NCBI GenBank assembly: GCA_048885865.1
Contig: JBHLLF010000002.1
Location: 96,001-160,000 of the forward strand
Source of the DNA: Candidatus Hermodarchaeota archaeon
Lineage (GTDB): Archaea; Asgardarchaeota; Thorarchaeia; Thorarchaeales; Thorarchaeaceae
Reading direction: 5' to 3'
DNA: 64,000 bases
Part shown: piece after piece, positions 1 to 64,000 of the stretch
Layout of the letters: the number at the start of each line of letters is the position of its first letter
How positions within the stretch are numbered: position 1 is the stretch's first letter
Translations under genes and position numbers: made by a program
Notes under the pieces: generated by a model
Told to the model about the DNA's origin: nothing
The model's database searches: none
Seen by the model: only the letters and a program-made list of their open reading frames with translations

Positions 1-83
1 CGAGTCTCATTTTGTGTCAAATCCAGAGTGCTCATGAGATCATCCCTGAGAGTATCAAGTTGAAGTCCAGAATCCTTCTCCAT
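1..83 (-). CDS. Partial CDS (N-terminus, runs off the window), possibly a TrmB-type HTH regulator
   Basis: Reverse strand reads MEKDSGLQLDTLRDDLMSTLDLTQNETR from ATG at 83 with GGTGTGA just upstream; 'LDLTQNETR' resembles the TrmB N-terminal L-x-L-T-x-x-E pattern. Confidence 0.4.
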   Translation of the reverse strand, partial: MEKDSGLQLDTLRDDLMSTLDLTQNET

Positions 84-166
84 AGATGTCACACCGTGTC
101 GCGACAGCCACATCATTACTTCTTTTAAACATGTTAGATTGGAATTTGAAACTTAGATGTGATGAT

Positions 167-1093
167 ATGGCGACAATAATGTCAATCTTCCCAATAATCA
201 CGACAATAGTGGCAGTAATCTTCGCCTACTTGGTGTTCCAACAATGGAGACGACGAAAGAGAATCTACCAGCTAATCTGGTTCATTTCGTTGGTCATGTT
301 TGCCGTTACAGCGTCCTTTGAGGCGATCTCGGAATTCTTGGGTTGGATTGTCCCGATATACAGGGTTTATCTCGTGCTTTCTGCATCGCAGGTAGCGATC
401 ATGGGAGCTGGAGCGCTCTATTTGATTCTAGCTAAGAATGTCTTCTCCACAAAAGGTCTGCTGGCAATTGATGCAGTCCTTGTTGGAATTGCAGCTTTCT
501 TCTCTTGGATGATGACGCTGAGTTCCATAACCGACTATTCGGCCTTGATGTTCGGAGCAATGGAATACCCCCTAGCAGGGATTGGGACTTATGTCGTTTT
601 GGCGGTCTTGGCGTTTGGACTCGGCAGAAATATGGATTCCAATCGAAAGAAGATGCTTCATGGTCACATCTATATCATTTTTGCAATAACCATGACATTA
701 TGGATGGGTGCTTATGCTGCGGTTGCAGCAGTTGACACCGATGCATTTGTAGCAGGAATTGCAGTTGCAGGTCATGCAATGGCCCAGCATGTAAGGAATT
801 TCTCACCTCTCCTGTCTGTCACAGGTGGCTTTCTCTTGATCGGCGCGGCTTTCTTCTCATTCATCAAGACAAGATTCACCTTCAATCTCTGGATAGCGTT
901 GGGTGGGTTGGCAATTGCCATTGCTGGCTCTATCGCAAGAGGCGGGGCAGAGTTTGGCAACGTATTGTATATTGGAGAAGTAATCGGCGTGTTTCTACTC
1001 ACAAAGGGGTTTGTTGATTCTGACAAAGTGATACGTGAGAGATTCGACCGCATCAAACCTGATGAATCAAAAGAACTCACCGTATCAGACTGA
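167..1093 (+). CDS. Polytopic membrane protein of unknown function (~9-10 TM)
   Basis: ORF 86..1093; ATG 167 (MATIMSIF) is the likelier start; alternating hydrophobic helices. Confidence 0.75.
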   Translation: MATIMSIFPIITTIVAVIFAYLVFQQWRRRKRIYQLIWFISLVMFAVTASFEAISEFLGWIVPIYRVYLVLSASQVAIMGAGALYLILAKNVFSTKGLLAIDAVLVGIAAFFSWMMTLSSITDYSALMFGAMEYPLAGIGTYVVLAVLAFGLGRNMDSNRKKMLHGHIYIIFAITMTLWMGAYAAVAAVDTDAFVAGIAVAGHAMAQHVRNFSPLLSVTGGFLLIGAAFFSFIKTRFTFNLWIALGGLAIAIAGSIARGGAEFGNVLYIGEVIGVFLLTKGFVDSDKVIRERFDRIKPDESKELTVSD

Positions 1094-1263
1094 GAGAGTG
1101 TTGATGAATGAAGAAAAGAAGACAGCCTTCTTTATGTTGCAACTATGGTAATCATTATACTTGCTATCGTTGCTTTCCTTGCTTGACATAATTAGTGAGT
1201 GGTACATACCCGTTGGGTCTTTGCAACGAATGCCACGGATAGATAAAGGCAGGTGCTGAGAAA

Positions 1264-2523
1264 ATGAATGTCGCTGATGCAACCATCGAGTCGGAAAGCT
1301 TGCCAGAAACCACTAGAAAAATCCTCTTCACAGGTGTCCTTACGTTCCTGACGATAACAGCTGCTGCACTTCTTCATGTAAACCAACCCGAATTCATCCT
1401 TGACAGATTCCCAGGCATTTCAAATCTGGAATATTCATTGTTTGACGTGATGTTGTACGCGGCATATCTTATTTTAGGGATAGTCACTGGGGCTCTCTCA
1501 GATAGATGGTCTCGACGCAGAATCTTCGTCCTAGTGGGTGCCTCTGGATCAGTAGTCTTCTACATACTCATGACCACTACATTGTCATATTCGCTGCTAC
1601 TCACCTATAGGTTTCTTCAAGGATCCTTTACGGTGATGTCATGGCAGTCATTCATGACTCTAGCTCTGGATTTCTCAACTGCTCAGAGTCGAGGAAGGCA
1701 TATGGGGATTTTCGGAGCCTTGTTGGCTCTCTCATTTGGCTTCGGCCCAGCTATTGGTGGAATCCTTGCCACTGTAAGTGTCTTCATGCCCTATTACTCT
1801 GCAGCTGCCCTCAATATCCTTGTTCTCCTCCTTGCATTGGTTGGTCTGAGAGACCCTCCTGCAACAAAGAAGCGACCCAGCATTGTCGAAAGCCTGTTGG
1901 TAGCCAAGCGATATCCCAAACTTGCAGTGCCCATCACTTTCAATTTTATAGATAGATTGCACATGGGCTTTATTCTTGTTGCATTGCCCCTTTTCCTTAC
2001 CTCCGTCCTCGGTCTTCCTGAATCACTCAGAGGTTTGGCTCTAGCTATATTTGCAACGCCTTTCATACTGCTTCAATATCCTATGGGAAGACTCTCTGAC
2101 AGATTTGGGCGATATCCGATTCTTATTGCTGGAAGCATTCCTTATGGAATCGTTCTGGCGGCTCTAGGCTTCATTGGCGCAGTAGGCTTTCTCCCACTTC
2201 TTTTCGGACTAATACTCCTGGGCGTATTTTCGGGGATTACAGCTCCATCTGCTCTTGCTTTGGTGGGTGATGCCTCCGATGCTGAGGATTCAGCTATGGC
2301 TATGGGTCTGTTCAATTTCTCCGGAAATGTGGGAGTCACGGTAGGTCCGCTAATCTTCGGATATCTCCTTCTTTTTTCAGACTTCTTTGCAACCTTCATT
2401 GTGGCTGGAGCAATTGAGGTGATCTCACTGGCTGTTGTGATTCTCATCGTTAGGCTTTTGTTCAAGGAGCCTTTGCGGCTAGAGCGACAGGAAATCGTGG
2501 CACAGCCTACTTTAACCAATTGA
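1264..2523 (+). CDS. MFS transporter
   Basis: 419 aa, ~12 TM; motif A-like GALSDRWSRR and GRLSDRFGR. Confidence 0.92.
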   Translation: MNVADATIESESLPETTRKILFTGVLTFLTITAAALLHVNQPEFILDRFPGISNLEYSLFDVMLYAAYLILGIVTGALSDRWSRRRIFVLVGASGSVVFYILMTTTLSYSLLLTYRFLQGSFTVMSWQSFMTLALDFSTAQSRGRHMGIFGALLALSFGFGPAIGGILATVSVFMPYYSAAALNILVLLLALVGLRDPPATKKRPSIVESLLVAKRYPKLAVPITFNFIDRLHMGFILVALPLFLTSVLGLPESLRGLALAIFATPFILLQYPMGRLSDRFGRYPILIAGSIPYGIVLAALGFIGAVGFLPLLFGLILLGVFSGITAPSALALVGDASDAEDSAMAMGLFNFSGNVGVTVGPLIFGYLLLFSDFFATFIVAGAIEVISLAVVILIVRLLFKEPLRLERQEIVAQPTLTN

Positions 2524-2534
2524 GCTGACCATCT

Positions 2535-3050
2535 ATGACAACCAGAATTGTGCTTGCAATGCATGGAATGCCTCCGAAGGATTTCCCAGAAGAGGAGGTT
2601 GTTGAGCTAATCAGGCTTCACCGTATAATTGAGAAAGCAGGAGATCATGCTCCAGCAGAGATGCGAGTCCGGTTCGCTCAACTGGATAGCAGAGTTAGAA
2701 ACTGGGAGCGTACTTCCGAGAACGACCCCTTCTGGGCGTCATCTCTGAACCTGGCTGAAGAGCTTCAAGAAGCAACAGGCTTTGAAGTCATTGCTGGGTT
2801 TAACGAATTCTGTGCACCCAATCTTGACGAAGCTATAGACACAGCTGCTCGTTCAAATGCAGAAAGGGTGGTCATTGTTACGCCTATGATGACTCCTGGT
2901 GGTGAGCATTCTGAAGAGGACATTCCTGAGGCAATATCGGCAGCCAAAAATCGATTTGATGGAGTTGAATTCATCTACGCCTGGCCTTTTCCTAGGTCTG
3001 ATGTAGTGTCTTTCTTGACGAGCCAAATCCAAAAATTCAGTGATGCATAG
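2535..3050 (+). CDS. cbiX: CbiX/SirB-family sirohydrochlorin (cobalto)chelatase
   Basis: N-terminal LAMHG, GFNEFCAPNL, and P-MM-PGGEHSEEDIP, the class II chelatase His motifs. Confidence 0.75.
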   Translation: MTTRIVLAMHGMPPKDFPEEEVVELIRLHRIIEKAGDHAPAEMRVRFAQLDSRVRNWERTSENDPFWASSLNLAEELQEATGFEVIAGFNEFCAPNLDEAIDTAARSNAERVVIVTPMMTPGGEHSEEDIPEAISAAKNRFDGVEFIYAWPFPRSDVVSFLTSQIQKFSDA

Positions 3051-3320
3051 TAACATATTGTGACTCCATTCTGTGACCCTCAATTGTGGCTCCGCTATAT
3101 ATACTGATTCTGAGTGCTAATTCTTGTGAAATATCATGGCTCTAGCAACTAACTCTCGAAAGTCACACGATTTGAAGAAGAAGCGAACTCTGCCTCCTTC
3201 AACAAGGGCAATAGTCCAGGCTTACCTCTATAATAGGTAAGCACCTGTTATGGGGGAATGGTTCGTGCCCTTCAAATATCCTGACGGTTTTGTGCACTCA
3301 TTCAACCGAAAAAAACGAAT

Positions 3321-3344
3321 GGTTTGGTTGCCAAACCTTTATAT
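3321..3344 (+). promoter_or_regulatory. Archaeal TATA box (TTTATAT 3338-3344) abutted by a perfect 7-bp inverted repeat (GGTTTGG-ttg-CCAAACC)
   Basis: Seen directly; lies ~25-30 nt upstream of the structured element. Confidence 0.5.
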
Positions 3345-3369
3345 GGATTTGGCCCGCACATTCAACCAC

Positions 3370-3720
3370 ACATCATCGGCAAGCAACCAGTTCGTGGAGT
3401 ATAGTGGTTGGTCACTGAGTGCCCGCAACTGCGGTCACTTTCGCCCATTAACGGCTTATACTGTGACCAGACATAATCTACGTGAGGCAAATCCAATGGA
3501 TAATGACCCAAACTGTGTTGTGGCCGGTTCAGCTCAAGATGTTGAAGTGCCCTCCCAGGCGGCTGTTAATGGGCGATCCTCGCTCGAAGGAGCATTTACG
3601 GTCAAGAAGGGACCGAGAGGTCCCAAGCCAGTTGTGGTAGATATACCATACTTAGCAAACTCCTATCTCCGTTGTGGCGCTCTCGGGGTCAAATCCCGGG
3701 AGCGCTACAGCTTACATCTG
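3370..3720 (+). ncRNA. Putative structured non-coding RNA, family unrecognised
   Basis: 16-bp stem 3441-3456/3561-3576; hairpins GCTC-GAAG-GAGC (3582-3593), GGGACC-GAGA-GGTCCC (3609-3624), TGTGGTA-GATA-TACCATA (3633-3650) and a 17-bp hairpin with GTCAAAT loop (3671-3711); wobble pairs are G-U on the + strand; upstream TATA and downstream T-rich tract ~3761. Confidence 0.6.
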
Positions 3721-3808
3721 TGAGGTTAAGAGCCATGGTTTCGGAAGCGCCACATTCTGATTTTTCCTTCTCTATTCACGTTGTCCATAATCGACTGAGG
3801 TTCAAGAA

Positions 3809-5293
3809 ATGAGCAGATTAGCAAATGCAATAGGACTCCCAGATGCTAATGAAAAGGTTCTTCGATTAGCAAGGATCTTGATTTTCCTAGGCCCATTGGC
3901 TACATTCACTTTCACTATGTCGACCACCTTCTATCTGATTTTTGTCTCTGAAGCATTGGGTGGCGGCGATTATATCGCAGGCCTTCCCTTGGTAGCAACT
4001 CTTGTAGTCATCCAGATGGCCATTCAATTACTCCTGGACTACCCTACTGGTGCAATTGGAGACTGGATAGGACAGAAGTATATAGTATCATCAGCCACCA
4101 CGTGCTACGCTATTGCGTTTTGGTTAGTTTCACTGGTCACACCAACAACTCCATTCTGGTTCCTAGTCCTCATCTATGTAATTCAGGGCCTTGGCAACTC
4201 TCAGATGAGTGGAGCGCTTAACACATGGTTCGACAATAACTATAGAGTCGCCATGCCAGGTGACTCGGATAGAAAGCAGTATGGTATGTTTTGGGGAAGA
4301 GTCGGAGGAATGATGCAAGTCGTATCAACTGCAGCACTAATCCCTGGTAGCATCTTGGCTGCAGTCTTTGGTCGACCATGGGTATTCCAGCTGCAGGCTG
4401 TATTGGCTCTAGTCCTAACTATTCTCGGCCTCAGATTCATCACGGACTTTCCTGAGGTTCAGGCCGCACGACAACAGCGACCCACCATGAGTGGGTACAC
4501 CAAGATTCTGAAGGATGGTGTGAGCTATCTATGGAGTGAGCCCTTTGTCAAATACATCGTAATCGGATCAATGCTTGCCACCAGCTCGATAATGGTGTGG
4601 GGCAACCTTATCCTGTTCCCCATGTACTTCCTGTACCTTATCACTGACGTTGCTGTTGCATCGTTTCGGACTGTCCTATTCATTCCTGGGATTGCTGCAC
4701 AGGAAAGGTCTGGAGTTTGGTCTAGACGATTTGAACCCAAAATATGGATTCCTAGATTCCGACTTATTCAGACATGCGGGCTCGTGTTCTTCCTCGTCGT
4801 TTCATTCATAATGTTCCTATTTCCGCCTGCTACAAACGGTGGTCCGATGTTCAGCGTCGTTCTGCCTATTGCTAATGTGGAATTAATGCAGATACCAGTA
4901 GGCAACATCTTGCCGGTCGTGTTGCTCTTCTTTTCCTTCACTCTTACTGGCTTTTTTGGAGGATTTGCTGAGATTCTCACACAGAGGCAACTCCTTGATG
5001 CCATTCCAAATCGAATTAGGAACTCAATGTATTCCCTTTCTCCCACCATCGCAACCATATTTGCACTCCCACAGATCTGGTTCTTTGGATGGTTGATACC
5101 TACCATTGGATTTCCATTGACTCTACTGTTATGTGGAATGGTGTCTCTCATCGGTGTGTTACTGATACGCAAAGGTCTTCACCAGCCAAAGCCCGTTCTT
5201 GAAGAGGAGGCTTGGAGCAACAGCCAGCCGGAAGCCCAGGAAGTAATTGAAGAGATAGAAGAAGAGATGGCCCACGAACTGATTGAAGAGTAG
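3809..5293 (+). CDS. MFS transporter (tandem paralog 1)
   Basis: 494 aa multi-TM; DYPTGAIGDWIG motif A-like; acidic C-terminal tail. Confidence 0.88.
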   Translation: MSRLANAIGLPDANEKVLRLARILIFLGPLATFTFTMSTTFYLIFVSEALGGGDYIAGLPLVATLVVIQMAIQLLLDYPTGAIGDWIGQKYIVSSATTCYAIAFWLVSLVTPTTPFWFLVLIYVIQGLGNSQMSGALNTWFDNNYRVAMPGDSDRKQYGMFWGRVGGMMQVVSTAALIPGSILAAVFGRPWVFQLQAVLALVLTILGLRFITDFPEVQAARQQRPTMSGYTKILKDGVSYLWSEPFVKYIVIGSMLATSSIMVWGNLILFPMYFLYLITDVAVASFRTVLFIPGIAAQERSGVWSRRFEPKIWIPRFRLIQTCGLVFFLVVSFIMFLFPPATNGGPMFSVVLPIANVELMQIPVGNILPVVLLFFSFTLTGFFGGFAEILTQRQLLDAIPNRIRNSMYSLSPTIATIFALPQIWFFGWLIPTIGFPLTLLLCGMVSLIGVLLIRKGLHQPKPVLEEEAWSNSQPEAQEVIEEIEEEMAHELIEE

Positions 5294-5375
5294 GCTCATT
5301 GAGACCCCTCCCTTCTCTCTCTTCTAAATTTCTTTAGCATAGGTTTTTATCAACCCAACCCTCTGGTACCTTTTC

Positions 5376-6902
5376 ATGAGTAGGGTAGCGAGGTTATGTG
5401 GATTCAAGGACCCCAACGACAAAGTGGCTAGATTGGCGTGGATCATGGTTACACTTGGTCCCATCATTATCTTCACTCTAGTGATGTCTAGTACCTTCTA
5501 CATGATCTTCGTCGCGGACACACTTGGCGGTGGTCCGGGCATGTTCCTTGAAGGATTAGCTTTTGTTGGAGTCCTGGTAGTAATCCAGATGGTAGTGCAG
5601 ACACTGCTGGACTATCCAACAGGCACGTTGGGAGATATGATAGGTCATCGATTCGTAATCGCGTCAGCTTATCTCATCTATGGAGTCGCCTTTTACATAA
5701 CATCTCTTCTGACACCAACCACGCCCATCTTTATGTTCGTTCTCGTGTATGTCCTATGGGGACTTGCATATTCCCAGGAGAGCGGTGCATGGGACGCCTG
5801 GTTTGACAATAACTACCGAGTGGCAGCTCCTGATGATGTCGAACGAAAGGACTATGGAGTGTTCATGGGGCGGCTGGGGATGATTGCCACAGCACTTTCA
5901 ATGGCGGCATTGATTCCTGGCAGCATCCTAGCAGTTGTCTTCAGTCGAATGTGGGTCTTTCAAGCTTCAGCGATATTATGTGTTGGTACAGCAATTGCTG
6001 TCCTGATGCTTGTCAAGGATTTTCCCGAAGTTCAAGAAATGAGAGATGAGAAACCGTCTGTTCGCGAGTACTTCAGACTCTTGAAAACGGGAGCAAGTTT
6101 CATTGTGGGCGACCCCTTTGTCAAATATGTGATCTTTGGTGGGGTTGTTATCTGGAGCTGCGTCTTCGTATGGGGCGAGCTCATAATATTCCCCTTGTTG
6201 TTCGCGTATCTTGTGACTGATGTTGCTGTTGCCACATTCAGAACCCTGCTGAGAATTCCAGGTATGTTTACCACTGAACGAGCTGGTGTCTGGTCTCAGA
6301 AATTCAAGCCCGAGGAATGGATTCCCAAGTTCAGACTGATTCAGAATTGTGGCTTTGCCTGCTTCCTCATTTTTGCGGCTATCATGTATGTCTTCAATCC
6401 TGTGACTGGACCTGTGACTCTAGTGGATGTAATGGTACCTTTCACGGACTTTGTGATTATGCAGGTACCTCAGGAGTCTCTGCTTCCAACTACTTTGATG
6501 TTCCTGACATTTGTGATTGGCGGGTTCTTCTTTAATGCGGCAGACATTCTGACAATGAGGCTGATGATTGATGTTGTACCTACTAGTATTCGAAACAGTG
6601 TCTACTCGCTGACTCCCACCCTTGCTATAATAGTCGCCATTCCACAGATAGCTTTCTTCGGGGCTTCGATTCAGCATATCGGATTTCCAATTACACTTGC
6701 GATCACAGGTCTCATTTCGTTGGTTGGAGTTCTCATGATTCGAAAAGGCCTTTCATATCCAATTCCTATTACCGAGGAGCGGAAACAGGCTCTGGAACAA
6801 GCTGCTCAAGAACAGCAGGAGACCACAATTGAACAGACGGGCCAAGATTCTAGTATAAATCCCTCAGATGATGCAGTACAAATGCCATCTGGACAAGATT
6901 AA
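5376..6902 (+). CDS. MFS transporter (tandem paralog 2)
   Basis: 508 aa; shares LLDYPTG, WFDNNYRVA, PFVKY, TDVAVA, WIP-FRLIQ-CG blocks with the upstream gene. Confidence 0.88.
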   Translation: MSRVARLCGFKDPNDKVARLAWIMVTLGPIIIFTLVMSSTFYMIFVADTLGGGPGMFLEGLAFVGVLVVIQMVVQTLLDYPTGTLGDMIGHRFVIASAYLIYGVAFYITSLLTPTTPIFMFVLVYVLWGLAYSQESGAWDAWFDNNYRVAAPDDVERKDYGVFMGRLGMIATALSMAALIPGSILAVVFSRMWVFQASAILCVGTAIAVLMLVKDFPEVQEMRDEKPSVREYFRLLKTGASFIVGDPFVKYVIFGGVVIWSCVFVWGELIIFPLLFAYLVTDVAVATFRTLLRIPGMFTTERAGVWSQKFKPEEWIPKFRLIQNCGFACFLIFAAIMYVFNPVTGPVTLVDVMVPFTDFVIMQVPQESLLPTTLMFLTFVIGGFFFNAADILTMRLMIDVVPTSIRNSVYSLTPTLAIIVAIPQIAFFGASIQHIGFPITLAITGLISLVGVLMIRKGLSYPIPITEERKQALEQAAQEQQETTIEQTGQDSSINPSDDAVQMPSGQD

Positions 6903-6964
6903 TACCGCCAAATGTGGATGTTGCATGAAGGCTTACAGCCAGAATATATGAACACGCCAGAGGA

Positions 6965-7714
6965 TTGAATATGTCAGATCGCCCGCAGTTCCTTACGGTC
7001 ACATACTCTGACCGGGGTCTAGATACAATGGGCCATGAGAGAAAGATGGTCCGAGAGAAGGATGTCAAGTTTGATGGCGAGGATGGCTCATTGGAGCTCA
7101 CAGATATCAGACTTGTCTGGATAAAAAAGCCCTCAAGATGGGGTTCCGCGAAGAAATTTGGTGCCCTTGCTGGAGCAGTGGCTGGTGCCGCCCTATTGGA
7201 AGGAATAGGCAGAGAAATGGGTGGAATCGGAGGTAGAGCAGTAAGAAGCATAGGTCGAGGTGTAGGCTTTGCAGCAGTGGGTGCAGCTATTTCGTCATGG
7301 AGTTCTGATTCCTTCTACAACAAGGATGCAAATGGCAACACCGAGAGTCTTGCGATTCCAATACTTGCCATAAGCCAGGCAGCCCAGAGTGGAGATGAAC
7401 TGGTCATCGATCTAACTTCTGGAGGGAATTTGCGCTTTAAATTCAGGCAGAGGCGAGTCATTCCTTCAATCATGGCCAATATCTCATCAGCTCAAAATGC
7501 AGGCAAGTGTCCCTATTGTGGAGCTGGGAATGCATCCGGAGCCAACGCCTGTTCCAAGTGTGGTGCACCCCTTGCAGGCGGCGGCGGTGGTCCAGCAGAA
7601 GGCCACACTGAGAGTGTCACTATCTCCACGGGAGGCGGAGGCTTCTGTACAAACTGCGGTCAGCAATATCCTGCAGGAGCAAAGTTCTGCGGAAGTTGCG
7701 GCCAGAAAGTCTGA
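6965..7714 (+). CDS. Zinc-ribbon protein with glycine-zipper segment
   Basis: Two C-terminal zinc ribbons (CPYC..CSKC; CTNC..CGSC); Gly/Ala-rich hydrophobic segment within a beta-rich N-terminal domain. Confidence 0.75.
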   Translation: MNMSDRPQFLTVTYSDRGLDTMGHERKMVREKDVKFDGEDGSLELTDIRLVWIKKPSRWGSAKKFGALAGAVAGAALLEGIGREMGGIGGRAVRSIGRGVGFAAVGAAISSWSSDSFYNKDANGNTESLAIPILAISQAAQSGDELVIDLTSGGNLRFKFRQRRVIPSIMANISSAQNAGKCPYCGAGNASGANACSKCGAPLAGGGGGPAEGHTESVTISTGGGGFCTNCGQQYPAGAKFCGSCGQKV

Positions 7715-7759
7715 TTTCCGAGGATCTAGCAAGGTCTGGCTTATTCGCCAGACCCTCTC

Positions 7760-8587
7760 TCATCTAAAGAGGTCTTCCTCTTTTGCACGTGGTATGTCCC
7801 TAGCTGTTTCATGTCCTCTATTGTATTTGTAGCCTCTCAATACCACAATTGGCATTCCTTCGTCTGCTTGTCCCATCAAAGGTTCTGCTGCTGAAGCTAT
7901 CTCGTCAATCTGACAGACCATGGACCTTTGCATTGGCTTCCCATAGAGATCGAGCTTTCCTTTGTTATATTTGAACGCACTTATGCCAGCACATCCGAGA
8001 GCAATATTGATTGAGCCTTCTCTCCAAGGTCTGCCCTGTGTGTCAGTTATGATGACCGCCAGTTCGAAACCTGTTTGCTCCTCAAGATTCATCAGAATTG
8101 TAGCAGCACTTGCATCAGGGTCTTTTGGTAGCAAGATGAAGCTATCTGGAGGTGCATTTGATTTGTCTACTCCGCTAAAGTTGCAAATGAGGCCTGATTT
8201 GGTTTCAGTAATCAACACACCTTGGTTCCTTAAGACAACTCGGCTCTCTCTCAATGCCAGTTCGACCTGAACTGGATCGAAGCCATTAGATTCCGCAATC
8301 TCCTCTGCTCTACTAGAAATCTGAACAGAATCACGGTGCACGATTCTGCCTTCTGCCTTCGAGACGATGGAATGAGCTATAACAAGGACATCTCCCGGCT
8401 TCAAAGTAAGTCTGGATTTGCCTAGGCAGTCCAAGATCACAGAGGCTAGATTCATTCCTTTCTCAATCTCAGGGATACCTGGGATGCTAAATATCTGGAT
8501 TCCTAGTTGTGGCAACCTCTCATGTCTCAGAAATTCAGTAGGCATGGTGGCCGAAAAATCTACCTTTGGCCAATATATCTGGCCCAA
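7760..8587 (-). CDS. cofE: Coenzyme F420-0:L-glutamate ligase
   Basis: GDVLVIAHSIVSKAEG, SGVDKSN, LLPKDPDASA, IITDTQGRPWREG, DEIASAA motifs. Confidence 0.92.
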   Translation of the reverse strand: MGQIYWPKVDFSATMPTEFLRHERLPQLGIQIFSIPGIPEIEKGMNLASVILDCLGKSRLTLKPGDVLVIAHSIVSKAEGRIVHRDSVQISSRAEEIAESNGFDPVQVELALRESRVVLRNQGVLITETKSGLICNFSGVDKSNAPPDSFILLPKDPDASAATILMNLEEQTGFELAVIITDTQGRPWREGSINIALGCAGISAFKYNKGKLDLYGKPMQRSMVCQIDEIASAAEPLMGQADEGMPIVVLRGYKYNRGHETARDIPRAKEEDLFR

Positions 8588-8749
8588 ACCTATCCTAGAA
8601 GGGTATTATGACGGGAAAACAATAAATGGGATATAGAGGAACTCCTGAGAGTCAAGAAACACCGTATTGTGCCTTATCTGGGGTTATAAGTCGGTAAGGG
8701 AATGTCAAACCAATATGCTTGAGCACAGCTTTCAACGGAGCGAATTGCC

Positions 8750-10801
8750 ATGAGTTCAAAGGAGAAGAAATCCAAAAAGGCGAAGAAGAAATCTTCCCCT
8801 GGAAAAAAGACTACTACGGATTCAGTCGCTGCTGGAGCCGGAGCAGGGGATATTCGCCAGGGTACCATTGCCAAGTTCATGCGGAAAAGAACTCAGCTAG
8901 TGGGCTTTGAGACTGGTTTAAACAAGCATACCCAATTTGCAATCGAGTTCCTAGATAACGCAATTGACGCAGTGGAAAGCTGGTGGTGGAAGACTGGCAG
9001 ACATCCACGACTTGATGATCAATTGGATCCCAAGTATGTCGAAGAGATTCGAACAAAGCTTGAGGGAACCCTTCATGACTCAATTGCCCTTAGTAAGAAG
9101 CTTGAGAAGGATGTACGAGAGGGCAATGAAGTTGAAATTCCGCCACGACGGAGAGAAACTCTGCAGGACCGCCTTACAGACTTCAGGAAGTTTGTGGTTC
9201 CGTTTCGAGGCATGATTAACAGACGAGAGCCCCTGTGCGTCATTCAACTTACTGAGGTTCAGATGCCTGACCTAGTCCCGCTTGATGATGAAGAGGGATT
9301 CAAAGTCTACGAATTCATATGCTTTGATAATGGAGTAGGCATGGTTTCTTCAGATTTGGAGAAATTTGGAATCTACCTCGCCTCAAGCAAGTCCGAAAAA
9401 CTAAGGCAGACACGAGGCAGTCAGGGATTTGGTGCTCCTTCAGCCTTTAGCGACGCTCAGAATACAACTGGTAAGCCCATATTCACTATATCGAAGCGGT
9501 TCAACGGCAAAGAAGCCACCGTCACCGATTTCTATACAACTACTGCAAACACAAAGGAATATGTAAGTGGCCCAATCGACATGGAGCTTCCGTTTGAGCA
9601 TGGGACCTATATCAAACTCAACTATCTGAATATCCAGTATCGGCGTGGATATGCTGATACCTACTGTGAGATGGCATCATTGCTCAACTCTCACGTGACC
9701 ATTGTTTTCATCGATCCCTACGGGACAGTACACATCTATCCCAGAAGAGTGAAGGACTTTCCTGCTGAGCCGAAGTACGCTCAGCCTCATCCAGCAAGCA
9801 TCCGTATTGGTGAGTTTCAAGACCTACTTAGAGAATCTCCAGAGCCAGATTTGCGAAGCTTCCTAACCAAAGCCTTTGTGAGGTTGAGTGGAAACAAGGC
9901 AAAGACCATTATTGGGAATGCAAACAAGGAATTGCGTAGGCGACATCAGGATACACTAAGCCCTAAGACTCCTACAGACTCGCTCTCAAAGATGGAGATA
10001 GAATTGCTCTACAAGGCATTCTCTGGAGAGGACTACATAGCACCACCAACAGACACAGTAGTCCCAGTTGGAGAAGAGGTATTTGAGCAGACTATCCACA
10101 TGGCTTATGAGCCAGACTTCGCTACAGCAGTTACGAGAAAACCTACCTCTGGAAAAGGCCTCTCTTTTGCTGTTGAGGTGTGTATTGCGTATGGAGGGAG
10201 TATCAAACCCGCAACTTCTGCCCCAATGGTTCTGTGGCGGTTTGTGAACCGTGTTCCAAAGCTCAGAGACAACAGTGACTGCGCAACTTGGAAGGCAACC
10301 ACCTCGGTTAATTGGAAGAACTACAAGGTGCAGACCTTTGACAATGGCATTCCCCGAGGACCCATTATGGTGTTTATTCATGTGGCTGGAGCATACGTTC
10401 ACGTGATGTTCAAGGGACAGAGCAAGCAAGCACTAGCAGAAGATGAGGTGCTGCTACGTGAGATTAAGTTGGCTCTCGAAGATGCAGGTAGAAGATTTAG
10501 ACGCTTCATTACAAGACGTGAAACAGCCAAGCGAAAGGCAAAGCGTGCAGGAATTCTTGCTATGTATGCTGACCAGTTTTCGCAGAGCCTCGCCGCAATC
10601 GCAAATGATGGAAGGAAGAAACCATTGTTTGATGCTGAGATTGTTGCAAGGAAGATTCGTGACTCAATTACCGGGTTTGAAACTGCAGATGACCAAGAGG
10701 AAACTGAAACAGATGCAAGAGGTACTGATCTCGTTGCCGATGTTCCTCTTGGGGATGGCGATGAAGACTTCATTGAAGTATCAGTGGATGGTGGCGATTA
10801 A
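8750..10801 (+). CDS. top6B: DNA topoisomerase VI subunit B (divergent, with insertion in the GHKL domain)
   Basis: GHKL motifs EFLDNAIDA, DNGVGM, TRGSQGFG; PHP motif; RFVNRVP transducer; stop overlaps top6A start. Confidence 0.92.
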   Translation: MSSKEKKSKKAKKKSSPGKKTTTDSVAAGAGAGDIRQGTIAKFMRKRTQLVGFETGLNKHTQFAIEFLDNAIDAVESWWWKTGRHPRLDDQLDPKYVEEIRTKLEGTLHDSIALSKKLEKDVREGNEVEIPPRRRETLQDRLTDFRKFVVPFRGMINRREPLCVIQLTEVQMPDLVPLDDEEGFKVYEFICFDNGVGMVSSDLEKFGIYLASSKSEKLRQTRGSQGFGAPSAFSDAQNTTGKPIFTISKRFNGKEATVTDFYTTTANTKEYVSGPIDMELPFEHGTYIKLNYLNIQYRRGYADTYCEMASLLNSHVTIVFIDPYGTVHIYPRRVKDFPAEPKYAQPHPASIRIGEFQDLLRESPEPDLRSFLTKAFVRLSGNKAKTIIGNANKELRRRHQDTLSPKTPTDSLSKMEIELLYKAFSGEDYIAPPTDTVVPVGEEVFEQTIHMAYEPDFATAVTRKPTSGKGLSFAVEVCIAYGGSIKPATSAPMVLWRFVNRVPKLRDNSDCATWKATTSVNWKNYKVQTFDNGIPRGPIMVFIHVAGAYVHVMFKGQSKQALAEDEVLLREIKLALEDAGRRFRRFITRRETAKRKAKRAGILAMYADQFSQSLAAIANDGRKKPLFDAEIVARKIRDSITGFETADDQEETETDARGTDLVADVPLGDGDEDFIEVSVDGGD

Positions 10802-12954
10802 TGGCTCGCAAAAAGAAGTCCGAGAAGACTGAAACCATCCAAGAAACCCTTGGAGACCTCGTCGAAACCAAGAAGAAGCCAACAAAGAAGACCACGAAGA
10901 AAGCAACCTCCAAGGACTCTAAAAAGCCTGCAAAAGCGGCCGCCAAACCCAAAACCAAGACCAAACGCAAGAAGCCTGCCTCCAAAAAGGAGAAGCCATC
11001 CGAGAAACCCGCAAAGAAGCCTGCCGAAAAACCAGCTGCCGATGTGGCTCTCGAAGAATCTGGACTATCACTGAGGCTCTTGCCTGGTGTAGGTCAGAAA
11101 TTGGAAGAGAGACTCAAAGCCGCAAAGTATGACACAGTTGAGCAGATATCCAAGTCTCGGTCAAAGAGCATGGCAAGTAGGGTTGATGGTCTAAGCTTGT
11201 CAGGCGCCAAGAAACTGATAGATGCGGCAAAAGAATTGCTTAAGGGTGAAGCAAAGGGCGTCGTGATTGAGGAACCTTCGGCTGCCGAGGCCGATGTCGT
11301 TGATGATAGTCCAGAAACTAGACTCAAGCTAACTGATTTGCCCGGAGTTGGTGGAAAACTTGCTAAAGAACTTGAACGTTCCGGCTACAATACAGTGGCA
11401 AGATTGTCACGTTCTAGACCAAGCTCAGTAGCCAAAGTCGTTGACGGGCTAAGTCTAAAGAAGGCAACAACCCTTGTTGATGCTGCTATTGAACTCATCC
11501 GCGAAGCCGAGATGATTGCTATCTCTGAAACCATCGCTCCAAAGCCTGCCCCACCGGATGAGCCAAGGAAGGTGGAGGAACCGCCAGAGGTAAAACCTGA
11601 GAAGAAGGATGAACCAAAGCCTGAGAAGAAGGAACCACCAAAGGAAGCTCCGAAGAAGCCTACGATACCGAAAAAGCCGAAAAAACCTGAAAAGGAACCA
11701 GAAATCGATGTCCCTAAAAAGACAAAAGCGAAGAAGAAGAAGTCTGGTCTCCCCGTTCCCGATGCAGTAAAGGCCCTTGAAAAAGAAATGAAACGGAAGT
11801 GGAAGGCGGCTGAGAAACGCAAGCTCGCAATTGAGGCAGGAGAGCTTCCAGAGGAAGAGATTGAACCTCTGAAAGAAACTGTGGAGGTTGTTGGCCTTAC
11901 TTCTAATCAAACACAAGACACACTCGTGGATGTCGCAATGGAAGTCCTTAATGAGGCCATGTTAACTGGACGACCAGCTTTTGAGATTCCTAGCAGATCA
12001 AGTGATAATATCGTCTGGGATGAAATCAGAGACCTGCTTCTACTGGGGATGAAGACAGTTGCTCGACCCTACCATTCTCTTGCTTCAGTGGTAGATGCCA
12101 CCAGAACCGCAAGGGTCATGGAGATAGTCTTCCAACTCTTGAAGTCCAATCTGCATGCGACTAAACGAGAGGTCTTCTATAGTGATGTCAATCTGTTTCG
12201 TGAGCAAAAGAGGAGTGACAAGATTATCGAGGATGTAGCTTCTATGCTGCACACGACGCGTGACAGCATTCATGTAGTTGCTTCGGCTCGAGGTTCTGCG
12301 ATGGGAAGAGTTGTGATTCGCGATGGTGGTGACACAATTGATCTAACTCGAATGGGAACCGGCGGTTGGGCAATCACTCCCTTCTTGGATCAAGTTGAGA
12401 TTTTAGAGAGCGATGCCGAGTTCATACTGCTCTCTGAGAAAGATGCAGCAGTTATGCGATTGGCAGAGGCAAAGTATTGGAATAGGCAGCCATGCATAGT
12501 ATTGACAGGAAAAGGTTCAGGTGACATTGCAACTCGTGCCTTCCTACGTATGCTGGTGAAGGAACTGGAGATTCCCGCGTTCGCCTTAGTCGACTCAGAT
12601 CCTTATGGGCATTACATATACTCCGTCTTTCTGCGAGGTAGCAAGAGACTAAGCTATGAGTCTCCCTTCATTGCCACTCCTGAGTTGAAGCTTCTAGGCG
12701 TCCTGAGTCGTGACCTTGAGGAATATAACATTCCAAAATCTGTCAGGATACCAATGGAGCCAACTGACATCAAACGTGTCAGGGACATGCTCAACGAACC
12801 ATTCGTGCAGGCAAACAAAGCATGGGTGAAAGACCTGAAACTCATGTTAAAGCTCAAGGAGAAAGCAGAGATTCAGGCATTCGCGAGCCACAGCTTCGAG
12901 TACCTCACTGATGACTATTTGCCTCGCAAGCTAGAAACAGGGGATTGGATTTAA
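10801..12954 (+). CDS. top6A: DNA topoisomerase VI subunit A (Spo11 family) with a ~360-aa N-terminal extension (Lys-rich, 2x HhH, Pro/Glu/Lys linker)
   Basis: KREVFY catalytic Tyr, SEKDA and DSDPYG Toprim motifs, KAEIQAF C-terminal motif. Confidence 0.93.
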   Translation: MARKKKSEKTETIQETLGDLVETKKKPTKKTTKKATSKDSKKPAKAAAKPKTKTKRKKPASKKEKPSEKPAKKPAEKPAADVALEESGLSLRLLPGVGQKLEERLKAAKYDTVEQISKSRSKSMASRVDGLSLSGAKKLIDAAKELLKGEAKGVVIEEPSAAEADVVDDSPETRLKLTDLPGVGGKLAKELERSGYNTVARLSRSRPSSVAKVVDGLSLKKATTLVDAAIELIREAEMIAISETIAPKPAPPDEPRKVEEPPEVKPEKKDEPKPEKKEPPKEAPKKPTIPKKPKKPEKEPEIDVPKKTKAKKKKSGLPVPDAVKALEKEMKRKWKAAEKRKLAIEAGELPEEEIEPLKETVEVVGLTSNQTQDTLVDVAMEVLNEAMLTGRPAFEIPSRSSDNIVWDEIRDLLLLGMKTVARPYHSLASVVDATRTARVMEIVFQLLKSNLHATKREVFYSDVNLFREQKRSDKIIEDVASMLHTTRDSIHVVASARGSAMGRVVIRDGGDTIDLTRMGTGGWAITPFLDQVEILESDAEFILLSEKDAAVMRLAEAKYWNRQPCIVLTGKGSGDIATRAFLRMLVKELEIPAFALVDSDPYGHYIYSVFLRGSKRLSYESPFIATPELKLLGVLSRDLEEYNIPKSVRIPMEPTDIKRVRDMLNEPFVQANKAWVKDLKLMLKLKEKAEIQAFASHSFEYLTDDYLPRKLETGDWI

Positions 12955-13029
12955 TTTCTAGCTTACTCATCAGTTCCCATTTGAAAAAAGGCATAAGGGA
13001 CAATATCATGGCGAAGCCACATCACTATA

Positions 13030-13962
13030 GTGAATTATGGAGGAATCTTGTTGGTTGTGTCAGACATTGGCATAGAAGTCATTGATGGTCATGCTCATTT
13101 CATCACTTACAACACTGTTAAGGAGTGGTTCTCAGACCCGGAGGTTCTCGAAAGAGCTAGACAACGAGTCAGCTTTCAAACAGACATGCAGGAGTTCACT
13201 CTGCCCGATGAGCCCTGGGACACTGGGGAGCTTTGGATAAAAGAGCTTGACAAGTATGGAATCTCAGCTATAGGCATGATGATCGGTCCTGAGAGTTGGA
13301 ACGAGTTTCTTGCTGCACGCAACAAGCATCCTGGTCGATTCATGGGATACGCAAATGTCAATCCTGCTTTGGAAGATGCTGTTGAAACCGTTAAGCGTGC
13401 GGGAAGAGATGGCTTCCAGGGCATTAAGCTATATCCAAGTGCGTGGAACTTCCATGTTTACGATGATCGCGTCTATCCGATCTACGAGGAGGCTCTCCGG
13501 CAGAAACTACTGGTTATTCTTCATTTTGGAATTACGATTGGCAATCAAGCTAATCTTCGATACGGAAATCCTCTTGATATTCAGAAGCCTGCACAAGACT
13601 TTCCTGAACTCAACTTCATGATTGCTCATTTTGGAGCTGGCTTCTTTCGAGAGGTACTGATGCTGTTTTATCAGACACATAATGTAGTTGTTGACTCAAG
13701 TGGCAGTAATATGTGGATGACTTATCTTCCATATGACCTGACTATAACAAAGATTTACGAAAAGGCGATGAAAGCCGGAGGATCCTGCAGAATTGTATTT
13801 GGAACTGACTCTTCGTTCTTCCCTAGAGGATTTCGTTATAACATCCTGGAGGAGCAGTATAATGCAGTCAAGTCCCTCTGTCCCCAATTATGTTACACAG
13901 AAGAAGATGTGGATTTGATATTTCGCGGAAACATATTGCGACTTACAGGTTTCAAACCATAG
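13030..13962 (+). CDS. Amidohydrolase family protein (Amidohydro_2, TIM barrel)
   Basis: IDGHAH, GIKLYP, ILHFG, IAHFG, FGTDS metal motifs. Confidence 0.88.
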   Translation: MNYGGILLVVSDIGIEVIDGHAHFITYNTVKEWFSDPEVLERARQRVSFQTDMQEFTLPDEPWDTGELWIKELDKYGISAIGMMIGPESWNEFLAARNKHPGRFMGYANVNPALEDAVETVKRAGRDGFQGIKLYPSAWNFHVYDDRVYPIYEEALRQKLLVILHFGITIGNQANLRYGNPLDIQKPAQDFPELNFMIAHFGAGFFREVLMLFYQTHNVVVDSSGSNMWMTYLPYDLTITKIYEKAMKAGGSCRIVFGTDSSFFPRGFRYNILEEQYNAVKSLCPQLCYTEEDVDLIFRGNILRLTGFKP

Positions 13963-15195
13963 CTAGGCCTTTCGAATCTTCTTATCTAGGCCTTTGAGCC
14001 TCTTGCTGTCCTCGCCCTCTCGATATCTTTGCGCAGCTTCTTGATACTTTGTGAGTGCCTTTCGTGTCTGACCAGCCTTTACTAGTTCATCCCCCTCATC
14101 CTCAAGGACCTTCCCCCATTCAACATAGCAGTCACGGACCTTTTCCGAGCACTTCGCTCTCTTCTTGGCATCTGTTGAAAACATGTATAATTCTCTGGCC
14201 TTTCGGAATTGAACAATCGCCCATTCGTACTCATTTGATTTTCTATGATTCTCAGCCTGTTCAAAGTGATCGTTGGCCATCGCATCGTAGCCTTCATCGA
14301 TCATCTTGGTGGCATCGGCAATAGCTTTCTCATTGGCAGCTCTCTCAAAGAGCTTCTTAGCCATCTCAAATGTTTCAATTGCAGGCTCGAATTCTTTAGC
14401 TTCCAGTTTCCTAAAACCGTCTTCCATTCTTGCTTTGCCCATCGCTTCGTAGACATAGCCGGGATACTCAAACCCGTCACCAGATATGGAGAAACCACAA
14501 TTAGGACACTCCGGTGTATCAAGCTCAGGCATTGGAGTCGTCACTGCAATCTTCTTGGGCGTTCCAACAACAGTGTCAATGAAATCCTTTGAGGTTACGC
14601 CTCTCCCGCCAGGGAACAGGTGAGTGACTGCATCTCTCGTAGGATTGTCTTTACCTTCAGGAAACAGATGGTCAAAGACCTCTACCGGGTGGACTTCCAT
14701 CTCTTCCGACATTACTCGAGGTGGTGAAACCTCTTTGAATGGCATTCCTACCTTTATCTCGGGGTCCATCCCCTCAACTTCCCAGCTCAAATCAGAGCTA
14801 CTTCCTGCGGTTTCTTCAGGTACACTATCAGGAACTGGCTCTGGCGCAGCTGCTTCTTCGGTGGTTGATTCAACCAGCTTCTCATCAACTTCCCAGGACA
14901 GGTCTTCATTAGTGGATTTCGGTGCCGCTGATGGTGGAGCTTCTTCTACTACCGGCGCATCAACATCTGGGAGCTCAGTGTCTGGCAAGATTTCTAGCTC
15001 TGCGGGGGGCTCGCCAAGGTCTGGAACGTCATCGAGTTCAGAAACCTCTGGTAGAACATCCTTGCTTGCTTCTGAGGTCGTAGGTACATGTCCATTTGGT
15101 AGTCTGTTTCCACAACCCATACAGAAGGTTGAGCCCCTACGACTGCGTCTTCCACATTCCGGACATTCGACACTTCCTTCCATAATTCTACCCAC
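13963..15195 (-). CDS. Zinc-ribbon, acidic low-complexity and TPR/SNAP-like helical repeat protein
   Basis: CPECG..CMGCG N-terminus, Pro/Glu-rich middle, CPNCG, then A-x-x-x-F/Y-x-x-A helical repeats. Confidence 0.75.
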   Translation of the reverse strand: MGRIMEGSVECPECGRRSRRGSTFCMGCGNRLPNGHVPTTSEASKDVLPEVSELDDVPDLGEPPAELEILPDTELPDVDAPVVEEAPPSAAPKSTNEDLSWEVDEKLVESTTEEAAAPEPVPDSVPEETAGSSSDLSWEVEGMDPEIKVGMPFKEVSPPRVMSEEMEVHPVEVFDHLFPEGKDNPTRDAVTHLFPGGRGVTSKDFIDTVVGTPKKIAVTTPMPELDTPECPNCGFSISGDGFEYPGYVYEAMGKARMEDGFRKLEAKEFEPAIETFEMAKKLFERAANEKAIADATKMIDEGYDAMANDHFEQAENHRKSNEYEWAIVQFRKARELYMFSTDAKKRAKCSEKVRDCYVEWGKVLEDEGDELVKAGQTRKALTKYQEAAQRYREGEDSKRLKGLDKKIRKA

Positions 15196-15289
15196 TGAGT
15201 CTTTATCCTACAGATTTGCGCAGTCAAGTCTGTTTTGACACTGTTGGGGTATCGCCAGTCCATATGAACAATCCTCGTACGGTTCAGGG

Positions 15290-15919
15290 TCAAACGTACA
15301 ATAGCCAATATGTAGGCAATGTAATCAAGATTCCAACCAAGACGCCCGCGATGGCTTGGGCTAGACTATGCTGTTTGAGCACAGTCCGTGACCAGATAAC
15401 TGCAGTCCAAAGAATAATGATAGGCCACGCAATCCATCCATACACAATAAGAAGTGCCGTCCCAGGGCCGCCAACACCAGCCCCATGTACCGACACCTTG
15501 GACTTGAGCGTGGTAATCATAATTCCAGAAGTAACAGTAAAATAGGCAGCTGAAAGCGTAGCGAGAATGAGACATTCAGCAAGTGAGAAGATTACATACA
15601 CTATACCATAGCATAGGAGAGAGAATACGAAAAACCTAGCCCTGGTTTCTCGTGAAGAAACATCCAGATCAACATGACCTCGCCAAGCAGATAGAATGAT
15701 TGGCACAATTGGAAGAACAACCATACCAGGAATGAGAATAAGAATGGCTGTTGTGGAATTGAGCACGGGACCAAGGCCTATTGGCGAAGAATACACCATA
15801 ATTAACCCGACATAAAGGTTGATGAGGGGTGCCGGCGTCAGTCTTGAGATTACTCTTGCAACCTGAACGCCGGCTCCAGCAATGTCAAGGCTCTCGTCGT
15901 TGTATCTCAGCGTACTCAT
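15290..15919 (-). CDS. PAP2-like membrane protein
   Basis: ~6 TM; KVSVH and WSRTVLKQHSLAQAIAG resemble the PAP2 C2/C3 motifs. Confidence 0.7.
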   Translation of the reverse strand: MSTLRYNDESLDIAGAGVQVARVISRLTPAPLINLYVGLIMVYSSPIGLGPVLNSTTAILILIPGMVVLPIVPIILSAWRGHVDLDVSSRETRARFFVFSLLCYGIVYVIFSLAECLILATLSAAYFTVTSGIMITTLKSKVSVHGAGVGGPGTALLIVYGWIAWPIIILWTAVIWSRTVLKQHSLAQAIAGVLVGILITLPTYWLLYV

Positions 15920-16013
15920 TGGTGAGGTTTAGTCCAATAGTCACCATCTTCAATGTTTTCATCCGCTGTTTTCACGAGGAATATCTCCTCTCTTAGTGAT
16001 ACATCATTCGTGC

Positions 16014-18488
16014 TCAGTCATCATCTCTCAATTCAGGTTTGAGTGTATATGCCTTCTCCAGAGCATTTTGTCCCTCTTTCTCACGACCCAACTTAATAAG
16101 AAGGTCACCCAAGCCCTTCCAGCCATCCGCAAACTCCGGGTCCATCTCAATAGATTTTCGGAAGTGCTTCTCAGCGTCTGCAGGGTTTGGTGAGTATGTA
16201 AGGACAGTCCCCCAACTCTCATAGATTGTAGGCTTGTCAGGTTCCATCTCAAGTGCTTTACGAATGTGTTCTTCGCCTTCCTTCCATCTACCTGCTCTTG
16301 CTTTTGTTTCTGCTAGTGCAAGCTGAGCTTGGAACAGGTTGGGATTTTCCTGCCGAATCTCCTCGAAGGTACGGATCGCTTTATCATATTCTTCCTTCTC
16401 AATGGCAATCATTCCCATTCCAAACTTCCATAGGAAATGGTGAGGAATCATTTTCCTGAGTTCCTGCATGGCAATATGAGCTTCATCGAAATCTTTCTTC
16501 TCAGCTTTTTTGGTTCCATAGTTGAAGAGGGCAAAGGGATCCGTGGGTCTTGTATGTCCGGACCTCTTCCTTTCAAGGACCAACTCCAATCCTCTCTTTG
16601 AGTTTGGGTCATCTGGCTTAATCTCAATTGCCTTCCGCATCATCTCTTCTGCTTCATCAAGCCGTCCCTGTTGTAGATACACCTCGCCACGAGCCCCCCA
16701 AGCCCAAGCGAATTCGGGATCTATTTCCACTGCACGTATATAGGCACTCTCGGCCAAATCAAGATGACTGGTTCTCAAGGCCGTCTGGCCAAGCATATAC
16801 CACCCCTCACTGTTGTCGGGTGCAATCTCAGTCAATCGCTTGTATGTTTGTCTTGCCTCTCCGTATCTATCTGATTTCCAATATGCAACACCAAGATTAC
16901 TCCAGGCCTTCTCATATTCTGGGTCTTTAGAGATTGACTCGTTTAGCGCTTCAATAGCCTCATCATAGCGATCTTCTTCAGCTAGGAGCCCCCCAAGCGT
17001 ATTCCACTCCTTGGAGGATAAGGAATCAATGTCGAGAGCTTTGCGAATTGCATCGATTGCATCATTCCTTCGATTGAGATTGAGAAAGGATATCCCCATG
17101 TTATACCAGGCTTCTGCAAATCGAGGTCTTGATTCCACAACTCTACGGTATGTATCGATCGCTGTTCTGTAATCTCCAGCTTCACGGAGGCGTTCAGCCT
17201 CCTTGTATAACTCCTTTATTTCAGGTGGATGGAATAAGCGTTCAACAACAGCAGCCATAGCCTTTCCCAAAATCTCGGGTGGAATGTCAGAATCAGATCC
17301 CGTGATTTGATTAACTAGTACCTGCAATTCAGGTTTGAGTTGCAAGGCACGACCCAAAGCGCTCAATGACTCCTCTCGCTCTCCACTCCTTCTGAGAGAT
17401 AATGAAAGGTTCATCCATGCTTCAGCAAGCTCTGGTGCTAATTGAGTAGCACGACGTGAAGCCTGAATTGCCTCTTGTATATCTGTATCACTTTCAGCGA
17501 GTGACCCTAGAAGAAGAACAGCAATATTATTCCAAGCAGCGGCATTGCTATCTCTGAGAGTAACTTCTCTTTGAAACGCGTCAAACGCACCTTGGAAATC
17601 GGTTTGCGCAATGCGAACATTGCCAAGATGAAACCAGGCATAGGGATACGCGTCATCAATCTCAAGCACTCTTTGGAGTGAATTCTCAGCAGTATTGCTT
17701 TCGCCACGATCTATCGCCCATAGAGCAACCCTCATCCAGTGTTCTGGCTTATTCGTTTTCTGCGCAAGCTTCTCAACCTCCTCGAACTCTAGAGGAGAGA
17801 TAAATCTACGAGAGAGTAGGAGTGCACCCCGATGCTTCTCCGCAATCATGGATTCGCGATAAGTACCAGGCATGCTATCAACAAACCACGATAACCCACC
17901 AAGCCTGAGAAATTCCTTTGTCGATTGGTACTGCTGCTCAAGTTCCTTCATACTCTTGAACATTCGACCTGAGTATCCTCTATCAAGAGCATCACCAGCC
18001 TCAGTTTCTCGACCTGTTTTTGAGTATATAGATGCCAGGTTAATCCAAGCTGGTTCGTAGGAGGGATCAATCTGAACTGCCCTGTCAAAAGCTTTCTCAG
18101 CTTCCACCATATCATCGGCACTAGAATGAACCACTCCCAATGCATGCCATACCTCTGCTGAGTCTGGAAGATGACCGACACCGCGCTCGAGCATCTTCTT
18201 TGCATCAATGACCCCATCAGTAAATAATGTGGCAAAGGCAAGATTGATCCATGCCTCTGGCATAGTAATGCCATCAGGAAGTTCTGTCGATTTAGTCAAA
18301 GATTCCTTTGCTTTTTCGTATTCTCCAAGTTCTGCCTGAACGACACCCAGGTTGTACCATGATAAAGCTACAGTATTGTCAAGGTCTACAGCTTTCTGGA
18401 GGTCTACCTCTGCACCCTTCAGGTCTCTGCGGTCTGCCTTCGATATTCCGTCAATTAGAAGTTGTACTATCTCATCAAGTAAGCCCAT
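16014..18488 (-). CDS. Large tetratricopeptide repeat protein
   Basis: Many 34-aa repeats (AWYNLG, AWSNLG, AWMNL...); ORF extends to 18545, ATG 18488 is the likelier start. Confidence 0.92.
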   Translation of the reverse strand: MGLLDEIVQLLIDGISKADRRDLKGAEVDLQKAVDLDNTVALSWYNLGVVQAELGEYEKAKESLTKSTELPDGITMPEAWINLAFATLFTDGVIDAKKMLERGVGHLPDSAEVWHALGVVHSSADDMVEAEKAFDRAVQIDPSYEPAWINLASIYSKTGRETEAGDALDRGYSGRMFKSMKELEQQYQSTKEFLRLGGLSWFVDSMPGTYRESMIAEKHRGALLLSRRFISPLEFEEVEKLAQKTNKPEHWMRVALWAIDRGESNTAENSLQRVLEIDDAYPYAWFHLGNVRIAQTDFQGAFDAFQREVTLRDSNAAAWNNIAVLLLGSLAESDTDIQEAIQASRRATQLAPELAEAWMNLSLSLRRSGEREESLSALGRALQLKPELQVLVNQITGSDSDIPPEILGKAMAAVVERLFHPPEIKELYKEAERLREAGDYRTAIDTYRRVVESRPRFAEAWYNMGISFLNLNRRNDAIDAIRKALDIDSLSSKEWNTLGGLLAEEDRYDEAIEALNESISKDPEYEKAWSNLGVAYWKSDRYGEARQTYKRLTEIAPDNSEGWYMLGQTALRTSHLDLAESAYIRAVEIDPEFAWAWGARGEVYLQQGRLDEAEEMMRKAIEIKPDDPNSKRGLELVLERKRSGHTRPTDPFALFNYGTKKAEKKDFDEAHIAMQELRKMIPHHFLWKFGMGMIAIEKEEYDKAIRTFEEIRQENPNLFQAQLALAETKARAGRWKEGEEHIRKALEMEPDKPTIYESWGTVLTYSPNPADAEKHFRKSIEMDPEFADGWKGLGDLLIKLGREKEGQNALEKAYTLKPELRDDD

Positions 18489-18705
18489 CACTTTTCCCCA
18501 GAGTTTTGGGGGTGAAAGGCTGTAATAAATCCATATTGCTCTCATTCAACATATCTTTCGTGTCATAATCAATAAAATTGAACGGGTTCTCTCCAGATTG
18601 ATATGTCTTAATTGGAAGGGGCTTGTCACGACAACCCTTATTTTCTCCTAACAACAGGATTTGACGGTAAGGGATACTGAGAAACTCCTTTGGATGGTAA
18701 GAACT

Positions 18706-19014
18706 ATGACAGCTGTTCCAAAACGCGAAGTCTTCGAACGCATTATCCAAAATATAACAAGCAAGTTCCCAGATGTCTATGCAGCTCTGTTTATCAGTCC
18801 CGAGGGATTTCCAATCAACTCATGGGGGGTTTCTCTGGAGAGAGCTGAGGAGATATCCGCATTACTTAGTGCACTGATTGGAAAGACAAAGGAAATAATC
18901 CGCCAAGTGAAACAGGGCGGCGACATGCAGTTCATCCAAATCCAATCAAGTTTGGGCGGAATCCGCATAGCCCCGATGGAGGAGTTCATTCTCGTCACTA
19001 TGACTAGGTCATAA
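18706..19014 (+). CDS. Roadblock/LC7 domain protein
   Basis: ~100 aa; AALFISPEGFPI..S, EISALLSAL, terminal beta strands typical of Roadblock. Confidence 0.8.
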   Translation: MTAVPKREVFERIIQNITSKFPDVYAALFISPEGFPINSWGVSLERAEEISALLSALIGKTKEIIRQVKQGGDMQFIQIQSSLGGIRIAPMEEFILVTMTRS

Positions 19015-19084
19015 TTAGAGTACAATGTTACTCTGATGAAGAAGTTAATTAATAAGCGCACATCTTGTCTATCTGTGCACGCCC

Positions 19085-20011
19085 ATGTCTGCAGAATCCT
19101 TCAAGATATCAGATTTATCAAAATTCTATGGTCCAACTCTTGCGTTGGATAAAGTCACTGTTACAGCTCCTAAGAAAGCAGTAGGTTTGCTTGGCCCAAA
19201 CGGCGCTGGGAAGACTACACTTATTCGCATTTTGATGGGAATAATTCGGCACTCTTCGGGCTCAGGAACTGTTTTAGGATATGACTTCTGTGACTCAATC
19301 CAGGATATTAGGGATCACGTTGGATATTCCCCAGAGTTCACGCCAATGATTCCTGATGTAAGTGCTATGAAGTATGTTACCTTCATGGGGAAGCTATCAG
19401 GTCTTGCCTCTGTGGAGGCTGCGCAGCGAGCTCATGATACTTTGCATTATGTTGGCTTAGCTGAAGAGCGCTATCGACCGCTGCGCGAATTTAGCACTGG
19501 CATGATGCAAAAGTGCAAGCTCGCAGCGGCACTGGTTCATGATCCTGATCTGGTCATTCTGGATGAACCAACCGATGGACTTGACCCAACTGGCCGCCAG
19601 AATATGCTAGACCTGATTGAACGCTTGTACAAAGATGAAGGCAAGAGTCTAATCGTTTCATCTCATCTATTGTTTGATGTTGAGAAAGTATGCGACTGGG
19701 TCATGGTTTTGGGAAGAGGTCAGCTGGTGACAAGCGGCGACATGAGTAGCCTACTGGCTGACACCTCTGGGGCATTACGATTGAAGATAACTGGAGATTC
19801 TGAGTCATTCTCACGAAAACTAACCGCCAAGGGGCTAGAGGTTGAGGTGGATGGGCCCTTTATTGATGTGAAAAGGGGAAATGGCACCGAGATGACTATT
19901 CTTGAGGAAGTCAATAGAGACCCAACAGTGAGTCTTCGATATCTAGGGAGTAGAACGCGAACACTTGAAGATGTATTCATCTCGATTGTAGAGGGGAGGG
20001 AGCTCGGATGA
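19085..20011 (+). CDS. ABC transporter ATP-binding protein
   Basis: GPNGAGKT, FSTGM signature, ILDEP, SSH. Confidence 0.95.
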   Translation: MSAESFKISDLSKFYGPTLALDKVTVTAPKKAVGLLGPNGAGKTTLIRILMGIIRHSSGSGTVLGYDFCDSIQDIRDHVGYSPEFTPMIPDVSAMKYVTFMGKLSGLASVEAAQRAHDTLHYVGLAEERYRPLREFSTGMMQKCKLAAALVHDPDLVILDEPTDGLDPTGRQNMLDLIERLYKDEGKSLIVSSHLLFDVEKVCDWVMVLGRGQLVTSGDMSSLLADTSGALRLKITGDSESFSRKLTAKGLEVEVDGPFIDVKRGNGTEMTILEEVNRDPTVSLRYLGSRTRTLEDVFISIVEGRELG

Positions 20012-20985
20012 GTGGAGAAACATCTACCGAAGACACCTATATTCAGAAATTTGGCTTTAGGCGATTCACGGGTGTACGTCAGAATCGTTTGTATCGAATA
20101 ATCTCCGTAGCATGGTTTAATCTCATTGAAGCAATAAGACGCTCAGGATTCACCAAGATGCTTCTTGTATTCATGTTCTTCTCCATCCTGATTCAGGATG
20201 TTCTCATCATTGTCATTTCGTGGTTCCTTCCCTTCATTGGTGATCCGATGACAATCAATGATCTTTTTAGAGATGCATATGCTGACTCGGTTCTTGGCAT
20301 GGTTTCACTTGTCAACCGAATCACTGTTCTCGATTTCGGATTCATGCCATTCAATATATCATCTGTTGGAATCAGCTTCATCTGGCTACTACTTATGGCC
20401 ATTGTTGGAGGGGGTCTAATTGCAGATGATAGACTCCATCAAACAACGGAGGTGTACTTCTCAAGAATATCAAGACTTGAGTATGTAATTGGGAAGCTCA
20501 TGAGTCTAATTCTTTTCTCAACAATTGTGGTCGTGCTTCCTTCCATCATTCAGTACTTCCTCCTCTCCTACGGTCTTGAAACAGACCTTCTCGTCAACAT
20601 TGACTTGATGTTCTGGGGCATCGGGTTTACACTTTTGGCCGCGTTTTTGCTCAGTCTAATAATTCTGGCGATGTCTAGCTTCACAAAACGACGAGCTGTT
20701 GCAACACTCACGTTCTTCATTGCTGCTATTGTTATGTCGAGCTTCTACAGCGCAATTGGTTTCGGTCAAAGCGAATCTATGATTCTGCTGCTAGACTTTG
20801 TTGGCGCTATTGCGCTTCTAGGTGCCATGGCACTAGGATACGATTCGCTCGATATTAATGGCCGGGATATTTTCTTTAGCAATGGAATAGGAATAGAAGG
20901 GCCAATGGTTCTTGCTGTGGTTCTGCTGGTTCTTGTGCTTGGCATTATATCTCTAATGCTCACTTTGTTTCGGAGGGATAGCTAA
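20008..20985 (+). CDS. ABC-2 type permease
   Basis: Multi-TM; GGGLIADDR..YFSRISR.EYVIGK motif. Confidence 0.85.
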   Translation: MSGETSTEDTYIQKFGFRRFTGVRQNRLYRIISVAWFNLIEAIRRSGFTKMLLVFMFFSILIQDVLIIVISWFLPFIGDPMTINDLFRDAYADSVLGMVSLVNRITVLDFGFMPFNISSVGISFIWLLLMAIVGGGLIADDRLHQTTEVYFSRISRLEYVIGKLMSLILFSTIVVVLPSIIQYFLLSYGLETDLLVNIDLMFWGIGFTLLAAFLLSLIILAMSSFTKRRAVATLTFFIAAIVMSSFYSAIGFGQSESMILLLDFVGAIALLGAMALGYDSLDINGRDIFFSNGIGIEGPMVLAVVLLVLVLGIISLMLTLFRRDS

Positions 20986-21929
20986 TGTTCATCATAGATA
21001 TCGATGAAGCGTCCAAGCAATATGGCGAGGTCGTGGCTATCAGTCGATTCAACATGTCGGTCAAAGGTGGTTCAATCACAGGATTCGTTGGACCCAATGG
21101 TGCAGGAAAAACGACGACAATTCGCGTTATCACTGGACTGACAAAGCCGGACAGTGGTACAGTTAGTGTATATGGCGAGGATCCCTTCGACAATGTTGGC
21201 ATTAAGGAACGGATAGGGTACGTTTCTGAATATGATGATCTATATTCGTGGGCTACTGTACGAGATTCAGTCAAGATGCTAGCAAATATCAGCACACCAC
21301 GCAAAGCCGGCATCAATGAAGCTGTTGACAAGGCTATTTCGGATGTTGGGATGGCGAAGTTTGCAGATAGGAAGGTTTCGGCTCTCTCCAAGGGAATGAA
21401 GCAGAGAACCAAGATTGCAGCTGCACTGACTCACAAACCTTCTCTGCTAGTATTGGATGAACCTCTTAGTGGACTTGATCCACTGGGTCGTAGGAGAATC
21501 ATGAATCTCCTCAGACGACTCAATAGTGAGGAAGATGTCACGATTCTTATTTCGAGTCATGTTCTTGAAGAGCTCGAGCACCTAGCAAACAGGATTACTC
21601 TCATCCACAGAGGTCAGACAGTTGCAGAAGGAGACCCTGATCGAATCAGGAAGCTCCTGTACCAATACCCGCACGAGATTCAGTTCAAGTCGCTGACAGA
21701 AGATATGAAAAGAATTGCCAGTGGGCTTGTGAAGATTGAGGGGTTGGTTAAGTCGCTTACATTCATCGAGCAGACTACAGATCTGCTTGAATGTCGAGTA
21801 GTAACACCTCAGCCTGAGCAGTTCTATGATGAGCTCATTCGATTGGCTGTCGAGCAAAAGGCACCCATTATCCAATTGGACAGTCTATCTGAGAGTGTGG
21901 AAAGCCTGTTTGAATTCCTAGTATCATGA
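20985..21929 (+). CDS. ABC transporter ATP-binding protein
   Basis: GPNGAGKT, LSKGM, VLDEP, SSH. Confidence 0.95.
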   Translation: MFIIDIDEASKQYGEVVAISRFNMSVKGGSITGFVGPNGAGKTTTIRVITGLTKPDSGTVSVYGEDPFDNVGIKERIGYVSEYDDLYSWATVRDSVKMLANISTPRKAGINEAVDKAISDVGMAKFADRKVSALSKGMKQRTKIAAALTHKPSLLVLDEPLSGLDPLGRRRIMNLLRRLNSEEDVTILISSHVLEELEHLANRITLIHRGQTVAEGDPDRIRKLLYQYPHEIQFKSLTEDMKRIASGLVKIEGLVKSLTFIEQTTDLLECRVVTPQPEQFYDELIRLAVEQKAPIIQLDSLSESVESLFEFLVS

Positions 21930-21930
21930 G

Positions 21931-22728
21931 GTGATAGAGATGTCAACAGAAGCAACACAAACTATGGCTCAGGAAAATAATGAACTCTCTGCACCTCTGA
22001 AGACGATAATCCGAGGCGTTTACCTTGTGAAACTGTTCCTGACTTCTTTCGTAAAGAGCAGAAAGAGTCAGGTCTTGATAATTCTGGGTTTATTACCAGT
22101 TCTGGTAATGATTGCATGGGATGTACCATCCCCTGCTCGATTCTTCTTCCGTGACTTTGTGCAGACCCTGTATATCTCTTTGCTCATTCCATTATCAGGA
22201 CTGCTTCTTGGAACTGCAGCATTGTCTGATGAGATTGAGTCTCATACAATCGTACAGCTTGTAACTAGGCCCATTAGAAGGATTGAGATACTCATTTGGC
22301 GATACATTGCAACAGTCATAGCAGGTATAATAATCTCCATTATAGTCACCTCTGGATTCTATCTGTCGGTAGTAGTTTCAGAAGAGATTCCACTGGAGAT
22401 GTTGACAGGTTTCTGGTTTGTATGCGCCGTCTGCAATGCTGTCTATTGTGCAATATTCATGCTATTAGGCATAGCTCTAAAGAGGCCTCTTGTCTGGGGA
22501 GTAGTAATTACACTCTACGAGCAACTTCTCGGTGTGGTGGCAATTTTCTTTGAGGGCGCGGTGTTCTCTCTTTCGGGACACATACTGAACTATGGTCAGC
22601 TCTTCGTGGACTATAGCTACAGCATCCCAAATTGGCCGCCACTTAATTCTGGCTCGATTCTTCTCGTGATAGTGCTCGTTTGCATTGCGCTATCTGCAAT
22701 TCTATTCAGGCGAAAAGACCTCGCATAA
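21931..22728 (+). CDS. ABC-2 type permease
   Basis: 6 TM; EIESHTIVQLVTRPIRR motif. Confidence 0.87.
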   Translation: MIEMSTEATQTMAQENNELSAPLKTIIRGVYLVKLFLTSFVKSRKSQVLIILGLLPVLVMIAWDVPSPARFFFRDFVQTLYISLLIPLSGLLLGTAALSDEIESHTIVQLVTRPIRRIEILIWRYIATVIAGIIISIIVTSGFYLSVVVSEEIPLEMLTGFWFVCAVCNAVYCAIFMLLGIALKRPLVWGVVITLYEQLLGVVAIFFEGAVFSLSGHILNYGQLFVDYSYSIPNWPPLNSGSILLVIVLVCIALSAILFRRKDLA

Positions 22729-22866
22729 TCTCGCTAATGCTTAATATTCGGTCACTCGGCAGTCCAACTAGTGCCATTTTTATATCTAGCAATGCGACAA
22801 GAGGATGACCATGTGCTTGGCATTATATGCGCGGATGGACGCCAGGCATAGAGGGAGGTCCTCAGG

Positions 22867-23910
22867 ATGTCACCAAGAAAGAAGGCAGATGAAGAAGAAA
22901 CCGTAGATTATGAGGATTTCGAGGAAGACGAAATCGATGATGAATTTGTCGAGCTTGGCACCGAAGGAGAGTCAGGATTAGATGTCACTGATCTCCCGGG
23001 CGTAGGGCCAGCAATCGCAAAGCGCTTGTCCGAGGCTGGTTATAGGAGCGTTGAGGCAATTGCCGTAGCATCTCCATCTGAGCTTGCTGCAGCAGGGTCA
23101 ATTGGCGAAACAACATCTACAAAGATCATAAAGGCAGCACGCGAAATGCTCGATATTGGCTTTGAAACAGCAGACCTTCTTCTTGAAAGGCGAAGGACAG
23201 CGGGACGAATAAGCACCGGCTCTGCTGCACTTGACGAACTCTTCGGGGGAGGACTTGAAACCCAAAGCATTACAGAGATGTACGGTTCATTCAGATCTGG
23301 GAAGACACAAATGGCACATCAGCTGTGTGTCATGGTTCAAAGGCCCCAAAGCGATGGCGGATTGGATGCCACAGCCATTTATGTCGATACAGAGGGCACC
23401 TTCAGACCTGAGCGTCTTGTAGACATGGCTGAAGCTTATAGCATGGATAAGAAGAAGGTCCTGAAGAATGTTGTTTGGGCTCGCGCCTACAACTCTGACC
23501 ATCAAATCCTTCTATGCGACCAAGCAATGGAGATGGCACCCGAGAAGAATGCCCGGCTCCTGGTTGTTGACTCTGTTACAAGCCATTTCAGGGCCGAGTA
23601 CACAGGAAGAGGAACACTTGCCGCCAGACAGCAGAAGCTGAACAAGCATTTGCATCATCTCCAACGAGGTGCTGAGATTAACAACATGGCTGTCTATATC
23701 ACGAATCAAGTAATGGCACGACCAGATGCTTTCTTCGGAGACCCTACTGCTCCAGTTGGGGGTCATGTGCTTGCGCATGTTCCCCAGACGCGGTGTTATC
23801 TGCGAAAGTCAAAGGGAGAGAGGAGAATCTGCAGACTTGTAGACTCACCCAATCTTCCAGAGGGTGAAGCGGTCTTCACTGTCACAAAGGACGGAATACG
23901 CGACGTCTAA
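22867..23910 (+). CDS. radA: DNA repair and recombination protein RadA
   Basis: HhH N-domain, GFETA polymerisation motif, GSFRSGKTQ Walker [20 protein letters not shown]; upstream TTTTTATAT and GGAGG. Confidence 0.97.
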
Positions 23911-23949
23911 TTATCCTGCTTGGAGTTCCAGTTGAGGTGGAAACCCACC

Positions 23950-25296
23950 TCATCCGAACTCAGCGGACTCGATAATCTCTAAGACTGAATCATTCCAACT
24001 CTCAAGTCCTGAGGGGCTAGAAGGATAGGTGTCGTAGACCTTTGATATCTTCTTCATGAGGCCAGCTGCTTTTTGGAGGTCTTTGAGAAGACTAATCCTG
24101 CTTATGCCTCTTCCAAATCTACGAATCTTGTCTATGATTCCAAGTGAGATGCCATCTCCTCGGTTTGCAGCCATAAGATCTCCGGCCTCAAGGATTCTCT
24201 TCTGGAACCCGAAATCCATGTCTTCATCAGAAACCGACTGCAGTAGCCGACGAAAGATTTCCAGCGAGGCCAGCCTTTTGCCAAAATCGGTCAGGTATCT
24301 CATGTTGTAATGCCAGAGTCCCCATGCACTGAGGTCTTTCCTAGCTATTGCCCTCTTTGCCACTTCCCCTACTATTATGCCAGCGCGCATTCCTGCTCCA
24401 ATCCCTCCCCCATGTATGGGGTTGACCTGGGCTGCGGCATCACCGACAAACGCAATTCCATTCGCAACTAAACTCTTCAGTGGTCTTCTGACAGGCACTG
24501 CTCCTCCTGCAGATTCAATGACTTGACTCCCTATCAATAAAGGGTATTTCTTCTTAAAATTCAGGAAATGAGCTTTCGGTGAGCCTCGACCTGAGCCTCC
24601 CGTAATCCCTGTCCCCGCATTGACCTCCTGCGGCCCCTTCGGGAAGATCCACGCATAGCCTCCTGGGGCCACCTTCCCTCCCAACAGTACACGAGCAACC
24701 TCTGGTTCCGCAAGGGGCATCTTGAGCTTCAGTATTTCTCTGTAGCAGAGTGCAACATCTTCCTTAGCAATTGTCTTCTCTACAAGCGGGTGGTCAATTT
24801 TATTCCGAATAGCTCCAGCGAAACCACTCGCATCAATTACAAGCTTAGCATTGACCTGCTTCTCCTCACCCTCGCTCTTATACTCCACGCCAGTTACGGC
24901 ATCTTTGACAACTATCGGTCCGCCAACACGAGTTTCAGGCCGAAAAGATACGCCTGCATCAATGGCTTCACGCAGAAGCCGCTGGCCAAAATTCAGTCTG
25001 TTAACAGTCCACCCATCAAACTCAGTCCAGCCTCTGACCTTGAGTTCATTATTCATGCTTGGCGGATATACATCTGCTCCCGAAATGGAGCTTGAAATCT
25101 CATCATCACTGGGAAACTCAATTCCTGTGTCCTCGAAATGCGATTTACTAATCTCATCGCCACAGACCTTCTGACCCACCTCTGAATGTGCCTTCTTATC
25201 TAGGAGAAGTGTCTTCAGTCCCATTTCTGCGCATCTTCTCGCGGCAACACATCCTGCTGAACCAGCACCAACTACAACAACATCGGGTCTTCTCAA
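23950..25296 (-). CDS. Geranylgeranyl reductase family (digeranylgeranylglycerophospholipid reductase-like)
   Basis: GAGSAG FAD motif, KVCGD, PGGYAWIFPKG, VGDAA..VNPIHGGGI. Confidence 0.9.
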   Translation of the reverse strand: MRRPDVVVVGAGSAGCVAARRCAEMGLKTLLLDKKAHSEVGQKVCGDEISKSHFEDTGIEFPSDDEISSSISGADVYPPSMNNELKVRGWTEFDGWTVNRLNFGQRLLREAIDAGVSFRPETRVGGPIVVKDAVTGVEYKSEGEEKQVNAKLVIDASGFAGAIRNKIDHPLVEKTIAKEDVALCYREILKLKMPLAEPEVARVLLGGKVAPGGYAWIFPKGPQEVNAGTGITGGSGRGSPKAHFLNFKKKYPLLIGSQVIESAGGAVPVRRPLKSLVANGIAFVGDAAAQVNPIHGGGIGAGMRAGIIVGEVAKRAIARKDLSAWGLWHYNMRYLTDFGKRLASLEIFRRLLQSVSDEDMDFGFQKRILEAGDLMAANRGDGISLGIIDKIRRFGRGISRISLLKDLQKAAGLMKKISKVYDTYPSSPSGLESWNDSVLEIIESAEFG

Positions 25297-25355
25297 CGTC
25301 TTTCGAAATTTGAGAACCGCATTTGAATATAAAGACGCCGTCGTTTTGGGAGCGG

Positions 25356-25892
25356 TTAGAGATGCTTGAACTCGATTATCACAATGGATACTATCACAAT
25401 GCCCACAATTAGAACAAGCAAAGGCGGCATCCAGTTGATGAACTCAATGAAGTAGCCTATGAGAACAGGTAAGGTCAATGGACTCTGAGCGAGGATTGCG
25501 AGGACAAAGAGTAGTCCTGATGCAGCAAAGATAGGATAGAAGACCGGACCGCCGCTGATAACAAGTAGAAGCGTGATAACTCCCAATCTGCTCTTCACTG
25601 GGTCCAGTAGAGGCAGTGGAATTGTTTCGTCATCATCAAACAGGAAATAGTAGCTGATGAGTAATGTCGGCATCTTGATTCTAATGAGCTCCAAAACCTG
25701 TATTCCAAGTTGCACCGACAATAGGAAGGTCGTATGGATCACCATGTATCCTAGCACAAGTGCTGTGAGTAGCGGCAACTCGATGGCAAGAATCTGATAG
25801 CTTTCCACCAATCCAACAAAGACTAGGAAATTAATGACGAGCAGAATTATATGACCGATAGCACCTGTCAAAACCTTTCTGCTTGTCACCAT
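25356..25892 (-). CDS. Membrane protein of unknown function
   Basis: 178 aa, 4-5 hydrophobic helices. Confidence 0.75.
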   Translation of the reverse strand: MVTSRKVLTGAIGHIILLVINFLVFVGLVESYQILAIELPLLTALVLGYMVIHTTFLLSVQLGIQVLELIRIKMPTLLISYYFLFDDDETIPLPLLDPVKSRLGVITLLLVISGGPVFYPIFAASGLLFVLAILAQSPLTLPVLIGYFIEFINWMPPLLVLIVGIVIVSIVIIEFKHL

Positions 25893-25917
25893 TCCTGCTC
25901 AGTCCAAGTGAATCGAA

Positions 25918-26508
25918 CTAGACTCCCAGTTTAAATGGTTTGCTTGGTCCATCGGATGCCATGGGTCCCAGTTGGCGTTGCTTTTCGATGGCACGTGTGA
26001 CAAGCTCAGTGAACAGCTCATTGATATTCTCACCAGTCTTGGCACTGGTTTCATAGTGTAGAACATCAAGCCATTGCTGAATCATCTGGCCCGCAGCTGG
26101 AGGTACTAGCCTATCCTGTCTGTCAATCTTGTTGGCTACTACAGAAACAACCGCATTGGGACAGACCGTTATGAACTTGGTGAACCACTCACCTACATCA
26201 AGGAATGTCTGCGGCCTCGTGACATCATACACAATTATTGCCATGGTTGCACCAGCCATATACCTGCGTCTGAGTTCGTTGTATGTTGGCTGGCCTGCAA
26301 GATCCCACAGGACCACTCTGGCAGTGACTCTGTTGCCGTCTGGCATCGTCACTTCCACCGTCTTGAGGGCAAAAGTAGTGCCAATGGTAGCGATATATCT
26401 CTCACTGAAGGAGCCCTCGGTGTACTGTTTGATGCAGGAGGTCTTTCCAACCGCACCGTCGCCAAGAGCAACTAGCTTAAACATGTGAGAGATTTGCTCG
26501 GTGGACAC
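25918..26508 (-). CDS. Rab-like small GTPase
   Basis: G1 GDGAVGKT, G2 YIATIG, G3 WDLAGQ, G4 NKID, G5 ETSAK; no C-terminal Cys. Confidence 0.93.
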   Translation of the reverse strand: MSTEQISHMFKLVALGDGAVGKTSCIKQYTEGSFSERYIATIGTTFALKTVEVTMPDGNRVTARVVLWDLAGQPTYNELRRRYMAGATMAIIVYDVTRPQTFLDVGEWFTKFITVCPNAVVSVVANKIDRQDRLVPPAAGQMIQQWLDVLHYETSAKTGENINELFTELVTRAIEKQRQLGPMASDGPSKPFKLGV

Positions 26509-26685
26509 GGTTCTTACGTCCTGAAATACACTACCCAGTCAATCTGACTCGGAATGGTATTTAATAGTTCTCGGAATGTCCTCGTAGTATCAAGGCTATC
26601 CATTGAGGAGAGATAAACATCCGACAAACCCTTTTCTAGAGCCCAAACATGTAGCAACCAACAACACAAGCAGGGAGTATGCAAA

Positions 26686-27402
26686 ATGGCTGAGCAGTTC
26701 CTAAGTCGCCTCCAAGATATTGAGAAGGCCATTGCGGGCCTAGATGACACTTTGAAGCGTATGGTGACAATTCTAGCGAATATGGATGAGATTCGTTCTG
26801 ATATCAGACTTACCAAAGACGAACTCCTAGACGCTATCAAAGCAATGCCTGCTCCAAGTTCAGACTCTGGAGGCAACTTGGATCACGTTGCTGATCTTGT
26901 CAAAGGTCAATTTGACCAGATTGCTACATTCATCGGGGAAGCGGTTGAAGCCATGAAAGATGATATAGTAGATGCAATGAAGCGGATCCAGGCAGCTGCA
27001 CCACCCGCTGTTGTCACTGCACCAGCACCAGCTCCAACTGCTGTTCCCGCTCCAGCTGCACCAGCACCAGCTCCTGAACCTGAGATTGTCGTAACTCAAC
27101 CTACACCAGCGCCAGTTACCGTGACAGTTCCAGCTGATAAAGCCATGATGATAGCTGATGAGCTAGACAACATCGTCGCAAGTCTGAAGATGGGCTGTAA
27201 AGCAGGGGATGTTCTTGACCAGATGGACGACTCAAAAGCTAATATTCTGAAATTTGTTGAGAGCGATCCGGTCATGATAAAGATCGATCAGTGGAAGGGA
27301 ATAGTGGGAGCATATCCTAAGAGGAAGGAGCTGCAGGCACGAGATATCCTCAAGATTAAGAAGGGGATACGAGCAGAAATTCCCAAATATCGCCCCGCAT
27401 AA
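26686..27402 (+). CDS. Coiled-coil protein with Pro/Ala linker and small helical C-terminal domain
   Basis: N-terminal heptad pattern; APAPAP linker; GGGAG upstream of ATG. Confidence 0.75.
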   Translation: MAEQFLSRLQDIEKAIAGLDDTLKRMVTILANMDEIRSDIRLTKDELLDAIKAMPAPSSDSGGNLDHVADLVKGQFDQIATFIGEAVEAMKDDIVDAMKRIQAAAPPAVVTAPAPAPTAVPAPAAPAPAPEPEIVVTQPTPAPVTVTVPADKAMMIADELDNIVASLKMGCKAGDVLDQMDDSKANILKFVESDPVMIKIDQWKGIVGAYPKRKELQARDILKIKKGIRAEIPKYRPA

Positions 27403-27458
27403 GAAGAATCAGAAATCTTGGAACCAGTCCAAGTCTGAGTGTTATTTTGAACTATGAG

Positions 27459-27629
27459 CTATTCCTTTAGGAACCTCTTGATAATTCCCTCTACAAGTTT
27501 CAAATGTTCATCATCCAGAATCGATATCTTTGAGCGTATCCAGTCTATTCGTAATTTCTTATCAACTAGAACCTGTCTACCCTTGTGCGCTACAGCTTTT
27601 CCAGAGGGTCTAGGTGATGTTTTGACCAT
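27459..27629 (-). CDS. Small basic hypothetical protein
   Basis: MVKTSPRP...LKLVEGIIKRFLKE; fills the gap between neighbours; ORF extends to 27668. Confidence 0.45.
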   Translation of the reverse strand: MVKTSPRPSGKAVAHKGRQVLVDKKLRIDWIRSKISILDDEHLKLVEGIIKRFLKE

Positions 27630-27743
27630 AAAGGTTGCTATGACTATTCGAAAATAAGTAAATTCCACATGGATAAGTGACAGACCACTTTGCTAAAGAG
27701 GGTTAAAAGCTAGGATAATCTTGTCCAATTCTAGTTTGAAAAC

Positions 27744-29669
27744 ATGGAGAGCTTGCTTGGTTTGGTTGATATTCAACTTATACTAGTTGACGCCAAGGGA
27801 AACCAGAAACTTAGCCGAGTTAATAGTGAGCATGTTAGCCTTTCTTGGCGAAACATACAAGAAATTGATCTATCTCCACTCGCAGGGAATAATGACCTCA
27901 AAGAAATTCATCTTGGAGAGAATCACATAGGTACAATTGACCTATCTCCTCTATCAGATTGTCCAAACCTGCGAGTTCTTGACCTATTTGGAAACAAGCT
28001 ACAAGCTATAGATCTTAGTTCGCTTGCTTCATGTAGGAGCCTTGAGATTCTAAGACTCAGTTGGAACCAATTGAGCCGAATAGACTTGATGCAGATCAAA
28101 TCGTGCAGGAGTCTTCAAGTTCTAGACCTTTACAATAACAAAATCAAGAGTGTTGATCTATCTCCTCTTAGCTCACTCAATAATCTTAGAGAACTCCGCC
28201 TGAATGAAAACCAACTTCGCAATATTGACTTGGGACCTATACGAGTCCTCGAGTCTCTGGAAGAATTGGATTTGAGTTGGAACCAGATACGGGAACTCGA
28301 TACTTCTCCGCTGAAGCACTGTTTAAATCTGCGAACGTTAGATCTGCAGGGAAATCGGCTCGCTGGCATCGACCTTGGTCCATTGGGATTCTGTCAGAAG
28401 CTCGAAAGACTTCGCCTCTACCGAAATCTAATCAGAGGAATTGACTTGCGCCCCCTCTCTCATTGTATCAGTCTTTCAGAACTGCATTTAAGCTGGAATC
28501 AACTTGAGGCCATCGATTTGACCCCCATTGGAGCGTGTAGGAATCTGGAAGAGCTGCATTTGGACGAGAATCATCTGTCAGAAATAGATCTTGAACCTCT
28601 GGTCACATGTCACAGCTTGCAGGCTCTCCATCTGAATGGAAATCGGTTGGAACACGTGGACCTCACCTCCCTTTCTTCAGGTACCTGTCTACGAGAAATC
28701 GGCCTGAGTCATAATGCATTGCAGAAAATAGACCTCTCACCTCTCAGCTCATGCACTACAATTGAGAAGCTCGGTCTCAATAACAATCGACTCGAGAGCA
28801 TTGATCTCAAATCACTTGGAGGTCGAAGTGCTCACGGGAAAATTGACCTATACAATAATGACTTGAAGACAATTGACCTGAGTCCTTTGCTTTCGCTTGA
28901 TTATTGGACTGATGTCAACCTTGACTTGCCAGTCACAGTCACGGTGGATCCAATATTCTCTGGAGAGGATCTCAATCTCAAGCTCTCGCCTGACAGAGAT
29001 TGGAATATTCAGTGGCATGACTACCAATCGAAAATTGAGGTGGAAGGATGGGATTCGCTAAAAGCGACAGTGATTGAATATCTTGGGAGACTGGAAGGTC
29101 GCCACAAATTAGCAGGTCAGAGGAGCTTTTTGGAGGCTCTGGGCATTCCTGAGTTCAATGGTTTCGATGGCGACTTGATTCCTATCATTGAGTCTATAGA
29201 TGATATTGAGGGTTTCAGCCAACTCATTGACAATTTATACCGGATCATGGTTGAACGCCTGCGCGATCAAGTTGCATCCAAGGGAAACACCGTTCTGCTT
29301 GACGTCGAAAGGATGCGCAAAGGGATGGCAGCTGTATTAATCACTGACATTGCCAAGCGTCGCAGAGAGGAGATTCTTGAAACAGCGGTGCAAATCTCGG
29401 ATGGAATGGTGGACCTAGAGCCCCTTCTCCTCACTGCATATGGCTTTGCGATATTGACGAAATTGAAGATGCCCCTTGAAATCTCCACATGGGATTTGGA
29501 GAAGGTTCAGAAGGAATTGAGCTATATCGACCTTTCCTTCAAGACAGCGAGAGAGAAAGTGAGCGACTATCCAGTCACCACTTCTGAGGTTATGAGGCAT
29601 TATCTAAAACGAGTTTATGCCGAATCGCTGAAGCAAACACCACGAAGAGCTAAAGGGGTTTCGGAGTAA
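27744..29669 (+). CDS. Leucine-rich repeat protein
   Basis: About 16 tandem 22-aa repeats IDLSPLxxCxxLxxLxLxxNxLxx, followed by a helical C-terminal domain. Confidence 0.93.
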   Translation: MESLLGLVDIQLILVDAKGNQKLSRVNSEHVSLSWRNIQEIDLSPLAGNNDLKEIHLGENHIGTIDLSPLSDCPNLRVLDLFGNKLQAIDLSSLASCRSLEILRLSWNQLSRIDLMQIKSCRSLQVLDLYNNKIKSVDLSPLSSLNNLRELRLNENQLRNIDLGPIRVLESLEELDLSWNQIRELDTSPLKHCLNLRTLDLQGNRLAGIDLGPLGFCQKLERLRLYRNLIRGIDLRPLSHCISLSELHLSWNQLEAIDLTPIGACRNLEELHLDENHLSEIDLEPLVTCHSLQALHLNGNRLEHVDLTSLSSGTCLREIGLSHNALQKIDLSPLSSCTTIEKLGLNNNRLESIDLKSLGGRSAHGKIDLYNNDLKTIDLSPLLSLDYWTDVNLDLPVTVTVDPIFSGEDLNLKLSPDRDWNIQWHDYQSKIEVEGWDSLKATVIEYLGRLEGRHKLAGQRSFLEALGIPEFNGFDGDLIPIIESIDDIEGFSQLIDNLYRIMVERLRDQVASKGNTVLLDVERMRKGMAAVLITDIAKRRREEILETAVQISDGMVDLEPLLLTAYGFAILTKLKMPLEISTWDLEKVQKELSYIDLSFKTAREKVSDYPVTTSEVMRHYLKRVYAESLKQTPRRAKGVSE

Positions 29670-29680
29670 ACTGCATGGCA

Positions 29681-29941
29681 TTACCATCGTTTTCTTGTTC
29701 TGCTTCTTCGTGTTCGAGTCCATGCCTTTTTCATATGATGCGCCCGGTGTCGCGCCTGAGATGAAAACACTTGCAGGTTATTTGAGCGGTTATCCCCTCT
29801 AATCTTGTTCTTATGATGAATTACTTCATTCGAACGAAGTCGTCGGCCCAACTTCTTCTCAGCAACCCACCTGTGTACTAGCCTACCAGAATCCTTGAAA
29901 CGGAGATACCCATTGCTATCTTTGTATGTCTTTCTGCCCAT
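29681..29941 (-). CDS. Small HNH endonuclease
   Basis: VHRWVAEKKLGR...VIHHKNKIRGDNRSNNL, HNH_3-like; Arg-rich tail. Confidence 0.85.
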   Translation of the reverse strand: MGRKTYKDSNGYLRFKDSGRLVHRWVAEKKLGRRLRSNEVIHHKNKIRGDNRSNNLQVFSSQARHRAHHMKKAWTRTRRSRTRKRW

Positions 29942-30039
29942 GTGATAGGATTATCAACATACCTAATAGTTATTGTCAATCTGAGAACAGGTGGAGAGGG
30001 CAGTCAAAATGCTTTAGTAGAGTTGTGTCAAAAAGCAAT

Positions 30040-30118
30040 GTGGTGGGTTGCTAGCAGGGATCTGGTATTTTGCTATCAAAGATACCACACCCAACGAAGC
30101 CTTGCTGGCTCTCACCAC
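30040..30118 (+). ncRNA. Long imperfect hairpin (putative small RNA or cis element)
   Basis: Three stacked helices of 8, 10 and 9 bp with G-U pairs on the + strand and an asymmetric internal loop. Confidence 0.4.
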
Positions 30119-30180
30119 TTTGAGCTATATACCCTCACCTAGCTACAAGTTAATCCTACATTGGCAATTTAAAGCCCTCA

Positions 30181-30582
30181 CTAGCCGGGAGCACTGTCAG
30201 CAAGATGCTTCATCGTTGCTAGAACTCGAATCACGTCACTAGTACTCACTACGCCGATAATCGAATCCCCTTCTATAACGGGAAGACACCTCACACCTGC
30301 CTGATTCATTACAGCTATGGTCTGACCTAAATCAGCATCTGGACTTATCGTAATGACAGGACTTGTCATAACATCCTCGACAGTGAGTGAACCATATGCA
30401 TCGTCCGAGAGCAGCCGTGCACCGATAATCTCTTTCCTTGTTACCATGCCTGCTAGGACATCCCCCTTCGTTACAATGAGACTGCCTATATCCTCAGCTG
30501 CCATAAGCTTCGCCGCTTCTTTTACCGGTGTTTCAGCCTCTGATGTGACAATCAGAGACGTCATGAAGTCTCGGACGCGCAC
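30181..30582 (-). CDS. CBS domain pair protein
   Basis: VRDFMT..., IGSLIV..GMVT, VEDVMTSPV.., LPVIE..GVVS. Confidence 0.92.
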   Translation of the reverse strand: MRVRDFMTSLIVTSEAETPVKEAAKLMAAEDIGSLIVTKGDVLAGMVTRKEIIGARLLSDDAYGSLTVEDVMTSPVITISPDADLGQTIAVMNQAGVRCLPVIEGDSIIGVVSTSDVIRVLATMKHLADSAPG

Positions 30583-30616
30583 CTTTGTTCCTCCTTTGCA
30601 GTATGTGTTGAATGAG

Positions 30617-31216
30617 TTACATCTCCGAGCTCTTCTTCTCGGCTCGGGTCTGTCTCAAGACGAGCTTAGCTAGCTTGTCAAATACGTCAGTGACAGCAGC
30701 TCCTGTTTTTGCGCTCGTTTCATAGTAATCAGCTTGAAACCAGTCACGTAGCATCAACCCAGGTTCTACGGGAACTATTCTACTATCCAATAGGTCAACC
30801 TTGTTGGCTGCAATCACAACAGCCGCATTAGGACACGTTTCACGAAATGATTCGAACCAGTTGTTCATAGCCATGAATGTTTCAGGACGTGTCACATCAT
30901 ATGCAATTATAGCTCCGGATGAACCCTTCATAAACTGTCTACGCAACTCTCGATAAGTGGTCTGACCCCCCATATCCCAGACTATCAATCGTACTTGTCT
31001 GGTCTGGCCCTCATCATCAGTCACGCTAACATCCTTAGAGGCAAAGGTGGTTCCAATGGTCTGCTTATAGTCCTCGTCAAACGAGTTCTCAGTGAACCTT
31101 CTAATTAGTGAAGTCTTGCCGACGGCGGCCTCACCCAGGAGAACTACTCGGAACTTAAACTCATCAGACGAGTCGTCTGAGGAGTCTGCTGCTGAGGGTG
31201 TTGGACCTTCCGTCAT
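30617..31216 (-). CDS. Rab-like small GTPase
   Basis: GEAAVGKT, YKQTIG, WDMGGQ, NKVD, ETSAK. Confidence 0.93.
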   Translation of the reverse strand: MTEGPTPSAADSSDDSSDEFKFRVVLLGEAAVGKTSLIRRFTENSFDEDYKQTIGTTFASKDVSVTDDEGQTRQVRLIVWDMGGQTTYRELRRQFMKGSSGAIIAYDVTRPETFMAMNNWFESFRETCPNAAVVIAANKVDLLDSRIVPVEPGLMLRDWFQADYYETSAKTGAAVTDVFDKLAKLVLRQTRAEKKSSEM

Positions 31217-31323
31217 TCATTGGTGCCCCTTTTCAGGGTGCGCTCTGCACCTGATGCCAGAATCTGTCTGCTAGTTCTTATATCTTTTCTGCGGGCAGTA
31301 GCTGAGTGGTCTAATTGACCCCG

Positions 31324-32988
31324 CTACCATTTGCCATCCCTTGGAAGGAATATCTCAAAGGCCAAAGTGGGAGTACCCAGCTCAAGATTGGCGAGAACTT
31401 CTGGAGATACCTCACCAAACAAGCCAATTGGTTCCCCATCCAGTAGAATGTCTGCACTTCTTCCCTCGATGAAGGTCGGATCCTCTCTTCTTCTATAGGC
31501 AAACCGGCCATCCAATCCCAAGTTCCTTAGGAGGAATCCAATATCAGTTGCCATATTTGTGATGTTGACAGCTGTGTCTGTAACAAGTCCACACACAGAT
31601 GGGATTTGCTGTATTCGAGTTTCCATCATCTCATCAGGAATAGCAACATCTCCAACCTCGAAGATTTTCTGTGGATATTCCGCATGCTGATTTTGAGCAG
31701 CAAAGCCAAGAGCAATTGGGAGAAGTGAGTTCCTCAGAACTGAATAATCCCTGCTTTTGGGATTACCAGTGACAACCAATGGTCGGTCTCTGAGCACCTT
31801 CTTATTCAATAGTTCTGGCGAACTCATGATGTAACTCATAATCTCTTGATATCCTACTCCAACCATGAGGTCACGGACCTTATTCCTCATTCCAGTCACT
31901 GGCTTCGCTTTGCCGGTAGTCATCGTCTGTGGCATGGCGGGTACTATTCTATCGAAACCATAGCCAATTGCTATATCTTCAATGATATCGACAGGGTGCA
32001 AGACATCAACTCTGTAACTCGGTATTTGAACCTCAAATTGTCCGCCCTTTCGGAGTTTCGTATCGTATCCGGCCCTGCTCAGTGCATCAATGATCTCGTC
32101 TTTATCAAGACCTAATCCAGTCAACTGGTTGACCTCATTTATGGATACCATCATGATTTCCGGTGAGAAATTGGGCGTTTCATGCTCGGTGCCGTCAGGA
32201 TAGACAACAGTGAGCGATTCAACTCTACCACCTCTCTCTGCCAGTGAAGCGGTCATGATATTCAGTGCCTGATTGATTGTGGGTAGATGTGTGCCAGTCA
32301 CCTCTACAAAGAGATTGTTTGTTTCGGTAGTTATTCGGCCTAGGTGATTGCTGTTAATGATTGGAGGGAGGCTCAATACCTTTCCCTCGGAATCGTGGAG
32401 CAGAGGCCATTTCTTGAAACCTGAAATGATTGAGCCATAATCAATCCCTTTCTCATGGTCTGAGATGATTGTTGGGCCATCCATCTCAATCTCATAGCCT
32501 AGCGGAACGAACCTGATTTTTTCTGGCCTTTCAGGGCTATAGATTAGAGGGAATTCCATCTCATCGAAAACGTAGAGACCTATGCTGGCCTTCTTTCTGT
32601 TTCTTCCATGAGTCGATGTGAGTGCCTCTTGAAGATGCATATACTCCTTGATCAATTCGTCGCTGGTTTCAACTCCTTTCACAATTGAGCATACAAGATA
32701 TGGTCGTATCTTTGCGAGACCAGGTTTGACAAGTGCCTGAAGCCCCGATTTCTTCACCTTGTAGTCCCGGAGTCCCGAATCAATACGAAGGAATGACCTT
32801 ACAGCCCTTGCAATGCCTTCTGTTGAAAGCATGTCCTGTCTGTCAGGATTTATCTCAATCTCTATGATATTGCCATCAATCTTCTCAACTTCTGCTTTGA
32901 TTAGAAACAAGGCGTCTTCGAGATTCTTAATTGACATCTTCTTCCCGATTAGCCCAAGGAGGTCATCGATTCTGCTTTCCACTATCAT
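31324..32988 (-). CDS. pheT: Phenylalanine--tRNA ligase beta subunit (archaeal type)
   Basis: NPDRQDMLSTEGIAR, SLPPIINS, YRVDVLHPVDIIEDIAIGYG. Confidence 0.96.
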   Translation of the reverse strand: MIVESRIDDLLGLIGKKMSIKNLEDALFLIKAEVEKIDGNIIEIEINPDRQDMLSTEGIARAVRSFLRIDSGLRDYKVKKSGLQALVKPGLAKIRPYLVCSIVKGVETSDELIKEYMHLQEALTSTHGRNRKKASIGLYVFDEMEFPLIYSPERPEKIRFVPLGYEIEMDGPTIISDHEKGIDYGSIISGFKKWPLLHDSEGKVLSLPPIINSNHLGRITTETNNLFVEVTGTHLPTINQALNIMTASLAERGGRVESLTVVYPDGTEHETPNFSPEIMMVSINEVNQLTGLGLDKDEIIDALSRAGYDTKLRKGGQFEVQIPSYRVDVLHPVDIIEDIAIGYGFDRIVPAMPQTMTTGKAKPVTGMRNKVRDLMVGVGYQEIMSYIMSSPELLNKKVLRDRPLVVTGNPKSRDYSVLRNSLLPIALGFAAQNQHAEYPQKIFEVGDVAIPDEMMETRIQQIPSVCGLVTDTAVNITNMATDIGFLLRNLGLDGRFAYRRREDPTFIEGRSADILLDGEPIGLFGEVSPEVLANLELGTPTLAFEIFLPRDGKW

Positions 32989-34506
32989 CTATAGCACCTC
33001 CCGGATGAAGCTGGCCTTTCTTAACCAACCGAGATCCCTGGAGAATAGGTCTCTAATGTCATTGATTCCCATGGCGGCCATATACAGACGTCCAGAGCCT
33101 AAACCCCACGCTAGAACTGTGTCCTTGATTCCAAGAGGATATGTCACCTCGGGTCTGAAGATTCCTGATCCACCAAGCTCAATCCAGCCGAGTTTCTCAT
33201 GCTTGCCAAAGGTTTCCACGCTTGGTTCTGTGAATGGGAACTGGCCTGGCTTGAACTTGAGCTTTTCAACTCCCACAGCATTGCAGATAGATTTCAGATA
33301 TCCTAGGAGATCCCTCAGTGTGAGACCCTTGTCCATGATTATTCCCTCGCACTGATTGAACTCCTGTGCATGCGTTGCACTCAGAGTTTCTGACCTGAAG
33401 TTGCGATCTATTATGAACATCTTCTGAGGGCTCTCTCTATGTTCCCAAAGATATCTCATCGAGACTGGTGTGGTATGAGGGCGAAGACAGAGCCTTGTTG
33501 AAATCTCTTTGCTAAATGGCCAGTCCCATCCCTTCGACCCTGTATCTCCTCCATTCTCATGCACAGCCTTTACGGCACGATAGTATTTGGCGTCCCTGAT
33601 ATCTCCGTGATCATATGGTGATTCAATCCTGAACTGGTCTTGGACTTCACGAGCAACATGATCCTGAGGTACGAACAATGCGTCGTGTGCCCAGAACTCG
33701 GTTTCCACAAAAGGACCATTCCATTCTGTAAATCCTAGTCCAATCATGATCTCTCTCAGCCAATCATTGAACTCAACATATGGATGCTTCTTGCCATAAT
33801 ATGCGTAGGCAGGCTCCAACTCGACATTAAACGGTCTGAACACTTTCCCTTCCCATGTTCGGGCGCTCAGCATTTCTGGTGTCAAATCTATGATGCCGCT
33901 GAATTCTTCGCTAAGCAGCTTCTCTGCTGCTGCTCGTGTTTCTTCAGCAACCTTTGCAAGAAACATCTTTGATGTTTTAGCTGAAATGAGCGATCTTTCT
34001 AAAGCAGTCTTCACGGATGCCTCATACCTTCTTGGGAATCTATGCTCTCCCCTGAGAATCTTCGAAAGCACGCTCTCAATTGGAGTTTCAATACTTTCAG
34101 CATTTGCAGAAAGGACTGTTGTTCCGCTTTCCTTCGATATTGCGAGCCATCCATTCTTTCTTGTCCAGCTCAGAGCAATTCCCTTGGATTCCGGCGATAT
34201 CCCGCTAATAGATATGGCCTCCTCCAACTTGGCTCGTCCGCCAAGCTTCACAACTGCACGAAACAGCCTGACCTCAGGAAGCCCATTCTCTGCATAGTCT
34301 AGCCCCTCCTCCGTGAGGTAGTATGATGCAATCTCTTCCGTATTGAGTTCAATTAGCCCCTTTTGTGAGAGGGAGTTGAAAATTGATACAACCCGCTCTT
34401 CATTTTCGCCAAGTCTTTTGGCGATGATTTTCGATGTTATTCTCTCACTGCTATCGACTAATTGCTCAAGAACTGCTCTTTCTCCTTTTGTCAGCTGCTC
34501 GGTCAT
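32989..34506 (-). CDS. pheS: Phenylalanine--tRNA ligase alpha subunit
   Basis: PQDHVARE.QD, LRPHTT, FPFTEPS, GIFRPE, AWGLG. Confidence 0.97.
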   Translation of the reverse strand: MTEQLTKGERAVLEQLVDSSERITSKIIAKRLGENEERVVSIFNSLSQKGLIELNTEEIASYYLTEEGLDYAENGLPEVRLFRAVVKLGGRAKLEEAISISGISPESKGIALSWTRKNGWLAISKESGTTVLSANAESIETPIESVLSKILRGEHRFPRRYEASVKTALERSLISAKTSKMFLAKVAEETRAAAEKLLSEEFSGIIDLTPEMLSARTWEGKVFRPFNVELEPAYAYYGKKHPYVEFNDWLREIMIGLGFTEWNGPFVETEFWAHDALFVPQDHVAREVQDQFRIESPYDHGDIRDAKYYRAVKAVHENGGDTGSKGWDWPFSKEISTRLCLRPHTTPVSMRYLWEHRESPQKMFIIDRNFRSETLSATHAQEFNQCEGIIMDKGLTLRDLLGYLKSICNAVGVEKLKFKPGQFPFTEPSVETFGKHEKLGWIELGGSGIFRPEVTYPLGIKDTVLAWGLGSGRLYMAAMGINDIRDLFSRDLGWLRKASFIREVL

Positions 34507-34807
34507 ATGTCTATCAAAACTCCTGAGCTTGTATTTTGATGCTTGGAATGACCCGCCTTATACAAACTAAGGTCATAGAAAAAGCAATCCATTGCTATAA
34601 TGATGTAAATTGGCGGTACATCCCTTCTTCACCTATCTACTGCAGGCTCAGTTGTGTCTACCTTTTTAACTTGTCGCCATTGCTTGGGAATGTCTGCTAC
34701 GTAATGTTAAAATACGGACATACATGCGATGACCGTGGCGGTTGCCTGACGGCCACTAGTTCTTATAGAAATCCGTCAATTTAGCAGAGAATAAGAGGTG
34801 AAATAGA

Positions 34808-35887
34808 ATGTCTGCCGAGCGTCAAAAGCTCAAGAGGAAGGTCCAACAGCTCAAGGCACTCCAAGGTAGGCATAGCTCTTTCACCACGCTCTACATCCCA
34901 CCGGCAAAAAGCCTAGTTGATGTTACTGGATTTGTAAAAGCGGAGCTGGCTGGGGCTGACAACATCAAGAGTAAAGCGAACAGAAAGAATGTGCAAGACA
35001 ATCTCACAGCAATTCTGAGTGAGCTCAATATGATCACAGCTATGCCTGAGAATGGCATGGCGTTCTTCTTTGGCATTATGGAAGAAGGTGGCACAACCGA
35101 AGAGATCCGGGAGATAGTCATTCCTCCTGCACCAATCTCACAGTTCACCTACATCTGTGGTCGTGAGTTCATAACCGATGAACTTGAAGAAATGACCCTG
35201 CCCAAGAGCTTAGTCGTCATAACTCTGATTGAGGGCGGAAAGGTTACCATTGGATACCTGCGTGGTAAGCACATGGAACTCGTCCGCGATGAGGACTTCT
35301 ACATCATAGGAAAGACTCGTGCAGGCGGTCAGAGTGCTAAGCGATATTTGCGTATCAGAGAGGAAAAGATGTTGGAGTTCTTCCGACATGTGGGTAGAAT
35401 GCTGAAGGACCTCCTGCTTGATAATATTGACAACGTGGATGCGATTGTGCTTGGCGGTAACACAATAAGATGTCAGGAATTCCTGGAGAAAGGTGACCTA
35501 GACTATCGAATTCGAGAGAAGATTGCAGAAACCATTATTCCAGTAAGCGTCATAGATGAAACCGGACTCTATCAAGCAATGAAAGAGGCATCCCGGCTTC
35601 TCAAGGAAACCGAGATTTATGCTGAGCGTCAGATATGGGATGGATTCATGGAAGCTCTCATGAAGGGGGAGAATGATGTTGCATATGGCGAAAAGGAAGT
35701 GCTGGATGCTCTCAGGGCCGGCCGCGTTGAAACAATAATGGTCACTGAAGATAACACTGACCTCATAGATTCTCTATATAATGAGATTGGTGACTACGGC
35801 TCTGAATTGATGGTATTCTCTGCTCAAACAGAATCAGGTGCACAATTGAAATCATTCGGAGGCGTTGCTGCGCGCCTTCGTTGGTAA
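34808..35887 (+). CDS. prf1: Peptide chain release factor aRF1 (short form)
   Basis: NIKS, YICGREF (YxCxxxF), GGQS, FGGVAARLRW. Confidence 0.9.
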   Translation: MSAERQKLKRKVQQLKALQGRHSSFTTLYIPPAKSLVDVTGFVKAELAGADNIKSKANRKNVQDNLTAILSELNMITAMPENGMAFFFGIMEEGGTTEEIREIVIPPAPISQFTYICGREFITDELEEMTLPKSLVVITLIEGGKVTIGYLRGKHMELVRDEDFYIIGKTRAGGQSAKRYLRIREEKMLEFFRHVGRMLKDLLLDNIDNVDAIVLGGNTIRCQEFLEKGDLDYRIREKIAETIIPVSVIDETGLYQAMKEASRLLKETEIYAERQIWDGFMEALMKGENDVAYGEKEVLDALRAGRVETIMVTEDNTDLIDSLYNEIGDYGSELMVFSAQTESGAQLKSFGGVAARLRW

Positions 35888-35890
35888 TCA

Positions 35891-36304
35891 TTATTCCTTC
35901 GGAATGCGTGGTATTTCACGAAGCATGTCTATATCCTCAGCCCATGCTACAAGCTCTTTGCCCATATTCTCCAAGTACTGAAGGAGAACGACTTGATATT
36001 TGTGCAGATGATGTTGCTCTAGTTTCTTCTGCTTCTCAACAAAATCTCTTACTCTTCTAGGAAGTCCTGCGCTCCATCGCCTGACAGCCATTTCGGCCTT
36101 CCGATCGCCAAGAACCCTCTTAGCCGTCCTCGACCTCCGTTTCAAAACCAGAATGTGTTCAAGAGTCCTCTGAACTGCAATTATGGCTGCGACAAGTTCC
36201 TTTGCATCGGCCTTAAGGCTCTCATTTCGAGTTGTGTAGTATATCTCTTTGATAAGTCGCTTGGCTTTGATCACGTAGTTCAGCAGTTCTATCATCTCTT
36301 GCAT
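35891..36304 (-). CDS. Helical hypothetical protein
   Basis: ORF to 36397; ATG 36304 is preceded by GGAGG; co-oriented downstream of the Cas4-like pair. Confidence 0.7.
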   Translation of the reverse strand: MQEMIELLNYVIKAKRLIKEIYYTTRNESLKADAKELVAAIIAVQRTLEHILVLKRRSRTAKRVLGDRKAEMAVRRWSAGLPRRVRDFVEKQKKLEQHHLHKYQVVLLQYLENMGKELVAWAEDIDMLREIPRIPKE

Positions 36305-36342
36305 GCTTTTAGCCTCCACATCTAGAGAGATTACTCTTTTGC

Positions 36343-37008
36343 CTATGCAGCTGAGCGGTTGCAGATGCCGTTTCTTCCATACGGACAGGCTCTGCACTTC
36401 TCTTTGCTAGGACTGGCCTTCGGTTTTCTCCCCTGATACCAGACCTCATCAAGTTTTGCCAAGGCCTTCAAAACTTGCCTCTGATTGAATCTTCTGCTAT
36501 ATACCATCGCATCTCCACATGACACGCAATCAACCTGATTTTTCCCGATACAATTCTTTGCAGTCCTCTGCGAACAATATACGAGAACCAGCCTTGCACT
36601 GGCACATGAAACTCCAGTTTCCATAAGGGCAAGTGCGTATAGCCCTGCTTGGAAGAGGTCCTCTTCCCTGGGCTTAAGCGGACTATGTTTCATGGGGAAC
36701 TTCCGTTCTATGATGGCATCAAGCACTGGTACCTCTTCCCAATGCAGGACAGCGTTGTCAAACCTACCATTGAACCTGTGTCCCAATGAATAGACTGATT
36801 GTTCACTGAATAGAAAGGACCTTTTGGATTCTGGCTTCCTTCTTAATCTGAGGAACTCTTGAAGTGTCCATCTACTTGTTTCCGCACCTCTTATGCGCCT
36901 TCCACTTGAAAGGAGGATTCCTCCGGAGTTCATATAGATTAAGGCAAAAACGCCTCCAATGAACATGAAAAATAGAATGCCATTTGTGAATGGGTCCATT
37001 TGCATCAT
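36343..37008 (-). CDS. Cas4-like PD-(D/E)xK nuclease, C-terminal part, with N-terminal TM helix
   Basis: GRFD, IERK, QAGLY (QxxxY), C-terminal CRACPYGRNGIC; start overlaps the upstream stop (ATGA). Confidence 0.75.
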   Translation of the reverse strand: MMQMDPFTNGILFFMFIGGVFALIYMNSGGILLSSGRRIRGAETSRWTLQEFLRLRRKPESKRSFLFSEQSVYSLGHRFNGRFDNAVLHWEEVPVLDAIIERKFPMKHSPLKPREEDLFQAGLYALALMETGVSCASARLVLVYCSQRTAKNCIGKNQVDCVSCGDAMVYSRRFNQRQVLKALAKLDEVWYQGRKPKASPSKEKCRACPYGRNGICNRSAA

Positions 37009-37259
37009 CCCACCACCCATAGAACAGCTGCTGCTATAGTTCCAATCAAAATCAATGCTCTAATCAAACGACTGAACGATCGGACAGGTTTTGGATTCAA
37101 CCCCACTTCGCGATGAAGTCGTTCGCCATCTCTACTAGCTTCAGAGGGGCTCTCTCGGCGCATCTGTAGTAATAAGAATCTATGTTCGCAGAGATACTGG
37201 ATGCGAAGTTCAGACACATCTCGATATCGTCCCAATGGGCCCCTCTTAGGATCCTTCAT
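37005..37259 (-). CDS. Cas4-like N-terminal fragment with C-terminal TM helix
   Basis: VSELRIQYLCEHR (first Fe-S Cys) and DGERLH (motif I His), then LILIGTIAAAVLWVVG. Confidence 0.65.
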   Translation of the reverse strand: MKDPKRGPLGRYRDVSELRIQYLCEHRFLLLQMRRESPSEASRDGERLHREVGLNPKPVRSFSRLIRALILIGTIAAAVLWVVG

Positions 37260-37451
37260 CCTTCATCTGATGATTGGTGTCCCATGAGCCCTCAAAAGGG
37301 GCACCGTTTTCGAATTTGGGTGGATAAGAGAATATACATAGGTCTGAGAAGTGTTTTACCTCAATATCGCAATCATAGGAGCTTTACTTATATTCGTGTG
37401 ACGTAAATCCTAGGATGTTAGACTTCACCAGCGGAGTCTGGGGAAACTCGA

Positions 37452-37883
37452 ATGGGTGATATGATGTCTGAAGACTACGATGGAGCTACGGCTGGCAGAG
37501 TTCTCGTTTTTGATGCCAACGAGACTGTAAGGTTTCCAGCACAATTCAAAGACGCCATGGGAACCAATAACGGGTTGATGGTGCTAGTACACAAGGACCG
37601 ACTCATCAAGATCTTCCCGCTCGAAGACAAAGAGGTAAGCTTTCTGTCGGTCGAGATTAAAAAACTTACAAATGACTTCTTAACACAGCTCTCGCAGGTC
37701 TTCAAATCAGCAGGCCTAGTCGATTTGCTATTTTCAACAGGTGTCTGCCTTCGTGGCACAAGATGTTTCTATGAGTGCTACTTCAATCCCGGACAGCTTA
37801 CGAATACTTTGGATGATCTGAGGAACGAACTTGCTGCACTAGAAGGTGTCAGCTATGTCCACATAGAGAATGTTCATTCATGA
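37452..37883 (+). CDS. Putative AbrB/SpoVT-like plus ACT-like regulator
   Basis: FDANETVRFPAQFKDAMG resembles AbrB; the C-terminal beta-alpha-beta-beta-alpha-beta ending LEGVSYVHI resembles ACT. Confidence 0.55.
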   Translation: MGDMMSEDYDGATAGRVLVFDANETVRFPAQFKDAMGTNNGLMVLVHKDRLIKIFPLEDKEVSFLSVEIKKLTNDFLTQLSQVFKSAGLVDLLFSTGVCLRGTRCFYECYFNPGQLTNTLDDLRNELAALEGVSYVHIENVHS

Positions 37884-37910
37884 TTTGAAATGGTGAGTTG
37901 CTGAGGGGAC

Positions 37911-38537
37911 ATGCAGGACATAGTCATAGACCTGATACTCCAGGGCTATCTAGGTTTGTTCATAGTCTGCTTGGCAATCAATCTGATACCGTTTATTAGC
38001 CCCAGCAATATGGTGCTGGCGGCTGTCGCCTATCTATTCATGTTTCCTGGCGAGCGACCCCTTTCTGAGGCCATCATAATTGCGGTTCAAATTGGGATTG
38101 TAGTTGCCCTCGCTGCAACAATATCAAAAGTCATTCTTTACTATGCAATGAGAGGATCACGTGTTGTTCTATCAAAGAGTATGCTAGCGAAGATCGACCT
38201 AGAGCGGGAAAGAGTAGAGAAGTGGGGGGCTATTGCTTTGCTCCTATCAGCCGGTTCTCCAGTGCCTGACGATCCAATCGTAATCTACTGCGGGCTCACT
38301 CAATATAGCGTTCCAAAATTCTTTGCTAGCTATTACATTGGGAAGGTGGCAGTCACCATTCCAGGGGCACTCATTGCATCAGCGGTGAGTTCGCTTTTCG
38401 GTTCAATGCCAAGTATTCTTGGCTCCATCGCATTGACAGCCATTATTCTTGGAATCATTTTCAAACGCAAGTCTGATGAAGGTCCCATTAATCAAGAAAC
38501 CGACACTCCTGAGGAATGGAAGGAAGAGCAGAATTAG
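37911..38537 (+). CDS. DedA/VTT-family membrane protein
   Basis: YLGLF..NLIPF.SP, SPVPDD, KFF...IGK motifs. Confidence 0.8.
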   Translation: MQDIVIDLILQGYLGLFIVCLAINLIPFISPSNMVLAAVAYLFMFPGERPLSEAIIIAVQIGIVVALAATISKVILYYAMRGSRVVLSKSMLAKIDLERERVEKWGAIALLLSAGSPVPDDPIVIYCGLTQYSVPKFFASYYIGKVAVTIPGALIASAVSSLFGSMPSILGSIALTAIILGIIFKRKSDEGPINQETDTPEEWKEEQN

Positions 38538-38595
38538 CAGATGTAGGAACTCTTAAGAGCTTCACAACGATGTAATCCTTCGCTCTGGTGGTAAG

Positions 38596-38991
38596 ATGGC
38601 AGGAAGAAGTACTGCAGAAATCAAGTGTGTGAAATGCAAGAATGTGTACGAGTTCGACGTTATTGATCACATCGACCTCTCGCAAGACCGCGACCTCGTG
38701 AAGAACCTGAAGGCTGGTAAAGCAAACCGTGTTCAATGCCCCAAATGCAAGAAGGTTCAGTATCTTGATCGGAGTCTAGTCATTAATTTTGAGCCAGAGA
38801 ATCTCATTGTCGTTTATGATCCCGCAGCAAAGAGGAAAGCAGTTCGGGAGGAACATGAGCGAGAATATCAGAACGTGATTGGATTCAATGAGATTCTAGA
38901 AGAGGTTGGAGAAGAAACCGAATTCAAGGTCATCTCCAAAATCGATGAGCTAAAGGGACTCGTGGTTGAATACATGAAAGCTTATGAATAG
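38596..38991 (+). CDS. CpXC-like zinc-binding protein
   Basis: CVKC...CPKC with CpXC-like spacing. Confidence 0.7.
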   Translation: MAGRSTAEIKCVKCKNVYEFDVIDHIDLSQDRDLVKNLKAGKANRVQCPKCKKVQYLDRSLVINFEPENLIVVYDPAAKRKAVREEHEREYQNVIGFNEILEEVGEETEFKVISKIDELKGLVVEYMKAYE

Positions 38992-38999
38992 AATAATGA

Positions 39000-40076
39000 C
39001 TAAAGTTTCCTCTTTCCAAGCAGAAACTCCTCAACCCATCTCTCAGCTCTATACATGGTTGTAGGTGTGGGAGGCATCTTGAATCCATAGGCAGAGATCG
39101 ATTTCAGTGCTCCACCAATCTCTCTCTTGAGGGCTAATTTCGCACCGCGGATTGCATCCATTAGGATGGGTCCTGCATTTGGGCCATCAGTGACTTCCAT
39201 TCTGATATCAATCTTAATCGGTGCGCCTCCAAACTGGCGGCCATGTATATAGAAGTACGACTCCCTGCTGTTGTCCATGAATGGAACGAAATCTGAAGAG
39301 CCAGCCACGAGAGGAGCGTCATAAGGTAGGTCTTGACTGATTGCACTGCTCTTTACTCCTCGCTTCCTCATACGACCTCGATAATGCGAATCCAGTGACT
39401 CAGCTCCTCCGCCTACATCCAACTGATAGCTTTTATCTACACGAACTCCGCGAGCCACAAGAAGCTGGAGCAAGTTCCTATGAAGCACAGTTGAGCCAAG
39501 CTGGTCTTGAAGATCGTCTCCAATCAGAGGCAGTCCTTTCTCTTCGAATTTGTTGCTCCATTCTTGGTCAGAGGCTATCGGTATTGGAGCGCCATTAATG
39601 AATGCACATCCAGCTTCAAGACTGGCTCCAGCATAGAACTTTGTTGCTTCCTCGGCAGACCCTGGCAAGAGGTTGATGACGACCTCTGCCCCTGAGTCAC
39701 GAAGAATCTTGACAACATCCGAGTCGGATTCGCTGGAAACCGTGATCAATGCTCGAAGCATATCATCTACTCCATCGTGAACAGGACCTTTCTCTACTTT
39801 CACGCCGGTCCTAGGAACATCCGCAAATCGAATAACATTGTTGGGGTTGGCAAAGATTGCATCTGCTAGGTCTACGCCTACCTTTCCTTCAGCCACATCA
39901 AAAGCCGCCACGAAATTGATGTCTCTTACATGAAAACCAGCAAAATCTGGATGGCTAAGACCTACTAGGTCGTCGTTAGCTTTTGTATCTTTATAGTATT
40001 CCACGCCCTGGATTAGGGCGCTCGCGCAGTTGCCTACACCCACTATTGCTACATTTATCCCATTCATGCTATACAC
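39000..40076 (-). CDS. ino1: myo-Inositol-1-phosphate synthase
   Basis: VAIVGVGNCASALIQG, AAFDV..KVG.DL, IGDD, YQL.VGG, AYGFK.PP. Confidence 0.9.
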   Translation of the reverse strand: MYSMNGINVAIVGVGNCASALIQGVEYYKDTKANDDLVGLSHPDFAGFHVRDINFVAAFDVAEGKVGVDLADAIFANPNNVIRFADVPRTGVKVEKGPVHDGVDDMLRALITVSSESDSDVVKILRDSGAEVVINLLPGSAEEATKFYAGASLEAGCAFINGAPIPIASDQEWSNKFEEKGLPLIGDDLQDQLGSTVLHRNLLQLLVARGVRVDKSYQLDVGGGAESLDSHYRGRMRKRGVKSSAISQDLPYDAPLVAGSSDFVPFMDNSRESYFYIHGRQFGGAPIKIDIRMEVTDGPNAGPILMDAIRGAKLALKREIGGALKSISAYGFKMPPTPTTMYRAERWVEEFLLGKRKL

Positions 40077-40184
40077 CTCTGACTACACAGTATAGGCTCG
40101 GGACCGCATTCCCATGGTATACTTTTAAAGTTTTATGACCATATAATAGTGCGTTAATGAGACGTATGAGACCTCGGGGTGGTT

Positions 40185-40460
40185 TCGTCCAGAAGAAATG
40201 CTTATGTTGCTAGGACGCATACTTTCTGGTCGGACGTCTGGCTGAAGCCTGTTGCTCCTCACACATGCAGAAGAGTGTGTGACCGGATTCAACGTCTTTC
40301 CGAATGTCCTCCTGTAGGGAGATTCGGCTCTCACCCAGTGTTCAGAGAACGGCGTTGTATCACGTGGTTTGGAGCACCACTTACTCACGTTCAAATTGAG
40401 AGGGTGGACCTCAAATGCCCAGATGGGCACCAAGTCTTTGGCTCTGGCCAGCGTCCCCCT
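40185..40460 (+). ncRNA. Putative multi-stem non-coding RNA, family unrecognised
   Basis: Closing helix 40232-40249/40440-40456 enclosing at least five hairpins; G-U pairs favour the + strand; AT-rich TATA-like tract 40123-40148 upstream. Confidence 0.55.
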
Positions 40461-40485
40461 ATTCTTCAGGAATCTATTTCTCAGC

Positions 40486-41646
40486 TCAGAGACTCTCAGC
40501 CAATAGATCTACAATATCAGCGACTCCAATTGAGCTTCCTTCCTGACTTGCTCCCGCATCTAGGTTGCTTACGCAGAAGGGACATGCAGAAGCAATGAGG
40601 TCAGCTCCTGTTTCAATTGCCTGCCTAACCCTATCTGACGCTATTCGTTTGGAGAGATCTGAATCATATGAACGTACACCTCCACCTGCGCCACAACATA
40701 GTGCTGCTTCTCTCGTGGATTCCATCTCTACTAACTCTATCCCCGGAATATCAGAGAGAATCTCCCGCGGTGCATCATAAATTCTGAATTCTCTGCCAAG
40801 ATGACAGGGATCATGGTATGTGACTATCCTTTTCCGTCCAGGTCCTCGAAAGCTCAAATCTCCGTTTCTTATAAGTTCAGCCGCATACTCCACAATATGT
40901 ATCACTTGAGGAAGATCAATACCGAAGCGCTTTGGGAAATCCGACTTGAGTGTTTTTAGGCATCCAGGGCAAGATACAACAATACGCTCAGCTCCTGCCA
41001 CTTCAAATGCTCTTTTGATTCGTTCAGCATTCTCCTTAGCTTCCTCCACTCTGCCAGTCCTAATCATGATAGACCCACAGCATGGTTCTTCCCCAAGCAC
41101 CCCGAAGTCTTCCGCAGCTGCACTCAATATCTTCACAGTTGAGATGGCGATGTTTGGAAGTTTCATCCCTGCGGTACATCCCGTGTAGTAAATCGTAGAT
41201 GCCTTGGCTGGGACATCAAATCCGACCTCCCCTACCCAGTTTCTCCTGATGCTGTTGTCATCCTCATAGGGATTCAGATATTTCAGAATCCGTTCTGCAA
41301 TGGCATCCCTTGATTCATTTGGTGCATCACTCAGAACTTGACGGACCTGTTCGAGAGTCTGCTTGGGATCGAATTCAGCTGCGCAAATCTCTGTGCAATT
41401 TCCACATAGCATGCATGTGAAAATCGATTCGACATTTTCTGCAGTCTTCTCCAGCCTTCCATCGAGGAGCGCCTGTGCAACCTGGATTCTCCCTCTCATG
41501 AAGCTGGTTTCGAAACCACTTGAGTTCCTCCAGACTGGACATACGCCCTCGAAGCCTATAGATTCCAAGACGGCATTTCGACAGATGCCACACCTTCTGC
41601 ACTGAGCCAAGTTCTCAAGGAGGTCATCTATGTCTGCTCCGACCAA
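40486..41646 (-). CDS. GlcF/HdrD-like Fe-S protein (2x[4Fe-4S] plus two CCG domains)
   Basis: CRRCGIC, CMLCGNCTEIC, CCGS, YHDPCHLGR, CCGAGGG. Confidence 0.92.
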   Translation of the reverse strand: MVGADIDDLLENLAQCRRCGICRNAVLESIGFEGVCPVWRNSSGFETSFMRGRIQVAQALLDGRLEKTAENVESIFTCMLCGNCTEICAAEFDPKQTLEQVRQVLSDAPNESRDAIAERILKYLNPYEDDNSIRRNWVGEVGFDVPAKASTIYYTGCTAGMKLPNIAISTVKILSAAAEDFGVLGEEPCCGSIMIRTGRVEEAKENAERIKRAFEVAGAERIVVSCPGCLKTLKSDFPKRFGIDLPQVIHIVEYAAELIRNGDLSFRGPGRKRIVTYHDPCHLGREFRIYDAPREILSDIPGIELVEMESTREAALCCGAGGGVRSYDSDLSKRIASDRVRQAIETGADLIASACPFCVSNLDAGASQEGSSIGVADIVDLLAESL

Positions 41647-41649
41647 CTC

Positions 41650-43056
41650 TCAAATACCTCCTAAGACACCTGGATTCATTATCCCCTTGGGATCGAGCGA
41701 TGCTTTCAGAGACTTCACAAGTCCAAGGTATCTGTCCATCTCCTCAACGCCATCACTCCAATAAGGTGCTAGCTTGAAAGGAACTGCACCAGTCTTGAAT
41801 AGGCGGCGAGCTAGCTCTCCGTGTGCTTCACGCGCCCTCTGCGCTTCATCCCTATCTTGTGGATCATAGAATAGCTGTGGATAGAAATTGTAGCTAGCAT
41901 GTCCCGATTGGAAACCTGCAGTGTGACCTAGAATGTTATATTCCTCCATTACGGACCAGAACTCTTCGATAGTCCTGTGCCAATTTGATGGTGTTTGATG
42001 GTGATACAATATTCGCCAATGCCACCTATGGACATAGGAAGCTCGAACTAGAATCCTCATTCTATTCTTCCACTCACCTTCTGGCAATTCCTTGATGCCA
42101 ATTTCATAGCCACCAGTGCTTTCGCATAGTTTCCTAGTCATCTCAATGTCACTTTGGAGTTGGTCCTTTCGTAATGATCCAAGAACAAGAGAAACTGTGT
42201 ATTTTGGCCAATCATATTTGGGAATTCCAAATTCCTCTCCTATCATTTCGAGGAATAAATCGAGAATGTGACCTTCATAGATGACTGCCCAGAGAGAGCC
42301 AACATCATTTTGCTTTAGCTCAATTAGGAAATGCTCAGCCTGGCCTGCGTCGTCAAAGCCAAAAGTATTGTAGTCGAACTGATGCATCCGCTTGTGGGTC
42401 TTGAGTGATACTTTCGTGATGATGCCAAAACTGCCTAAGGAACCAATAAAGAGCCCAGTAAGGTCTGGACCAAACGAATATCGCAGGAAAGGTCCTGGTG
42501 CATTTGGATTAGCCTCAGATCCAGTCTGAATGATGCGGCCATCCGATAGCACCACCTCCAATCCTAGGACAAATTCTGCAATGCATCCGAATTTCGATGA
42601 TCCAAATCCCGCTCCGTTTACAGCAACATTTCCTGCGACTGTCGCCGAAAGTGATGAGCCAGGGTAGAATGGAACCCACAGGTCATCCGGCTTGAGAAAA
42701 CTGTCAAGCATGCCGTATGTGACACCCGCTCCAACGGTAACTGAACGAAGTTCTTTGTACAGAATAATATTGTTCAATCGCATCATTTCTATGACAAGTC
42801 CGCCATCTTTGGGAATAACTTCTCCTTGAAGGCTAGAACCGCCTGATCTCGGTATAACCGGGATTTGATTCTTGTTTGCAATCCTCATGATTTGCGCAAC
42901 TTCATCGGTATTTCCAGGACGGACCACAGCTCCTGGCATCACAGGGTCATAGCTAGTTGATGCTGAAACAGAATATGCAATTAGCACATCTTTTCTAGTC
43001 GATACATACTCCTTTCCTACAATCTTCTCCAATTCAATGATAACTTTAGGATCCAT
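41650..43056 (-). CDS. GlcD/D-lactate-dehydrogenase-like FAD-binding oxidoreductase
   Basis: PRSGGSSL, ATVAGNVA.NG.G, GSLGSFGIIT, LDPKGIMNPG. Confidence 0.9.
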   Translation of the reverse strand: MDPKVIIELEKIVGKEYVSTRKDVLIAYSVSASTSYDPVMPGAVVRPGNTDEVAQIMRIANKNQIPVIPRSGGSSLQGEVIPKDGGLVIEMMRLNNIILYKELRSVTVGAGVTYGMLDSFLKPDDLWVPFYPGSSLSATVAGNVAVNGAGFGSSKFGCIAEFVLGLEVVLSDGRIIQTGSEANPNAPGPFLRYSFGPDLTGLFIGSLGSFGIITKVSLKTHKRMHQFDYNTFGFDDAGQAEHFLIELKQNDVGSLWAVIYEGHILDLFLEMIGEEFGIPKYDWPKYTVSLVLGSLRKDQLQSDIEMTRKLCESTGGYEIGIKELPEGEWKNRMRILVRASYVHRWHWRILYHHQTPSNWHRTIEEFWSVMEEYNILGHTAGFQSGHASYNFYPQLFYDPQDRDEAQRAREAHGELARRLFKTGAVPFKLAPYWSDGVEEMDRYLGLVKSLKASLDPKGIMNPGVLGGI

Positions 43057-43149
43057 TTTATCACCTCCGCGTACCTGAGCGAATCATAAAATGCACTGAA
43101 TCATCATCAAGTCGCTCGTGGTTTTTTGGGCCGCTTTTATAGATGCTGC

Positions 43150-43800
43150 TTATTTTCTGACATCATTAACAATATCAAGAAACATCTTGACATTTTCAGT
43201 GATGACTTCATAGCGGCCATCCTTTATTGCCTTCTTATCAGTAATGGCGCTACCTACACCTAACGCAAAAGCCCCTGCTTCCAGCAATGGACGTGCCGTT
43301 TCTAAATTGACGCCCCCTGTGGGTACTAGCGGAATCTGGGGAAGAGGTGCTCTCACAGCCTTGATGTACTCGGCTCCTCCAAGATTTCCACATGGAAAAA
43401 TCTTGACTGCATCGGATCCAAGATTATACGCATCAAGAATCTCTGTTGGTGTCAGCGCGCCAGGAATGCAAGGCTTGGAGTGTTTCTTTGTTGCTTCGAT
43501 AAGCTCCCTTGAGTATCCCGGACTTACAATGAATTCGCTGCCTGCAGCCACTGCATCGTCAACCATCTTGGCGTTGAGAACCGTTCCGGTACCAATCAGA
43601 ACCTTGTCACCTAGTTCATCAGTGAGCTGTCGGACTACATCGGTTGCTCCCGGAACACTGAAGGTGACTTCAATGATTCTCACTCCACCCTTGAGGAATG
43701 CATCTGCGACCTTCATTGCAGTTTCAGAAGAATCGACGCGGATTATTGGAATAAGTCCAGTCCTCTGTATCAACTCTAGAGCTTTCTCTTTTTCCCACAT
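43150..43800 (-). CDS. eda: KDPG/KHG aldolase
   Basis: IEVT, GTGTV, FIVSP, PGALTPTEI, KIFP (Schiff-base Lys), PTGGV. Confidence 0.92.
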   Translation of the reverse strand: MWEKEKALELIQRTGLIPIIRVDSSETAMKVADAFLKGGVRIIEVTFSVPGATDVVRQLTDELGDKVLIGTGTVLNAKMVDDAVAAGSEFIVSPGYSRELIEATKKHSKPCIPGALTPTEILDAYNLGSDAVKIFPCGNLGGAEYIKAVRAPLPQIPLVPTGGVNLETARPLLEAGAFALGVGSAITDKKAIKDGRYEVITENVKMFLDIVNDVRK

Positions 43801-43810
43801 GACTTCAACC

Positions 43811-44806
43811 CTACCTATCTATCCTGAGGCCGCGTTCACGTCCTTTGATGAGCTTCTCAACTTCTTCCTTGTATACGAAGGCCAGGTCTCCAGGCACGGA
43901 GTGTTTCAATGCTGAAAATGCAGAGCCAAAGTCCACAGCTTTCTGAAGGTCGTTCAGAATGAGGTAGCCGTAGATGAAACCTGCGCTGCATGAGTCGCCT
44001 CCTCCAAGTCGATCTATCACTTCAACATCATATACGGGGCTTTTGTAGACTTTACCATCAGAATACGCGAATACTGACCATTTGTTTGTAAGAACGGTGG
44101 GAGTTTCTCGAATCGTGATTACAACCACTTCAAATCCGAATTTCTCAGTCAGCTTCTTGGCGACGTCTTCGTAGTCCTTACCCTCAATACCATAGACCAC
44201 CTTCGTGTCCTCTTCTGTGGTAATCAATATGTCAATGTACTCTGAGGCTGGCTCAGTAAACTCTCTCGCCTCTTCTGGTGTCCATAGCTTGCCTCGATAG
44301 TTTACATCGTATGAAACCTTGCAGCCCTTTTCTTTAGCTATCGTCAAAACTTCCGTAGTGGCATCTGCGCATGAGGCACTCAATGCAGGAGTGATGCCGC
44401 TGGTGTGGAATAGCTTTGTGCCATCAAGTATCTTGTTCCATGGAACCTCTCTAGGCATGATCTTGCTTATTGCGGACTCCTTCCTATCGTAGATGACTCG
44501 ATTTGTCCTAGGAGCCGCTCCAAATTCAACGAAGTAGACGCCGCAGCGACTATCTGGATCCCAGAGAATATGGGATGTATCAACACCATGCTCTCTAGCC
44601 TGGTTTCGGATGAAATGGCCAATGGAGTTGTCACCGAGCTTCGTTACATAGGCTGAGCTGAGCTCAAGACGGGAACATGCCACAGCCACATTCATCTCAG
44701 CTCCCCCTGCATGAGCGTTGAAGCTGTGAGTCTGTTCAAATCTCATAAAGTTGGGAGGTGATAGTCGGAGCATGACCTCTCCAAAGGTGACTACATCATA
44801 TCCCAT
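43811..44806 (-). CDS. kdgK: 2-Keto-3-deoxygluconate kinase (PfkB family)
   Basis: FGEVMLRLSP, GGAEMNVA, YDRK.SA, DVNYR.KLW, DRLGGGDS. Confidence 0.88.
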   Translation of the reverse strand: MGYDVVTFGEVMLRLSPPNFMRFEQTHSFNAHAGGAEMNVAVACSRLELSSAYVTKLGDNSIGHFIRNQAREHGVDTSHILWDPDSRCGVYFVEFGAAPRTNRVIYDRKESAISKIMPREVPWNKILDGTKLFHTSGITPALSASCADATTEVLTIAKEKGCKVSYDVNYRGKLWTPEEAREFTEPASEYIDILITTEEDTKVVYGIEGKDYEDVAKKLTEKFGFEVVVITIRETPTVLTNKWSVFAYSDGKVYKSPVYDVEVIDRLGGGDSCSAGFIYGYLILNDLQKAVDFGSAFSALKHSVPGDLAFVYKEEVEKLIKGRERGLRIDR

Positions 44807-44885
44807 TGAATCACACTCTTTGGTCGATTAAACAAGAAGAGAAGGAATGGTCTGAGAGTTAAATCTGCCGTAAGTAGGATGATGC

Positions 44886-47231
44886 TTAAGTGCTAGGCCT
44901 GAACTCCGTTCGTGCAATTACCTCATCCTGAACAAATGGGTCAAGTTCAATGAAGTAAGCACTGTAACCTGCAACGCGTACGATGAGATCCCTATGTTGC
45001 AGGGGATTCACTTTCGCATCCTCCAATGTTTCCTTGTCCACGACATTGAACTGTACATGCAGTCCTCCAAGCTTGAAATATCCGTCAATTAGACTGATGA
45101 ATTTCTTTCTGCTAGAAGTGGATTCGAAGTAATCCGGAGTGAACTTCATGTTGTAGAGTGTTCCATTGTAGCAAAGCCTGTGGTCCAGTCGCGCCACGGA
45201 GTTCATAGCAGCAGTTGGCCCATGAACGTCGCGATTCTGAGTTGGCGACACGCCGTCAGAAATCATCTTTCCAGCTTTTCTGCCATCTGGAGTTGCTCCA
45301 AGAACCTCGCCTTGAGGTATATACATAGAAACTGAGAATAGTGCACCATGATACGGACCATTTCGCGTTGTCATCCTTTTCTGAATTGAATTACAGAAGG
45401 CTCTGCCTGTGTCACGAGCTAAGAAGTCTACTCGCTCAATGTCATTTCCGTATTTATCAGGATCGTTCTCAAGACGAATTCTGAATTCTTCTTTACCTTC
45501 ATAATCGTTCTCTAGCATCTGAAGCATCTGGTCCATCGAGATTTCAGTTGACTCGAATACGTATTTCCTTACCATCGAAAGCGAGTCGGCTACAATCGCA
45601 ACGCCGGTGCCCATTATGCCTCCGGAGTTATACTTCGCTCCTCCTTCCTGCATTGTCTTTCCAATTTCCAAGCAACCCTGAAGGAGTGATGAGATGAAGG
45701 GTGTAGGTTTTTCGCTTGAGAGAATACCTGCCGCTACTCTATCCGCCCTCGTGAGGAGGTCGATGGCGTGATCAAGCTGTTTCTCATAAGCTTGCCAGAG
45801 TTCATCAAATGATTTGAAGTCCCTTGGGTCACCAGTCAAGAGACCTACCATTTCTCCAGTACCCGGGTCTCTACCGTTATTGAGGGTTATCTCTAGAATC
45901 TTTGGCAAATTGACATAGCCGATATTCTGCCTTGGATCTGACTTTCCAGCTATGATAGGCTCTACGCATCCAAGGATGGAATAGTCATGGATTTCGGAGG
46001 GATCCGTTCCCTTATCCTTCATTAGTGGGATTATAATCTCATCATTGAATAGGCCCGGCATACCTAGTCCTTTGGAGATGACATCAACAACCTTGAGTTT
46101 GAATCTCTCTGGTGTCCCCTTATGCCACCTAAATGAAATGGTGGGCTGAGTAACTCTTGTGTTTCCAGTGGCCTCAAGAATGAGTTCTGTTAAGTCATTA
46201 CATGCATCATCACCATTGGAGTCCTGACCGCCAATGGTAAGATTCTGAAACATAGGAAATCCTGCAAAAGCTACGCTATAGTATTCATTGCGGAGCTTGA
46301 TTACAGAGGCGAATTTTATCCACAACATCTCTAGGAGCTCGATGGCTGTTTCCTTGTTTATCAGACCTGACGCAATATCCTTGCTGTAGAAGGGATACAT
46401 GTATTGGTCGAATCTTCCAGTTGATACAGAATGGCCATTCGACTCCAATTGCACTAGCAAATGAATGAACCAAAATGACTGTAGCGCCTCATGAAATGAA
46501 GTGGCTGGCTTGGCAGGCACTCTTCTACATATCTCTGCCATTTGCTCAAGTTCTTTCCTGCGTTCTGGTTCATTTGTATCTGCAGCCATTTGCTCTGCCA
46601 AGTCTGCATATCGATTGGCGAACCCAATAACTCCTGCTATTGAAATTTCAACAGCCTCATAGAATTCCTGTTTGTCCTTGTCCTTTGTCTTGGCCTGAAG
46701 GCTAGCAGCTTCACTGGCCATCGCTTCAAGCCCTTCAGATAGAACACGTTCGTAGTCTGGAATGAAGTGGCCAATTCCAGTACCTGGCGCTCCAATAGTG
46801 AACAATCCAGCTTTAGATGCACGCTGTGAATCCGCAGGCATTTCTTCCCGAGCGATTTCAGCTGTGCTTTTCCCTTTCCAATATTCAAAGACATCTCTGA
46901 GTGTCTTTTTGTCGGATTCTTCTATCTCAAAACGTTCAGTTCGTCGCTTGTTGAATCGGTCAAGCTCGTCATAAATCCAAGTCCAACTATATTCTGGGAA
47001 GATCTGACAGGAGCGAGGAGTGGGTCCCATGTTTGCCACAATGACCTCTTCTGGCTCAATTCGTAGAGTCATATTATCTAGGACGAATGAAAATGCCTTT
47101 GCCATTCTAATCTTAGCTGGCTCATCTTCATGCGATTTGAGATACTCTGTGAAAAGCCTCGCTCTCTCTGAGGATATAGTTGGCTGAGCATCTAACATGC
47201 GGTCGCGCAAGCGACTGGTCCGAGAGTTCAT
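44886..47231 (-). CDS. Glycyl radical enzyme, PFL2/diol-dehydratase-like
   Basis: GCVEP active-site Cys motif, RVAGYS glycyl loop, ESNGHS, GRFDQY; ORF extends to 47249. Confidence 0.95.
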   Translation of the reverse strand: MNSRTSRLRDRMLDAQPTISSERARLFTEYLKSHEDEPAKIRMAKAFSFVLDNMTLRIEPEEVIVANMGPTPRSCQIFPEYSWTWIYDELDRFNKRRTERFEIEESDKKTLRDVFEYWKGKSTAEIAREEMPADSQRASKAGLFTIGAPGTGIGHFIPDYERVLSEGLEAMASEAASLQAKTKDKDKQEFYEAVEISIAGVIGFANRYADLAEQMAADTNEPERRKELEQMAEICRRVPAKPATSFHEALQSFWFIHLLVQLESNGHSVSTGRFDQYMYPFYSKDIASGLINKETAIELLEMLWIKFASVIKLRNEYYSVAFAGFPMFQNLTIGGQDSNGDDACNDLTELILEATGNTRVTQPTISFRWHKGTPERFKLKVVDVISKGLGMPGLFNDEIIIPLMKDKGTDPSEIHDYSILGCVEPIIAGKSDPRQNIGYVNLPKILEITLNNGRDPGTGEMVGLLTGDPRDFKSFDELWQAYEKQLDHAIDLLTRADRVAAGILSSEKPTPFISSLLQGCLEIGKTMQEGGAKYNSGGIMGTGVAIVADSLSMVRKYVFESTEISMDQMLQMLENDYEGKEEFRIRLENDPDKYGNDIERVDFLARDTGRAFCNSIQKRMTTRNGPYHGALFSVSMYIPQGEVLGATPDGRKAGKMISDGVSPTQNRDVHGPTAAMNSVARLDHRLCYNGTLYNMKFTPDYFESTSSRKKFISLIDGYFKLGGLHVQFNVVDKETLEDAKVNPLQHRDLIVRVAGYSAYFIELDPFVQDEVIARTEFRPST

Positions 47232-47287
47232 CGTCAAATATACTAGCACGATAGCTATTTACTCTTCCCCTAGCGCCAAAATTCGAG

Positions 47288-48448
47288 CTATCGAAGGAGC
47301 TTCGGCAAATATGTATCAAGTCTCTGGATGGCATCTTCAATCGTTTCAGTAGACATGGCATAGCAGATACGAAGGAACCCTTCACCATAATGGCCAAAAG
47401 CTGAACCATGAACTGTGACAACACCGGTGTCCTCTACAAGCTTAACTGCCAGGTCTAATGACTTGATTCCGAATGCGCTAACATCAGGGAAGACATAGAA
47501 CGCGCCCCCAGGCGGAGCTAATTCAACTCCCTCAATTGCATTCAATCCCTTTGTTATGATATCTCGTCGCTTTCTGAATGTGTCAGTCATTATCTTCACA
47601 GAGTCCTGTGGTCCACTTACAGCTGCTTGTGCAGCTTTTTGTGAGATTGAGGTAGGCATCGATAACACATGTTCCTGAAGTTTGACCATATTCTCTATTA
47701 TCTCTGCGGGACCAGTTGCGAAGCCAATTCTCCATCCTGTCATTGCGTAGGTCTTTGAGAACGAGAAGAGTGAGACTGTTCTTTCCTTCATTCCAGGTAG
47801 CGATCCAATGAAGAGCGGCTTTTCATCGTTCCATCTAAACTTCTCATACGCACCATCCGCTAGGACATACAAATCATGCTCGATTGCGATTTCAGCGATT
47901 CTCTTGAGTTCGTTTCTCGGAATGGTTCCCCCAGTAGGATTGTTGGGGAAATTGAGAACCAGCAGCTTAGTCTTGTCAGTAATCAATTCCAGGAGGTCGT
48001 CAGCTTTGAAGGAAAAACCCAGCTCTCTCTTAAGCTGAATTGGAACCCCTATTCCACCACACATTGCGATATGTGCAGCATGGCTTACAAATCCAGGGTC
48101 TGGATAGATTACCTCATCTCCTGAATCGACAATGACAAGATTAGAGAGCAATAGGGAGCCCATGCCTCCTGCAGTGCAGATAATCTCTGTGACAGGGTCA
48201 GCGTCTATGCCATTATCTCGCTTAAGCTTCTCTGCAAATGCTTCGCGGACTTCAGGTAAGCCAGCATTGTGGGTATACTTCGTGTACCCGTCTGCAATTG
48301 CCTGATATGCGGCATCCTTGATGTACTGTGGAGTATCGAAATCAGGCATACCGACTGTCATATCAAGTGCATTCTCTCTACCCATTGCCATTCTGAACAT
48401 CTTTCGAATCTCGCTGGCCACAATGATTTCATTTCTCTTCGCGAGCAT
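47288..48448 (-). CDS. PLP-dependent aminotransferase class I/II
   Basis: GMPDF, NFPNNPTG, SFSKTYAMTGWRIG. Confidence 0.93.
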   Translation of the reverse strand: MLAKRNEIIVASEIRKMFRMAMGRENALDMTVGMPDFDTPQYIKDAAYQAIADGYTKYTHNAGLPEVREAFAEKLKRDNGIDADPVTEIICTAGGMGSLLLSNLVIVDSGDEVIYPDPGFVSHAAHIAMCGGIGVPIQLKRELGFSFKADDLLELITDKTKLLVLNFPNNPTGGTIPRNELKRIAEIAIEHDLYVLADGAYEKFRWNDEKPLFIGSLPGMKERTVSLFSFSKTYAMTGWRIGFATGPAEIIENMVKLQEHVLSMPTSISQKAAQAAVSGPQDSVKIMTDTFRKRRDIITKGLNAIEGVELAPPGGAFYVFPDVSAFGIKSLDLAVKLVEDTGVVTVHGSAFGHYGEGFLRICYAMSTETIEDAIQRLDTYLPKLLR

Positions 48449-48597
48449 TACTAGTCCCTGATGGTGGCGGAGTCCACCTGCTTTATATAATGTGCCAATT
48501 GGACCACCTGATTATCTGAGGTTAATGTCCTCAATGCATAGGAGATTTAAGACGCCATTAGGAAACATAGCCAAGGATGACCATAGGAGAACAATAA

Positions 48598-49266
48598 ATG
48601 ATTGACAAACGACAAGCAATAATCGATCGTTGCATGAAGCTCTATGTGGCGGCATTCTCAGATGCGGCTGATGAGGTTGGCATCGGTCGAGTATGCATGG
48701 ATAGTGGCATAGTTCCTTTGACAAAGAATGTGAGAATGGCTGGATTTGCACGAACCGGTAGAATGGTCCGTTCGCCATCTCAGCAGCCTTATGACGAGAA
48801 GCAACTCGATCATCTAATGAGCTTGTCGACAGACGCCGAGCCTGGAGACCTTTTGGTCATCGACTCTGGAGGAGCGAAGGATTGCTCAGTATGGGGCCAA
48901 GTGTTGACAAAGATAGGCATCCCTCGGGGCATTCAAGGTGCTGTGGTCGATGGCACATCACGAGACATTGTAGATATTGACGAGGTTGGGTTTACGGTAT
49001 TTGCCCGAGGACGTCATCCAGGCACTATGAGAGGTCGACTTGATGTTGAATCCGTAAACCAACAGATAGTGTGCGGCGGAGTCATTGTGAATCCGGGCGA
49101 TCTTATCTTTGCGGATGGAGACGGAGTTGTAGTGATTCCTCAGGACAAGATTGAGGAGGTCCTAAAGCACGCTGAGGGAGTAGTTGATACTGACAACTGG
49201 TGGTCAGAGAAGCTTGATGATGGCGAGGACCCTCATGAGCTTCACAAGGAACGGCCTATTCCCTAG
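48598..49266 (+). CDS. RraA/HMG-aldolase family protein
   Basis: PGDLLVID, WGQVLT, VVDGTSRD, VNPGDLIFADGDGVVVIP. Confidence 0.9.
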   Translation: MIDKRQAIIDRCMKLYVAAFSDAADEVGIGRVCMDSGIVPLTKNVRMAGFARTGRMVRSPSQQPYDEKQLDHLMSLSTDAEPGDLLVIDSGGAKDCSVWGQVLTKIGIPRGIQGAVVDGTSRDIVDIDEVGFTVFARGRHPGTMRGRLDVESVNQQIVCGGVIVNPGDLIFADGDGVVVIPQDKIEEVLKHAEGVVDTDNWWSEKLDDGEDPHELHKERPIP

Positions 49267-50393
49267 AAATTGAGGGGATACCTTCCCCTCTTCTCGGCAT
49301 AGTCATACATCTCAAGAATCTTCTCTGGAGTAGAATCCGGCTGTATGTTGTGGGCTGGAGCTAGAATATAGCCTCCACCCGGTGCGAGTGCTTTCAAGCG
49401 CGTATCTATCTCGCTCCTGAGGTCATCAGAAGTGCCTCTCTCAGACATAGCCCGTTGAAGGTCAACTCCGCCATGAAAGGTTAGTCTGTCACCGTATTTC
49501 TCTTTTAGAATAGCAGAGTCCATTCCCTTTGCAAGAGGCTGAATCGGATTCAGAATATCCACATCAACCTCCAATAGGTCATTAATCATCGGCTCTACTG
49601 CTCCGCAGCTGTGATACAGAATTTTGACGTGAGGAGCTCTCTTGTGGATGTCACCATAGATTTTCTTGTGCCGAGGTTTTACGAGCTTCTTGTACATCCG
49701 AGGACTCATAATCAGACCATCTTGATGCCCGAGGTCGTCACCTACTTGTACAATGTCCAGATACTCTCCTGCTTCATCCAAAAGGACTCTATTCATATCG
49801 AGTGCCAACTCCATTGCTTTGTCCATCATTGCTTCCGCAAGCTTTGTGCGTTGGCCCAGATCAATCAAGAACTTGTCAAATCCGCGCATATAGTGCTCAC
49901 ATATCTCAAAGACTCCCCATGGCCCGCCCACCATCCCAACCACTGCATAGTCAGTTTTATCATGGAGGTACTTCGCCCACTCAACAACGCCTTCCATTCG
50001 TGAAGAATCATCAGCATCCGGCCACGGATACTCCTCGACTTGTTCCACTTCTGTGAACTCAGCCCATGGGAAATAGGTCACTTCCCAGTAGAGGCCGATG
50101 TATTTTCCGCGAAAGCCATATTCTGTGTCGGTAGAGCCATCAGGATAGGTCCTCATCTTGAAACTTGAAGATGGATTCATGTACACACGTCGGAAGTCTA
50201 CATGAAGTCTACGCAGCATTTCCTCAGAGATTTTCCATGCTTCCATTATACCCCATTCTTGATCCTCCTTGGCAGTTATGCCTAGGTGATCTCGCAAGTT
50301 GCGGTACGCAGCCGACGTTGTCCAATAGTCGATTGGCACCCTATCTGGCTCCTCATGGTTAACAGCTTTGTGGAATCTCTCTCGTGAACTCAT
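49263..50393 (-). CDS. UroD/MtaA-CmuA family protein (putative methylcorrinoid methyltransferase)
   Basis: PDRVP, GDDLG, ILYHSCG, LNPIQ, GGYILAPAHNI. Confidence 0.85.
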   Translation of the reverse strand: MSSRERFHKAVNHEEPDRVPIDYWTTSAAYRNLRDHLGITAKEDQEWGIMEAWKISEEMLRRLHVDFRRVYMNPSSSFKMRTYPDGSTDTEYGFRGKYIGLYWEVTYFPWAEFTEVEQVEEYPWPDADDSSRMEGVVEWAKYLHDKTDYAVVGMVGGPWGVFEICEHYMRGFDKFLIDLGQRTKLAEAMMDKAMELALDMNRVLLDEAGEYLDIVQVGDDLGHQDGLIMSPRMYKKLVKPRHKKIYGDIHKRAPHVKILYHSCGAVEPMINDLLEVDVDILNPIQPLAKGMDSAILKEKYGDRLTFHGGVDLQRAMSERGTSDDLRSEIDTRLKALAPGGGYILAPAHNIQPDSTPEKILEMYDYAEKRGRYPLNF

Positions 50394-50527
50394 TCTTGAT
50401 TGACACTCCTGAGAATGTGCTAATTCCGCTTGTGGGATTTAACTCCGCCTTAAGATGCAACCGCTAATTAAACCTTCAGCGGAAATGTTTATGTAGTTCG
50501 CAGCGTCAGGGCGTCTTCTTAGGGAGA

Positions 50528-51601
50528 TTGGCCAAATTGGGAAAAATGAAGGCTGGGATTCTTTACGGACCTAGGGATCTCAGGGTTGAGGAACTTGATA
50601 TTCCAAGCCTCAAACCTGGTTGGGTCTTGATCAAGGTGCGAGCAGCTGGAATTTGTGGAAGCGATTTACATCTGTACAAAGAGAAGACATTCATTCCAAT
50701 ATCATCTGTGATTGGTGAAGGAATCTATGTTCCAGGTCATGAGCTTGCAGGTGAAATTCAGGAGCTAGGCGAGGGTGTCACTGACCTTCAGGTTGGCGAC
50801 AGAGTGGTTGTTGAGCCCACAGTCAACTGTGGCAAGTGTGATTGGTGTAGAACCGGTCTGTATAATTTATGTGAGAATTCAGGACTAATCGGGTTTTACT
50901 ACATTGGTGGACTAGCTGAGTTTGTTGTAGCCCCAGCAGAGAAGTGCTTCAAGATTTCAGAGAAAACCTCGTTTGAAGAAGCGGCTATGATGGACTGCGC
51001 TGCAGTTGCCGAACGGGCCATCCGACGCGCTAAGGTATCTAACGAAGACAGAGTGGCCATCCTAGGTTCTGGGACCATCGGTCTCTTTGCAACTCAGGGT
51101 GTTCTAGCAGCTGGAGCCCGAGAGGTCTTTGTCACTGGCACACACAAATTTCAGATTGAGGCTGCGAAACGCTTTGGAGCAGCCGCTGCTATTAACGCAA
51201 GGACTGAAAACGTGGTTGAGAAAATAATGGAATTAACTTCTGGAAAGGGGGTGGATAAGGTCATTGAGGCAGTTGGAGGAGAAGCACCTGTCTTGGATGA
51301 GGGCGTCACCATTCTTAGGAGGCGCGGCATTATTGTTGCGACTGGCATCTTCTTGAATCCAGTGCCTATCAATATGTTCAGCCTCATTACCAAAGAAGTC
51401 ACACTAACGGGCGCGTGGGGATATGCATATTGGACCCATCTAAAGGAATTCGCTGTGTCCTTAGAGTTATTGGAATCAGGGAAAATCGATGCTAAGTCCT
51501 TGATTACTCACAAATTCCCACTCGAAAAGGCATCAGAAGCTTTTGATATCGCTTTGGATAAGAAGAAATCACAGTCTATCAAGGTCCAGATTACCTTCTA
51601 A
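50528..51601 (+). CDS. Zn-dependent alcohol/polyol dehydrogenase (MDR)
   Basis: GICGSD, GHE, CGKCDWC..C structural Zn site, GSGTIG. Confidence 0.93.
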   Translation: MAKLGKMKAGILYGPRDLRVEELDIPSLKPGWVLIKVRAAGICGSDLHLYKEKTFIPISSVIGEGIYVPGHELAGEIQELGEGVTDLQVGDRVVVEPTVNCGKCDWCRTGLYNLCENSGLIGFYYIGGLAEFVVAPAEKCFKISEKTSFEEAAMMDCAAVAERAIRRAKVSNEDRVAILGSGTIGLFATQGVLAAGAREVFVTGTHKFQIEAAKRFGAAAAINARTENVVEKIMELTSGKGVDKVIEAVGGEAPVLDEGVTILRRRGIIVATGIFLNPVPINMFSLITKEVTLTGAWGYAYWTHLKEFAVSLELLESGKIDAKSLITHKFPLEKASEAFDIALDKKKSQSIKVQITF

Positions 51602-51621
51602 TCGAAAAATCATGAACTAAG

Positions 51622-52140
51622 GTGAAAGAGTTGTCTGACGAATTAAGCTGGGAGCTATGCAACGAACTTGTTGCAGGAGAGATAGCCACTAGATGCTTGA
51701 TTGTTTCCTATTTCGTTCACAGATTGCCTAGGAAGTATGGCGAAGAGATCCTGGAAGACATCAAGCAGGCTAACTATGATGCTGGATATGTGGCAGGAAA
51801 GAATGCAGCCAAGGCAGTTGGCAAGAATGACCTCAAGACTCTTGGTGAGCTATTTGGGGGCACGAAAGTCTTCAATCCAGAAATAATTGGACTTACTGAG
51901 GATAGGGCAGTTATTCATTGGCGTAGATGTCCAGTCCCAACTCTCGTTGCTACATTCGAAGAGATGGGCTTGACTGAAGATTATCTAGCGACCGTCTGTC
52001 CAATACTCGAGCTATTTGACAATGGATTCGTTGAGGGTTGGAATCCTGAGCTAGAAGCCCAGAATCCTACAGAGGTTGGAGAAACACATCTGCAAAAGGG
52101 TGGCGATTTCTGTACAGTTGTGATTGCCAAGAAGAGCTGA
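51622..52140 (+). CDS. ATC-hydrolase/V4R-like protein
   Basis: RCP...C...D.GF..GWNP....GGDFC pattern. Confidence 0.7.
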   Translation: MKELSDELSWELCNELVAGEIATRCLIVSYFVHRLPRKYGEEILEDIKQANYDAGYVAGKNAAKAVGKNDLKTLGELFGGTKVFNPEIIGLTEDRAVIHWRRCPVPTLVATFEEMGLTEDYLATVCPILELFDNGFVEGWNPELEAQNPTEVGETHLQKGGDFCTVVIAKKS

Positions 52141-52181
52141 ATTGAAGTCAGAGATTCTGGCTGTTAGTGGATTTATTAATT

Positions 52182-52952
52182 TCATCCCCCAGGGGTGTCA
52201 ACATCCTTGTACCACTTCTTTGATGTCCCAACTCTAGCTCTCATCTTCCAAGATCTGCCTTTTGGCTTGTCCTCAATGCTCTGAAGAAGCTCTTCTATTC
52301 GAGAACTTGCAACCTCCTTTTCTTGATTATCGAGAACAGTGAACTCACGCATCAATGATGCGACCTTTTTCAGGTTGGTAGTAACTGTATAATAGAACCC
52401 CCATTCCTTGGAGAGTATCTCAGCTATGTAGCCAGCATTGATGGTGTTCTCATCAGTATCGCCAATTTCGTGAGCTAAAATCAGCATGGTGGTGTCGATA
52501 ATGTCCTTCTCGCTAATCTTCACAATCTGCATCTTCTGAAGTAGCAATTCTGCAAGAGGAACGGTAGGACTATCAATTTCTAATCTCTTCTTATATTCGA
52601 TCTTATGACACATCTCTAGTCGATCAAGAAAGACATCTATATGTCGCCCATCAGAGTTGTTTATGAAAATCATTCTGCCTCCCAATGCAAAGCTAAAAGA
52701 GAGCAATCTTCGAGAGTAGTTTTGGCCTTCGAAGAACTTCTCTATTTTGGATGACTGTTTCTCATAGGCGACATAATCTATGTCAGTGATGAACCTACCC
52801 ATTTTCTCATGCAGATACGCATATTCTGGGCTGTGAAGTCGAATTGCTATTGCCCCCATGAGTCTAAGAATGATTCCTTGTTTGTTCGCCTCCTCGATGA
52901 TTCTAAGAGCTTCGTCAACAAACACTTGGTGATTTCCTTTCTCTCCTTCCAT
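52182..52952 (-). CDS. Nucleotidyltransferase-fold protein
   Basis: RLMGAIA...TDIDYV (GG..DxD-like), IDVF, LLLQKMQI..KD..D; ORF extends to 52976. Confidence 0.7.
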   Translation of the reverse strand: MEGEKGNHQVFVDEALRIIEEANKQGIILRLMGAIAIRLHSPEYAYLHEKMGRFITDIDYVAYEKQSSKIEKFFEGQNYSRRLLSFSFALGGRMIFINNSDGRHIDVFLDRLEMCHKIEYKKRLEIDSPTVPLAELLLQKMQIVKISEKDIIDTTMLILAHEIGDTDENTINAGYIAEILSKEWGFYYTVTTNLKKVASLMREFTVLDNQEKEVASSRIEELLQSIEDKPKGRSWKMRARVGTSKKWYKDVDTPGG

Positions 52953-53042
52953 GTACAACACTTCGAGGAATAGCAAATTCCTGGCTTGAATTCTGTAACG
53001 TTTAAATATCTATTTCGGCCGCTGGCTTTGCGAGGTTTAATC

Positions 53043-53993
53043 TTGACCCGCATCTTCTTCTCCTGTGATGCTCACGGAAGCGTTCCGGTCCTTCGCAAGA
53101 TGGTGAAAGTCCACGAGGCCTACAATTGCGATGTTGTCATGATGTGTGGTGACCTCACCGGAAAGGCAGTTGTGCCTATCGTTGAGGAGAAGCCAGGCGT
53201 CTGGTGGTCATCACCGTGGGGACGAAAGGAAACATACAAGTCCGAGAAGGACCTTCAAAGGGCTAAAGACATCTATGAGAAACGCGGCTTCTATTGGTTC
53301 TTCTCAAATGAGTCGGAACTAGAAGAGCTTCAAGATTCGCCAGAGAAAGTCAAATCCCTTTTTCAGAAGCTGATGCTTGAGCGAATGGAGTTTTGGATTA
53401 ATCTCATTGAGGAGAAAGTTCCTAATGACATAATGGTCATAGTGAGTCCTGGAAACGATGATGCAAAGGATATTGATGAGCTCATTATGAAAAGCAGTCG
53501 GATTACGCAGTCTATCGAAAAAGTTGTTGATCTTGACGATAGACATCAGATGATCTCCTGTGAATGGGTGAATTCAACGCCTTGGGATACTCCGCGTGAG
53601 TGTCCTGAGGATGAGTTAATGGTCAAGCTGGAGACGGAATTTGGTCGAATCAGCACACATGAGAATCTAGTCTGCAACTTCCATGCCCCTCCGTATGGGA
53701 CACTGATAGATCTTGCACCAAAACTGGATGACAAGCAACAGGTTAAGGTCCGATATGGAGCTCCTGAAATGGTGCCTGTTGGAAGCAAAAGCGTCCGCGA
53801 AACCTTCGAGAGATACCAGCCTCTCCTAGGTCTTCACGGACATATCCATGAATCAGTAGGTATGGAACACATTGGTCGTACACTCTGCGTCAATCCAGGC
53901 TCCGCATACACGCAGGGTATGTTGAATGCATTTGTAATTGATCTGCCTAGGAAGCCAGAAGAAGAGGTGGTAGCGGTCAGTGTGACAGCTTAG
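53043..53993 (+). CDS. Metallophosphoesterase (Icc-like)
   Basis: DAHG, GDLTGK, PGNDD, HAPP, HGHIHE; TTG 53043 follows GAGGT. Confidence 0.88.
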   Translation: MTRIFFSCDAHGSVPVLRKMVKVHEAYNCDVVMMCGDLTGKAVVPIVEEKPGVWWSSPWGRKETYKSEKDLQRAKDIYEKRGFYWFFSNESELEELQDSPEKVKSLFQKLMLERMEFWINLIEEKVPNDIMVIVSPGNDDAKDIDELIMKSSRITQSIEKVVDLDDRHQMISCEWVNSTPWDTPRECPEDELMVKLETEFGRISTHENLVCNFHAPPYGTLIDLAPKLDDKQQVKVRYGAPEMVPVGSKSVRETFERYQPLLGLHGHIHESVGMEHIGRTLCVNPGSAYTQGMLNAFVIDLPRKPEEEVVAVSVTA

Positions 53994-54010
53994 CGTATTT
54001 TGGTGGGTGA

Positions 54011-54709
54011 TTGAAGATGTCCATTGATAGTGGCGAAAGAAGGCGTGCAAAGGGGAAAGCCAAGAGGTCGCAACCAGGTGAAGTTGATACTGATGATTTA
54101 CGAAAAGCAATCTACCACATTGACGCCTATCGGTCGCACATCTTCTACAATCTCAGTTTCGTAGAAAAGATGGTGGAGCAGGGAACCCTTGGGCGCATAT
54201 TTGGAGAAAACTGGAAGAAGCTGAGTAGAAGACTCATTAGAATGGCACGTGGTCCCACATCAAATCCCCATACTCTTCGTCTTGCACGGTATCAGTCGTA
54301 TACCGAAGCATTCTGGCAGATAGCAATACCTATTGTCTTCATCTTGCTGATAGTTGGCCTCATCGCACCGGATATTCCATTTATCAGTACGATTGCCCCA
54401 TATGTAATGATTGTTGCATTTTCTGCAATGATAATTGGACTTCTCGGAAGATCTCTAATTGGAGCGCGCATTGCGAAGAGTATCGATGAATACTTTAAGA
54501 ATAATCCCGAGGCGCAGCAACTTCGAGTTGAAGAATTGAAATCAGTAGTCCAATTGTTAATCAATGAACTGCGACGTGCACTGCATCAATTGAAAGAAGA
54601 GCCTGATGAACATCTGGTTGGAATTGGGCTTTTAGACTATAATCACATCGAAGTCGTGAAAGAGCCCAGGCCCTGGCGGAAATACTACCTAGTGAAGGTT
54701 ACGTTCTGA
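54011..54709 (+). CDS. Two-TM hypothetical membrane protein
   Basis: Central hydrophobic hairpin with soluble flanks. Confidence 0.7.
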   Translation: MKMSIDSGERRRAKGKAKRSQPGEVDTDDLRKAIYHIDAYRSHIFYNLSFVEKMVEQGTLGRIFGENWKKLSRRLIRMARGPTSNPHTLRLARYQSYTEAFWQIAIPIVFILLIVGLIAPDIPFISTIAPYVMIVAFSAMIIGLLGRSLIGARIAKSIDEYFKNNPEAQQLRVEELKSVVQLLINELRRALHQLKEEPDEHLVGIGLLDYNHIEVVKEPRPWRKYYLVKVTF

Positions 54710-54884
54710 AGTCTACCTATATCTCATGCTTGGAAATTCTAAGGACAACTGATGAACTTTAAACATAGTAGTCTACTCATTAAACAAAAACGGGAACTCT
54801 TATTACACAGAACACCTCCATTAGCGATTCATCTTCTCTGATTTAAGTTCGGAGGAGGTTAAAAGAAATAGAGGGAGAGATTAG

Positions 54885-56465
54885 ATGTCACAAGAAGTAC
54901 TCTTTCTAAGGCCAACCTCAGGGCTGACCAAGTATTTCGGTACATGGACCTCTCTGTTCGCAATTATTGGTGCAAGTCTAGGAACGTATCAATGGCTATT
55001 TGTTGGTATTCTACAGGATCTCTACCCGGGTATCAATGCCGGCATGACATGGGGAATAGGTATGTTCTTCATGCTCCTGTATACCCTCATGATGACACTC
55101 CTGTCTATGGCCATGCCTCGTTCTTCAGGCCTATACCAAATCTCTGCAAGAGGATTTAATCCAGTTGCGGGGACAATTGCGGTTTGGCGTGGTATAATAG
55201 CCAATCCCATCATCAAGACAAGTGAGTTCTACCTCTTTCTTGTATTCCTGGGCGCTGCATTCGCTCAGTGGGGCGCAGTTACGAATAATGCCGCAATGCA
55301 AGGACTCGGGGCTACCTTCTCCACACAGGAGCCGATGGTACTTGTTTTTGTTTCAATTCTATTAATGGCGTTATTCTCAGTAATTGCATACTTAGGGCCA
55401 TTACTCAAGATGGAACCCAGGATACAGATGGCGGGAGGGGTCTTCTCCACAATTGGATGGTTAATGGCGCTCTTCGTTCTCCTTGGTACTCCAACAACTG
55501 CTGTCCAGGGCCGCTGGGATGCAGTTTGGGGTGCAGGAGCGTATACAGAGGTGCAAACAGTGGCCGCTGCTGCAGGGTATGCAGCACCGGTGTTTAGTAT
55601 AGAAATGACACTGTTGGCAACGGTGTGGCCTATAGGCCTAACGTGGCCATATCTTATCCTGCTTTATGGTGGAGAGGTATCAGATCCAGCAAAGAACCTA
55701 GTGCTGACTCAGCTTCTGGGTGGGCTAATTCTTGCTGGATTGTTAACAGCAGGTGCTGGACTATTCCAAGGGGTCTTTGGGACCTTCTCAAGTGAATATG
55801 GCGTGGCAGCAGCATCAGGCAACTTGACGCAAACAGGTGTCTTCCAAGGAGGCTTAGGGACATTCACTGCGGTGTTAGCTGCAAATCCGTTTATCTCTGG
55901 ATGGATATTACTTTCACCAGTAGTCATCGGACTTACAGCAACTCCAATAAATATGGCGTGGGTCACGAGAGGATTCTTCCAGGCTTCACTCGACAGAATG
56001 ATGCCATCCGTCTTCGGCAGGCTCTCGAAGTATCACACACCAACCTATGCAATCCTATACTACTTCCTATTTGGTGCTCCGTTTGCATTTGCCTACGCAA
56101 ATCCAGGGCTAAGTGGCTTCCTGGCCGTAGTCACTTCGCTAGTGGGATTGTGGGGCATCGAGATGCTATTCCAGTCAATGGCTGCGTTACAATTGCCCTT
56201 CATACGGCGGCCGTTATATGAAGGGAGTATAAGAGCGCAACCTGAGATCGGCGGATTTGCCTTGGTATCGTTACTTGGCGTAATCATATTGCCAGTATCG
56301 TTATTCCTATTGATTGGCTTCTTCCAAGGGGCAGCATTTCTGTCGATCGTCTCGATGTGCGTCCAATATGGATTCTCGGCGTTATGGTTTGTGTATTTTG
56401 CACGGCGGTTACAGAAGCAGAATATAGACCTCGATGCAATATACACGTCATTATCACCTGAGTAA
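54885..56465 (+). CDS. APC-family amino acid/amine permease
   Basis: LFLRPTSGL, AMPRSSG.Y, R..F..S.DRMMP..F, TP. Confidence 0.9.
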   Translation: MSQEVLFLRPTSGLTKYFGTWTSLFAIIGASLGTYQWLFVGILQDLYPGINAGMTWGIGMFFMLLYTLMMTLLSMAMPRSSGLYQISARGFNPVAGTIAVWRGIIANPIIKTSEFYLFLVFLGAAFAQWGAVTNNAAMQGLGATFSTQEPMVLVFVSILLMALFSVIAYLGPLLKMEPRIQMAGGVFSTIGWLMALFVLLGTPTTAVQGRWDAVWGAGAYTEVQTVAAAAGYAAPVFSIEMTLLATVWPIGLTWPYLILLYGGEVSDPAKNLVLTQLLGGLILAGLLTAGAGLFQGVFGTFSSEYGVAAASGNLTQTGVFQGGLGTFTAVLAANPFISGWILLSPVVIGLTATPINMAWVTRGFFQASLDRMMPSVFGRLSKYHTPTYAILYYFLFGAPFAFAYANPGLSGFLAVVTSLVGLWGIEMLFQSMAALQLPFIRRPLYEGSIRAQPEIGGFALVSLLGVIILPVSLFLLIGFFQGAAFLSIVSMCVQYGFSALWFVYFARRLQKQNIDLDAIYTSLSPE

Positions 56466-56505
56466 ATCCACCATAGCCTGAGGACTAACAACCCTCGGGC
56501 ATCCC

Positions 56506-56518
56506 CTTCTTTTTTTTT
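56506..56518 (+). terminator. Oligo-T archaeal terminator
   Basis: TTCTTTTTTTTT run ~45 nt after the permease stop. Confidence 0.55.
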
Positions 56519-56691
56519 GAATTGAATCTTCATGAATATAATATAAGTTAAATCCCAGCGACTATCAGTCGTTTAAGAAGAACGACTAGAGATATAAGAC
56601 CCACAGACAATAAGCGAGGTTGCGTGAAGCGTTCAAGCAGCTCACAATTCTGTGTATTCATGCTTGTATCATATACAGGAGGAGAAATGAC

Positions 56692-57342
56692 ATGAGTCCC
56701 GATATATTCGAGGATTTGGAAAAAGCCGTCATTGAAGGAGATTCTGAGCAATGCGAGGATCTCGCAAAGAAATCATTGGAGCAAAACATACCTCCCCTTG
56801 ACGCTATCACCAATGGACTTGCAAAAGGCGTGAAATCTGTTGGAGACAAGTTCAGCAAAGGGGAAGTCTTTCTGGTTGAGCTAATCATGGCTGGAGATGC
56901 CATGAAAGCTGGCATGTCTGTCTTACTACCAGAAATAAAAGCATCCAAGGCTGAGATGAAGACGCTTGGAAAGGTCATACTTGGTACTGTGGCGGGTGAT
57001 ATCCATAGCATCGGCAAGGATATTGTCGCTACACTTCTAGAAGCAGAGGGTTTTGAAGTGATTAACGTTGGTGAGGATATTGCCTCTGAGGTATTCGTTG
57101 AGAAGGTGAAGGAACACTCACCCGACATATTAGGACTGTCTTCTCTATTGACAGCTACAATGCCAGCGCAAAAGGAAGTTATCGAAAAGCTAGTTGAAGC
57201 TGGATTGAAGGATAAAGTGAAGGTCATTATTGGAGGGGCGCCCACAACCAATGAGTGGGCAGTCGAAATAGGGGCTAATGGCTGGGCGGGAGATGCAGTT
57301 AGTGCAGTTGAACTAGTGAAGCAGCTGGTAGGCGAGAATTGA
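56692..57342 (+). CDS. Corrinoid protein (MttC/MtbC-like)
   Basis: GDIHSIGK (DxHxxG), SSLLT.T, IGGAP; ATG 56692 follows GGAGGAG. Confidence 0.95.
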   Translation: MSPDIFEDLEKAVIEGDSEQCEDLAKKSLEQNIPPLDAITNGLAKGVKSVGDKFSKGEVFLVELIMAGDAMKAGMSVLLPEIKASKAEMKTLGKVILGTVAGDIHSIGKDIVATLLEAEGFEVINVGEDIASEVFVEKVKEHSPDILGLSSLLTATMPAQKEVIEKLVEAGLKDKVKVIIGGAPTTNEWAVEIGANGWAGDAVSAVELVKQLVGEN

Positions 57343-57359
57343 ACTAGAGGTGATATTGC

Positions 57360-58799
57360 ATGTTTAATTTACTAGGTAGAAACGAAATAGCCGACATCCA
57401 TGTAGCAGCCATGGAGGTTCTTGAAAATGTTGGAGTAATGGTTCAACATGATAAGGCACTGAAACTACTCGGGGATGCAGGAGCAGATGTAGATAAGAAG
57501 TCCAAAGTGGTGAAAATCCCTGAGAGCCTGTTGCAGGATGCTCTGCAGAAATCGCCTGGAAGGCATTTGATGGCATCGCGGAATCCGAAGTACGATTTTG
57601 TGATTGGAGATGGAGCGTCATATTATACGAATGCATTTGGAGCTCATTATACTATAGACTTGGAAACGGGTGAACGAAGACTATCTACACTGAAGGATCT
57701 AGAGGAGTTCACACTTCTTGCAGATTACTTCGCAACTGTAGACTACATCAAGCCAAACATCCTTCCACAAGATGTGTCTAAAACCATCTGGGAACAAGAA
57801 ATGGCTTTGGCTATGTTCAAAAGTGCTGAGAAGCATCTAAGCTTAGTCGCATTAACTCCTCAGGGGTGGAGAGATGTGATTAGAATGTCAATGATTGTGG
57901 CTGGGGGTGAGGAGGAGTTCATCAAGAATCCATCCTTTATTGATACAGGATTCAATAATGTTCCCCCCCTCAAGTATACGCCAGAAATCATTGATATGAT
58001 CCTGGAATGCGCGAAATACAAGATACCATTTGACATCAGTACTGGTGCCCTCGCTAGCGCCAGTGCTCCAGTTACGCTAGCAGGAACAATAGTGCAGGGG
58101 ATAGTTGAGAACCACGTAATTGTAGTCCTAACTCAGCTTGTGGGACCTGGTACACCCATTATGTGGGGGTCCTGCGCAACCATTCTTGACCAACGATATG
58201 GGACCGCAGCCTATGGGTCGCCTGAGAATGGACTAATTCACGCGGCGTTTTCCCAGATGGCTCGATTCTATGGCATTCCCTACTACGGTGCGGCTGGAGT
58301 CATTGACTCAAAGATTCCTGATCATCAGGCCGTATATGAGAACACCATCAATGTACTAGTTGCAACCCTTGCTGGCGCTGATGTTGTACACGACGCAGTA
58401 TACGGAATAGTTGAAGCTGGAGTGACTGCTAGCTATGAGTTGTTCGGAATAAGCAATGAAATCTGTGGAGCCATAAAGCGAATCGCAAAAGGTATGAGAG
58501 TGACAAAGGAGACCCTTGCTGCTGATCTTATTGCAGCAGTGGGACATGAAAAGAACTATCTCAATACCCCAGAAGCATTGAGATTTACAAAGAAGCATCT
58601 ACTAGAGGAACAATGGCAGCCTGTTTTGACTGAACGGGCTTCCAGACCGGAATGGGAAAAGAGAGGTTCGAAAGACATGTTCCAGAGGGCAAAGGAACAA
58701 GTCAAGGAGATTCTCTCCAGTCATGAGGTTGAACCTCTGGGCAAAGATGTGGAAGCAGAAATGCGGAAGATTATAGACAAGAGATCTAAAGGAAAATAG
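57360..58799 (+). CDS. mttB: Trimethylamine methyltransferase (MttB) superfamily protein, pyrrolysine-free
   Basis: IH...EVLE.VG, APVTLAG, GSPE, DSK.PD.QA.YE; no in-frame TAG. Confidence 0.9.
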   Translation: MFNLLGRNEIADIHVAAMEVLENVGVMVQHDKALKLLGDAGADVDKKSKVVKIPESLLQDALQKSPGRHLMASRNPKYDFVIGDGASYYTNAFGAHYTIDLETGERRLSTLKDLEEFTLLADYFATVDYIKPNILPQDVSKTIWEQEMALAMFKSAEKHLSLVALTPQGWRDVIRMSMIVAGGEEEFIKNPSFIDTGFNNVPPLKYTPEIIDMILECAKYKIPFDISTGALASASAPVTLAGTIVQGIVENHVIVVLTQLVGPGTPIMWGSCATILDQRYGTAAYGSPENGLIHAAFSQMARFYGIPYYGAAGVIDSKIPDHQAVYENTINVLVATLAGADVVHDAVYGIVEAGVTASYELFGISNEICGAIKRIAKGMRVTKETLAADLIAAVGHEKNYLNTPEALRFTKKHLLEEQWQPVLTERASRPEWEKRGSKDMFQRAKEQVKEILSSHEVEPLGKDVEAEMRKIIDKRSKGK

Positions 58800-58821
58800 A
58801 AGGAACGAAGGAGTGTTAGAG

Positions 58822-59292
58822 ATGGAGGAACCCTCAGCGGACGATGTCAGAAAAGTCGGTATGTCTACAGTGGCTGCTGCGCATACTGTATATGTTGAAA
58901 CAGTGAGAAGGCAATTCGGTGAGAAAGGGCTTGAGGCACTTGGCGAGGCAAATCGTCTTCATGGCATAGAACTGGGAGAGGATGGTGTCAAGAGCGGAGG
59001 ACTCAGAAAAGGTGATCTAAGGTCTATTTACGAGTTCTTTGCTGCCGCTCATCCTTTCTTTGGATTTGAACTAGAGATATCTGACATTTCGGATACTTTA
59101 CTTGACCTCAAAGTCACTGCGTGTCCATGGATTGACACATTTCGAACAAAGGGTGCCAATGAAGACATCTGTCACTGGGTATGCAAGATTGACGAAGGCA
59201 TCGCGCAAGCAGTTGACTCAGACCTCAGCATGACCATTCCTCTTTGCATGATGCGTGGAGATAACTATTGCATCTATAGATGGCAGAAGTAG
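58822..59292 (+). CDS. ATC-hydrolase/V4R-like protein
   Basis: ACPW...C..C.ID.G.......CMMRGD.YC pattern; ORF from GTG 58813. Confidence 0.75.
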   Translation: MEEPSADDVRKVGMSTVAAAHTVYVETVRRQFGEKGLEALGEANRLHGIELGEDGVKSGGLRKGDLRSIYEFFAAAHPFFGFELEISDISDTLLDLKVTACPWIDTFRTKGANEDICHWVCKIDEGIAQAVDSDLSMTIPLCMMRGDNYCIYRWQK

Positions 59293-59465
59293 ACAGCTAC
59301 CCCTTTCAAAGGAATGCTGGAACACCTAAGAGGCAAATGTGAATCTACATCCACTCCTTTTGGACCTTTAACATGGTTTAAACCGGAGTGCTTAATTAAC
59401 CCCGGACCACACTCCTTCGTTAAATCACGGATAGTGAGGTCCGTCCTCAGACTGGAGGTCCTAAT

Positions 59466-60851
59466 ATGGTTGATGTGAAGAAGATAACGGAGCTTCTCGT
59501 CGATGTGGTTGGCTCAGACCGAGTTACCGATAGGGACTTCGATATTATCCCCTATAGCAGAGACCTTAGTCCTGCAAAGCAGAAGAAGCCGAGCCACGTA
59601 GTGATGCCAGAAACCCGTGAAGAAATTCAGGGCATTCTGAAGATTGCCAATGACATTGATGTTCCAGTATATGTCAGGGGCGGCGGCACCTCACACTGGG
59701 ATGCCTTTCTCCCTCAGGTATCTGGTCCAAGTATTATGTTAGACCTGGGAAGGATGAACAAGATTCTTGACATAAATGAGAGGGATCTTGTGGCGACTGT
59801 CCAACCCAACTGTACCTGGGCCAAGTTGGATCAGGAACTACGTGACAAAGGTCTAACCTATCTTTGCAGTGAAGCTGGCGGTCCTGCCATGACTATTGGC
59901 GGCTCAGTGATGAAAGCCGGAGGAGGTCCACATTCCACTGCAAAGTTCGGATTCCATGGGAATCAAGATGTGATAACTCTCGAAATGGTCATGCCAAATG
60001 GTGATGTTGTGGAAACAGGCAGTGCCGCTTGGCCTAGTGCAGGTAAGTTTGAACGGCAATGCCTGGGCCCAGACCTGGCTGGGATGTTCATAGGCGCAGA
60101 GGGAATTCTTGGAATCTGCACTGAACTAACTCTGCGAATTCGTCCCGCGGTTGATATTAGTGAGCGGTTGACTGCGGTCATGCCAACGCTTGATGAAGTG
60201 ATTGAGTTCGGCCATTTCATCAATCAGCATGTGGGGGATGAGTTTTTGCAGGGGATATACCTGTGGGTGGATCCTACTGCTCCTGATGTGTTCTTTCTGA
60301 TGATGGATATCTTTGGCTATGAGCAAGAGATTGTCGCACATCGCAAGAAACGAATTGAGGATAAGATTAAGGAGCTGGGCGGTGAGATTGGAGACCGTGC
60401 CCCTGCAGATGACTATTATGGTCGGATTCTTACAGGGCTCACTGATTTGTTCAAAACTGGTGTTTGGCACTTCTTTGGCTCAGGCTCTTTGAGAATAGAT
60501 GATATCTCATTTCTTTACAAGGTCTGGAGGGAGGAGGTTATCGAGAAGAGAGGATACACAAAGGCTGGATTTGGTGGACAGGTCCTGCCGAGGCGATGGC
60601 TGGCCTTCATGGTAACTAACTACAAAGAGCCTGAAGAATGGGATGAGCTTGTCAAGATGTGTGATGAGATAGATGAAATGGTGCTGGCTGGGCCAGTGGT
60701 TCCTTATGGAATAGGCGGGCGAGACGGGCTTCGTCAATTTGTAGCTGCACGTGACACTGGCTATTATCGCTTGCTGAAGACTTTGAAGCGAACACTAGAT
60801 CCCAAGAATATCCTGCAACGTGGCATATTCATACCGGAGGAGGAGTTCTGA
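59466..60851 (+). CDS. GlcD-like FAD-binding oxidoreductase
   Basis: VRGGGTS, TIGGSV..GGG, GAEGILGICT, LDPKNILQRG. Confidence 0.9.
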   Translation: MVDVKKITELLVDVVGSDRVTDRDFDIIPYSRDLSPAKQKKPSHVVMPETREEIQGILKIANDIDVPVYVRGGGTSHWDAFLPQVSGPSIMLDLGRMNKILDINERDLVATVQPNCTWAKLDQELRDKGLTYLCSEAGGPAMTIGGSVMKAGGGPHSTAKFGFHGNQDVITLEMVMPNGDVVETGSAAWPSAGKFERQCLGPDLAGMFIGAEGILGICTELTLRIRPAVDISERLTAVMPTLDEVIEFGHFINQHVGDEFLQGIYLWVDPTAPDVFFLMMDIFGYEQEIVAHRKKRIEDKIKELGGEIGDRAPADDYYGRILTGLTDLFKTGVWHFFGSGSLRIDDISFLYKVWREEVIEKRGYTKAGFGGQVLPRRWLAFMVTNYKEPEEWDELVKMCDEIDEMVLAGPVVPYGIGGRDGLRQFVAARDTGYYRLLKTLKRTLDPKNILQRGIFIPEEEF

Positions 60852-62045
60852 ATGAGAATCGAGGACTACAAGGATATGATCTATGCATGCGGTAGATGCA
60901 ATCTGTGTCATGGGGCAGATTTCGATGAGCGATGTCCTGAACTCTTCACCCAATATTGGGAATCGTCGACTCTGAGAGGCCGGATGGCCATTGCTAGTGG
61001 CATTCTGGAGGGGAAGCTTGACTATTCTGAGGAGATGGCTGAACGAATTTTCGGTTGCTTCATGTGTGGCCGTTGTCAAGAGGAATGCAAGAAGGCGGCA
61101 GATATCAATACAATTGATATTACGAAGGCCATGAGAGCTGATTTCGTGGAAAAGGGGATCAAGATTCCCGAAGCCGGAGCAAAGATGGCTGATACCGTTG
61201 TGGATAGTGGGAATATCTTTGCTGATCCGCCAGCTGAGCACACAAAGTGGGCTGAGGGCCTGAAATTCACAAATGATGCCAAAACCCTGTTCTATCCGGG
61301 ATGTTTAGCCAGTCATCGATTCAAGGAGAAGACCAGAATACTTGTGCAAACATTGCAGGCCGCGGGATACGAACTCAACTTCCTAGGAGAGAAACAGAGA
61401 TGCTGTGGGACGCCCTATTGGATAACTGGCAAAGACTCCGAAGCAAAAAGCAATGCAGAAGATTTCGTCAATATGCTTACCGAGCTAGGGATACGAGAAA
61501 TAATCACTCCCTGTCCCAGCTGCTTTCGAGCTCTTGATGAGGAATATCCAAAGTTGCTGGGAAAAGAGGTTCCATTCCGAGTGAGGCATACTAGCCAGGT
61601 CCTTCAGGAGATTGTGGAAGGAAAGAAACTCAAGTTCAAAGTTCCAATTGATAAGAAAGTGACCTACCATGACCCATGTGAAATTGGAAGACTCCGGGGA
61701 ATATACGATCCTGGACGCACTGTCCTCAATGCGCTACCCGGCGTCGAGCTAATTGAGATGGGGCGAAATCGCGAGGAAGCATTTTGCTGCGGCGGAGGTG
61801 GAGGAGTCAAAATCATGTACGAGGACCATTCCAATAAGGTCGCAGAGGAACGCATCGGCGATTTCATCGAGACCAATGCTGACCTACTCACAACAATCTG
61901 TCCGGCATGCGAGATGAATCTCACCCATGGTACTTACGCGGCTGATATTGAAGCAAGAGTCTTGGATGTTGCAGAACTTGTAGCTGTTGCAGCCGGCATT
62001 GTAGATAGGGAGATACTTGAGCCTGACTATTTCCCTGAGGACTAA
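60852..62045 (+). CDS. GlcF/HdrD-like Fe-S protein
   Basis: CGRCNLC, CFMCGRCQEEC, CCG, YHDPCEIGR, CCGGGGG. Confidence 0.92.
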   Translation: MRIEDYKDMIYACGRCNLCHGADFDERCPELFTQYWESSTLRGRMAIASGILEGKLDYSEEMAERIFGCFMCGRCQEECKKAADINTIDITKAMRADFVEKGIKIPEAGAKMADTVVDSGNIFADPPAEHTKWAEGLKFTNDAKTLFYPGCLASHRFKEKTRILVQTLQAAGYELNFLGEKQRCCGTPYWITGKDSEAKSNAEDFVNMLTELGIREIITPCPSCFRALDEEYPKLLGKEVPFRVRHTSQVLQEIVEGKKLKFKVPIDKKVTYHDPCEIGRLRGIYDPGRTVLNALPGVELIEMGRNREEAFCCGGGGGVKIMYEDHSNKVAEERIGDFIETNADLLTTICPACEMNLTHGTYAADIEARVLDVAELVAVAAGIVDREILEPDYFPED

Positions 62046-62053
62046 CTATTGGT

Positions 62054-62344
62054 CTATCCCCCAACTGCAGCAATCATGAATACAATGAGGTCTCCTCGCG
62101 AGAGCTTTGTTTTCTCTCCCTGATGTGCTACCATGTTTTTACCATTCACAATGACAATTGCATCTCTTCGCAGCTTGCCGCTGCCCTTCTCTTCAAGGTA
62201 TGGCTCGAATCTCTCCCCATAAGATTCTCGAAGGTCGTCAATCAGGTCTCTGACAGTAGCTCCGTCTTGAGTTTCAAAGCTGAATTTGTCATGTTCATGT
62301 GACTTGAGCCCCTTATTCATGAGTTTGACAAAGACCTCTGTCAT
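62054..62344 (-). CDS. MoaD/ThiS/SAMP-family ubiquitin-like sulfur carrier
   Basis: TVRDLI..L, IVIVNG, L..GD.I.F..AVGG with C-terminal GG. Confidence 0.88.
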   Translation of the reverse strand: MTEVFVKLMNKGLKSHEHDKFSFETQDGATVRDLIDDLRESYGERFEPYLEEKGSGKLRRDAIVIVNGKNMVAHQGEKTKLSRGDLIVFMIAAVGG

Positions 62345-62555
62345 GGCATACACTTCCTTAACATTCAAGTCAAAATAGCCAAAGTTTAAGTTAAGTATGA
62401 CGGAACAGTCTCTAAGCATGAGGGCATATTAAGCCACCACAAGTGTTTTCAGGCGGTAGCTCTCGTGCCTACACAAGAGTGATATACCCTAAGCAGGGCT
62501 GAATGAAACATCAAACAGGGAACTTGCCATCACCGGCAAAAGAAGGCTGGTCTAA

Positions 62556-63341
62556 TTGACTGAAACGAATGGACACCGACTAACATTGAAAGAGTGGCTT
62601 GCTGCGCACGCACGTACTGAACCTGTACATTATAGGAAAATTGCTGAGGCTCTTGGTCGTGATGCCGCTTCAGTTTCTGCATCGCTATCTATTGAGAGAA
62701 AACAAGCCGAGGAGGACAATAGACCACCCTATTTCGTTAGAATTCGACCTGGCCTATATCAGTATAATGACCTCTGTGAGGGTGCTGTTGATGAGGACCT
62801 AATAAGAGAGGTTCGTGATCGTGCAGAAGAGTTCAACCTAGCTACCCGCAGAGAGATGCGACAGAGGATTGCTAATCTTGACATCCATGGGTTTGAAGAG
62901 CTAGCGAAGATCATTCTACTGAACATCAGGGCCAGAGTCGAGAAATCTGAAGTTATCAGGCGCTACAACAACACTATTGTCATGACCACATCTTGGCGAG
63001 ACGATGGAGGGAGGTCTCCTGTTGTTGTATATGCGAGGAAATGTCGTCTTGACGAGAAGATAGAACGTGATACAATACTTGAGATCCGTGGCGCTCTCCC
63101 GACCTTCAAGGCCAATCAGGGAGTTCTAATATCGAATGGGATTGTTACCCCTGAGGGGAAGGACGAGGCTCTAGGCTATGCAGGTGCTGATGTGAAGGTT
63201 TCAGTACCTCCTGTCCACCTGATGGACATTGAGATATGCCTTAACATTCTTCTAGAGAGCCGCACCGGCGTGAGAGAGAGAAAAGTCGAGGTTCTTATCC
63301 CGGACGATGAGTTTTGGGAACGTCTATCCACAGAAGAGTAG
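62556..63341 (+). CDS. Winged-HTH (HARE-HTH-like) plus Mrr-like domain protein
   Basis: PVHYRKIAE..SVSASLS..YFVR.RPGLY; FEEL...LL, GAL....A.QGVLIS, VHLMD. Confidence 0.72.
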   Translation: MTETNGHRLTLKEWLAAHARTEPVHYRKIAEALGRDAASVSASLSIERKQAEEDNRPPYFVRIRPGLYQYNDLCEGAVDEDLIREVRDRAEEFNLATRREMRQRIANLDIHGFEELAKIILLNIRARVEKSEVIRRYNNTIVMTTSWRDDGGRSPVVVYARKCRLDEKIERDTILEIRGALPTFKANQGVLISNGIVTPEGKDEALGYAGADVKVSVPPVHLMDIEICLNILLESRTGVRERKVEVLIPDDEFWERLSTEE

Positions 63342-63590
63342 CGTTCCAATCATGAGTCAACACGCATTCGACTCAGGCCGTCATTTACATCCAAGTTCTA
63401 CATTAGTCGATGGGATAATACTCAATTCATTGTATAGGTATTGTATTAAATCGCAAAATGTTAACTTTTTCATAAAGTAGCGCACGAAAGGCGCGCCTTA
63501 AGGTTTTAATAGAGGAAATGCGTTACTTCTGGCTCATCACGGAGAGAGATTCACAATTCACCGTGAGAGAGAAATTTGGAGAAGAACGCA

Positions 63591-64000
63591 ATGGGCGAGG
63601 AACAAAAACTCCTATTCGTGCGTGAAAGCTCCGGCCTAGTAAAGGAAGTAGGTACGGGCTTTGCCCTGCTTCTTCCAATTGCACTAACTCTTGGACCTTG
63701 GTTCCACTACTTCGGGCCTCAGGTTTCATCATGGTATCCAGGTGCGCATCTAGTTCCGATGTATGCCATCGGCGCAGGAATCGTCTTCTTTGAAGCAATT
63801 GCATTGATGTGCCTAATGCTTGCGATGCCACGATCTGGTGCCTCCTACCACTTCACTGGTAGAGGTCTCAGTCCAATTTTTGGTGTGATGGAAGGTTGGC
63901 GGTCCGTAATTACCAATCCTGTATTTAGAGGGACAGGTAGCTTCTTCGCGGTACAGATCTTCGCAGGCGGTCTCGTAGTTGTTGGTACAGCAACCGGCAA
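63591..64000 (+). CDS. APC-family permease (partial, runs off the window)
   Basis: My translation: MGEEQKLLFVRESSGLVKEVG...YPGAH...AMPRSGASY...RGLSP; paralog of 54885..56465; absent from the ORF track. Confidence 0.88.
   Translation, partial: MGEEQKLLFVRESSGLVKEVGTGFALLLPIALTLGPWFHYFGPQVSSWYPGAHLVPMYAIGAGIVFFEAIALMCLMLAMPRSGASYHFTGRGLSPIFGVMEGWRSVITNPVFRGTGSFFAVQIFAGGLVVVGTATG

Follow-up and report, generated by a model that had tools for sequence, protein, structure and literature searches.

Comparative sequence analysis of a 64,000-nt window (the whole stretch of DNA analysed here), located at 96001-160000 of contig C2 of a 3.58-Mb Thorarchaeota (Asgard) MAG with a completeness of 87%, indicates that a genuine folded non-coding RNA of about 400 nt, strongly conserved and present in a small group of Thorarchaeota, is located ahead of two MFS transporter genes. 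Our preferred reading, to which we assign a probability of about 0.6, is that this element serves in cis as a structured leader RNA of the MFS operon and gates the translation of the transporter. The best explanation of its origin is that the leader derives from, and belongs to, the micro-peptide/transporter cassette of Thorarchaeota. The features of the locus are collected in Table 1.

Table 1. Features in and around the structured RNA; coordinates are positions in the 64,000-nt window.
Feature	Coordinates	Strand	Remarks
CbiX-like gene	2535-3050		upstream side of the RNA stretch
Promoter/operator of the upstream micro-peptide gene	3049-3104	+	conserved in 10-11 homologous loci
Micro-peptide gene, 34 aa (MALATNSRKSHDLKKKRTLPPSTRAIVQAYLYNR)	3136-3240	+	Thorarchaeota basic 'AY.Y.R' micro-peptide family
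Promoter 2: palindrome GGTTTGG-TTG-CCAAACC, directly followed by TTTATAT	3321-3345	+	near-invariant in 15 homologs
Module A: GGUCAC repeats, hairpin 3418-3426/3431-3439, GUGACCAG (3463-3470)	3410-3470	+	
Hairpin CCGC/GCGG	3418-3426/3431-3439	+	two pairs with compensatory change
Central domain, closed by a long-range helix	3441-3576	+	helix 3441-3455/3562-3576
Open frame, 75 codons, 3' part of the 157-aa ORF 3250-3723	3496-3723	+	peptide without selection; may be translated
Inner hairpins of the central domain	3523-3533, 3534-3545, 3548-3561	+	
Hairpin GCUC-GAAG-GAGC	3582-3593	+	
Hairpin GGGACC-GAGA-GGUCCC	3609-3624	+	5/6 pairs vary one-sidedly, all remain paired
Hairpin GUGGUA-GAUA-UACCAU	3634-3649	+	
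Module B: invariant CUCCUAUCUCC (3660-3670), then the long hairpin	3660-3711	+	
Long hairpin, 19 bp	3671-3711	+	four G-U pairs possible only on the + strand
uORF, 25 codons	3735-3812	+	stop TGA 3810-3812 overlaps MFS ATG 3809-3811
MFS_1 transporter gene, 494 aa	3809-5293	+	Pfam PF07690; presumed regulated gene
Second MFS_1 transporter gene, 508 aa	5376-6902	+	Pfam PF07690; presumed regulated gene

The element has a narrow distribution. A BLAST search of 60 relatives recovered full-length copies in only three other genomes of the same genus (93%, 79%, and 76% identity), and scanning collections of genome and metagenome contigs for sequence patterns returned only 3 + 2 loci. The range comprises 4 of the 17 genomes in the genus and about 10 metagenome contigs. 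The 15 sequences compared throughout comprised the genome copies, nine sequences from contigs encoding relatives of the 157-aa ORF, and two pattern-scan matches. A covariance model of the central domain scored 180-199 bits on the copies of the element and found nothing comparable in 86 genomes of the family beyond the four same-genus genomes; outside the genus, the model recognised module A only, and the long-range helix was not kept.

The folding potential of the region was strong and strand-dependent, with a z-score of about -5.6 (-5.55) for 3362-3790 on the + strand relative to dinucleotide shuffles and of -2.47 on the - strand. The 450-nt stretch reached a minimum free energy of -170.6 kcal/mol on the + strand, and seven homologs also folded better than their shuffles (z from -2.8 to -6.2). 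Covariation, which the preliminary description of this locus had proposed to look for in collected homologs, was found in the 15 Thorarchaeota sequences. Their RNAalifold consensus contained 87 pairs, with 97.8% of the cells forming canonical pairs compared with 37-48% when the 3' partners were slid by 1-3 columns. There were 10 compensatory pairs, compared with 3-4 in the slid alignments; because most helices are nearly invariant, the covariation is carried by about 10 pairs in closely related sequences. The covariation score was 0.150, compared with 0.037-0.055 after sliding, and 0 of 500 shuffles reached the observed values. The long hairpin alone displayed five compensatory pairs and eight one-sided exchanges among G-U, A-U, and G-C; such exchanges are tolerated only in an RNA of the + strand. 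The earlier remark that all wobble pairs are G-U on the + strand agrees with the G-U pairs of this hairpin.

The sequence elements listed in the preliminary description could all be located, including the TATA box with its 7-bp palindrome (GGTTTGG 3321-3327, CCAAACC 3331-3337, TTTATAT 3338-3344), the CCGC/GCGG stem, the long-range helix, and the GAAG-, GAGA-, and GATA-capped hairpins. The CAACCA/TGGTTG stem proposed there is not preserved in 8 of the 15 homologs. The two 15-nt arms of the long-range helix are 93% complementary; in the alignment of 15 sequences, the helix comprised 13 pairs, 11 of them invariant, was 100% paired, and showed two exchanges (one A-U/G-C and one G-U/A-U). The loops of the three short hairpins that follow were mostly of the GNRA type in the homologs (GAAA, GCAA, GUAA, GAGA, GCGA), and the stem of the long hairpin measured 17-19 bp within the genus. 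A candidate closing helix, formed by GGUCAC (3410-3415) and GUGACC (3465-3470), had both arms invariant, with pairing broken in one locus (L041), and competed with the long-range helix in one RNAalifold run. Closing pairs between the 5' and 3' ends (3378-3382/3781-3785), extending past the long hairpin, were also predicted. The RNAalifold models, including the long-range and closing helices, shifted with the boundaries chosen. On these comparative grounds, the existence of a structure appears well supported, and its full architecture does not.

In public annotation, the element figures as a 'hypothetical protein' of 150 aa, with 19 database entries, and 18 'hypothetical protein' relatives of the 157-aa ORF were found in a metagenome protein collection. 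The locus could be read as a protein gene, either the complete ORF 3250-3723 or its 75-codon part from the ATG at 3496, with the RNA structure being incidental. The ORF is open in all 15 homologs as well as in the 19 protein-database entries, an SD-like GAGG (3484-3487) and the ATG (3496) are found at 3484-3498 inside the central domain, and the frame is open somewhat more often than random substitution predicts, with a joint P of ~0.02 if the lineages are taken as independent, an assumption that overstates the excess. Furthermore, the region 3385-3495 shows codon periodicity (0.086/0.175/0.253) and, there as over 3388-3495, a dN/dS of 0.35. This periodicity was discounted as coding evidence because a conserved start codon is absent, and the 11-12-nt spacing of the repeats described below may contribute to it.

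Against a protein gene, identical conserved nucleotides were read in two or three frames among the members, for instance as MVWLPNLYMDLA vs NGLVAKPLYGFG and as IPYLTNSYLRCGALG vs TAYKTPISVVALSG, and the protein alignment contained three readings of the 3' arm of the long hairpin. The frames differ because of indels of +1, -4, and -4 nt, which break the reading frame, and the frame differs between members past 3650. Substitutions between this genome and the congener G008 were spread evenly over codon positions (18/20/21), as was the mean pairwise difference over 3496-3639 in the 15 sequences (0.124/0.152/0.117). The dN/dS over 3496-3639 was 1.04 (dN 0.150, dS 0.144), compared with a dS of 1.43 and a dN/dS of 0.04 in the adjacent MFS gene; the positions of the element therefore change ~10 times more slowly than neutral sites, without additional amino-acid constraint. 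The ORF start at 3250 lies upstream of promoter 2, in the least conserved part of the locus, and the 157-aa ORF had no match in Pfam or NCBIfam. The preliminary description had held purifying selection on this ORF to count against an RNA; the comparison showed no such selection and revealed instead conservation that is independent of frame. A protein gene is thus very improbable, and the annotation as 'hypothetical protein' is, judging from the sequence comparisons, almost certainly wrong.

Searches for known RNA classes were uniformly negative over the element. At the gathering score, Rfam returned nothing in the whole window except a distant PYLIS element, and over 3050-3900 a cut-off of E<=10 yielded noise only (E>4), so that no known family matches the element in the Rfam comparison that the preliminary description had suggested. 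Its statement that RNase P, SRP, and tRNA signatures are absent likewise agrees with the dedicated searches, as ARAGORN found no tRNA in the region, RNaseP_arch (RF00373) had no match in 3050-3900 even at E<=10, and Archaea_SRP (RF01857) had none in the region. The RNase P RNA of this genome is encoded elsewhere (C4:63429-63766, 162.6 bits). SRP RNA was not found anywhere in the 87%-complete assembly; of the 16 congeners, 14 have it at unrelated loci, among them G008 and G015, both of which carry the element.

The suggestion that the long hairpin resembles a T-loop or tRNA minihelix did not survive the comparison. A T-arm was taken to have a conserved 7-nt T-loop (U54-U55-C56-R57-A58), a stem of ~12 bp, and a single-stranded 3' tail. 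The loop is GUCAAAU in this genome and GCCAAAU, UUCGAAU, AACAAGU, AUUAAGU, AUUAGAU, GUCGGCU, UUCGGGU, or GUCGGGU elsewhere, with G, U, or A at position 1 and A or G at position 5 among the 15 homologs, and the stem, at 17-19 bp, exceeds the expected 12. If the element instead belonged in diverged form to a known class, such as RNase P RNA, SRP RNA, tRNA-like elements, or one of the known riboswitches, its size and multi-helix shape would be comparable, the SRP RNA not found in this assembly could be accounted for, and two homologs with a perfect T-arm-like tip, GGG-UUCGAAU-CCC, would fit. The negative Rfam and ARAGORN results, the separate loci of the RNase P RNA and of the SRP RNA of congeners, the variable loop, and the occurrence of the element in only 4/17 genomes of the genus leave this explanation with next to no probability. 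As for a riboswitch, conservation and structure upstream of a gene are seen, but the narrow range and the near-invariant helices limit how far a covarying aptamer can be recognised, and no known class matches.

Two parts of the element extend beyond the genus. The sharing of modules A and B across the family is a point absent from the preliminary description. Module A consists of an array of GGUCAC repeats followed by GUGACCA, and nhmmer matched it upstream of 23 MFS orthologs and on contig C22 of the same genome, ahead of a micro-peptide gene. In other genera and on C22, module A is followed by an SD and a micro-peptide gene. Module B was identified at 31 loci of several genera, with 26 distinct hairpins, and has the general form AAAUCUCCUAUCUCC followed by a long hairpin either directly or after a small inserted hairpin. 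In other genera, this hairpin has a stem of 13-14 bp and a loop of 8-12 nt containing GUGUGAUC (GUGUAAUC in one). The stem sequences differ between genera and pairing is kept, with 309 of 312 outer-pair cells being canonical. The MFS orthologs of these genera (58-67% identity) have ORF-poor upstream regions of 220-800 nt, in which both modules recur. Between the modules, at about 3476-3650, the sequence is confined to the 15 close homologs; a constrained folded RNA thus occupies the usual place of the peptide genes in this lineage.

Regarding the invariant CUCCUAUCUCC tract, thermodynamic folds paired it with SD-like GAGG(U) in most sequences. As an anti-SD masking the ribosome-binding site of the uORF or of the MFS gene, the tract gave -2 to -9 kcal/mol, which was no better than with shuffled targets, and this candidate role is at best conceivable. 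A search for a trans target showed no enrichment of its complement at any telling place in the genome.

The repeats of module A raise the possibility of an explanation at the DNA level only, i.e., a GTCAC/GTGAC operator array for the regulator of the regulon combined with a decaying train of micro-peptide genes. GTCAC/GTGAC half-sites recur 3-4 times in module A of other genera, with a spacing of about 11-12 nt, and a micro-peptide gene occupies the position after module A in those genera. GTCAC half-sites also precede the TATA box of the micro-peptide gene next to the element (3049-3078), where they form a palindrome (3049-3065), and likewise on contig C18; part of module A may therefore be a DNA operator. 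Operators do not explain a uniform constraint over 400 nt, compensatory changes, G-U pairing on one strand, the asymmetry of the strand z-scores, or stems that differ between genera with pairing kept, and as a complete account, this explanation is improbable.

The element shares its promoter motif with a family of micro-peptide genes. The motif of promoter 2 has only two good copies in the genome, the second of which heads a micro-peptide operon on contig C13 composed of small basic peptides with tails such as ...AIGFAYTYRR and ...AIAHAYLYR. The claim that the RNA has its own promoter is credible, as the identical 25-nt motif, of the regulon type GGTTTGG-N3/4-CCAAACC-TTTATAT, precedes micro-peptide start codons by 63-68 nt in many related genomes; transcription would be expected to start near 3366-3372. 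A micro-peptide gene overlooked in the preliminary description is also situated just upstream of the element, at 3136-3240. Its frame is intact in 11 of 12 homologs, its dN/dS is 0.39 in frame vs 1.59 and 0.73 out of frame, and paralogs are encoded on contigs C13, C18, and C22 of the same genome. Its promoter, of the type AGTCAC-N5-GTGACT, differs from promoter 2 and comprises the palindrome AGTAAC-ATATT-GTGACT (3049-3065), an extra GTGACC (3073-3078), and a TATA-like CTATATATAC (3095-3104), a layout that recurs before the micro-peptide gene on C18.

The element shares with the regulon cassettes both the promoter motif and the GGUCAC leader module. Directly behind promoter 2, in 3345-3808, no ORF was found that would encode, in ~30 codons, a basic peptide ending in an A-Y-x-Y-R-R-like tail; the sole family member at the locus is the upstream gene, which is under the different promoter. 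These features admit a tentative reading, possible at best, in which, in one Thorarchaeota lineage, the peptide-coding part of a micro-peptide/exporter cassette was replaced by a sensor RNA of ~400 nt that is perhaps translated through as a three-frame relay. Such a sensor may be riboswitch-like, or protein- or peptide-binding, and the relay may lead from 3496-3723 through 3735-3812 to the MFS gene. The 75-codon frame begins at the position where the peptide genes of other genera begin, ends at -11 to +4 of the uORF ATG in 13 of the 15 homologs, and reaches the MFS start in one.

The link between the element and the transporter was invariant. The upstream neighbour differs among homologs, being CbiX, another MFS gene, or an unknown 314-aa protein; downstream, the 494-aa MFS gene is present wherever the contig holds the complete gene (short contigs truncate the gene there), and among the loci found, there was no instance of the element apart from an MFS gene. 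Where the downstream gene is complete, the MFS start lies 72-87 nt past the stop of the called ORF and 97-125 nt past the hairpin. The intervening spacer (3712-3808) is conserved (0.24 vs a neutral rate above 1) and contained no conserved oligo-T or TATA across the 15 homologs.

The uORF at 3735-3812, another feature absent from the preliminary description, is located within this spacer behind an SD-like GAGGU (3722-3726; GAGGU/AGUGA among homologs). The 3' end of the 16S rRNA is missing from the assembly. The start codon of the uORF is kept in 15/15 homologs (13 ATG, 2 GTG), its length is 17-25 codons, and its stop always falls at -19 to +4 of the MFS start; as it is read in three different frames, the peptide is not conserved. 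Among 26 MFS loci of other genera, 19 contained an ORF that begins with ATG, spans 12 codons or more, and stops within the corresponding 30-nt zone, vs 25% of control windows. A short predicted ORF adjoining the start of the regulated gene is a trait of leader-ORF attenuators, and the geometry observed here suggests translational coupling along the leader.

The preliminary description had left the choice between a novel ncRNA and a leader of the MFS genes. Both the novelty, with no Rfam family matching, and the structure on the + strand stood, and of the two options, the leader fits best because the MFS link is invariant, the spacer but no oligo-T is conserved, and the uORF terminates at the MFS start codon. 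The main rival is a stand-alone stable ncRNA of ~340 nt (~3370 to 3711) whose 3' end the hairpin would protect and which would function in trans or as a scaffold for proteins; the transporter genes would then depend on read-through alone or be expressed separately. In its favour, the element has a strong promoter of its own, of the kind behind abundant small transcripts, a terminal hairpin of high stability kept across genera, and a compact multi-helix fold with GNRA-type loops, and if the 3671-3711 hairpin marked a stable 3' end, this could make the RNA a separate molecule. The T-rich tract noted earlier does exist in this genome as a T5 run (3761-3765) 50 nt past the hairpin; it is missing from the other 14 homologs and is thus not conserved as a terminator. 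Between the hairpin and the MFS gene, the sequence is conserved and includes the putatively coupled uORF, the predicted closing pairs go beyond the hairpin, and a separate MFS promoter is not visible. Together with the constant presence of the MFS gene, these points make a stand-alone RNA rather unlikely.

Under the preferred reading, a cis-acting leader, transcription would proceed from the micro-peptide-regulon promoter at 3321-3345, starting near 3370. The RNA would comprise the GGUCAC-repeat hairpin module, the genus-specific domain closed by a long-range helix of 13-15 bp, three small, mostly GNRA-capped hairpins, and the invariant CUCCUAUCUCC tract with a hairpin of 17-19 bp, and the transcript would continue into the 25-codon uORF, whose stop overlaps the transporter start codon. 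We infer that ribosomes would get to the transporter gene mainly via uORF coupling, possibly with an extra relay provided by the 75-codon frame ending at the ribosome-binding site of the uORF. The folded leader would set ribosome entry into this relay, or the survival of the transcript, and the transporter output would then be set by a signal acting on the RNA, which might be a protein, a small molecule, a micro-peptide, or translation itself. The sequence comparisons show the conservation, the structure, its strand, the non-coding constraint, the fixed MFS link, and the geometry of the uORF, whereas the ends of the transcript, the coupling, and the kind of signal are inferences.

Asgard archaea are the closest prokaryotic relatives of eukaryotes. 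Few structured regulatory RNAs are known from archaea. No structured regulatory RNA or riboswitch-like leader from Asgard archaea was described in the literature searched, and the searches returned nothing relevant on Asgard non-coding RNAs or on the micro-peptide family. If the sensor-RNA reading were true, the element would represent, in Asgard archaea, a large cis-regulatory RNA of a new kind. With its ~400 nt, ten-fold slowed evolution, strand-specific covariation, and association with one transporter family, it is a clean case that offers a testable model of RNA- and translation-based control in this lineage and connects to a lineage-wide micro-peptide regulon. It also illustrates how structured RNAs can be mistaken for ORFs in metagenome catalogues. 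The broader significance of the finding is moderate, since the range is narrow (4/17 genomes and ~10 metagenome contigs) and the basis is computational.

When compared to the Thorarchaeota micro-peptide regulon, the locus has the same promoter motif, the same GGUCAC module, and a downstream gene of the same MFS family, with a member of the peptide family just upstream. Unlike the regulon cassettes, it carries behind this promoter a constrained, folded ncRNA of ~300 nt instead of a micro-peptide gene, and this ~300-nt folded RNA occurs in only some members of one genus. In lantibiotic and bacteriocin operons of the nisA-nisB type, stem-loops are located between the peptide gene and the export genes, and in other genera, the module B hairpin similarly separates small-peptide genes from a transporter gene. 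Archaeal termination is normally not hairpin-dependent. The placement of module B would fit a role in transcript stability or partial read-through. In contrast to nisA-nisB, the invariant CUCCUAUCUCC tract has no counterpart there, and export of the micro-peptides would be a conjecture.

The element also resembles the bacterial raiA, OLE, ROOL, and GOLLD RNAs of Rfam in its multi-helix fold of several hundred nucleotides, its GNRA loops, its conserved unpaired stretches, and its recognition by comparative analysis. It differs from them in lacking any sequence or structure match, in being fixed in cis before one gene family, in its very narrow phylogenetic range, and in the open frame that traverses the RNA. 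Finally, bacterial resistance and efflux genes are controlled by leader-ORF translational attenuators such as ermCL-ermC, cat86, and bmrB-bmrCD. As in these systems, a long structured leader precedes an efflux-type transporter, short leader ORFs end beside the ribosome-binding site of the regulated gene, and expression would be set jointly by translation and RNA folding. In contrast to the bacterial attenuators, the host is an archaeon, the leader has 3-4 times their length, a stalling motif is absent because the uORF peptide varies, an alternative terminator/antiterminator pair would be hypothetical, and SD masking is without statistical support. The element is a new RNA family of narrow range whose proposed mode is broadly known from bacterial leaders, and it is unusual in its size, its host, and its translated-through layout.

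Public gene callers have annotated the RNA element that precedes the 494-aa MFS gene, and is its probable leader, as a hypothetical protein of 104-174 aa (P0002-P0019, e.g., NCBI ACFFER_05275), with frames and starts that differ between the database records. As for the small frames within and next to the element, the start and end positions of the uORF that overlaps the transporter start are conserved, while its peptide is not. The stop codon of the mini-frame in the GGUCAC-repeat part (module A) is kept as TAA or TAG in 15/15 homologs, and its tail faintly resembles the C-terminus of the micro-peptides, the small basic Thorarchaeota peptides with an 'AY.Y.R' tail, a likeness that could be coincidental.

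In loci L054-L064, which belong to another genus, a conserved ORF stops 2-9 nt upstream of the MFS start. These loci also carry an additional small hairpin (GAAUCUCC...GGAGAUUC) between the CUCCUAUCUCC tract and the long hairpin of module B, the loop of which includes a conserved GUGUGAUC.

Upstream of the element, the unannotated micro-peptide gene showed a dN/dS of 0.39, and one homolog (L041) bears an in-frame TGA at codon 8. Three micro-peptide operons were located on other contigs of the source assembly. In each, two peptides with 'AY.Y.R' tails are arranged in tandem, and a third small ORF, whose product ends in ...EAT, comes after them. The element shares its promoter with the operon on C13, and module A precedes the one on C22.

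Features in the window and related loci
Feature	Location	Strand	Remarks
Micro-peptide promoter, conserved	window 3049-3104	+	AGTAAC-ATATT-GTGACT palindrome
Micro-peptide gene, 34 aa, basic	window 3136-3240	+	MALATNS...RAIVQAYLYNR
Mini-frame in module A, 10 codons	window 3419-3451	+	GTG ... AVTFAH, then stop
uORF, 25 codons	window 3735-3812	+	stop TGA overlaps MFS start ATG (ATGA)
Conserved ORF, 35-38 aa	L054-L064, between module B and MFS start		MKRETDLL...DHNQKTE-like
Rfam PYLIS_3 (pyrrolysine insertion element of mttB)	window 58299-58398	+	44.3 bits, above gathering score
Micro-peptide operon	C13 ~39600-40000 (L002)	-	
Micro-peptide operon	C18 ~27330-27650	+	
Micro-peptide operon	C22 47640-47950	+	

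Regarding other RNAs, neither SRP RNA (RF01857) nor the 16S rRNA 3' end was found in the whole source assembly, which is 87% complete; SRP RNA was detected in 14 of 16 congeners, mostly with scores of 84-92 bits, slightly short of the 96.5 bits that Rfam sets as gathering score. Finally, the PYLIS_3 match suggests that this Asgard genome bears a gene encoding a Pyl-containing methyltransferase.

Follow-up and report, generated by a model that had tools for sequence, protein, structure and literature searches.

The window analysed here, a 64,000-nucleotide stretch from a Candidatus Hermodarchaeota archaeon, encodes a topoisomerase VI (Topo VI) A subunit that is probably tethered by a long N-terminal arm to DNA and to the clamp and replication fork, and that does not look like a RadA- or recombination-specific device. 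The arm is confined, among the Asgard orthologues searched, to one family of Thorarchaeia, where sequence comparison places its gain, and no description of it was found in the literature. We favor a DNA- and clamp-tethered topoisomerase over a Spo11-like break-maker because the HhH domains of the arm are nearest to modules carried by eL32 and Rpo6 and because the partner subunit Top6B keeps its ATPase motifs.

The gene, top6A (10801-12954; all features given here lie on the forward strand), encodes the fused long form of 717 aa and starts within the stop codon of top6B (8750-10801; 683 aa), so that stop and start codon share one base (TAATG, 10799-10803); an SD-like GGTGG lies 7 nt upstream of the top6A start. 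The original prediction of a Top6A core joined to tandem RadA-N-like HhH domains was borne out by this open reading frame and by Pfam and NCBIfam, with HHH_5 matching twice. The catalytic core spans residues 368-717 (11902-12951), as delimited by alignments to 2zbk_A and 1d3y_A, by NCBIfam Top6A models that begin at about residue 368, and by the Pfam domains TP6A_N (434-492) and TOP6A-Spo11_Toprim (541-711). It holds a 5Y-CAP with R456 and catalytic Y460 (KREVFY), two columns that showed no variation in the alignment, and a Toprim with E546 and D598-x-D600; at the level of sequence, Top6A appears catalytically intact. Core identity to the Top6A of Odin-, Baldr-, Hel-, Loki- and Hodarchaeota was 62-70%, and in a quick ML tree the core and other Asgard Top6A formed one clade (SH-aLRT 99) that united with eukaryotic TOP6A/SPO11 (support 100). 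This placement agrees with the grouping reported for the conserved Asgard Top6A (PMC12680538), of which the core is, by sequence and tree, an orthologue. The genome holds three Topo VI paralogues, the other two being top6B-top6A operons of other archaeal types, and their Top6A copies (a canonical one of 349 aa on contig C9 and a divergent one on contig C38) fell outside the Asgard-type clade.

Top6B matched Pfam Topo-VIb_trans (5.1e-42) and NCBIfam PRK04184 (2.2e-101, exceeding the model cut-off). Its GHKL boxes are intact (EFLDNAIDA 66-74, DNGVGM 193-198, GSQGFG 223-228), and alignment to M. mazei Top6B (2q2e_B) together with motif positions showed that Top6B retains its N, G1 and G2 boxes as well as the switch lysine, with the switch-Lys region GQSKQA at 556-561, WKNY at 522-525 and a transducer domain present. 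On these motifs Top6B looks ATPase-competent, and because top6A forms an operon with a partner that keeps these boxes and this lysine, we read the arrangement as that of a topoisomerase and not as Spo11-like. In other Asgard classes, too, the Top6A orthologue is preceded by a Top6B of this long type (619-660 aa). Residues 1-22 of the Top6B in the window form a Lys-rich N-terminal tail, and in a sister-family genome both Topo VI subunits carry Lys-rich tails.

The add-on, residues 1-314 of Top6A, contains a pair of (HhH)2 domains, preceded by a basic tract rich in Lys, Ala and Pro and followed by a Pro/Glu/Lys linker. The basic, Lys/Ala/Pro/Thr-rich tract (residues 24-85; 10870-11055) is disordered by composition, with residues 23-83 being 39% K, 18% A, 13% P and 11% T at a net charge of +20. 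The earlier description of a histone-H1-like tail holds for this composition, but Pfam detected no linker-histone domain in Top6A. Between the HhH domains lies an acidic linker (residues 151-172; 11251-11316; net charge -6) modeled at low confidence (pLDDT <50), and after them a Pro/Glu/Lys-rich linker (residues 245-314; 11533-11742; K 33%, P 27%, E 17%) that keeps its composition among homologues while its sequence is poorly kept. A conserved segment follows, SGLPVP...K..W..AE.R (residues 315-345; 11743-11835), in which S315 and W334 occur in 70 of 70 homologues. The matches of other Asgard genomes start at about residues 323-350 of the query, and the segment sits, by sequence position, where Asgard and eukaryotic TopoVIA have an extra N-terminal helix (PMC9665070). 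Thus, of the roughly 360 extra residues first proposed, the extension is real but only ~315 are lineage-specific, since residues 315-367 are also found in other Asgard orthologues.

The two (HhH)2 domains occupy residues 88-150 (11062-11250; hairpins LPGVG 94-98 and VDGLS 128-132) and 173-238 (11317-11514; hairpins LPGVG 180-184 and VDGLS 214-218). An HMM scan with Pfam HHH_5 matched both stretches (E 1.4e-11; 45.2 bits vs a cut-off of 27; best stretch 176-229), NCBIfam RadA models matched residues 174-233 with their N-terminus, and aligning the copy at 86-148 with that at 172-234 gave 51% identity across 63 aa (E 4e-18). The resemblance to the RadA N-domain encoded in the same window was likewise found, with each copy 35-37% identical (E 2e-9) to residues 35-95, the (HhH)2 domain of RadA (radA, 22867-23910; 347 aa), which served as comparator only. 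The nearest relatives in the genome are nevertheless an eL32-fused module (46-48% identity), which the Top6A copies are most alike, and an Rpo6-fused module; the module also occurs on a membrane protein. An AF2 model of residues 84-242 (mean pLDDT 78.6) gave a helical domain 1 at 80-89 and a domain 2 at 83-94 with a disordered linker between, and Foldseek with this model recovered the RadA N-domains 1pzn_A (rmsd 1.2 A, 54 columns) and 2z43 (1.1 A, 60) as well as NusA and the M. kandleri Topo V HhH array (8df9_B, on DNA, and 8df7_A). Sequence and models alike show both domains to be of the non-sequence-specific, duplex-backbone-binding type; the arm is predicted to bind DNA and may affect activity.

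Copy number varies across the family. All 27 of the genomes searched in the same Thorarchaeial family carry the long form unbroken, with 2, 3, 4, 5 or 7 HhH domains per Top6A, and the searched Asgard orthologues outside it (~395-480 aa) yielded no HhH form; public data hold ~87 fused proteins. The basic tract measures 50-121 aa in 2-HhH homologues and 10-32 aa in 4-7-HhH homologues, and the Pro/Glu/Lys linker shortens with it as copy number rises, a trend that draws on just six proteins with more than two domains, which are mutually related. Because copy number varies and tract and linker shrink as it rises, the pattern fits HhH modules that are interchangeable, generic DNA-affinity units.

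At the extreme N-terminus lies a PIP-box-like short linear motif (residues 10-23; 10828-10869), TIQETLGDLV with family consensus TVQxTLGxLV. Of 70 aligned homologues, 69 have Q14, T16 and L17 of its Q-x-T-L core (residues 14-17), and the core is retained in the 4-7-HhH variants whose basic tract is lost or shrunken. The known PCNA clients of the genome end C-terminally in comparable sequences (PolY QSTLSEFF, Fen1 QSSLTDFF, second Fen1 QETLEQWL). Complex prediction of the genome's PCNA with Top6A residues 1-45 scored 0.73, with controls at 0.00-0.01 (best 0.01), and so passed a mark that 58 of 80 solved complexes but also 2 of 110 mismatched pairs attain; contacts agreed between runs to 71% or more, with a partner pLDDT of 54 or higher. 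In the model, peptide 10-23 lies in the canonical PIP groove (IDCL, hydrophobic pocket and C-tail), in contact with PCNA 38-47, 123-128, 227 and 243-250. Because many PCNA-PIP complexes have been solved, we take this pass as likeness to a PIP box and not as binding of the Top6A copy. A complex model may also owe a high score to having learned PCNA-peptide structures that are already solved. An immunoprecipitation link of Pyrococcus Topo VI with PCNA/RFC has been cited (PMC9665070). It is plausible, on the modeled docking, that the N-terminal tip is a partner-recruiting element docking on PCNA.

In the mechanism that we propose, an eukaryote-like Asgard Top6A would have gained, in one Thorarchaeial family, a flexible arm of ~315 residues, and would be co-translated with Top6B. 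Each A2B2 enzyme would carry two such arms, which may hold Topo VI on duplex DNA and so raise its local concentration, salt tolerance and processivity, and docking of the arm tip on PCNA could let this paralogue relax or decatenate DNA at replication forks or in their wake. Topo VI is an enzyme type reported as a preferential decatenase. The arm would represent a nucleic-acid tether of a generic kind, added in this lineage to eL32 and Rpo6 as well.

Other explanations share parts of this evidence. That the arm is a DNA tether only, with the TVQxTLG motif binding another partner, acting in an intramolecular or regulatory way or serving as a degradation or modification signal, is an unlikely reading that we still take seriously: the motif has L-V in place of the aromatic pair (F-F or W-L) of a canonical PIP box, it is N-terminal whereas the clear PIP boxes of the genome are C-terminal, and where so many complexes of a family have been solved, a prediction pass may mean likeness alone. 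Weighing on the other side are the near-invariance of Q-x-T-L, even in variants without the basic tract, and contacts that map precisely to the PIP groove with controls near zero. We think it quite improbable that H1-like tracts and HhH domains make Top6A an abundant binder of nucleoid or histone fibers (bridging, condensates) whose topoisomerase role is secondary or chromatin-regulated. The composition is near that of linker-histone tails, and Lys-rich tails recur on the genome's Top6B and on both subunits in the sister family; yet the linker-histone globular domain is absent (Pfam), the basic tract is dispensable in 4-7-HhH lineages, all catalytic and ATPase residues are conserved, and nothing computed separates this idea from simple tethering.

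Targeting to recombination sites or to RadA, as the original prediction had it, found no support, although its broader idea of extra modules that bind DNA or recruit partners did, in silico, in the form of generic DNA-binding modules and a plausible PIP-like motif. A Spo11-like enzyme that makes programmed double-strand breaks and passes them on to recombination, with HhH domains that imitate RadA or bring it in, could draw on the tree grouping with eukaryotic TOP6A/SPO11, on the single Pfam family of the HhH and RadA N-domains, on radA lying 10 kb off within the window, and on the finding that, among the genome's three copies, only the fused-arm Top6A finds yeast Spo11 in a sequence comparison (8urq, E 2.2e-6). 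We nonetheless hold it to be very improbable: other Asgard classes have a single conserved Top6A to which the gene is orthologous, in the tree a branch other than the Thorarchaeial one lies nearest to eukaryotes, the coupled Top6B has intact ATP-binding boxes and switch Lys, the HhH copies are nearer to eL32 than to RadA, and 10 kb is no operon link. The RadA N-domain, moreover, is an (HhH)2 that binds DNA and does not bind RadA. We give almost no credence to a neutral or artefactual extension (a mis-called start, a chimaeric contig or a functionless disordered spacer), even though the arm is largely low-complexity and the MAG has 87% completeness and 5.3% contamination, as against the start overlap and GGTGG, the many residues invariant in both HhH domains and at the N-terminus, and long frames without internal stops. 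An assembly artefact of the fusion is ruled out by the long form in 27/27 independent assemblies.

Among known systems, the RadA/Rad51 N-terminal (HhH)2 (HHH_5) shares family and fold with the Top6A domains, which come without a recombinase core or polymerisation motif. HhH arrays are said, in work by Pavlov et al. 2002, to give M. kandleri topoisomerase V salt resistance and processivity. That enzyme is likewise a topoisomerase with (HhH)2 domains in tandem that touch duplex DNA, in expandable copy number (2-7 in Thorarchaeial Top6A), but its catalytic domain is unrelated (type IC vs type IIB), its array is C-terminal and not N-terminal, and the Thorarchaeial arm includes a PIP-like tip and disordered basic stretches besides. 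With the PIP-box clients of archaeal PCNA (Fen1, PolY) the tip shares the Q-x-T-L core and a docking predicted in the same groove, differing in its aliphatic pair and N-terminal position. Canonical archaeal Top6A (S. shibatae 2zbk_A, M. jannaschii 1d3y_A, M. mazei 2q2e_A) has the same 5Y-CAP/Toprim layout, catalytic Tyr/Arg/Glu/DxD and operon with Top6B, but is 369-389 aa at full length (2q2e_A, 2zbk_A; 1d3y_A, the shortest solved chain, has 301 aa) and lacks N-terminal modules.

The Lys-rich C-terminal domain of Topo II offers a functional analogy, being a basic DNA-binding part by which a type II enzyme is tethered to chromatin or to sites of replication. So do the accessory DNA-binding parts of the plant Topo VI partners BIN4 and RHL1 (PMC9665070), and no sequence relationship of any of these to the Top6A arm was found. 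A further close system is the conserved Asgard-type Top6A, sister group of eukaryotic TOP6A/SPO11 (PMC12680538; PMC9665070), which shares, besides clade and core, the motif HATKRE-FY-DV-LF--Q, the lack of an insertion after the catalytic Tyr, an extra N-terminal segment and a long Top6B partner upstream; at 395-480 aa, however, the other Asgard proteins are without PIP-like tip, basic tract and HhH, and the arm belongs to one Thorarchaeial family. There the putative tether forms part of the A subunit itself and is not provided in trans.

The window's pair forms a two-gene operon on the forward strand in which top6B (8750-10801, 683 aa) is followed by top6A (10801-12954, 717 aa), the stop and start codons overlapping by one base (TAATG) with a GGTGG 7 nt upstream. 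Pfam and NCBIfam searches revealed a complete Top6A core at residues 368-717, with TP6A_N (PF04406) matching residues 434-492 (E 1.6e-19) and Toprim (PF21180) matching residues 541-711 over the full length of its model (1-170; E 1.4e-53), such that both the 5Y-CAP (winged-helix) and the Toprim domain that mark subunit A of the Top6A/Spo11 superfamily are present. Catalytic R456 and Y460 (KREVFY) line up with the region around the catalytic Tyr in 2zbk_A and 1d3y_A and occupy invariant columns of the Top6A alignment, and the Toprim metal-binding residues are found at E546 (LLSEKDA) and D598/D600 (VDSDPYG). The partner Top6B (P0002) scores 340 bits against NF003218 (cut-off 274) and also matches the transducer family PF09239 (5.1e-42), and its alignment to M. 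mazei Top6B shows intact Bergerat-fold boxes (N, EFLDNAIDA; G1, DNGVGM; G2, GSQGFG) together with a switch-Lys region (GQSK) and WKNY. As judged from these residues, the pair is a predicted working type IIB topoisomerase and not an ATPase-less Spo11-type complex.

In Top6B, the insertion of ~95 residues between the N and G1 boxes is not lineage-specific, since other Asgard classes have Top6B proteins of 619-660 aa whose N-terminal region is the same. The stretch IRQGTIAKFM resembles a PIP box by eye, and we rejected it as such because it forms the conserved strap at the N-terminus of the GHKL domain, aligning with M. mazei SVAEFF and occurring in all Asgard Top6B compared. Top6B also starts with a Lys-rich tail (MSSKEKKSKKAKKK..., residues 1-22, window 8750-8815) that is missing from the Top6B of a lineage whose Top6A carries seven HhH domains (L014).

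Ahead of the Top6A core lies an arm that opens with the motif TIQETLGDLV (residues 10-23) and continues through a Lys/Ala/Pro/Thr tract (residues 24-85, net charge +20), a first (HhH)2 domain (residues 88-150), an acidic linker modelled with low confidence (residues 151-172), a second (HhH)2 domain (residues 173-238), and a Pro/Glu/Lys linker (residues 245-314) to a conserved segment, SGLPVP...W (residues 315-345). In that last segment S315 and W334 are invariant, there is partial alignment with other Asgard N-termini, and the position matches the extra N-terminal helix described ahead of the Top6B-interacting helix in Asgard and eukaryotic TopoVIA (PMC9665070). The original prediction had counted ~360 extra N-terminal residues; the extension is real, and because residues 315-345 are partly common to other Asgard orthologues its lineage-specific portion is shorter, at ~315 residues. 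The tail had also been called histone-H1-like, which holds for its Lys/Ala/Pro composition. Homology to histone H1 is rejected, as no linker-histone (GH1/GH5 globular) family was found among the Pfam hits of Top6A down to E = 1.

Two HhH modules are indeed fused to Top6A, the HHH_5 profile matching two stretches of its N-terminal half at 45.2 bits (cut-off 27) and NCBIfam RadA models matching residues 174-233. Identity is 51% between the two domains (E 4e-18) and 35-37% between either of them and the N-terminal domain of RadA in the window (22867-23910), which makes the repeat resemblance first noticed by eye correct. Each copy carries the hairpins LPGVG and VDGLS, and an AF2 model of residues 84-242, built on an alignment of 70 homologues, revealed two five-helix bundles with a disordered linker between them (mean pLDDT 78.6), so that the two motifs, G-h-G type hairpins and five-helix bundle of the (HhH)2 family are all found. 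Foldseek superposed RadA/Rad51 N-domains on the Top6A domains with an rmsd of 1.1-1.2 A over 54-60 columns, and also retrieved NusA and the DNA-bound HhH array of M. kandleri Topo V; these per-domain superpositions alone are meaningful, as the disordered linker between the domains keeps the global TM-scores of the whole model low (0.3-0.36). By analogy with the family, we infer that they bind duplex DNA without sequence specificity.

With residues 1-370 as query, 87 proteins were found, nearly all labelled Thorarchaeota, mostly of 700-860 aa and identical in their set of domains. In a comparison of 151 genomes of the phylum, those of the window's family match the query over most or all of its length, whereas the others match only from about residue 320-380 onward and have open frames of mostly 395-480 aa. 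A Toprim search found an uninterrupted long Top6A in all 27 genomes sampled of the window's family (frames of 658-954 aa, with one of 527 aa), and none of the genomes searched outside the family showed the arm; among these genomes the fusion is general within the family and confined to it. Two (HhH)2 domains are present in 73 of 79 long homologues, with 3, 4, 5, or 7 in the others. Where there are 4-7, the basic tract measures 10-32 aa as against 50-121 aa, and in three of the four such proteins the linker is shorter as well (24-38 aa vs ~75-90 aa). This shrinkage with rising HhH number fits interchangeable modules of generic DNA affinity, on a comparison of few and mutually related multi-HhH forms.

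Relatives outside the family carry other N-terminal elaborations. In a genome of the sister family in the same order (G112; L015:1088-4468, forward strand), Top6A is 420 aa long with a Lys-rich N-terminus and no HhH, and Top6B has a long Lys/Ser/Thr-rich N-terminal tail, from which basic tails on both Topo VI subunits may predate the acquisition of HhH domains. Heimdall-type Top6A proteins of ~471 aa (L012:1065-2483 in G041 and L011:999-2411 in G026, both on the reverse strand) bear a different add-on, which in G041 is a ubiquitin-like domain (Rad60-SLD 5.5e-7, ubiquitin 2.9e-6). The open frame upstream of Top6A in G026 exceeds 1095 aa, and in the part examined only a RAD51D_N-type HhH match was found.

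The module is not peculiar to Top6A and RadA. Searching the window's own genome with residues 84-242 revealed it in four other genes, for eL32, Rpo6, a membrane protein, and RadA, with Pfam confirming HHH_5 on eL32 and Rpo6. The eL32 gene (contig C4, ~50917-51729, L018:918-1730, forward strand; L32e 6.8e-34, HHH_5 6.8e-12) encodes an (HhH)2 domain at its N-terminal end and, behind it, a Lys/Pro/Glu-rich linker, and is the closest paralogue in the genome of the Top6A domains at 46-48% identity, against 35-37% for RadA. Rpo6 (contig C32, ~14934-15611, L019:735-1412, forward strand) carries HHH_5 (2e-10) at its N-terminus together with a basic linker, and with 24.8 bits against Rpb6 it falls slightly below the cut-off of 26; an HhH-type element on Thorarchaeota Rpo6 was mentioned in a 2026 paper (PMC13257274). 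The third is a multi-pass membrane protein (contig C26, ~19999-21198, L020:1000-2199, reverse strand) with a C-terminal (HhH)2-type domain that shares 30-32% identity with the Top6A domains and 40% with the one on eL32. Given these carriers and the closeness of eL32, the module appears from its sequence relationships to be a promiscuous nucleic-acid tether in this lineage, and the description "RadA-N-like" is apt at the level of family and fold only.

Conservation within the arm is highest at its tip, where Q14, T16, and L17 are kept in 69 of 70 aligned homologues and Q-x-T-L is retained even in variants without the basic tract. The genome's clear PCNA clients, a Y-family polymerase and two Fen1 proteins with terminal PIP boxes (C1:175732-177060, C9:81425-82453, C10:64706-65695), end in QSTLSEFF, QSSLTDFF, and QETLEQWL (the second Fen1), and the Fen1 proteins correspond to the Fen1-1/Fen1-2 pair of Asgard archaea (PMC12680538). 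Top6A QETLGDLV shares the Q-x-T-L core of these clients, but its following pair is aliphatic where theirs is aromatic. The consensus Q-x-x-[LIM]-x-x-[FYW]-[FYWL] is thus fitted at Q14 and L17 and not at positions 7 and 8 (L20 and V21), so by the strict consensus the tip is PIP-like and not a canonical PIP box. A complex model of the genome's PCNA (contig C12, 254 aa; 18-sequence alignment) with Top6A residues 1-45 (28-sequence alignment) scored 0.73, a value that may reflect memory of solved PIP complexes, with the best of three controls at 0.01; 58 of 80 solved complexes attain this mark, as do 2 of 110 mismatched pairs. Contact agreement between runs was at least 71% and partner pLDDT at least 54, and the modelled contacts join peptide residues 10-23 to PCNA 38-47, 123-128, 227, and 243-250, comprising the hydrophobic pocket, IDCL, and C-terminal tail of the PIP groove. 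Many PCNA-peptide complexes have been solved, so the model's pass indicates PIP-likeness and not binding. Docking on the clamp is nonetheless reasonable given that Pyrococcus Topo VI has been linked to PCNA/RFC by immunoprecipitation (cited in PMC9665070).

Which Top6A carries the arm could be settled by comparing copies. The genome (3.58 Mb in 117 contigs, with a completeness of 87% and a contamination of 5.3%) contains three top6B-top6A operons, that of the window, a canonical one on contig C9 (A subunit 349 aa), and a divergent one on contig C38 (402 aa), and two or three Top6A copies are found in most of the family's genomes. Three Top6A/B pairs in Thorarchaeia have been published (Nat Ecol Evol 2025, PMC12680538), with one conserved Asgard Top6A sister to eukaryotic Top6A/Spo11 and the extra copies akin to other archaea; the HhH fusion is absent from the main text of that paper. 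The window core shares 62-70% identity with Top6A of Odin-, Baldr-, Hel-, Loki-, and Hodarchaeota and, alone of the three copies, detects yeast Spo11 in the PDB (E 2.2e-6), whereas C9 Top6A scores best with M. jannaschii and M. mazei. The window copy also has HATKRE-FY-DV-LF--Q without an insertion after the catalytic Tyr, in common with eukaryotic sequences and differing from the C9 and C38 copies. In a Spo11/Top6A phylogeny (quick IQ-TREE maximum likelihood, 68 rows, SH-aLRT support, eukaryotic rows recognised by source names), of the kind envisaged with the original prediction, the window core grouped with its Asgard orthologues (support 99) and these with eukaryotic TOP6A/SPO11 (support 100), while the C9 and C38 copies fell outside, among other archaeal sequences. 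On this evidence the fused gene is the conserved Asgard Top6A copy. Eukaryotes lie nearer to another branch than to the Thorarchaeial one, and no other branch has the arm, such that this family-specific add-on has no bearing on the origin of Spo11 or meiosis. The C38 Top6A (P0206; L003:1456-2661, reverse strand) has a very long branch in the tree (3.2 changes per column) and carries DMSPW in place of the Toprim metal motif DxDP[WY], such that its metal site may be altered or lost; the gene still follows its own Top6B.

Together, these comparisons show a predicted intact Topo VI, orthologous to the housekeeping type of Asgard archaea, whose conserved arm is built of DNA-binding-type modules and ends in a PIP-like tip. 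On the most likely reading, the two arms of the A2B2 enzyme would bind duplex DNA non-specifically and hold the enzyme on its substrate, and the tip may bring this paralogue to PCNA-marked DNA, that is, to replication forks or newly replicated duplexes, which it would there relax or decatenate. The strongest competitor keeps the DNA tether and gives the tip a role other than PCNA binding; the aliphatic pair leaves room for this, and the shared Q-x-T-L core and the modelled groove contacts point the other way, so that we regard it as rather unlikely. A mainly architectural chromatin protein would suit the basic tract and HhH domains, and is quite improbable for a protein with a complete catalytic core and an intact Top6B. 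The original prediction suggested that the extra modules could target the enzyme to chromatin or recombination sites, and for the latter the RadA-like fold and Spo11 kinship speak; as the module is nearer to eL32 than to RadA and promiscuous in the genome, RadA mimicry or recruitment was rejected as the leading idea, and a Spo11-like or RadA-linked break-maker, with the Bergerat-fold boxes of Top6B in place, seems very improbable. Assembly artefact or a wrong start is rejected given the uninterrupted long form throughout the sampled family and the gene overlap with its upstream GGTGG, and a neutral (or artefactual) extension or spacer is barely credible.

Topo VI itself, the Asgard paralogues, the extra TopoVIA N-terminal helix, and HhH domains as such were known beforehand, and database names already read "helix-hairpin-helix domain-containing protein"; in the literature we found no account of the arm, of the variation in its number of HhH domains, or of a tip resembling a PIP box. 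Spo11 descends from the Topo VI type, which is essential in archaea and plants, and the recruitment of Topo VI to its substrates is poorly understood. The M. mazei enzyme is reported to be preferentially a decatenase in vitro (cited in PMC9665070). This lineage offers a natural experiment, a eukaryote-like Topo VI with its own DNA tether and a candidate clamp tip beside two unadorned paralogues, in which the enzyme with and without its arm would show directly if tethering limits activity and would give a first handle on the division of labour among the three Asgard pairs reported in 2025. More broadly, we advance tentatively, and with more doubt than belief, that Asgard archaea repeatedly made eukaryote-like Topo VI clamp-coupled and self-tethering, through an A-subunit arm of PIP-like tip, basic tract, and 2-7 (HhH)2 domains in Thorarchaeaceae and other add-ons in the Heimdall group, e.g. 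a ubiquitin-like domain on A. Should the tip indeed bind PCNA, the enzyme would be the first of type IIB in which a link to the replication clamp is built in, and would represent a prokaryotic precursor of the tethers that, acting in trans, connect eukaryotic Topo VI (BIN4/RHL1) and Topo II to chromatin and replication. The nearest functional analogies for the arm are the HhH array of M. kandleri Topo V, the Lys-rich C-terminal domain of eukaryotic Topo II, and, for plant Topo VI, the BIN4/RHL1 partners that act in trans where the Top6A arm is built in.

What the first reader, a model, noticed from the sequence alone, without database searches (positions are those of the whole stretch)
35891..37259. 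Cas4-like Fe-S nuclease split into two membrane-anchored polypeptides, with no CRISPR context
Seen: the 84-aa ORF carries the Cas4-type N-terminus (first cluster Cys in QYLCEHR, G..LH) and ends in a TM helix. The next ORF starts by ATGA overlap after GGTGGTGG, begins with a TM helix, and carries GRFD, ExK, QxxxY, an extra Cys-rich insert (C..C..CVSC) and the CxxC...C end. Known: Cas4/AddB nucleases bind [4Fe-4S] with one N-terminal and three C-terminal Cys. Inference: the cluster and active site would assemble in trans at the membrane through pairing of two TM helices. With the downstream helical ORF, this may be a three-gene system for processing incoming DNA (uptake or defence).
Basis: partly seen in the sequence, partly recalled or inferred. 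Interest (0 to 1): 0.75.

Follow-up and report, generated by a model that had tools for sequence, protein, structure and literature searches.

The report
Split membrane-anchored Cas4-like nuclease
Two adjacent small genes in a Thorarchaeota (Asgard archaeon) genome each encode one membrane helix plus one half of a Cas4/Exo5-type iron-sulfur DNA nuclease, so the enzyme must assemble from two proteins at the membrane; the split is real and conserved, but what the enzyme does in the cell is untested.

Summary
On the minus strand, o1 (37259-37005, 84 aa) carries the Cas4-type N-terminus (Cys24, RecB motif I His49) and a C-terminal TM helix. o2 (37020-36343) starts with a TM helix and carries GRFD, ExK, QxxxY, an invariant 4-Cys insert and the CxxC-x7-C end.

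The split is not a sequencing error. All 17 related loci examined keep two ORFs in different frames, with two different frame offsets, and a start codon within -16 to +5 nt of o1's stop. Both genes are under purifying selection.

Profile comparison maps o1 and o2 colinearly onto single-chain Exo5/Cas4-like proteins. The o2 model matches Cas4, MGME1 and EXO5. A complex prediction scored 0.87 against 0.00 for the best control.

The pair occurs in 69 of 85 other genomes of one family and in no other Asgard family searched. It always sits at the same chromosomal site and is independent of Cas1.

The "three-gene system" is not supported. The helical ORF o3 persists at the same site where o1-o2 is absent, and evolves far more slowly.

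The function is inferred only: a nuclease tethered to the cytoplasmic face of the membrane, perhaps acting on incoming DNA.

This scan has already noted the same family on other genomes, including one follow-up (e1-5448345) that reached the same verdict.

The parts
37005..37259 (-). o1: 84-aa N-terminal half of the nuclease. Cytoplasmic helix carrying Cys24 (37188-37190) and the RecB motif I G..LH with His49 (37113-37115), then a tail-anchor TM helix.
   Evidence: Invariant R13, V15, L18, Q21, C24, E25, G45, L48 and H49 in 21 homologues. hhalign places it on residues 26-70 of single-chain relatives, probability 95.7%, E 8.5e-9. dN/dS 0.13-0.38.
37011..37067 (-). TM helix of o1 (residues 65-83). 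The protein ends one residue later, giving a predicted N-in/C-out topology.
   Evidence: Mean Kyte-Doolittle 2.2-3.1 in 21 of 21 homologues. Upstream flank has K/R 38 against D/E 12; there is no downstream flank. Predicted to contact o2 residues 13-30.
36997..37020 (-). Junction. o1's stop TGA lies at 37005-37007. In-frame o2 ATGs lie at 37020, 37008 (ATGA overlap), 37005 and 36999. An SD-like GGTGGTGGGA lies upstream.
   Evidence: In 17 of 17 loci a start codon in o2's frame lies -16 to +5 nt from o1's stop. The frame offset is +2 in 12 loci and +1 in 5.
36343..37020 (-). o2: C-terminal half of the nuclease, 225 aa by the longest ORF and 218 aa from M8. RecB-like PD-(D/E)xK core with D88, E105, K107, Q124 and Y128.
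   Evidence: Invariant columns in 30 homologues. PADLOC Cas4 models E 3.3e-8 to 2e-6, covering profile positions from about 50 onward. hhalign places it on residues 101-251 of single-chain relatives, probability 99.4%, E 2e-21. Fold matches: Cas4 7mi4_A Z 10.1, MGME1 Z 8.4, EXO5 Z 7.4; Foldseek 8d3l_I E 2.9e-4.
36934..36990 (-). TM helix of o2 (residues 11-29), followed by the basic stretch RRIR. Predicted N-out/C-in topology.
   Evidence: Across homologues the upstream flank has K/R 5 against D/E 28, and the downstream flank K/R 55 against D/E 10. Helix 10-32 in the AF2 model.
36517..36576 (-). Extra invariant 4-Cys insert (C149, C157, C165, C168). A second metal site of unknown kind, either Zn or a further Fe-S cluster.
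   Evidence: Invariant in 30 of 30 homologues. Two single-chain relatives (P0105, P0121) carry a differently spaced 4-Cys insert at the same place; the other eight do not.
36361..36396 (-). C-terminal cluster triad C209-x2-C212-x7-C220. Together with Cys24 of o1 it makes up the 1+3 'iron staple'.
   Evidence: Invariant. Aligns to the KCRxCxYxxxC end of single-chain relatives and of human EXO5. Residues 208, 212-214 and 219-220 lie in the predicted interface with o1 residues 18-30. pLDDT is low (50-65) when o2 is folded alone.
35891..36304 (-). o3: 137-aa soluble four-helix bundle. The true start is M at 36304, with GGAGG 9 nt upstream. It is a neighbour and possibly co-transcribed, but it is not an obligate part of the nuclease module.
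   Evidence: Stops lie upstream of this Met in L004, L007 and L008. AF2 pLDDT 91.5. Only generic helical-bundle matches. Present without o1-o2 in genera g29 and g23 and in G025. dN/dS 0.03-0.10.

Best explanation
o1 and o2 encode the two halves of one RecB-fold, Cas4/Exo5-like 'iron-staple' DNA nuclease that works only as a membrane-tethered heterodimer.

How it assembles:
- The genes are translated from abutting or overlapping cistrons, which probably couples their translation.
- o1 is a tail-anchored protein (N-in, C-out). It supplies the N-terminal helix with the first cluster cysteine (C24) and the motif I metal-binding histidine (H49).
- o2 is anchored by an N-terminal helix (N-out, C-in). 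It supplies motif II (D88), motif III (E105, K107), QxxxY, the three C-terminal cluster cysteines and an extra 4-Cys metal site.
- The two TM helices pair like a hairpin cut in its outer loop.
- On the cytoplasmic face the soluble parts rebuild one nuclease domain. Its Fe-S cluster and its active site both bridge the two chains.

Shown here: the split, its conservation, the colinear homology, the motif conservation, the predicted topology and the predicted co-folding.

Inferred: nuclease activity and cluster binding.

Inferred more weakly (about 0.35): because a DNA-end nuclease fixed to the membrane meets mainly DNA that is crossing it, the enzyme trims or degrades incoming DNA, whether viral, plasmid or environmental.
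For: - Split conserved: 17 of 17 loci, o2 identity down to 36%, never in one frame, two different frame offsets. Independent gene callers also call the 79-84-aa gene in metagenome contigs.
- Purifying selection on both genes.
- Colinear mapping onto single-chain relatives: o1 10-54 to residues 26-70 (E 8.5e-9) and o2 80-225 to residues 101-251 (E 2e-21).
- All catalytic and cluster residues are invariant. Their roles are as described for Cas4 in PMC4176176: His62/Asp99/Glu113 as metal ligands and 1+3 Cys.
- The o2 fold matches Cas4, MGME1, EXO5 and AdnAB. The matches begin at about residue 55 of Cas4, so the N-terminal part is missing from o2.
- Complex prediction: ipSAE 0.87 in three runs against a best control of 0.00. 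That mark was reached by 58 of 80 solved complexes and 2 of 110 mismatched pairs. The runs agree in at least 84% of contacts, and the partner's pLDDT is at least 67. The interface covers TM-TM, C24 with the C-terminal Cys loop, and H49 with D88. Because this is a split of a known fold, the pass may reflect likeness to solved single-chain structures.
- The positive-inside rule puts both soluble parts in the cytoplasm.
- No fused form was found among 1.8 billion cluster representatives or in the 123-394-aa search.
Against: - There is no biochemical evidence for assembly, Fe-S binding, nuclease activity or membrane insertion.
- o2 scores below the curated cut-offs of PF01930 (14.5 against 22.7 bits) and TIGR00372 (25.9 against 65).
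- o1 alone has no significant family hit.
- Against the incoming-DNA role: the pair sits at one fixed chromosomal site among housekeeping genes, is single-copy and vertically inherited, lies in no defence island, and has no mobile-element or transporter partner.
Confidence: 0.72

Rival explanations
1. Sequencing or assembly frameshift, or a decaying pseudogene of an ordinary single-chain Cas4.
For: The two ORFs overlap by up to 16 nt in different frames. One genome (G018) does hold a decayed relic of o1 with o2 deleted.
Against: - 17 independent assemblies keep the split, with two different frame offsets.
- Both halves show dN/dS of 0.11-0.38.
- Each half ends or begins with a conserved TM helix that no single-chain relative has.
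- No fused form exists in the databases searched.
Confidence: 0.02
2. One reading: o1, o2 and the helical o3 act together as one machine for processing incoming DNA.
For: o3 follows o2 on the same strand after 38 nt with no T-run in between, so the genes may be co-transcribed. The order o1-o2-o3 is kept in 16 of 17 loci.
Against: - o3 is found in 75 of 85 family genomes, including genera g29 (3 of 3, 96-99% complete) and g23. In those, o1-o2 is cleanly absent from the same syntenic slot.
- o3 also occurs in G025, which belongs to another family.
- In G014 a 12-kb insertion separates o2 from o3.
- o3 has dN/dS of 0.03-0.10, against 0.11-0.38 for o1 and o2.
- o3 is always convergent with, and 3-17 nt from, the pelota-like gene.
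Confidence: 0.12
3. A housekeeping role rather than action on foreign DNA: membrane-tethered 5'-end or flap processing in replication, repair or chromosome handling, like EXO5 or MGME1 in eukaryotes.
For: - Fixed locus, single copy, vertical inheritance and presence in 69 of 85 other family genomes.
- The best PDB sequence hit is human EXO5, and the closest single-chain relatives hit Pfam Exo5.
- No other member of this clade is present in the genome.
Against: - Clean loss in complete genomes (g29, g23) and decay in G018 show that the pair is dispensable.
- It evolves several times faster than its housekeeping neighbours.
- It is restricted to one family.
- Nothing explains why a repair nuclease should be membrane-bound.
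Confidence: 0.3
4. The heterodimer is not a nuclease but a membrane-bound Fe-S or redox-sensing or structural protein that merely keeps the fold.
For: It has eight or nine conserved Cys, including an extra invariant 4-Cys site. In several Cas4 proteins the cluster is not needed for cleavage (PMC4176176; PMC12501428).
Against: Every catalytic residue of RecB motifs I, II, III and QxxxY is invariant across all homologues. That is not expected of an inactivated enzyme.
Confidence: 0.07

Closest known systems
Cas4 / solo-Cas4 (PF01930, TIGR00372; SSO0001 4IC1, Pcal_0546, type I-C Cas4 8D3L, Cas4-Cas1 7MI4; M. mazei Solo-Cas4)
   Same: [quoted passage not shown] Like solo-Cas4, it is encoded away from cas genes.
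   Different: - Two polypeptides instead of one.
- One TM helix on each side of the break.
- An extra invariant 4-Cys insert.
- Scores below the curated family cut-offs.
- No TM or split form is mentioned in the Cas4 phylogenomic survey PMC5704561.
Exo5-like / PDDEXK_1 single-chain proteins of about 250 aa (alignment A4), and human EXO5 (7LW7)
   Same: These are the closest detectable relatives in sequence. Both halves align colinearly to them, including Q..YCE, G..LH, ExK, QAxLY and the KCRxCxYxxxC end. EXO5 is the best PDB sequence hit, E 0.0034.
   Different: They are soluble and single-chain and have no TM hairpin. Only 2 of the 10 have a Cys-rich insert, and it is spaced differently. There is a large E-value gap between the split clade (below 1e-30) and these relatives (about 1e-6).
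SNIPE, the membrane-bound anti-phage nuclease of E. coli (PMC13190303)
   Same: The concept only: a nuclease held constitutively at the cytoplasmic membrane, which can tell foreign from self DNA by location during genome entry.
   Different: It has an unrelated domain make-up (DUF4041 plus another nuclease) and is bacterial. o1, o2 and o3 hit no PADLOC family other than Cas4. A defence function is not shown here.
AddB / Dna2 / AdnAB iron-staple nuclease domains
   Same: The same fold and the same cluster arrangement.
   Different: Those are C-terminal domains of large soluble helicase-nuclease machines. No helicase partner is present here.

Membership tests
Cas4 / RecB-like iron-staple nuclease (PF01930, TIGR00372) | RecB motifs II (D), III (ExK) and QhxxY | tested here: met
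   D88, E105, K107, Q124 and Y128 are invariant in 30 homologues. Feature list from PMC4176176.
Cas4 / RecB-like iron-staple nuclease (PF01930, TIGR00372) | Motif I metal-binding His and the N-terminal cluster Cys | tested here: met
   C24 and H49 are invariant in 21 o1 homologues. They align to the C and H of single-chain relatives. They lie on a separate polypeptide.
Cas4 / RecB-like iron-staple nuclease (PF01930, TIGR00372) | Three C-terminal cluster Cys (CxxC-xn-C) | tested here: met
   C209, C212 and C220 are invariant.
Cas4 / RecB-like iron-staple nuclease (PF01930, TIGR00372) | Score above the curated family cut-off | tested here: not met
   PF01930: 14.5 bits against a cut-off of 22.7. 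TIGR00372: 25.9 against 65. PADLOC Cas4 models do match, at E 3.3e-8.
Cas4 / RecB-like iron-staple nuclease (PF01930, TIGR00372) | RecB-like fold | tested here: met
   7mi4_A: Z 10.1, rmsd 5.4, 124 residues aligned. MGME1: Z 8.4. EXO5: Z 7.4. Foldseek 8d3l_I: E 2.9e-4.
Cas4 / RecB-like iron-staple nuclease (PF01930, TIGR00372) | One soluble polypeptide carrying the whole domain | tested here: not met
   Two ORFs in 17 of 17 loci, each with a TM helix.
Cas4 / RecB-like iron-staple nuclease (PF01930, TIGR00372) | Fe-S cluster binding and metal-dependent DNA cleavage | not testable with these tools
   Needs purified protein.
CRISPR-associated Cas4 (adaptation module) | Encoded with cas1/cas2 or a CRISPR array | tested here: not met
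   No Cas1 in the genome and no array in the window. Cas1 is in 19 of 86 family genomes, whereas o2 is in 70 of 86. In the own genus Cas1 is 0 of 16 and o2 is 11 of 16.
Exo5 (PF09810) | Significant match to the Exo5 profile | tested here: inconclusive
   o2 has no Pfam Exo5 hit. Its nearest single-chain relatives do, at 23.7-37.6 bits against a cut-off of 25. The o2 profile hits human EXO5 at E 0.0034.
SNIPE-type membrane-bound defence nuclease | Homology to SNIPE domains, or listing among known defence families | tested here: not met
   PADLOC gives only Cas4 models for o2 and nothing for o1 or o3.
SNIPE-type membrane-bound defence nuclease | Nuclease domain held at the cytoplasmic face of the membrane | tested here: inconclusive
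   Predicted from hydrophobicity and the positive-inside rule only.

The most novel reading that the evidence does not exclude
The pair is an innate, location-based immune nuclease of Asgard archaea. A Cas4-type enzyme is rebuilt from two membrane-anchored halves and held together by an inter-subunit Fe-S staple. It destroys viral or plasmid DNA as that DNA crosses the membrane, which would be an archaeal, evolutionarily independent counterpart of bacterial SNIPE. The extra 4-Cys site could make assembly or activity redox-sensitive.
Probability: 0.2. Interest if true: 0.8.

Novelty: new variant of a known kind. Interest (0 to 1): 0.6.

Why it matters
Cas4, AddB, Dna2 and EXO5 'iron-staple' nucleases are known as soluble single-chain domains. 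Here the same fold is cut in two, and the Fe-S cluster and the catalytic metal site are each shared between two polypeptides. The cut coincides with a pair of transmembrane helices.

If confirmed, it would be:
- a natural example of a nuclease rebuilt in trans at a membrane;
- an inter-subunit iron staple;
- a lineage-specific trait of Thorarchaeaceae, relatives of the eukaryotic ancestor.

It also offers a testable candidate for location-based handling of incoming DNA in archaea. Archaeal defence repertoires are reported to be poorly characterised (PMC12988326, abstract seen).

Tried and rejected
- **Fused forms.** The 'near' search (123-394 aa) gave one 312-aa protein, P0040. Its N-terminus lacks the o1 motifs and is only an upstream extension in o2's frame. 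The profile search of 1.8 billion cluster representatives gave only forms of about 200-250 aa below 1e-30.
- **o1 alone.** It has no hit in Pfam or NCBIfam. Per-member Pfam scans gave single weak hits (Dna2, PDDEXK_1 and Exo5, each E about 0.05-0.09 in one member), which are not significant. The PDB profile search gave only a chance match to a kinase.
- **PHROGs.** Nothing was found.
- **o3 fold searches.** Only generic helical bundles turned up: a designed repeat at Z 13.1, IncA at Z 12.8, and MLKL and CC-NLR at about Z 10. These lie within the range the tool itself calls uninformative for helical bundles.
- **Context of the nearest single-chain relatives.** The contigs are under 2 kb and uninformative.
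- **Gain or loss of the pair.** A tree of the pelota-like neighbour places the genomes without the pair inside the family rather than at its base, which hints at losses. Many forks are unresolved and the outgroup branch is long, so I do not rely on it.
- **Literature.** I found no description of a split or membrane-anchored Cas4.

Full report
**What is there.** Three minus-strand ORFs lie between a pelota-like eRF1-family gene (34808-35887, +) and a divergent operon (a 143-aa protein with no family match, a VTT/DedA-type membrane protein, a CpXC protein). They are:
- o1, 37259-37005, 84 aa;
- o2, 37020-36343, 225 aa by the longest ORF;
- o3, listed as 36397-35891. Its real start is the Met at 36304 (137 aa), because relatives have stop codons upstream of that Met and GGAGG lies 9 nt before it.

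**The junction.** o1 ends ...LWVVG-TGA. o2's frame has ATGs at 37020, 37008 (the ATGA overlap), 37005 and 36999. Homologues mostly start at the Met preceding Asp-Pro. M8 at 36999, 5 nt after o1's stop, is therefore the likeliest start.

**Is the split real?** Yes.
- I took the orthologous locus from 16 other genomes of the same GTDB family, with o2 identity from 88% down to 36%. In all 17 loci the N-terminal piece and the nuclease core are separate ORFs in different frames.
- The frame offset is +2 in 12 loci and +1 in 5.
- A start codon in o2's frame always lies between -16 and +5 nt of o1's stop.
- One sequencing error cannot produce this, and neither can a conserved programmed frameshift site.
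- In many loci the last Gly codon plus the stop reads GGGTGA, which resembles a Shine-Dalgarno site 5-8 nt before o2's start. Together with the 0-5-nt spacing this suggests translational coupling. That is an inference.
- Independent gene callers also call the 76-92-aa gene.
- Both genes are under purifying selection: dN/dS is 0.13-0.38 for o1 and 0.11-0.31 for o2.
- No fused version was found among proteins of 123-394 aa or among 1.8 billion cluster representatives.

**Are the two ORFs halves of one nuclease?**
- The profile search found, after a large gap (below 1e-30, then about 1e-6), ordinary proteins of about 250 aa. These hit Pfam Exo5, PDDEXK_1 and Cas_Cas4.
- Profile-profile comparison aligns o1 residues 10-54 to their residues 26-70 (probability 95.7%, E 8.5e-9). 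It aligns o2 residues 80-225 to their residues 101-251 (probability 99.4%, E 2e-21). The two pieces are therefore colinear with a single chain.
- o1 contributes the Q..xCE helix with invariant Cys24 and the G..LH motif with invariant His49.
- o2 contributes invariant D88, E105, K107, Q124, Y128 and C209, C212, C220.
[quoted passage not shown] In SSO0001 the catalytic metal is bound by His62, Asp99 and Glu113 (PMC4176176). Both the cluster and the metal site would therefore be shared between the chains.
- PADLOC Cas4 models match o2 at E 3.3e-8 to 2e-6, but only from about profile position 50 onward.
- The AF2 model of o2 (pLDDT 84) matches Cas4-Cas1 7mi4_A (Z 10.1, 124 residues, starting at chain residue 55), MGME1 (Z 8.4), EXO5 (Z 7.4), AdnAB and Dna2.
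- The C-terminal Cys loop is poorly ordered when o2 is folded alone.

**Co-folding.** The complex prediction used o2, o1 and one 4Fe-4S cluster, with my own alignments. It scored 0.87 in each of three runs, against a best control of 0.00. That mark was reached by 58 of 80 solved complexes and 2 of 110 mismatched pairs. The runs agree in at least 84% of contacts, and the partner's pLDDT is at least 67. The interface includes:
- TM helix with TM helix (o2 13-30 with o1 67-81);
- o1 18-30, including C24, against o2 200-222, including C212 and C220;
- o1 44-53, including H49, against o2 82-88, 106 and 108.

Because this is a split of a fold with solved single-chain structures, the pass may reflect that likeness. 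It supports binding but does not show it.

**Membrane topology (predicted).** All 21 o1 homologues end in a hydrophobic 19-mer (mean Kyte-Doolittle 2.2-3.1), with at most three residues after it and a basic flank before it. Full-length o2 homologues begin with a hydrophobic helix that has an acidic flank before it (K/R 5, D/E 28) and a basic flank after it (K/R 55, D/E 10). This gives N-in/C-out for o1 and N-out/C-in for o2. Both soluble parts are then on the cytoplasmic side, as an Fe-S enzyme needs, and the two helices form a hairpin cut in its outer loop. o3 has no TM segment.

**Extra metal site.** C149, C157, C165 and C168 are invariant. Two of the ten single-chain relatives have a differently spaced 4-Cys insert at the same position. 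Whether the site binds Zn or a second cluster cannot be told here.

**Distribution.** Among 400 genomes of the phylum, o2 is found in 69 of 85 other genomes of its own family, always as a single copy. It was found in no other family, apart from three weak hits to ordinary proteins of about 290-314 aa. Even the most divergent members sit in the same syntenic slot. Cas1 is present in only 19 of 86 family genomes and in none of 16 genomes of the own genus. The own genome has neither Cas1 nor a canonical Cas4, and no other member of this clade. The pair is thus chromosomal, non-mobile, lineage-specific and independent of CRISPR.

**The third gene.**
- o3 is found in 75 of 85 family genomes and in one genome of a sister family.
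- In genera g29 (3 genomes, 96-99% complete) and g23 the synteny is intact from the pelota-like gene through o3 to the 143-aa gene, but o1-o2 is simply missing, with only 90-170 nt in its place.
- In G018 a decayed o1 relic remains and o2 is gone.
- In G014 a 12-kb insertion separates o2 from o3.
- o3 evolves at dN/dS 0.03-0.10, several times more slowly than o1 and o2.
- Its fold is a generic four-helix bundle.

So o1-o2 is a two-gene cassette beside an older backbone gene. Co-transcription is possible, since there is a 38-nt gap and no T-run, but an obligate three-gene system is not supported.

**Function.** The structural reading above is well supported. The cellular role is not.
- The invariant catalytic residues argue for an active nuclease.
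- Tethering a DNA-end nuclease to the membrane suggests action on DNA that crosses it. SNIPE in E. coli is a precedent in concept only (PMC13190303).
- The fixed housekeeping locus and vertical inheritance fit a lineage-specific housekeeping role equally well.
- Repeated loss and faster evolution show that the pair is dispensable.

I give the incoming-DNA role about 0.35 and a housekeeping DNA-end role about 0.3.

**Novelty.** I found no paper describing a split or membrane-anchored Cas4-family nuclease. The Cas4 phylogenomic survey mentions neither. The scan itself has flagged the same family on several other genomes, and one follow-up (e1-5448345) reached the same verdict. My tests were run independently. 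They add four points: o3 is a backbone gene; the pair has been lost in g29, g23 and G018; the pair is independent of Cas1; and o1-o2 evolve at a different rate from o3.

Noticed in passing
window 35891-36304 (-): o3 is a very strongly conserved 137-aa basic four-helix-bundle protein (dN/dS 0.03-0.10, AF2 pLDDT 91.5). It is always convergent with, and 3-17 nt from, the pelota-like gene, also in a sister family (G025). It matches no family and no specific fold. It may be linked to pelota and ribosome rescue rather than to the nuclease.
   Followed up: partly
L023 (G014:C220) 840-12940: A 12-kb insertion lies between o2 and o3. It holds an ABC-transporter ATPase with two permease-like genes, a 1763-aa protein of unknown kind (5623-10914, -) and a 609-aa TnpB/IS605-OrfB-like protein (11093-12922, +) whose 3' end abuts o3.
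   Followed up: no
L021 (G018:C39) 3895-4420: A decayed o1 relic keeps its motifs up to the Cys, but G..LH and the TM helix are lost and o2 is deleted. The remaining about 400 nt encode a peptide ending like the C-terminus of the TnpB-like protein of L023. The deletion may therefore be transposon-related.
   Followed up: partly
window 37452-37883 (+): A 143-aa protein with no Pfam match is 97-100% identical within the genus and 59-73% identical across the family. It is always the divergent neighbour of o1, or of o3 where the pair is missing. Its function is unknown.
   Followed up: no
G000:C25:33501-33695 (L027): This is the only other PDDEXK_1-type hit in the genome (24.1 bits, 244-aa open frame). 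It is a separate nuclease and was not examined.
   Followed up: no
window 34808-35887 (+): A 359-aa eRF1-family protein with domains 1-3, of pelota-like length, is 72-98% conserved across the family. It sits next to pheS and pheT.
   Followed up: no
window 11592-11643: A 24-nt tandem repeat of 2.2 copies. It is the only tandem or short-range direct repeat found in the whole window.
   Followed up: no

Follow-up and report, generated by a model that had tools for sequence, protein, structure and literature searches.

A gene for a structured non-coding RNA lies on the plus strand between two minus-strand genes, ino1 and a gene for a CCG-domain protein, in a genome of the Candidatus Thorarchaeota, and comparison with its homologues shows its strand, secondary structure and distribution. 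The RNA is single-copy, vertically inherited and located outside the mRNAs of its neighbours. The stretch of DNA under study, here called the window, comprises 64,000 nucleotides. The body of the RNA occupies window positions 40189-40472 (+), where a covariance model (R1) built from 16 sequences matches over 284 nt (model positions 1-288, 281.2 bits, E = 1.3e-83). An original prediction, made without database searches, had proposed an unrecognised multi-stem RNA of no known family on the plus strand of this intergenic gap, and both the presence of a multi-stem RNA gene and this core reading were confirmed. All complementary segments that it had listed were recovered by string search where it had placed them or within a few bases, and the gap, given as 410 bp, measures 409 bp.

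Genetic environment

The RNA gene is preceded by ino1, encoding myo-inositol-1-phosphate synthase (39000-40076, minus strand; Pfam PF01658, E = 9.8e-18), and followed by a gene for a CCG-domain/4Fe-4S protein (40486-41646, minus strand; Pfam PF02754, E = 3.9e-35). It is divergent from the former, convergent with the latter and overlaps neither, such that the suggestion of an RNA antisense to both flanking genes holds with respect to orientation only. Homologue searches returned the RNA class-wide and as a single copy, with ino1 adjoining in most loci; the class consists here of the window's family and one other genome from a sister family (G025), in which R1 found no match. Of the 67 homologous loci, 62 have ino1 upstream in divergent orientation, at a distance of 65-310 nt in 57 cases, and the CCG-domain gene is located downstream in convergent orientation in most. 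Two loci (L078 and L084) contain the RNA without ino1 within ~1.6-2.5 kb upstream. In five species of the window's genus, an insert of ~800 nt with an unrelated ORF splits ino1 from the RNA, which nevertheless stays conserved, and the promoter box described below remains beside the RNA.

No protein gene is consistently linked to the RNA in the neighbourhoods of the homologous loci. ORFs of 213 aa situated upstream in two lineages were considered in the search for a gene for a partner protein and proved to be mutually unrelated. An RGG-tailed OB-fold protein resembling Ssb (PF21473) is encoded 146-272 nt downstream on the same strand in five of 15 genera (g5, with 15 of 23 loci, g4, g25, g2 and one genome of g7), and its gene is not at the locus in the other ten. 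The gene has its own TATA element (TTTATAGG) and a conserved 5' leader of ~120 nt (L061:2846-2968; also L043, L044, L058, L064 and L070), possibly an autoregulatory leader of SSB. The 3' part of this leader (CUUUUGnnnnCCUGYnAAU) recurs upstream of the SSB paralogues L108-L110 in the window's own genome.

Comparative evidence for structure and strand

When the window's sequence was folded on its own, the plus strand reached -110.1 kcal/mol (z = -2.17 against shuffles) and the minus strand -103.1 kcal/mol (z = -2.09). A single sequence is only about two standard deviations better than shuffled controls on either strand, and the proof of structure therefore rests on the comparison of homologues. 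Covariation was tested on a model alignment of 67 sequences (A3) with 48 modelled pairs, and 500 column shuffles as well as pairing partners slid by one to three columns served as controls. Standard pairs were present in 91.5% of the cells, and compensatory changes on both sides occurred in 36 of the 48 pairs. Not one of the 500 shuffles reached any of the five measures, and sliding the partners reduced pairing to 41-51%. The same core was recovered by RNAalifold irrespective of whether 13 or 67 sequences were supplied.

The modelled pairs contain 380 G-U cells versus 43 A-C cells, and the fold is therefore one of the plus strand only; the argument from G-U pairs, by which the original prediction had chosen this strand, held. 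Across genera, sequence blocks such as GAAUGUCC, CUCUCACC, GUUCAGAG and GGUGGACCUC show little or no variation, and the helices vary. A long conserved single-stranded seed was not seen in the RNA.

Architecture of the RNA

The 5' hairpin P0 (40201-40221, +) carries CUUAU in its 5' strand and pairs UAUGU with GCAUA, with 69% of the cells paired in the covariance model alignment. CTTAT is invariant in alignment A2, and its partner in other genera is CAUA, AUAA or AUAAG. P0 lies within the span of the 5' hairpin originally drawn at 40189-40229, the outer stem of which is not supported across the family (45% paired).

P1, the closing helix, is formed by a 5' strand at 40232-40249 (+) with GGACG, UGGCU and AGCC segments and a 3' strand at 40440-40456 (+) ending in an invariant CGUCC. 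It held as predicted and is supported by RNAalifold and by covariation, with both-side changes in 12 of 14 modelled pairs. P2 follows, in which GCUCC (40254-40258, +) pairs with GGAGC (40371-40375; 91.7% paired). Its changes are mostly one-sided, leading to G-U, and AGCUUC/GGGGCU in G021 includes a two-sided change. This pairing had been predicted as TGCTCC/GGAGCA and held, but its assignment as a pseudoknot failed. That assignment depends on the GTGGT/ACCAC hairpin, and as this hairpin lacks conservation, P2 is simply a nested helix. The 5' side of the hairpin varies while ACCAC is fixed, and ACCAC is deleted in one genus.

The domain closed by P2 begins with the variable hairpin P3 (40259-40282, +), the predicted TCACACA/TGTGTGA stem (UCACACA/UGUGUGA in the RNA), which held and contains the pairs with the highest mutual information of the alignment; pair 40260/40281, for example, occurs as CG, UA, GC and AU. 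The 5' strands of P4a and P4 (40283-40296, +) pair with 40351-40364. P4 (CGTC/GGCG) is 93% paired with compensatory changes in four of four pairs, and support extends to the proposed GATTCAA/TTGTATC continuation, P4a. Alignment by the model is poor in the stretches that link P3 to P4 and P4 to P2, yet these pair as P4a: of 20 representatives that were folded, most form a good duplex from unrelated sequences, and the duplex is weak in the window (-3.8 kcal/mol) and in L073.

Hairpin P5 (40300-40327, +) has the form CCGAAU-G-UCC ... GGA-G-AUUCGG. It is 96% paired, seven of its nine pairs show compensatory changes, and the predicted CCGAAT/ATTCGG is thus upheld by covariation. The helix includes a conserved G.G mismatch that is A.A in genus g5. 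Its apical loop (40309-40318 in the window) often contains a self-complementary sequence of 6 nt that depends on the lineage and is absent from many homologues; examples are CUGCAG, CUAUAG, GACGUC and AAAUUU, and the window has CUGUAG with G-U pairs. The palindrome could conceivably be a kissing-loop site for dimerisation, for which support is weak. P6 (40328-40348, +) corresponds to the predicted CTCT/AGAG helix (CUCU/AGAG) and is backed by covariation, with 100% of the cells paired and compensatory changes in all four of its pairs. The loop ends CAC(C) and GUUCA are near-invariant, and P6 as a whole is missing in genus g2.

The 3' domain (40384-40439, +) comprises UCAYGUUYA, the hairpin GAGG-GUGGA-CCUC (40400-40412), the hairpin GCCC/GGGC (40417-40428) and CCAA/UUGG, as indicated by RNAalifold on 67 sequences. 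The predicted GCCC/GGGC helix held: it covaries as AGCC/GGCU, GUCC/GGAC and UGCC/GGCA. In genera g4, g6, g24 and g27 the domain is rebuilt as one longer helix. The CTCA/TGAG stem proposed for this RNA is not conserved across the family, and the T-loop-like element GTTCAAAT failed as a conserved T-loop; conservation is confined to UCAYGUUYA, with variation at the fifth position of the loop. Both sides of the proposed TCACCC/GGGTGG pseudoknot (UCACCC/GGGUGG) are nearly invariant, as are the further candidates UCAC/GUGG and the 3' tail GUCCACC with GGUGGAC, and there is consequently no covariation signal for or against any of them.

Promoter box and transcript ends

A conserved box common to ino1 and the RNA is located at 40123-40150. 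It consists of TTTTAAAG, TTTTATGA and CCATATAATAGT, is partly palindromic and is not assigned to a strand; its function as a promoter is inferred. In most genera a nearly identical box (TTTTAAAGTTTTATGACCATAGAATAGT) is present upstream of the RNA, the form found across most genera being TTTTAAAG-TTTTATGA-CCATAGAATAGT. The box probably represents back-to-back TATA elements, with the left end serving ino1 on the minus strand and the right part serving the RNA on the plus strand. If the right part of the box is the TATA element of the RNA, transcription is predicted to start at about 40160-40172, 22-27 nt past the TATA-like elements, and this placement also accounts for the distance between box and CUUAU, which varies from 12 to 50 nt between genera. 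The RNA would then begin with a variable 5' leader (40160-40188, +). At the other end, conservation stops past CGUCC(A/C)C, and a T/C-rich run comes next in all genera; in the window this pyrimidine- and T-rich tract (40457-40481, +) is inferred to be a probable archaeal terminator and the 3' end. The conserved upstream box and the downstream pyrimidine tract suggest that the RNA is a transcription unit of its own, an inference from sequence that no expression data accompany.

Distribution and natural deletion

The RNA is present once in the window's genome. Of the 16 genomes of the same genus, 12 gave BLAST matches, and partial matches came from five more genera. With R1, one full-length copy was found in 68 of the 86 genomes of the window's family (Candidatus Thorarchaeota), with representation in 15 of 16 genera and in 21 of the 23 high-quality genomes, and an additional copy was recovered from G093 with filters off. 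The length of the 67 homologues ranges from 270 to 311 nt.

Outside the family, R1 with strict filters gave no credible match in any of the 125 Asgard genomes included from the phylum sample and, with default filters, none in 40 genomes from 19 families, where the best score was 18 bits. No R1 match was obtained beside ino1 paralogues. A core model (R2; P4-P6, 65 positions) gave two identical 28-bit matches (G207:C8:73731-73791 and G195:C216:35892-35952), both inside an ORF in AT-rich genomes of genus g39 from another Asgard family; we judged these to be chance matches without examining their context in depth. A pattern scan of the contigs of 185,579 species returned 23 archaeal records, which by title are 18 Candidatus Thorarchaeota, three Promethearchaeota and two 'uncultured archaeon'; five bacterial records were rejected as chance hits by the full model. 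As far as we searched and at the sensitivity of these searches, the RNA is specific to Thorarchaeota within the Asgard archaea.

Genus g28, represented by four genomes of 83-93% completeness, yielded no match to the RNA anywhere. At its syntenic site (L103:1379-1503), only 125 nt separate the gene for the CCG-domain protein (59% identical) from ino1, and the promoter box is retained. This genus has most likely lost the RNA gene by deletion. Since the box is kept where the RNA is absent, it is inferred to serve ino1 as well; and since the RNA has most likely been deleted, it is dispensable in g28 and a core housekeeping role is unlikely.

The RNA belongs to no catalogued family

The original prediction had named a match to a known Rfam family as a possible refutation and RNase P, SRP and riboswitch models as those to be scanned; no such match was found, and the claim stands. 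Rfam 15 (4227 models) was applied to the whole window at gathering thresholds, to 39950-40650 at E values up to 10 and to 14 diverse homologous loci at E values up to 5. The first scan returned PYLIS_3 (58299-58398) as the sole match and none at the RNA, the second only a 13-bit snoRNA match outside the element, and the third a sole match that again lies outside the RNA (L094:2337-2486, with the RNA at 2501-2772). ARAGORN reported neither tRNA nor tmRNA in 40000-40600. The RNA therefore belongs to no family catalogued in Rfam 15 and founds a new one. No description of it was found in the full-text literature searched, and neither was one of any lineage-specific RNA of such size and complexity of fold in Asgard archaea.

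Specific candidates were rejected one by one. A tRNA-like or T-loop RNA is not supported, as the fifth position of the loop changes between A, U and C from genus to genus and the adjoining stem lacks conservation. Archaeal RNase P RNA (RF00373) has no covariance model match at the locus, and the genuine gene is located on another contig of the genome (G000:C4:63429-63766, 162.6 bits). Nor does the RNA form the long-range P4 helix of RNase P: its CR-I-like and CR-V-like motifs instead make up the local hairpin P5 and covary as a hairpin. Archaeal SRP RNA (RF01857) likewise has no covariance model match at the locus. None was found in the window's genome, an 87%-complete assembly; 14 of 16 genomes of the same genus have SRP RNA at loci other than the element, and many of them also carry the RNA described here (in G004, for instance, SRP RNA is at C1:6980-7291 and this RNA at 427390-427676). 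The SRP RNAs of this genus score 84-104 bits, mostly just below the gathering score of 96.5, by which measure the SRP RNA of Thorarchaeota is somewhat divergent from the Rfam model. A guide RNA of a mobile element (omega-RNA or tracrRNA type) is at variance with the single copy and with the ino1-CCG synteny that is fixed across genera.

A protein-coding gene was also rejected, as no reading frame is conserved among the homologues. An open plus-strand frame exists in 19 of the 67, with differing phase at the anchor motifs, and in the other 48 every plus-strand frame is interrupted by stops. The genus contains indels of 1, 2, 4 and 5 nt, none a multiple of three, and Pfam matches neither of the long ORFs.

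Proposed function and alternative explanations

We consider more likely than not a proposal that combines a stand-alone non-coding RNA gene with a role as a protein-bound scaffold acting in trans. The gene would extend over window positions ~40160-40470 (+) and give rise to a stable, highly structured RNA of ~290 nt. Transcription would start from a TATA-like element in the box that is used back to back with ino1 and would end at the pyrimidine-rich tract just before the convergent CCG-domain gene. In the fold, hairpin P0 precedes a body closed by the long terminal helix P1. The first part inside P1 is a domain closed by P2 that holds P3 and a three-way junction of P4, P5 and P6 with near-invariant loop and junction nucleotides, and the second part is the 3' domain with two to three small hairpins. 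The RNA may then act in trans as a protein-bound structural RNA, i.e. as the scaffold of a ribonucleoprotein. We prefer a scaffold to a base-pairing regulator because the conserved nucleotides are placed in helices, at mismatches and at junctions instead of forming a long open seed. It would be useful and not indispensable, given the deletion of the gene in one genus. In the absence of expression data, the transcript and its ends are inferred, as are action in trans and any protein partner. A bolder version, which we regard as unlikely, places the RNA at the core of a ribonucleoprotein or ribozyme that is specific to Asgard archaea and so far undescribed, with the invariant P4/P5/P6 junction as its functional centre. 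The RNA might then work as a homodimer, an idea that derives from the 6-nt self-complementary sequence in the apical loop of P5 in many lineages.

The alternative that survives best, although we consider it improbable, is a trans-acting regulator tied to its neighbours, either co-expressed with ino1 and modulating another process or sequestering, as a decoy or sponge, the RGG-tailed SSB-like proteins. It can draw on the divergent ino1 gene upstream in 62 of 67 loci (65-310 nt away in 57), on the conserved promoter box common to ino1 and the RNA and, for the decoy, on the RGG-tailed Ssb-like gene 146-272 nt downstream in g5, g4, g25, g2 and one g7 genome. However, this ssb gene has its own TATA element and leader and is not at the locus in 10 of 15 genera, and SSB paralogues persist in g28 despite the absence of the RNA. 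A link to ino1 is weakened by the conservation of the RNA where an insert separates the two, and regulation by base pairing in general by the lack of a long conserved single-stranded seed.

Somewhat less probable is a new ribozyme with the invariant P4/P5/P6 junction and loops as its active site. The size, the multi-domain fold, the near-invariant junction and loop nucleotides and a covarying non-canonical pair (G.G to A.A) fit the pattern of catalytic RNAs. On the other hand, the models of known ribozymes give no match, nothing evident in the context points to a substrate or to processing, and g2 lacks P6 while g28 lacks the RNA altogether.

Two further explanations can be all but ruled out. 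The first is a cis element of a minus-strand CCG-ino1 transcript, whether as a structure between the two cistrons or as an ino1 leader or riboswitch. In its favour, the minus strand carries both flanking genes and folds, like the plus strand, about two standard deviations better than shuffles, and the element is situated just upstream of ino1. However, the G-U pairs of the plus strand (380 versus 43 A-C) would be mismatches on the minus strand, and the TATA element of ino1 and the box lie between the element and ino1, placing the element outside a normal ino1 leader. In addition, the RNA persists in L078 and L084, where ino1 is not found in the upstream interval given above, and g28 keeps both genes without the element.

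The second is that a known universal RNA, for example an RNase P/MRP-like paralogue or SRP RNA, is present here in a highly diverged or permuted form. In its favour are a comparable size, a 5'-to-3' order P1-P2-P3 reminiscent of RNase P RNA (the only respect in which the predicted RNase P-like topology held), and a loose resemblance of the short motifs GAAUGUCC and AGAUUCGGCU to CR-I and CR-V of RNase P. It is contradicted by the RNase P and SRP RNA genes at other loci (the former at 162.6 bits, the latter in 14 of 16 genomes of the genus), by the absence of RNase P, MRP or SRP model matches at the region even at E = 10, by the local pairing of the CR-I- and CR-V-like motifs in P5 in place of a long-range P4, and by three hairpins between the 3' strands of P2 and P1, unlike RNase P.

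Comparison with known structured RNAs

OLE, raiA, ROOL and GOLLD are orphan large structured non-coding RNAs of bacteria. They are stand-alone genes of hundreds of nucleotides with many covarying helices and invariant junction nucleotides, restricted to certain lineages and of unknown biochemical function, all of which is shared by the RNA described here. It matches none of them in the Rfam scans and, unlike them, is archaeal (Asgard), single-copy and chromosomal in fixed synteny, and is linked neither to mobile elements nor to a known partner protein. With archaeal RNase P RNA (RF00373) it shares the length of ~300 nt, a terminal helix joining the ends followed by a second helix and a hairpin, and a promoter of its own, which is inferred in the present case; it differs in the lack of a covariance model match and of a long-range P4 and in the extra hairpins between P2-3' and P1-3'. 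Archaeal SRP (7S) RNA (RF01857) is similar in length (~300 nt), as a single-copy gene of the housekeeping RNA type and in its paired ends, but the RNA described here is not matched by its model, has a branched fold instead of a long rod and occurs in relatives that encode SRP RNA at separate loci.

Few RNAs of such a size combine a complex fold with invariant junctions, and the known ones, i.e. RNase P RNA, SRP RNA, tmRNA and the large ribozymes, are central to basic cell biology. Asgard archaea are the closest known relatives of eukaryotes and, to our knowledge, no culture of a member of the Thorarchaeota exists. With an alignment of 67-68 sequences, a tested secondary structure and clear gene boundaries (the transcript ends being inferred), the RNA is ready for in vitro work that does not require a culture, and its natural deletion in one genus provides a comparative handle on its function.

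Additional observations in the window

A second region, an ORF-poor gap of ~700 bp at window positions 3100-3800 (the '3370 element'), contains a strong hairpin, GCGCUCUCGGGGUCAAAUCCCGGGAGCGC; ARAGORN found no tRNA and Rfam gave no match in this interval. The PYLIS_3 match, which corresponds to the pyrrolysine insertion sequence of mttB, is on the plus strand, scores 44.3 bits and points to the possibility that this Thorarchaeota genome makes use of pyrrolysine.
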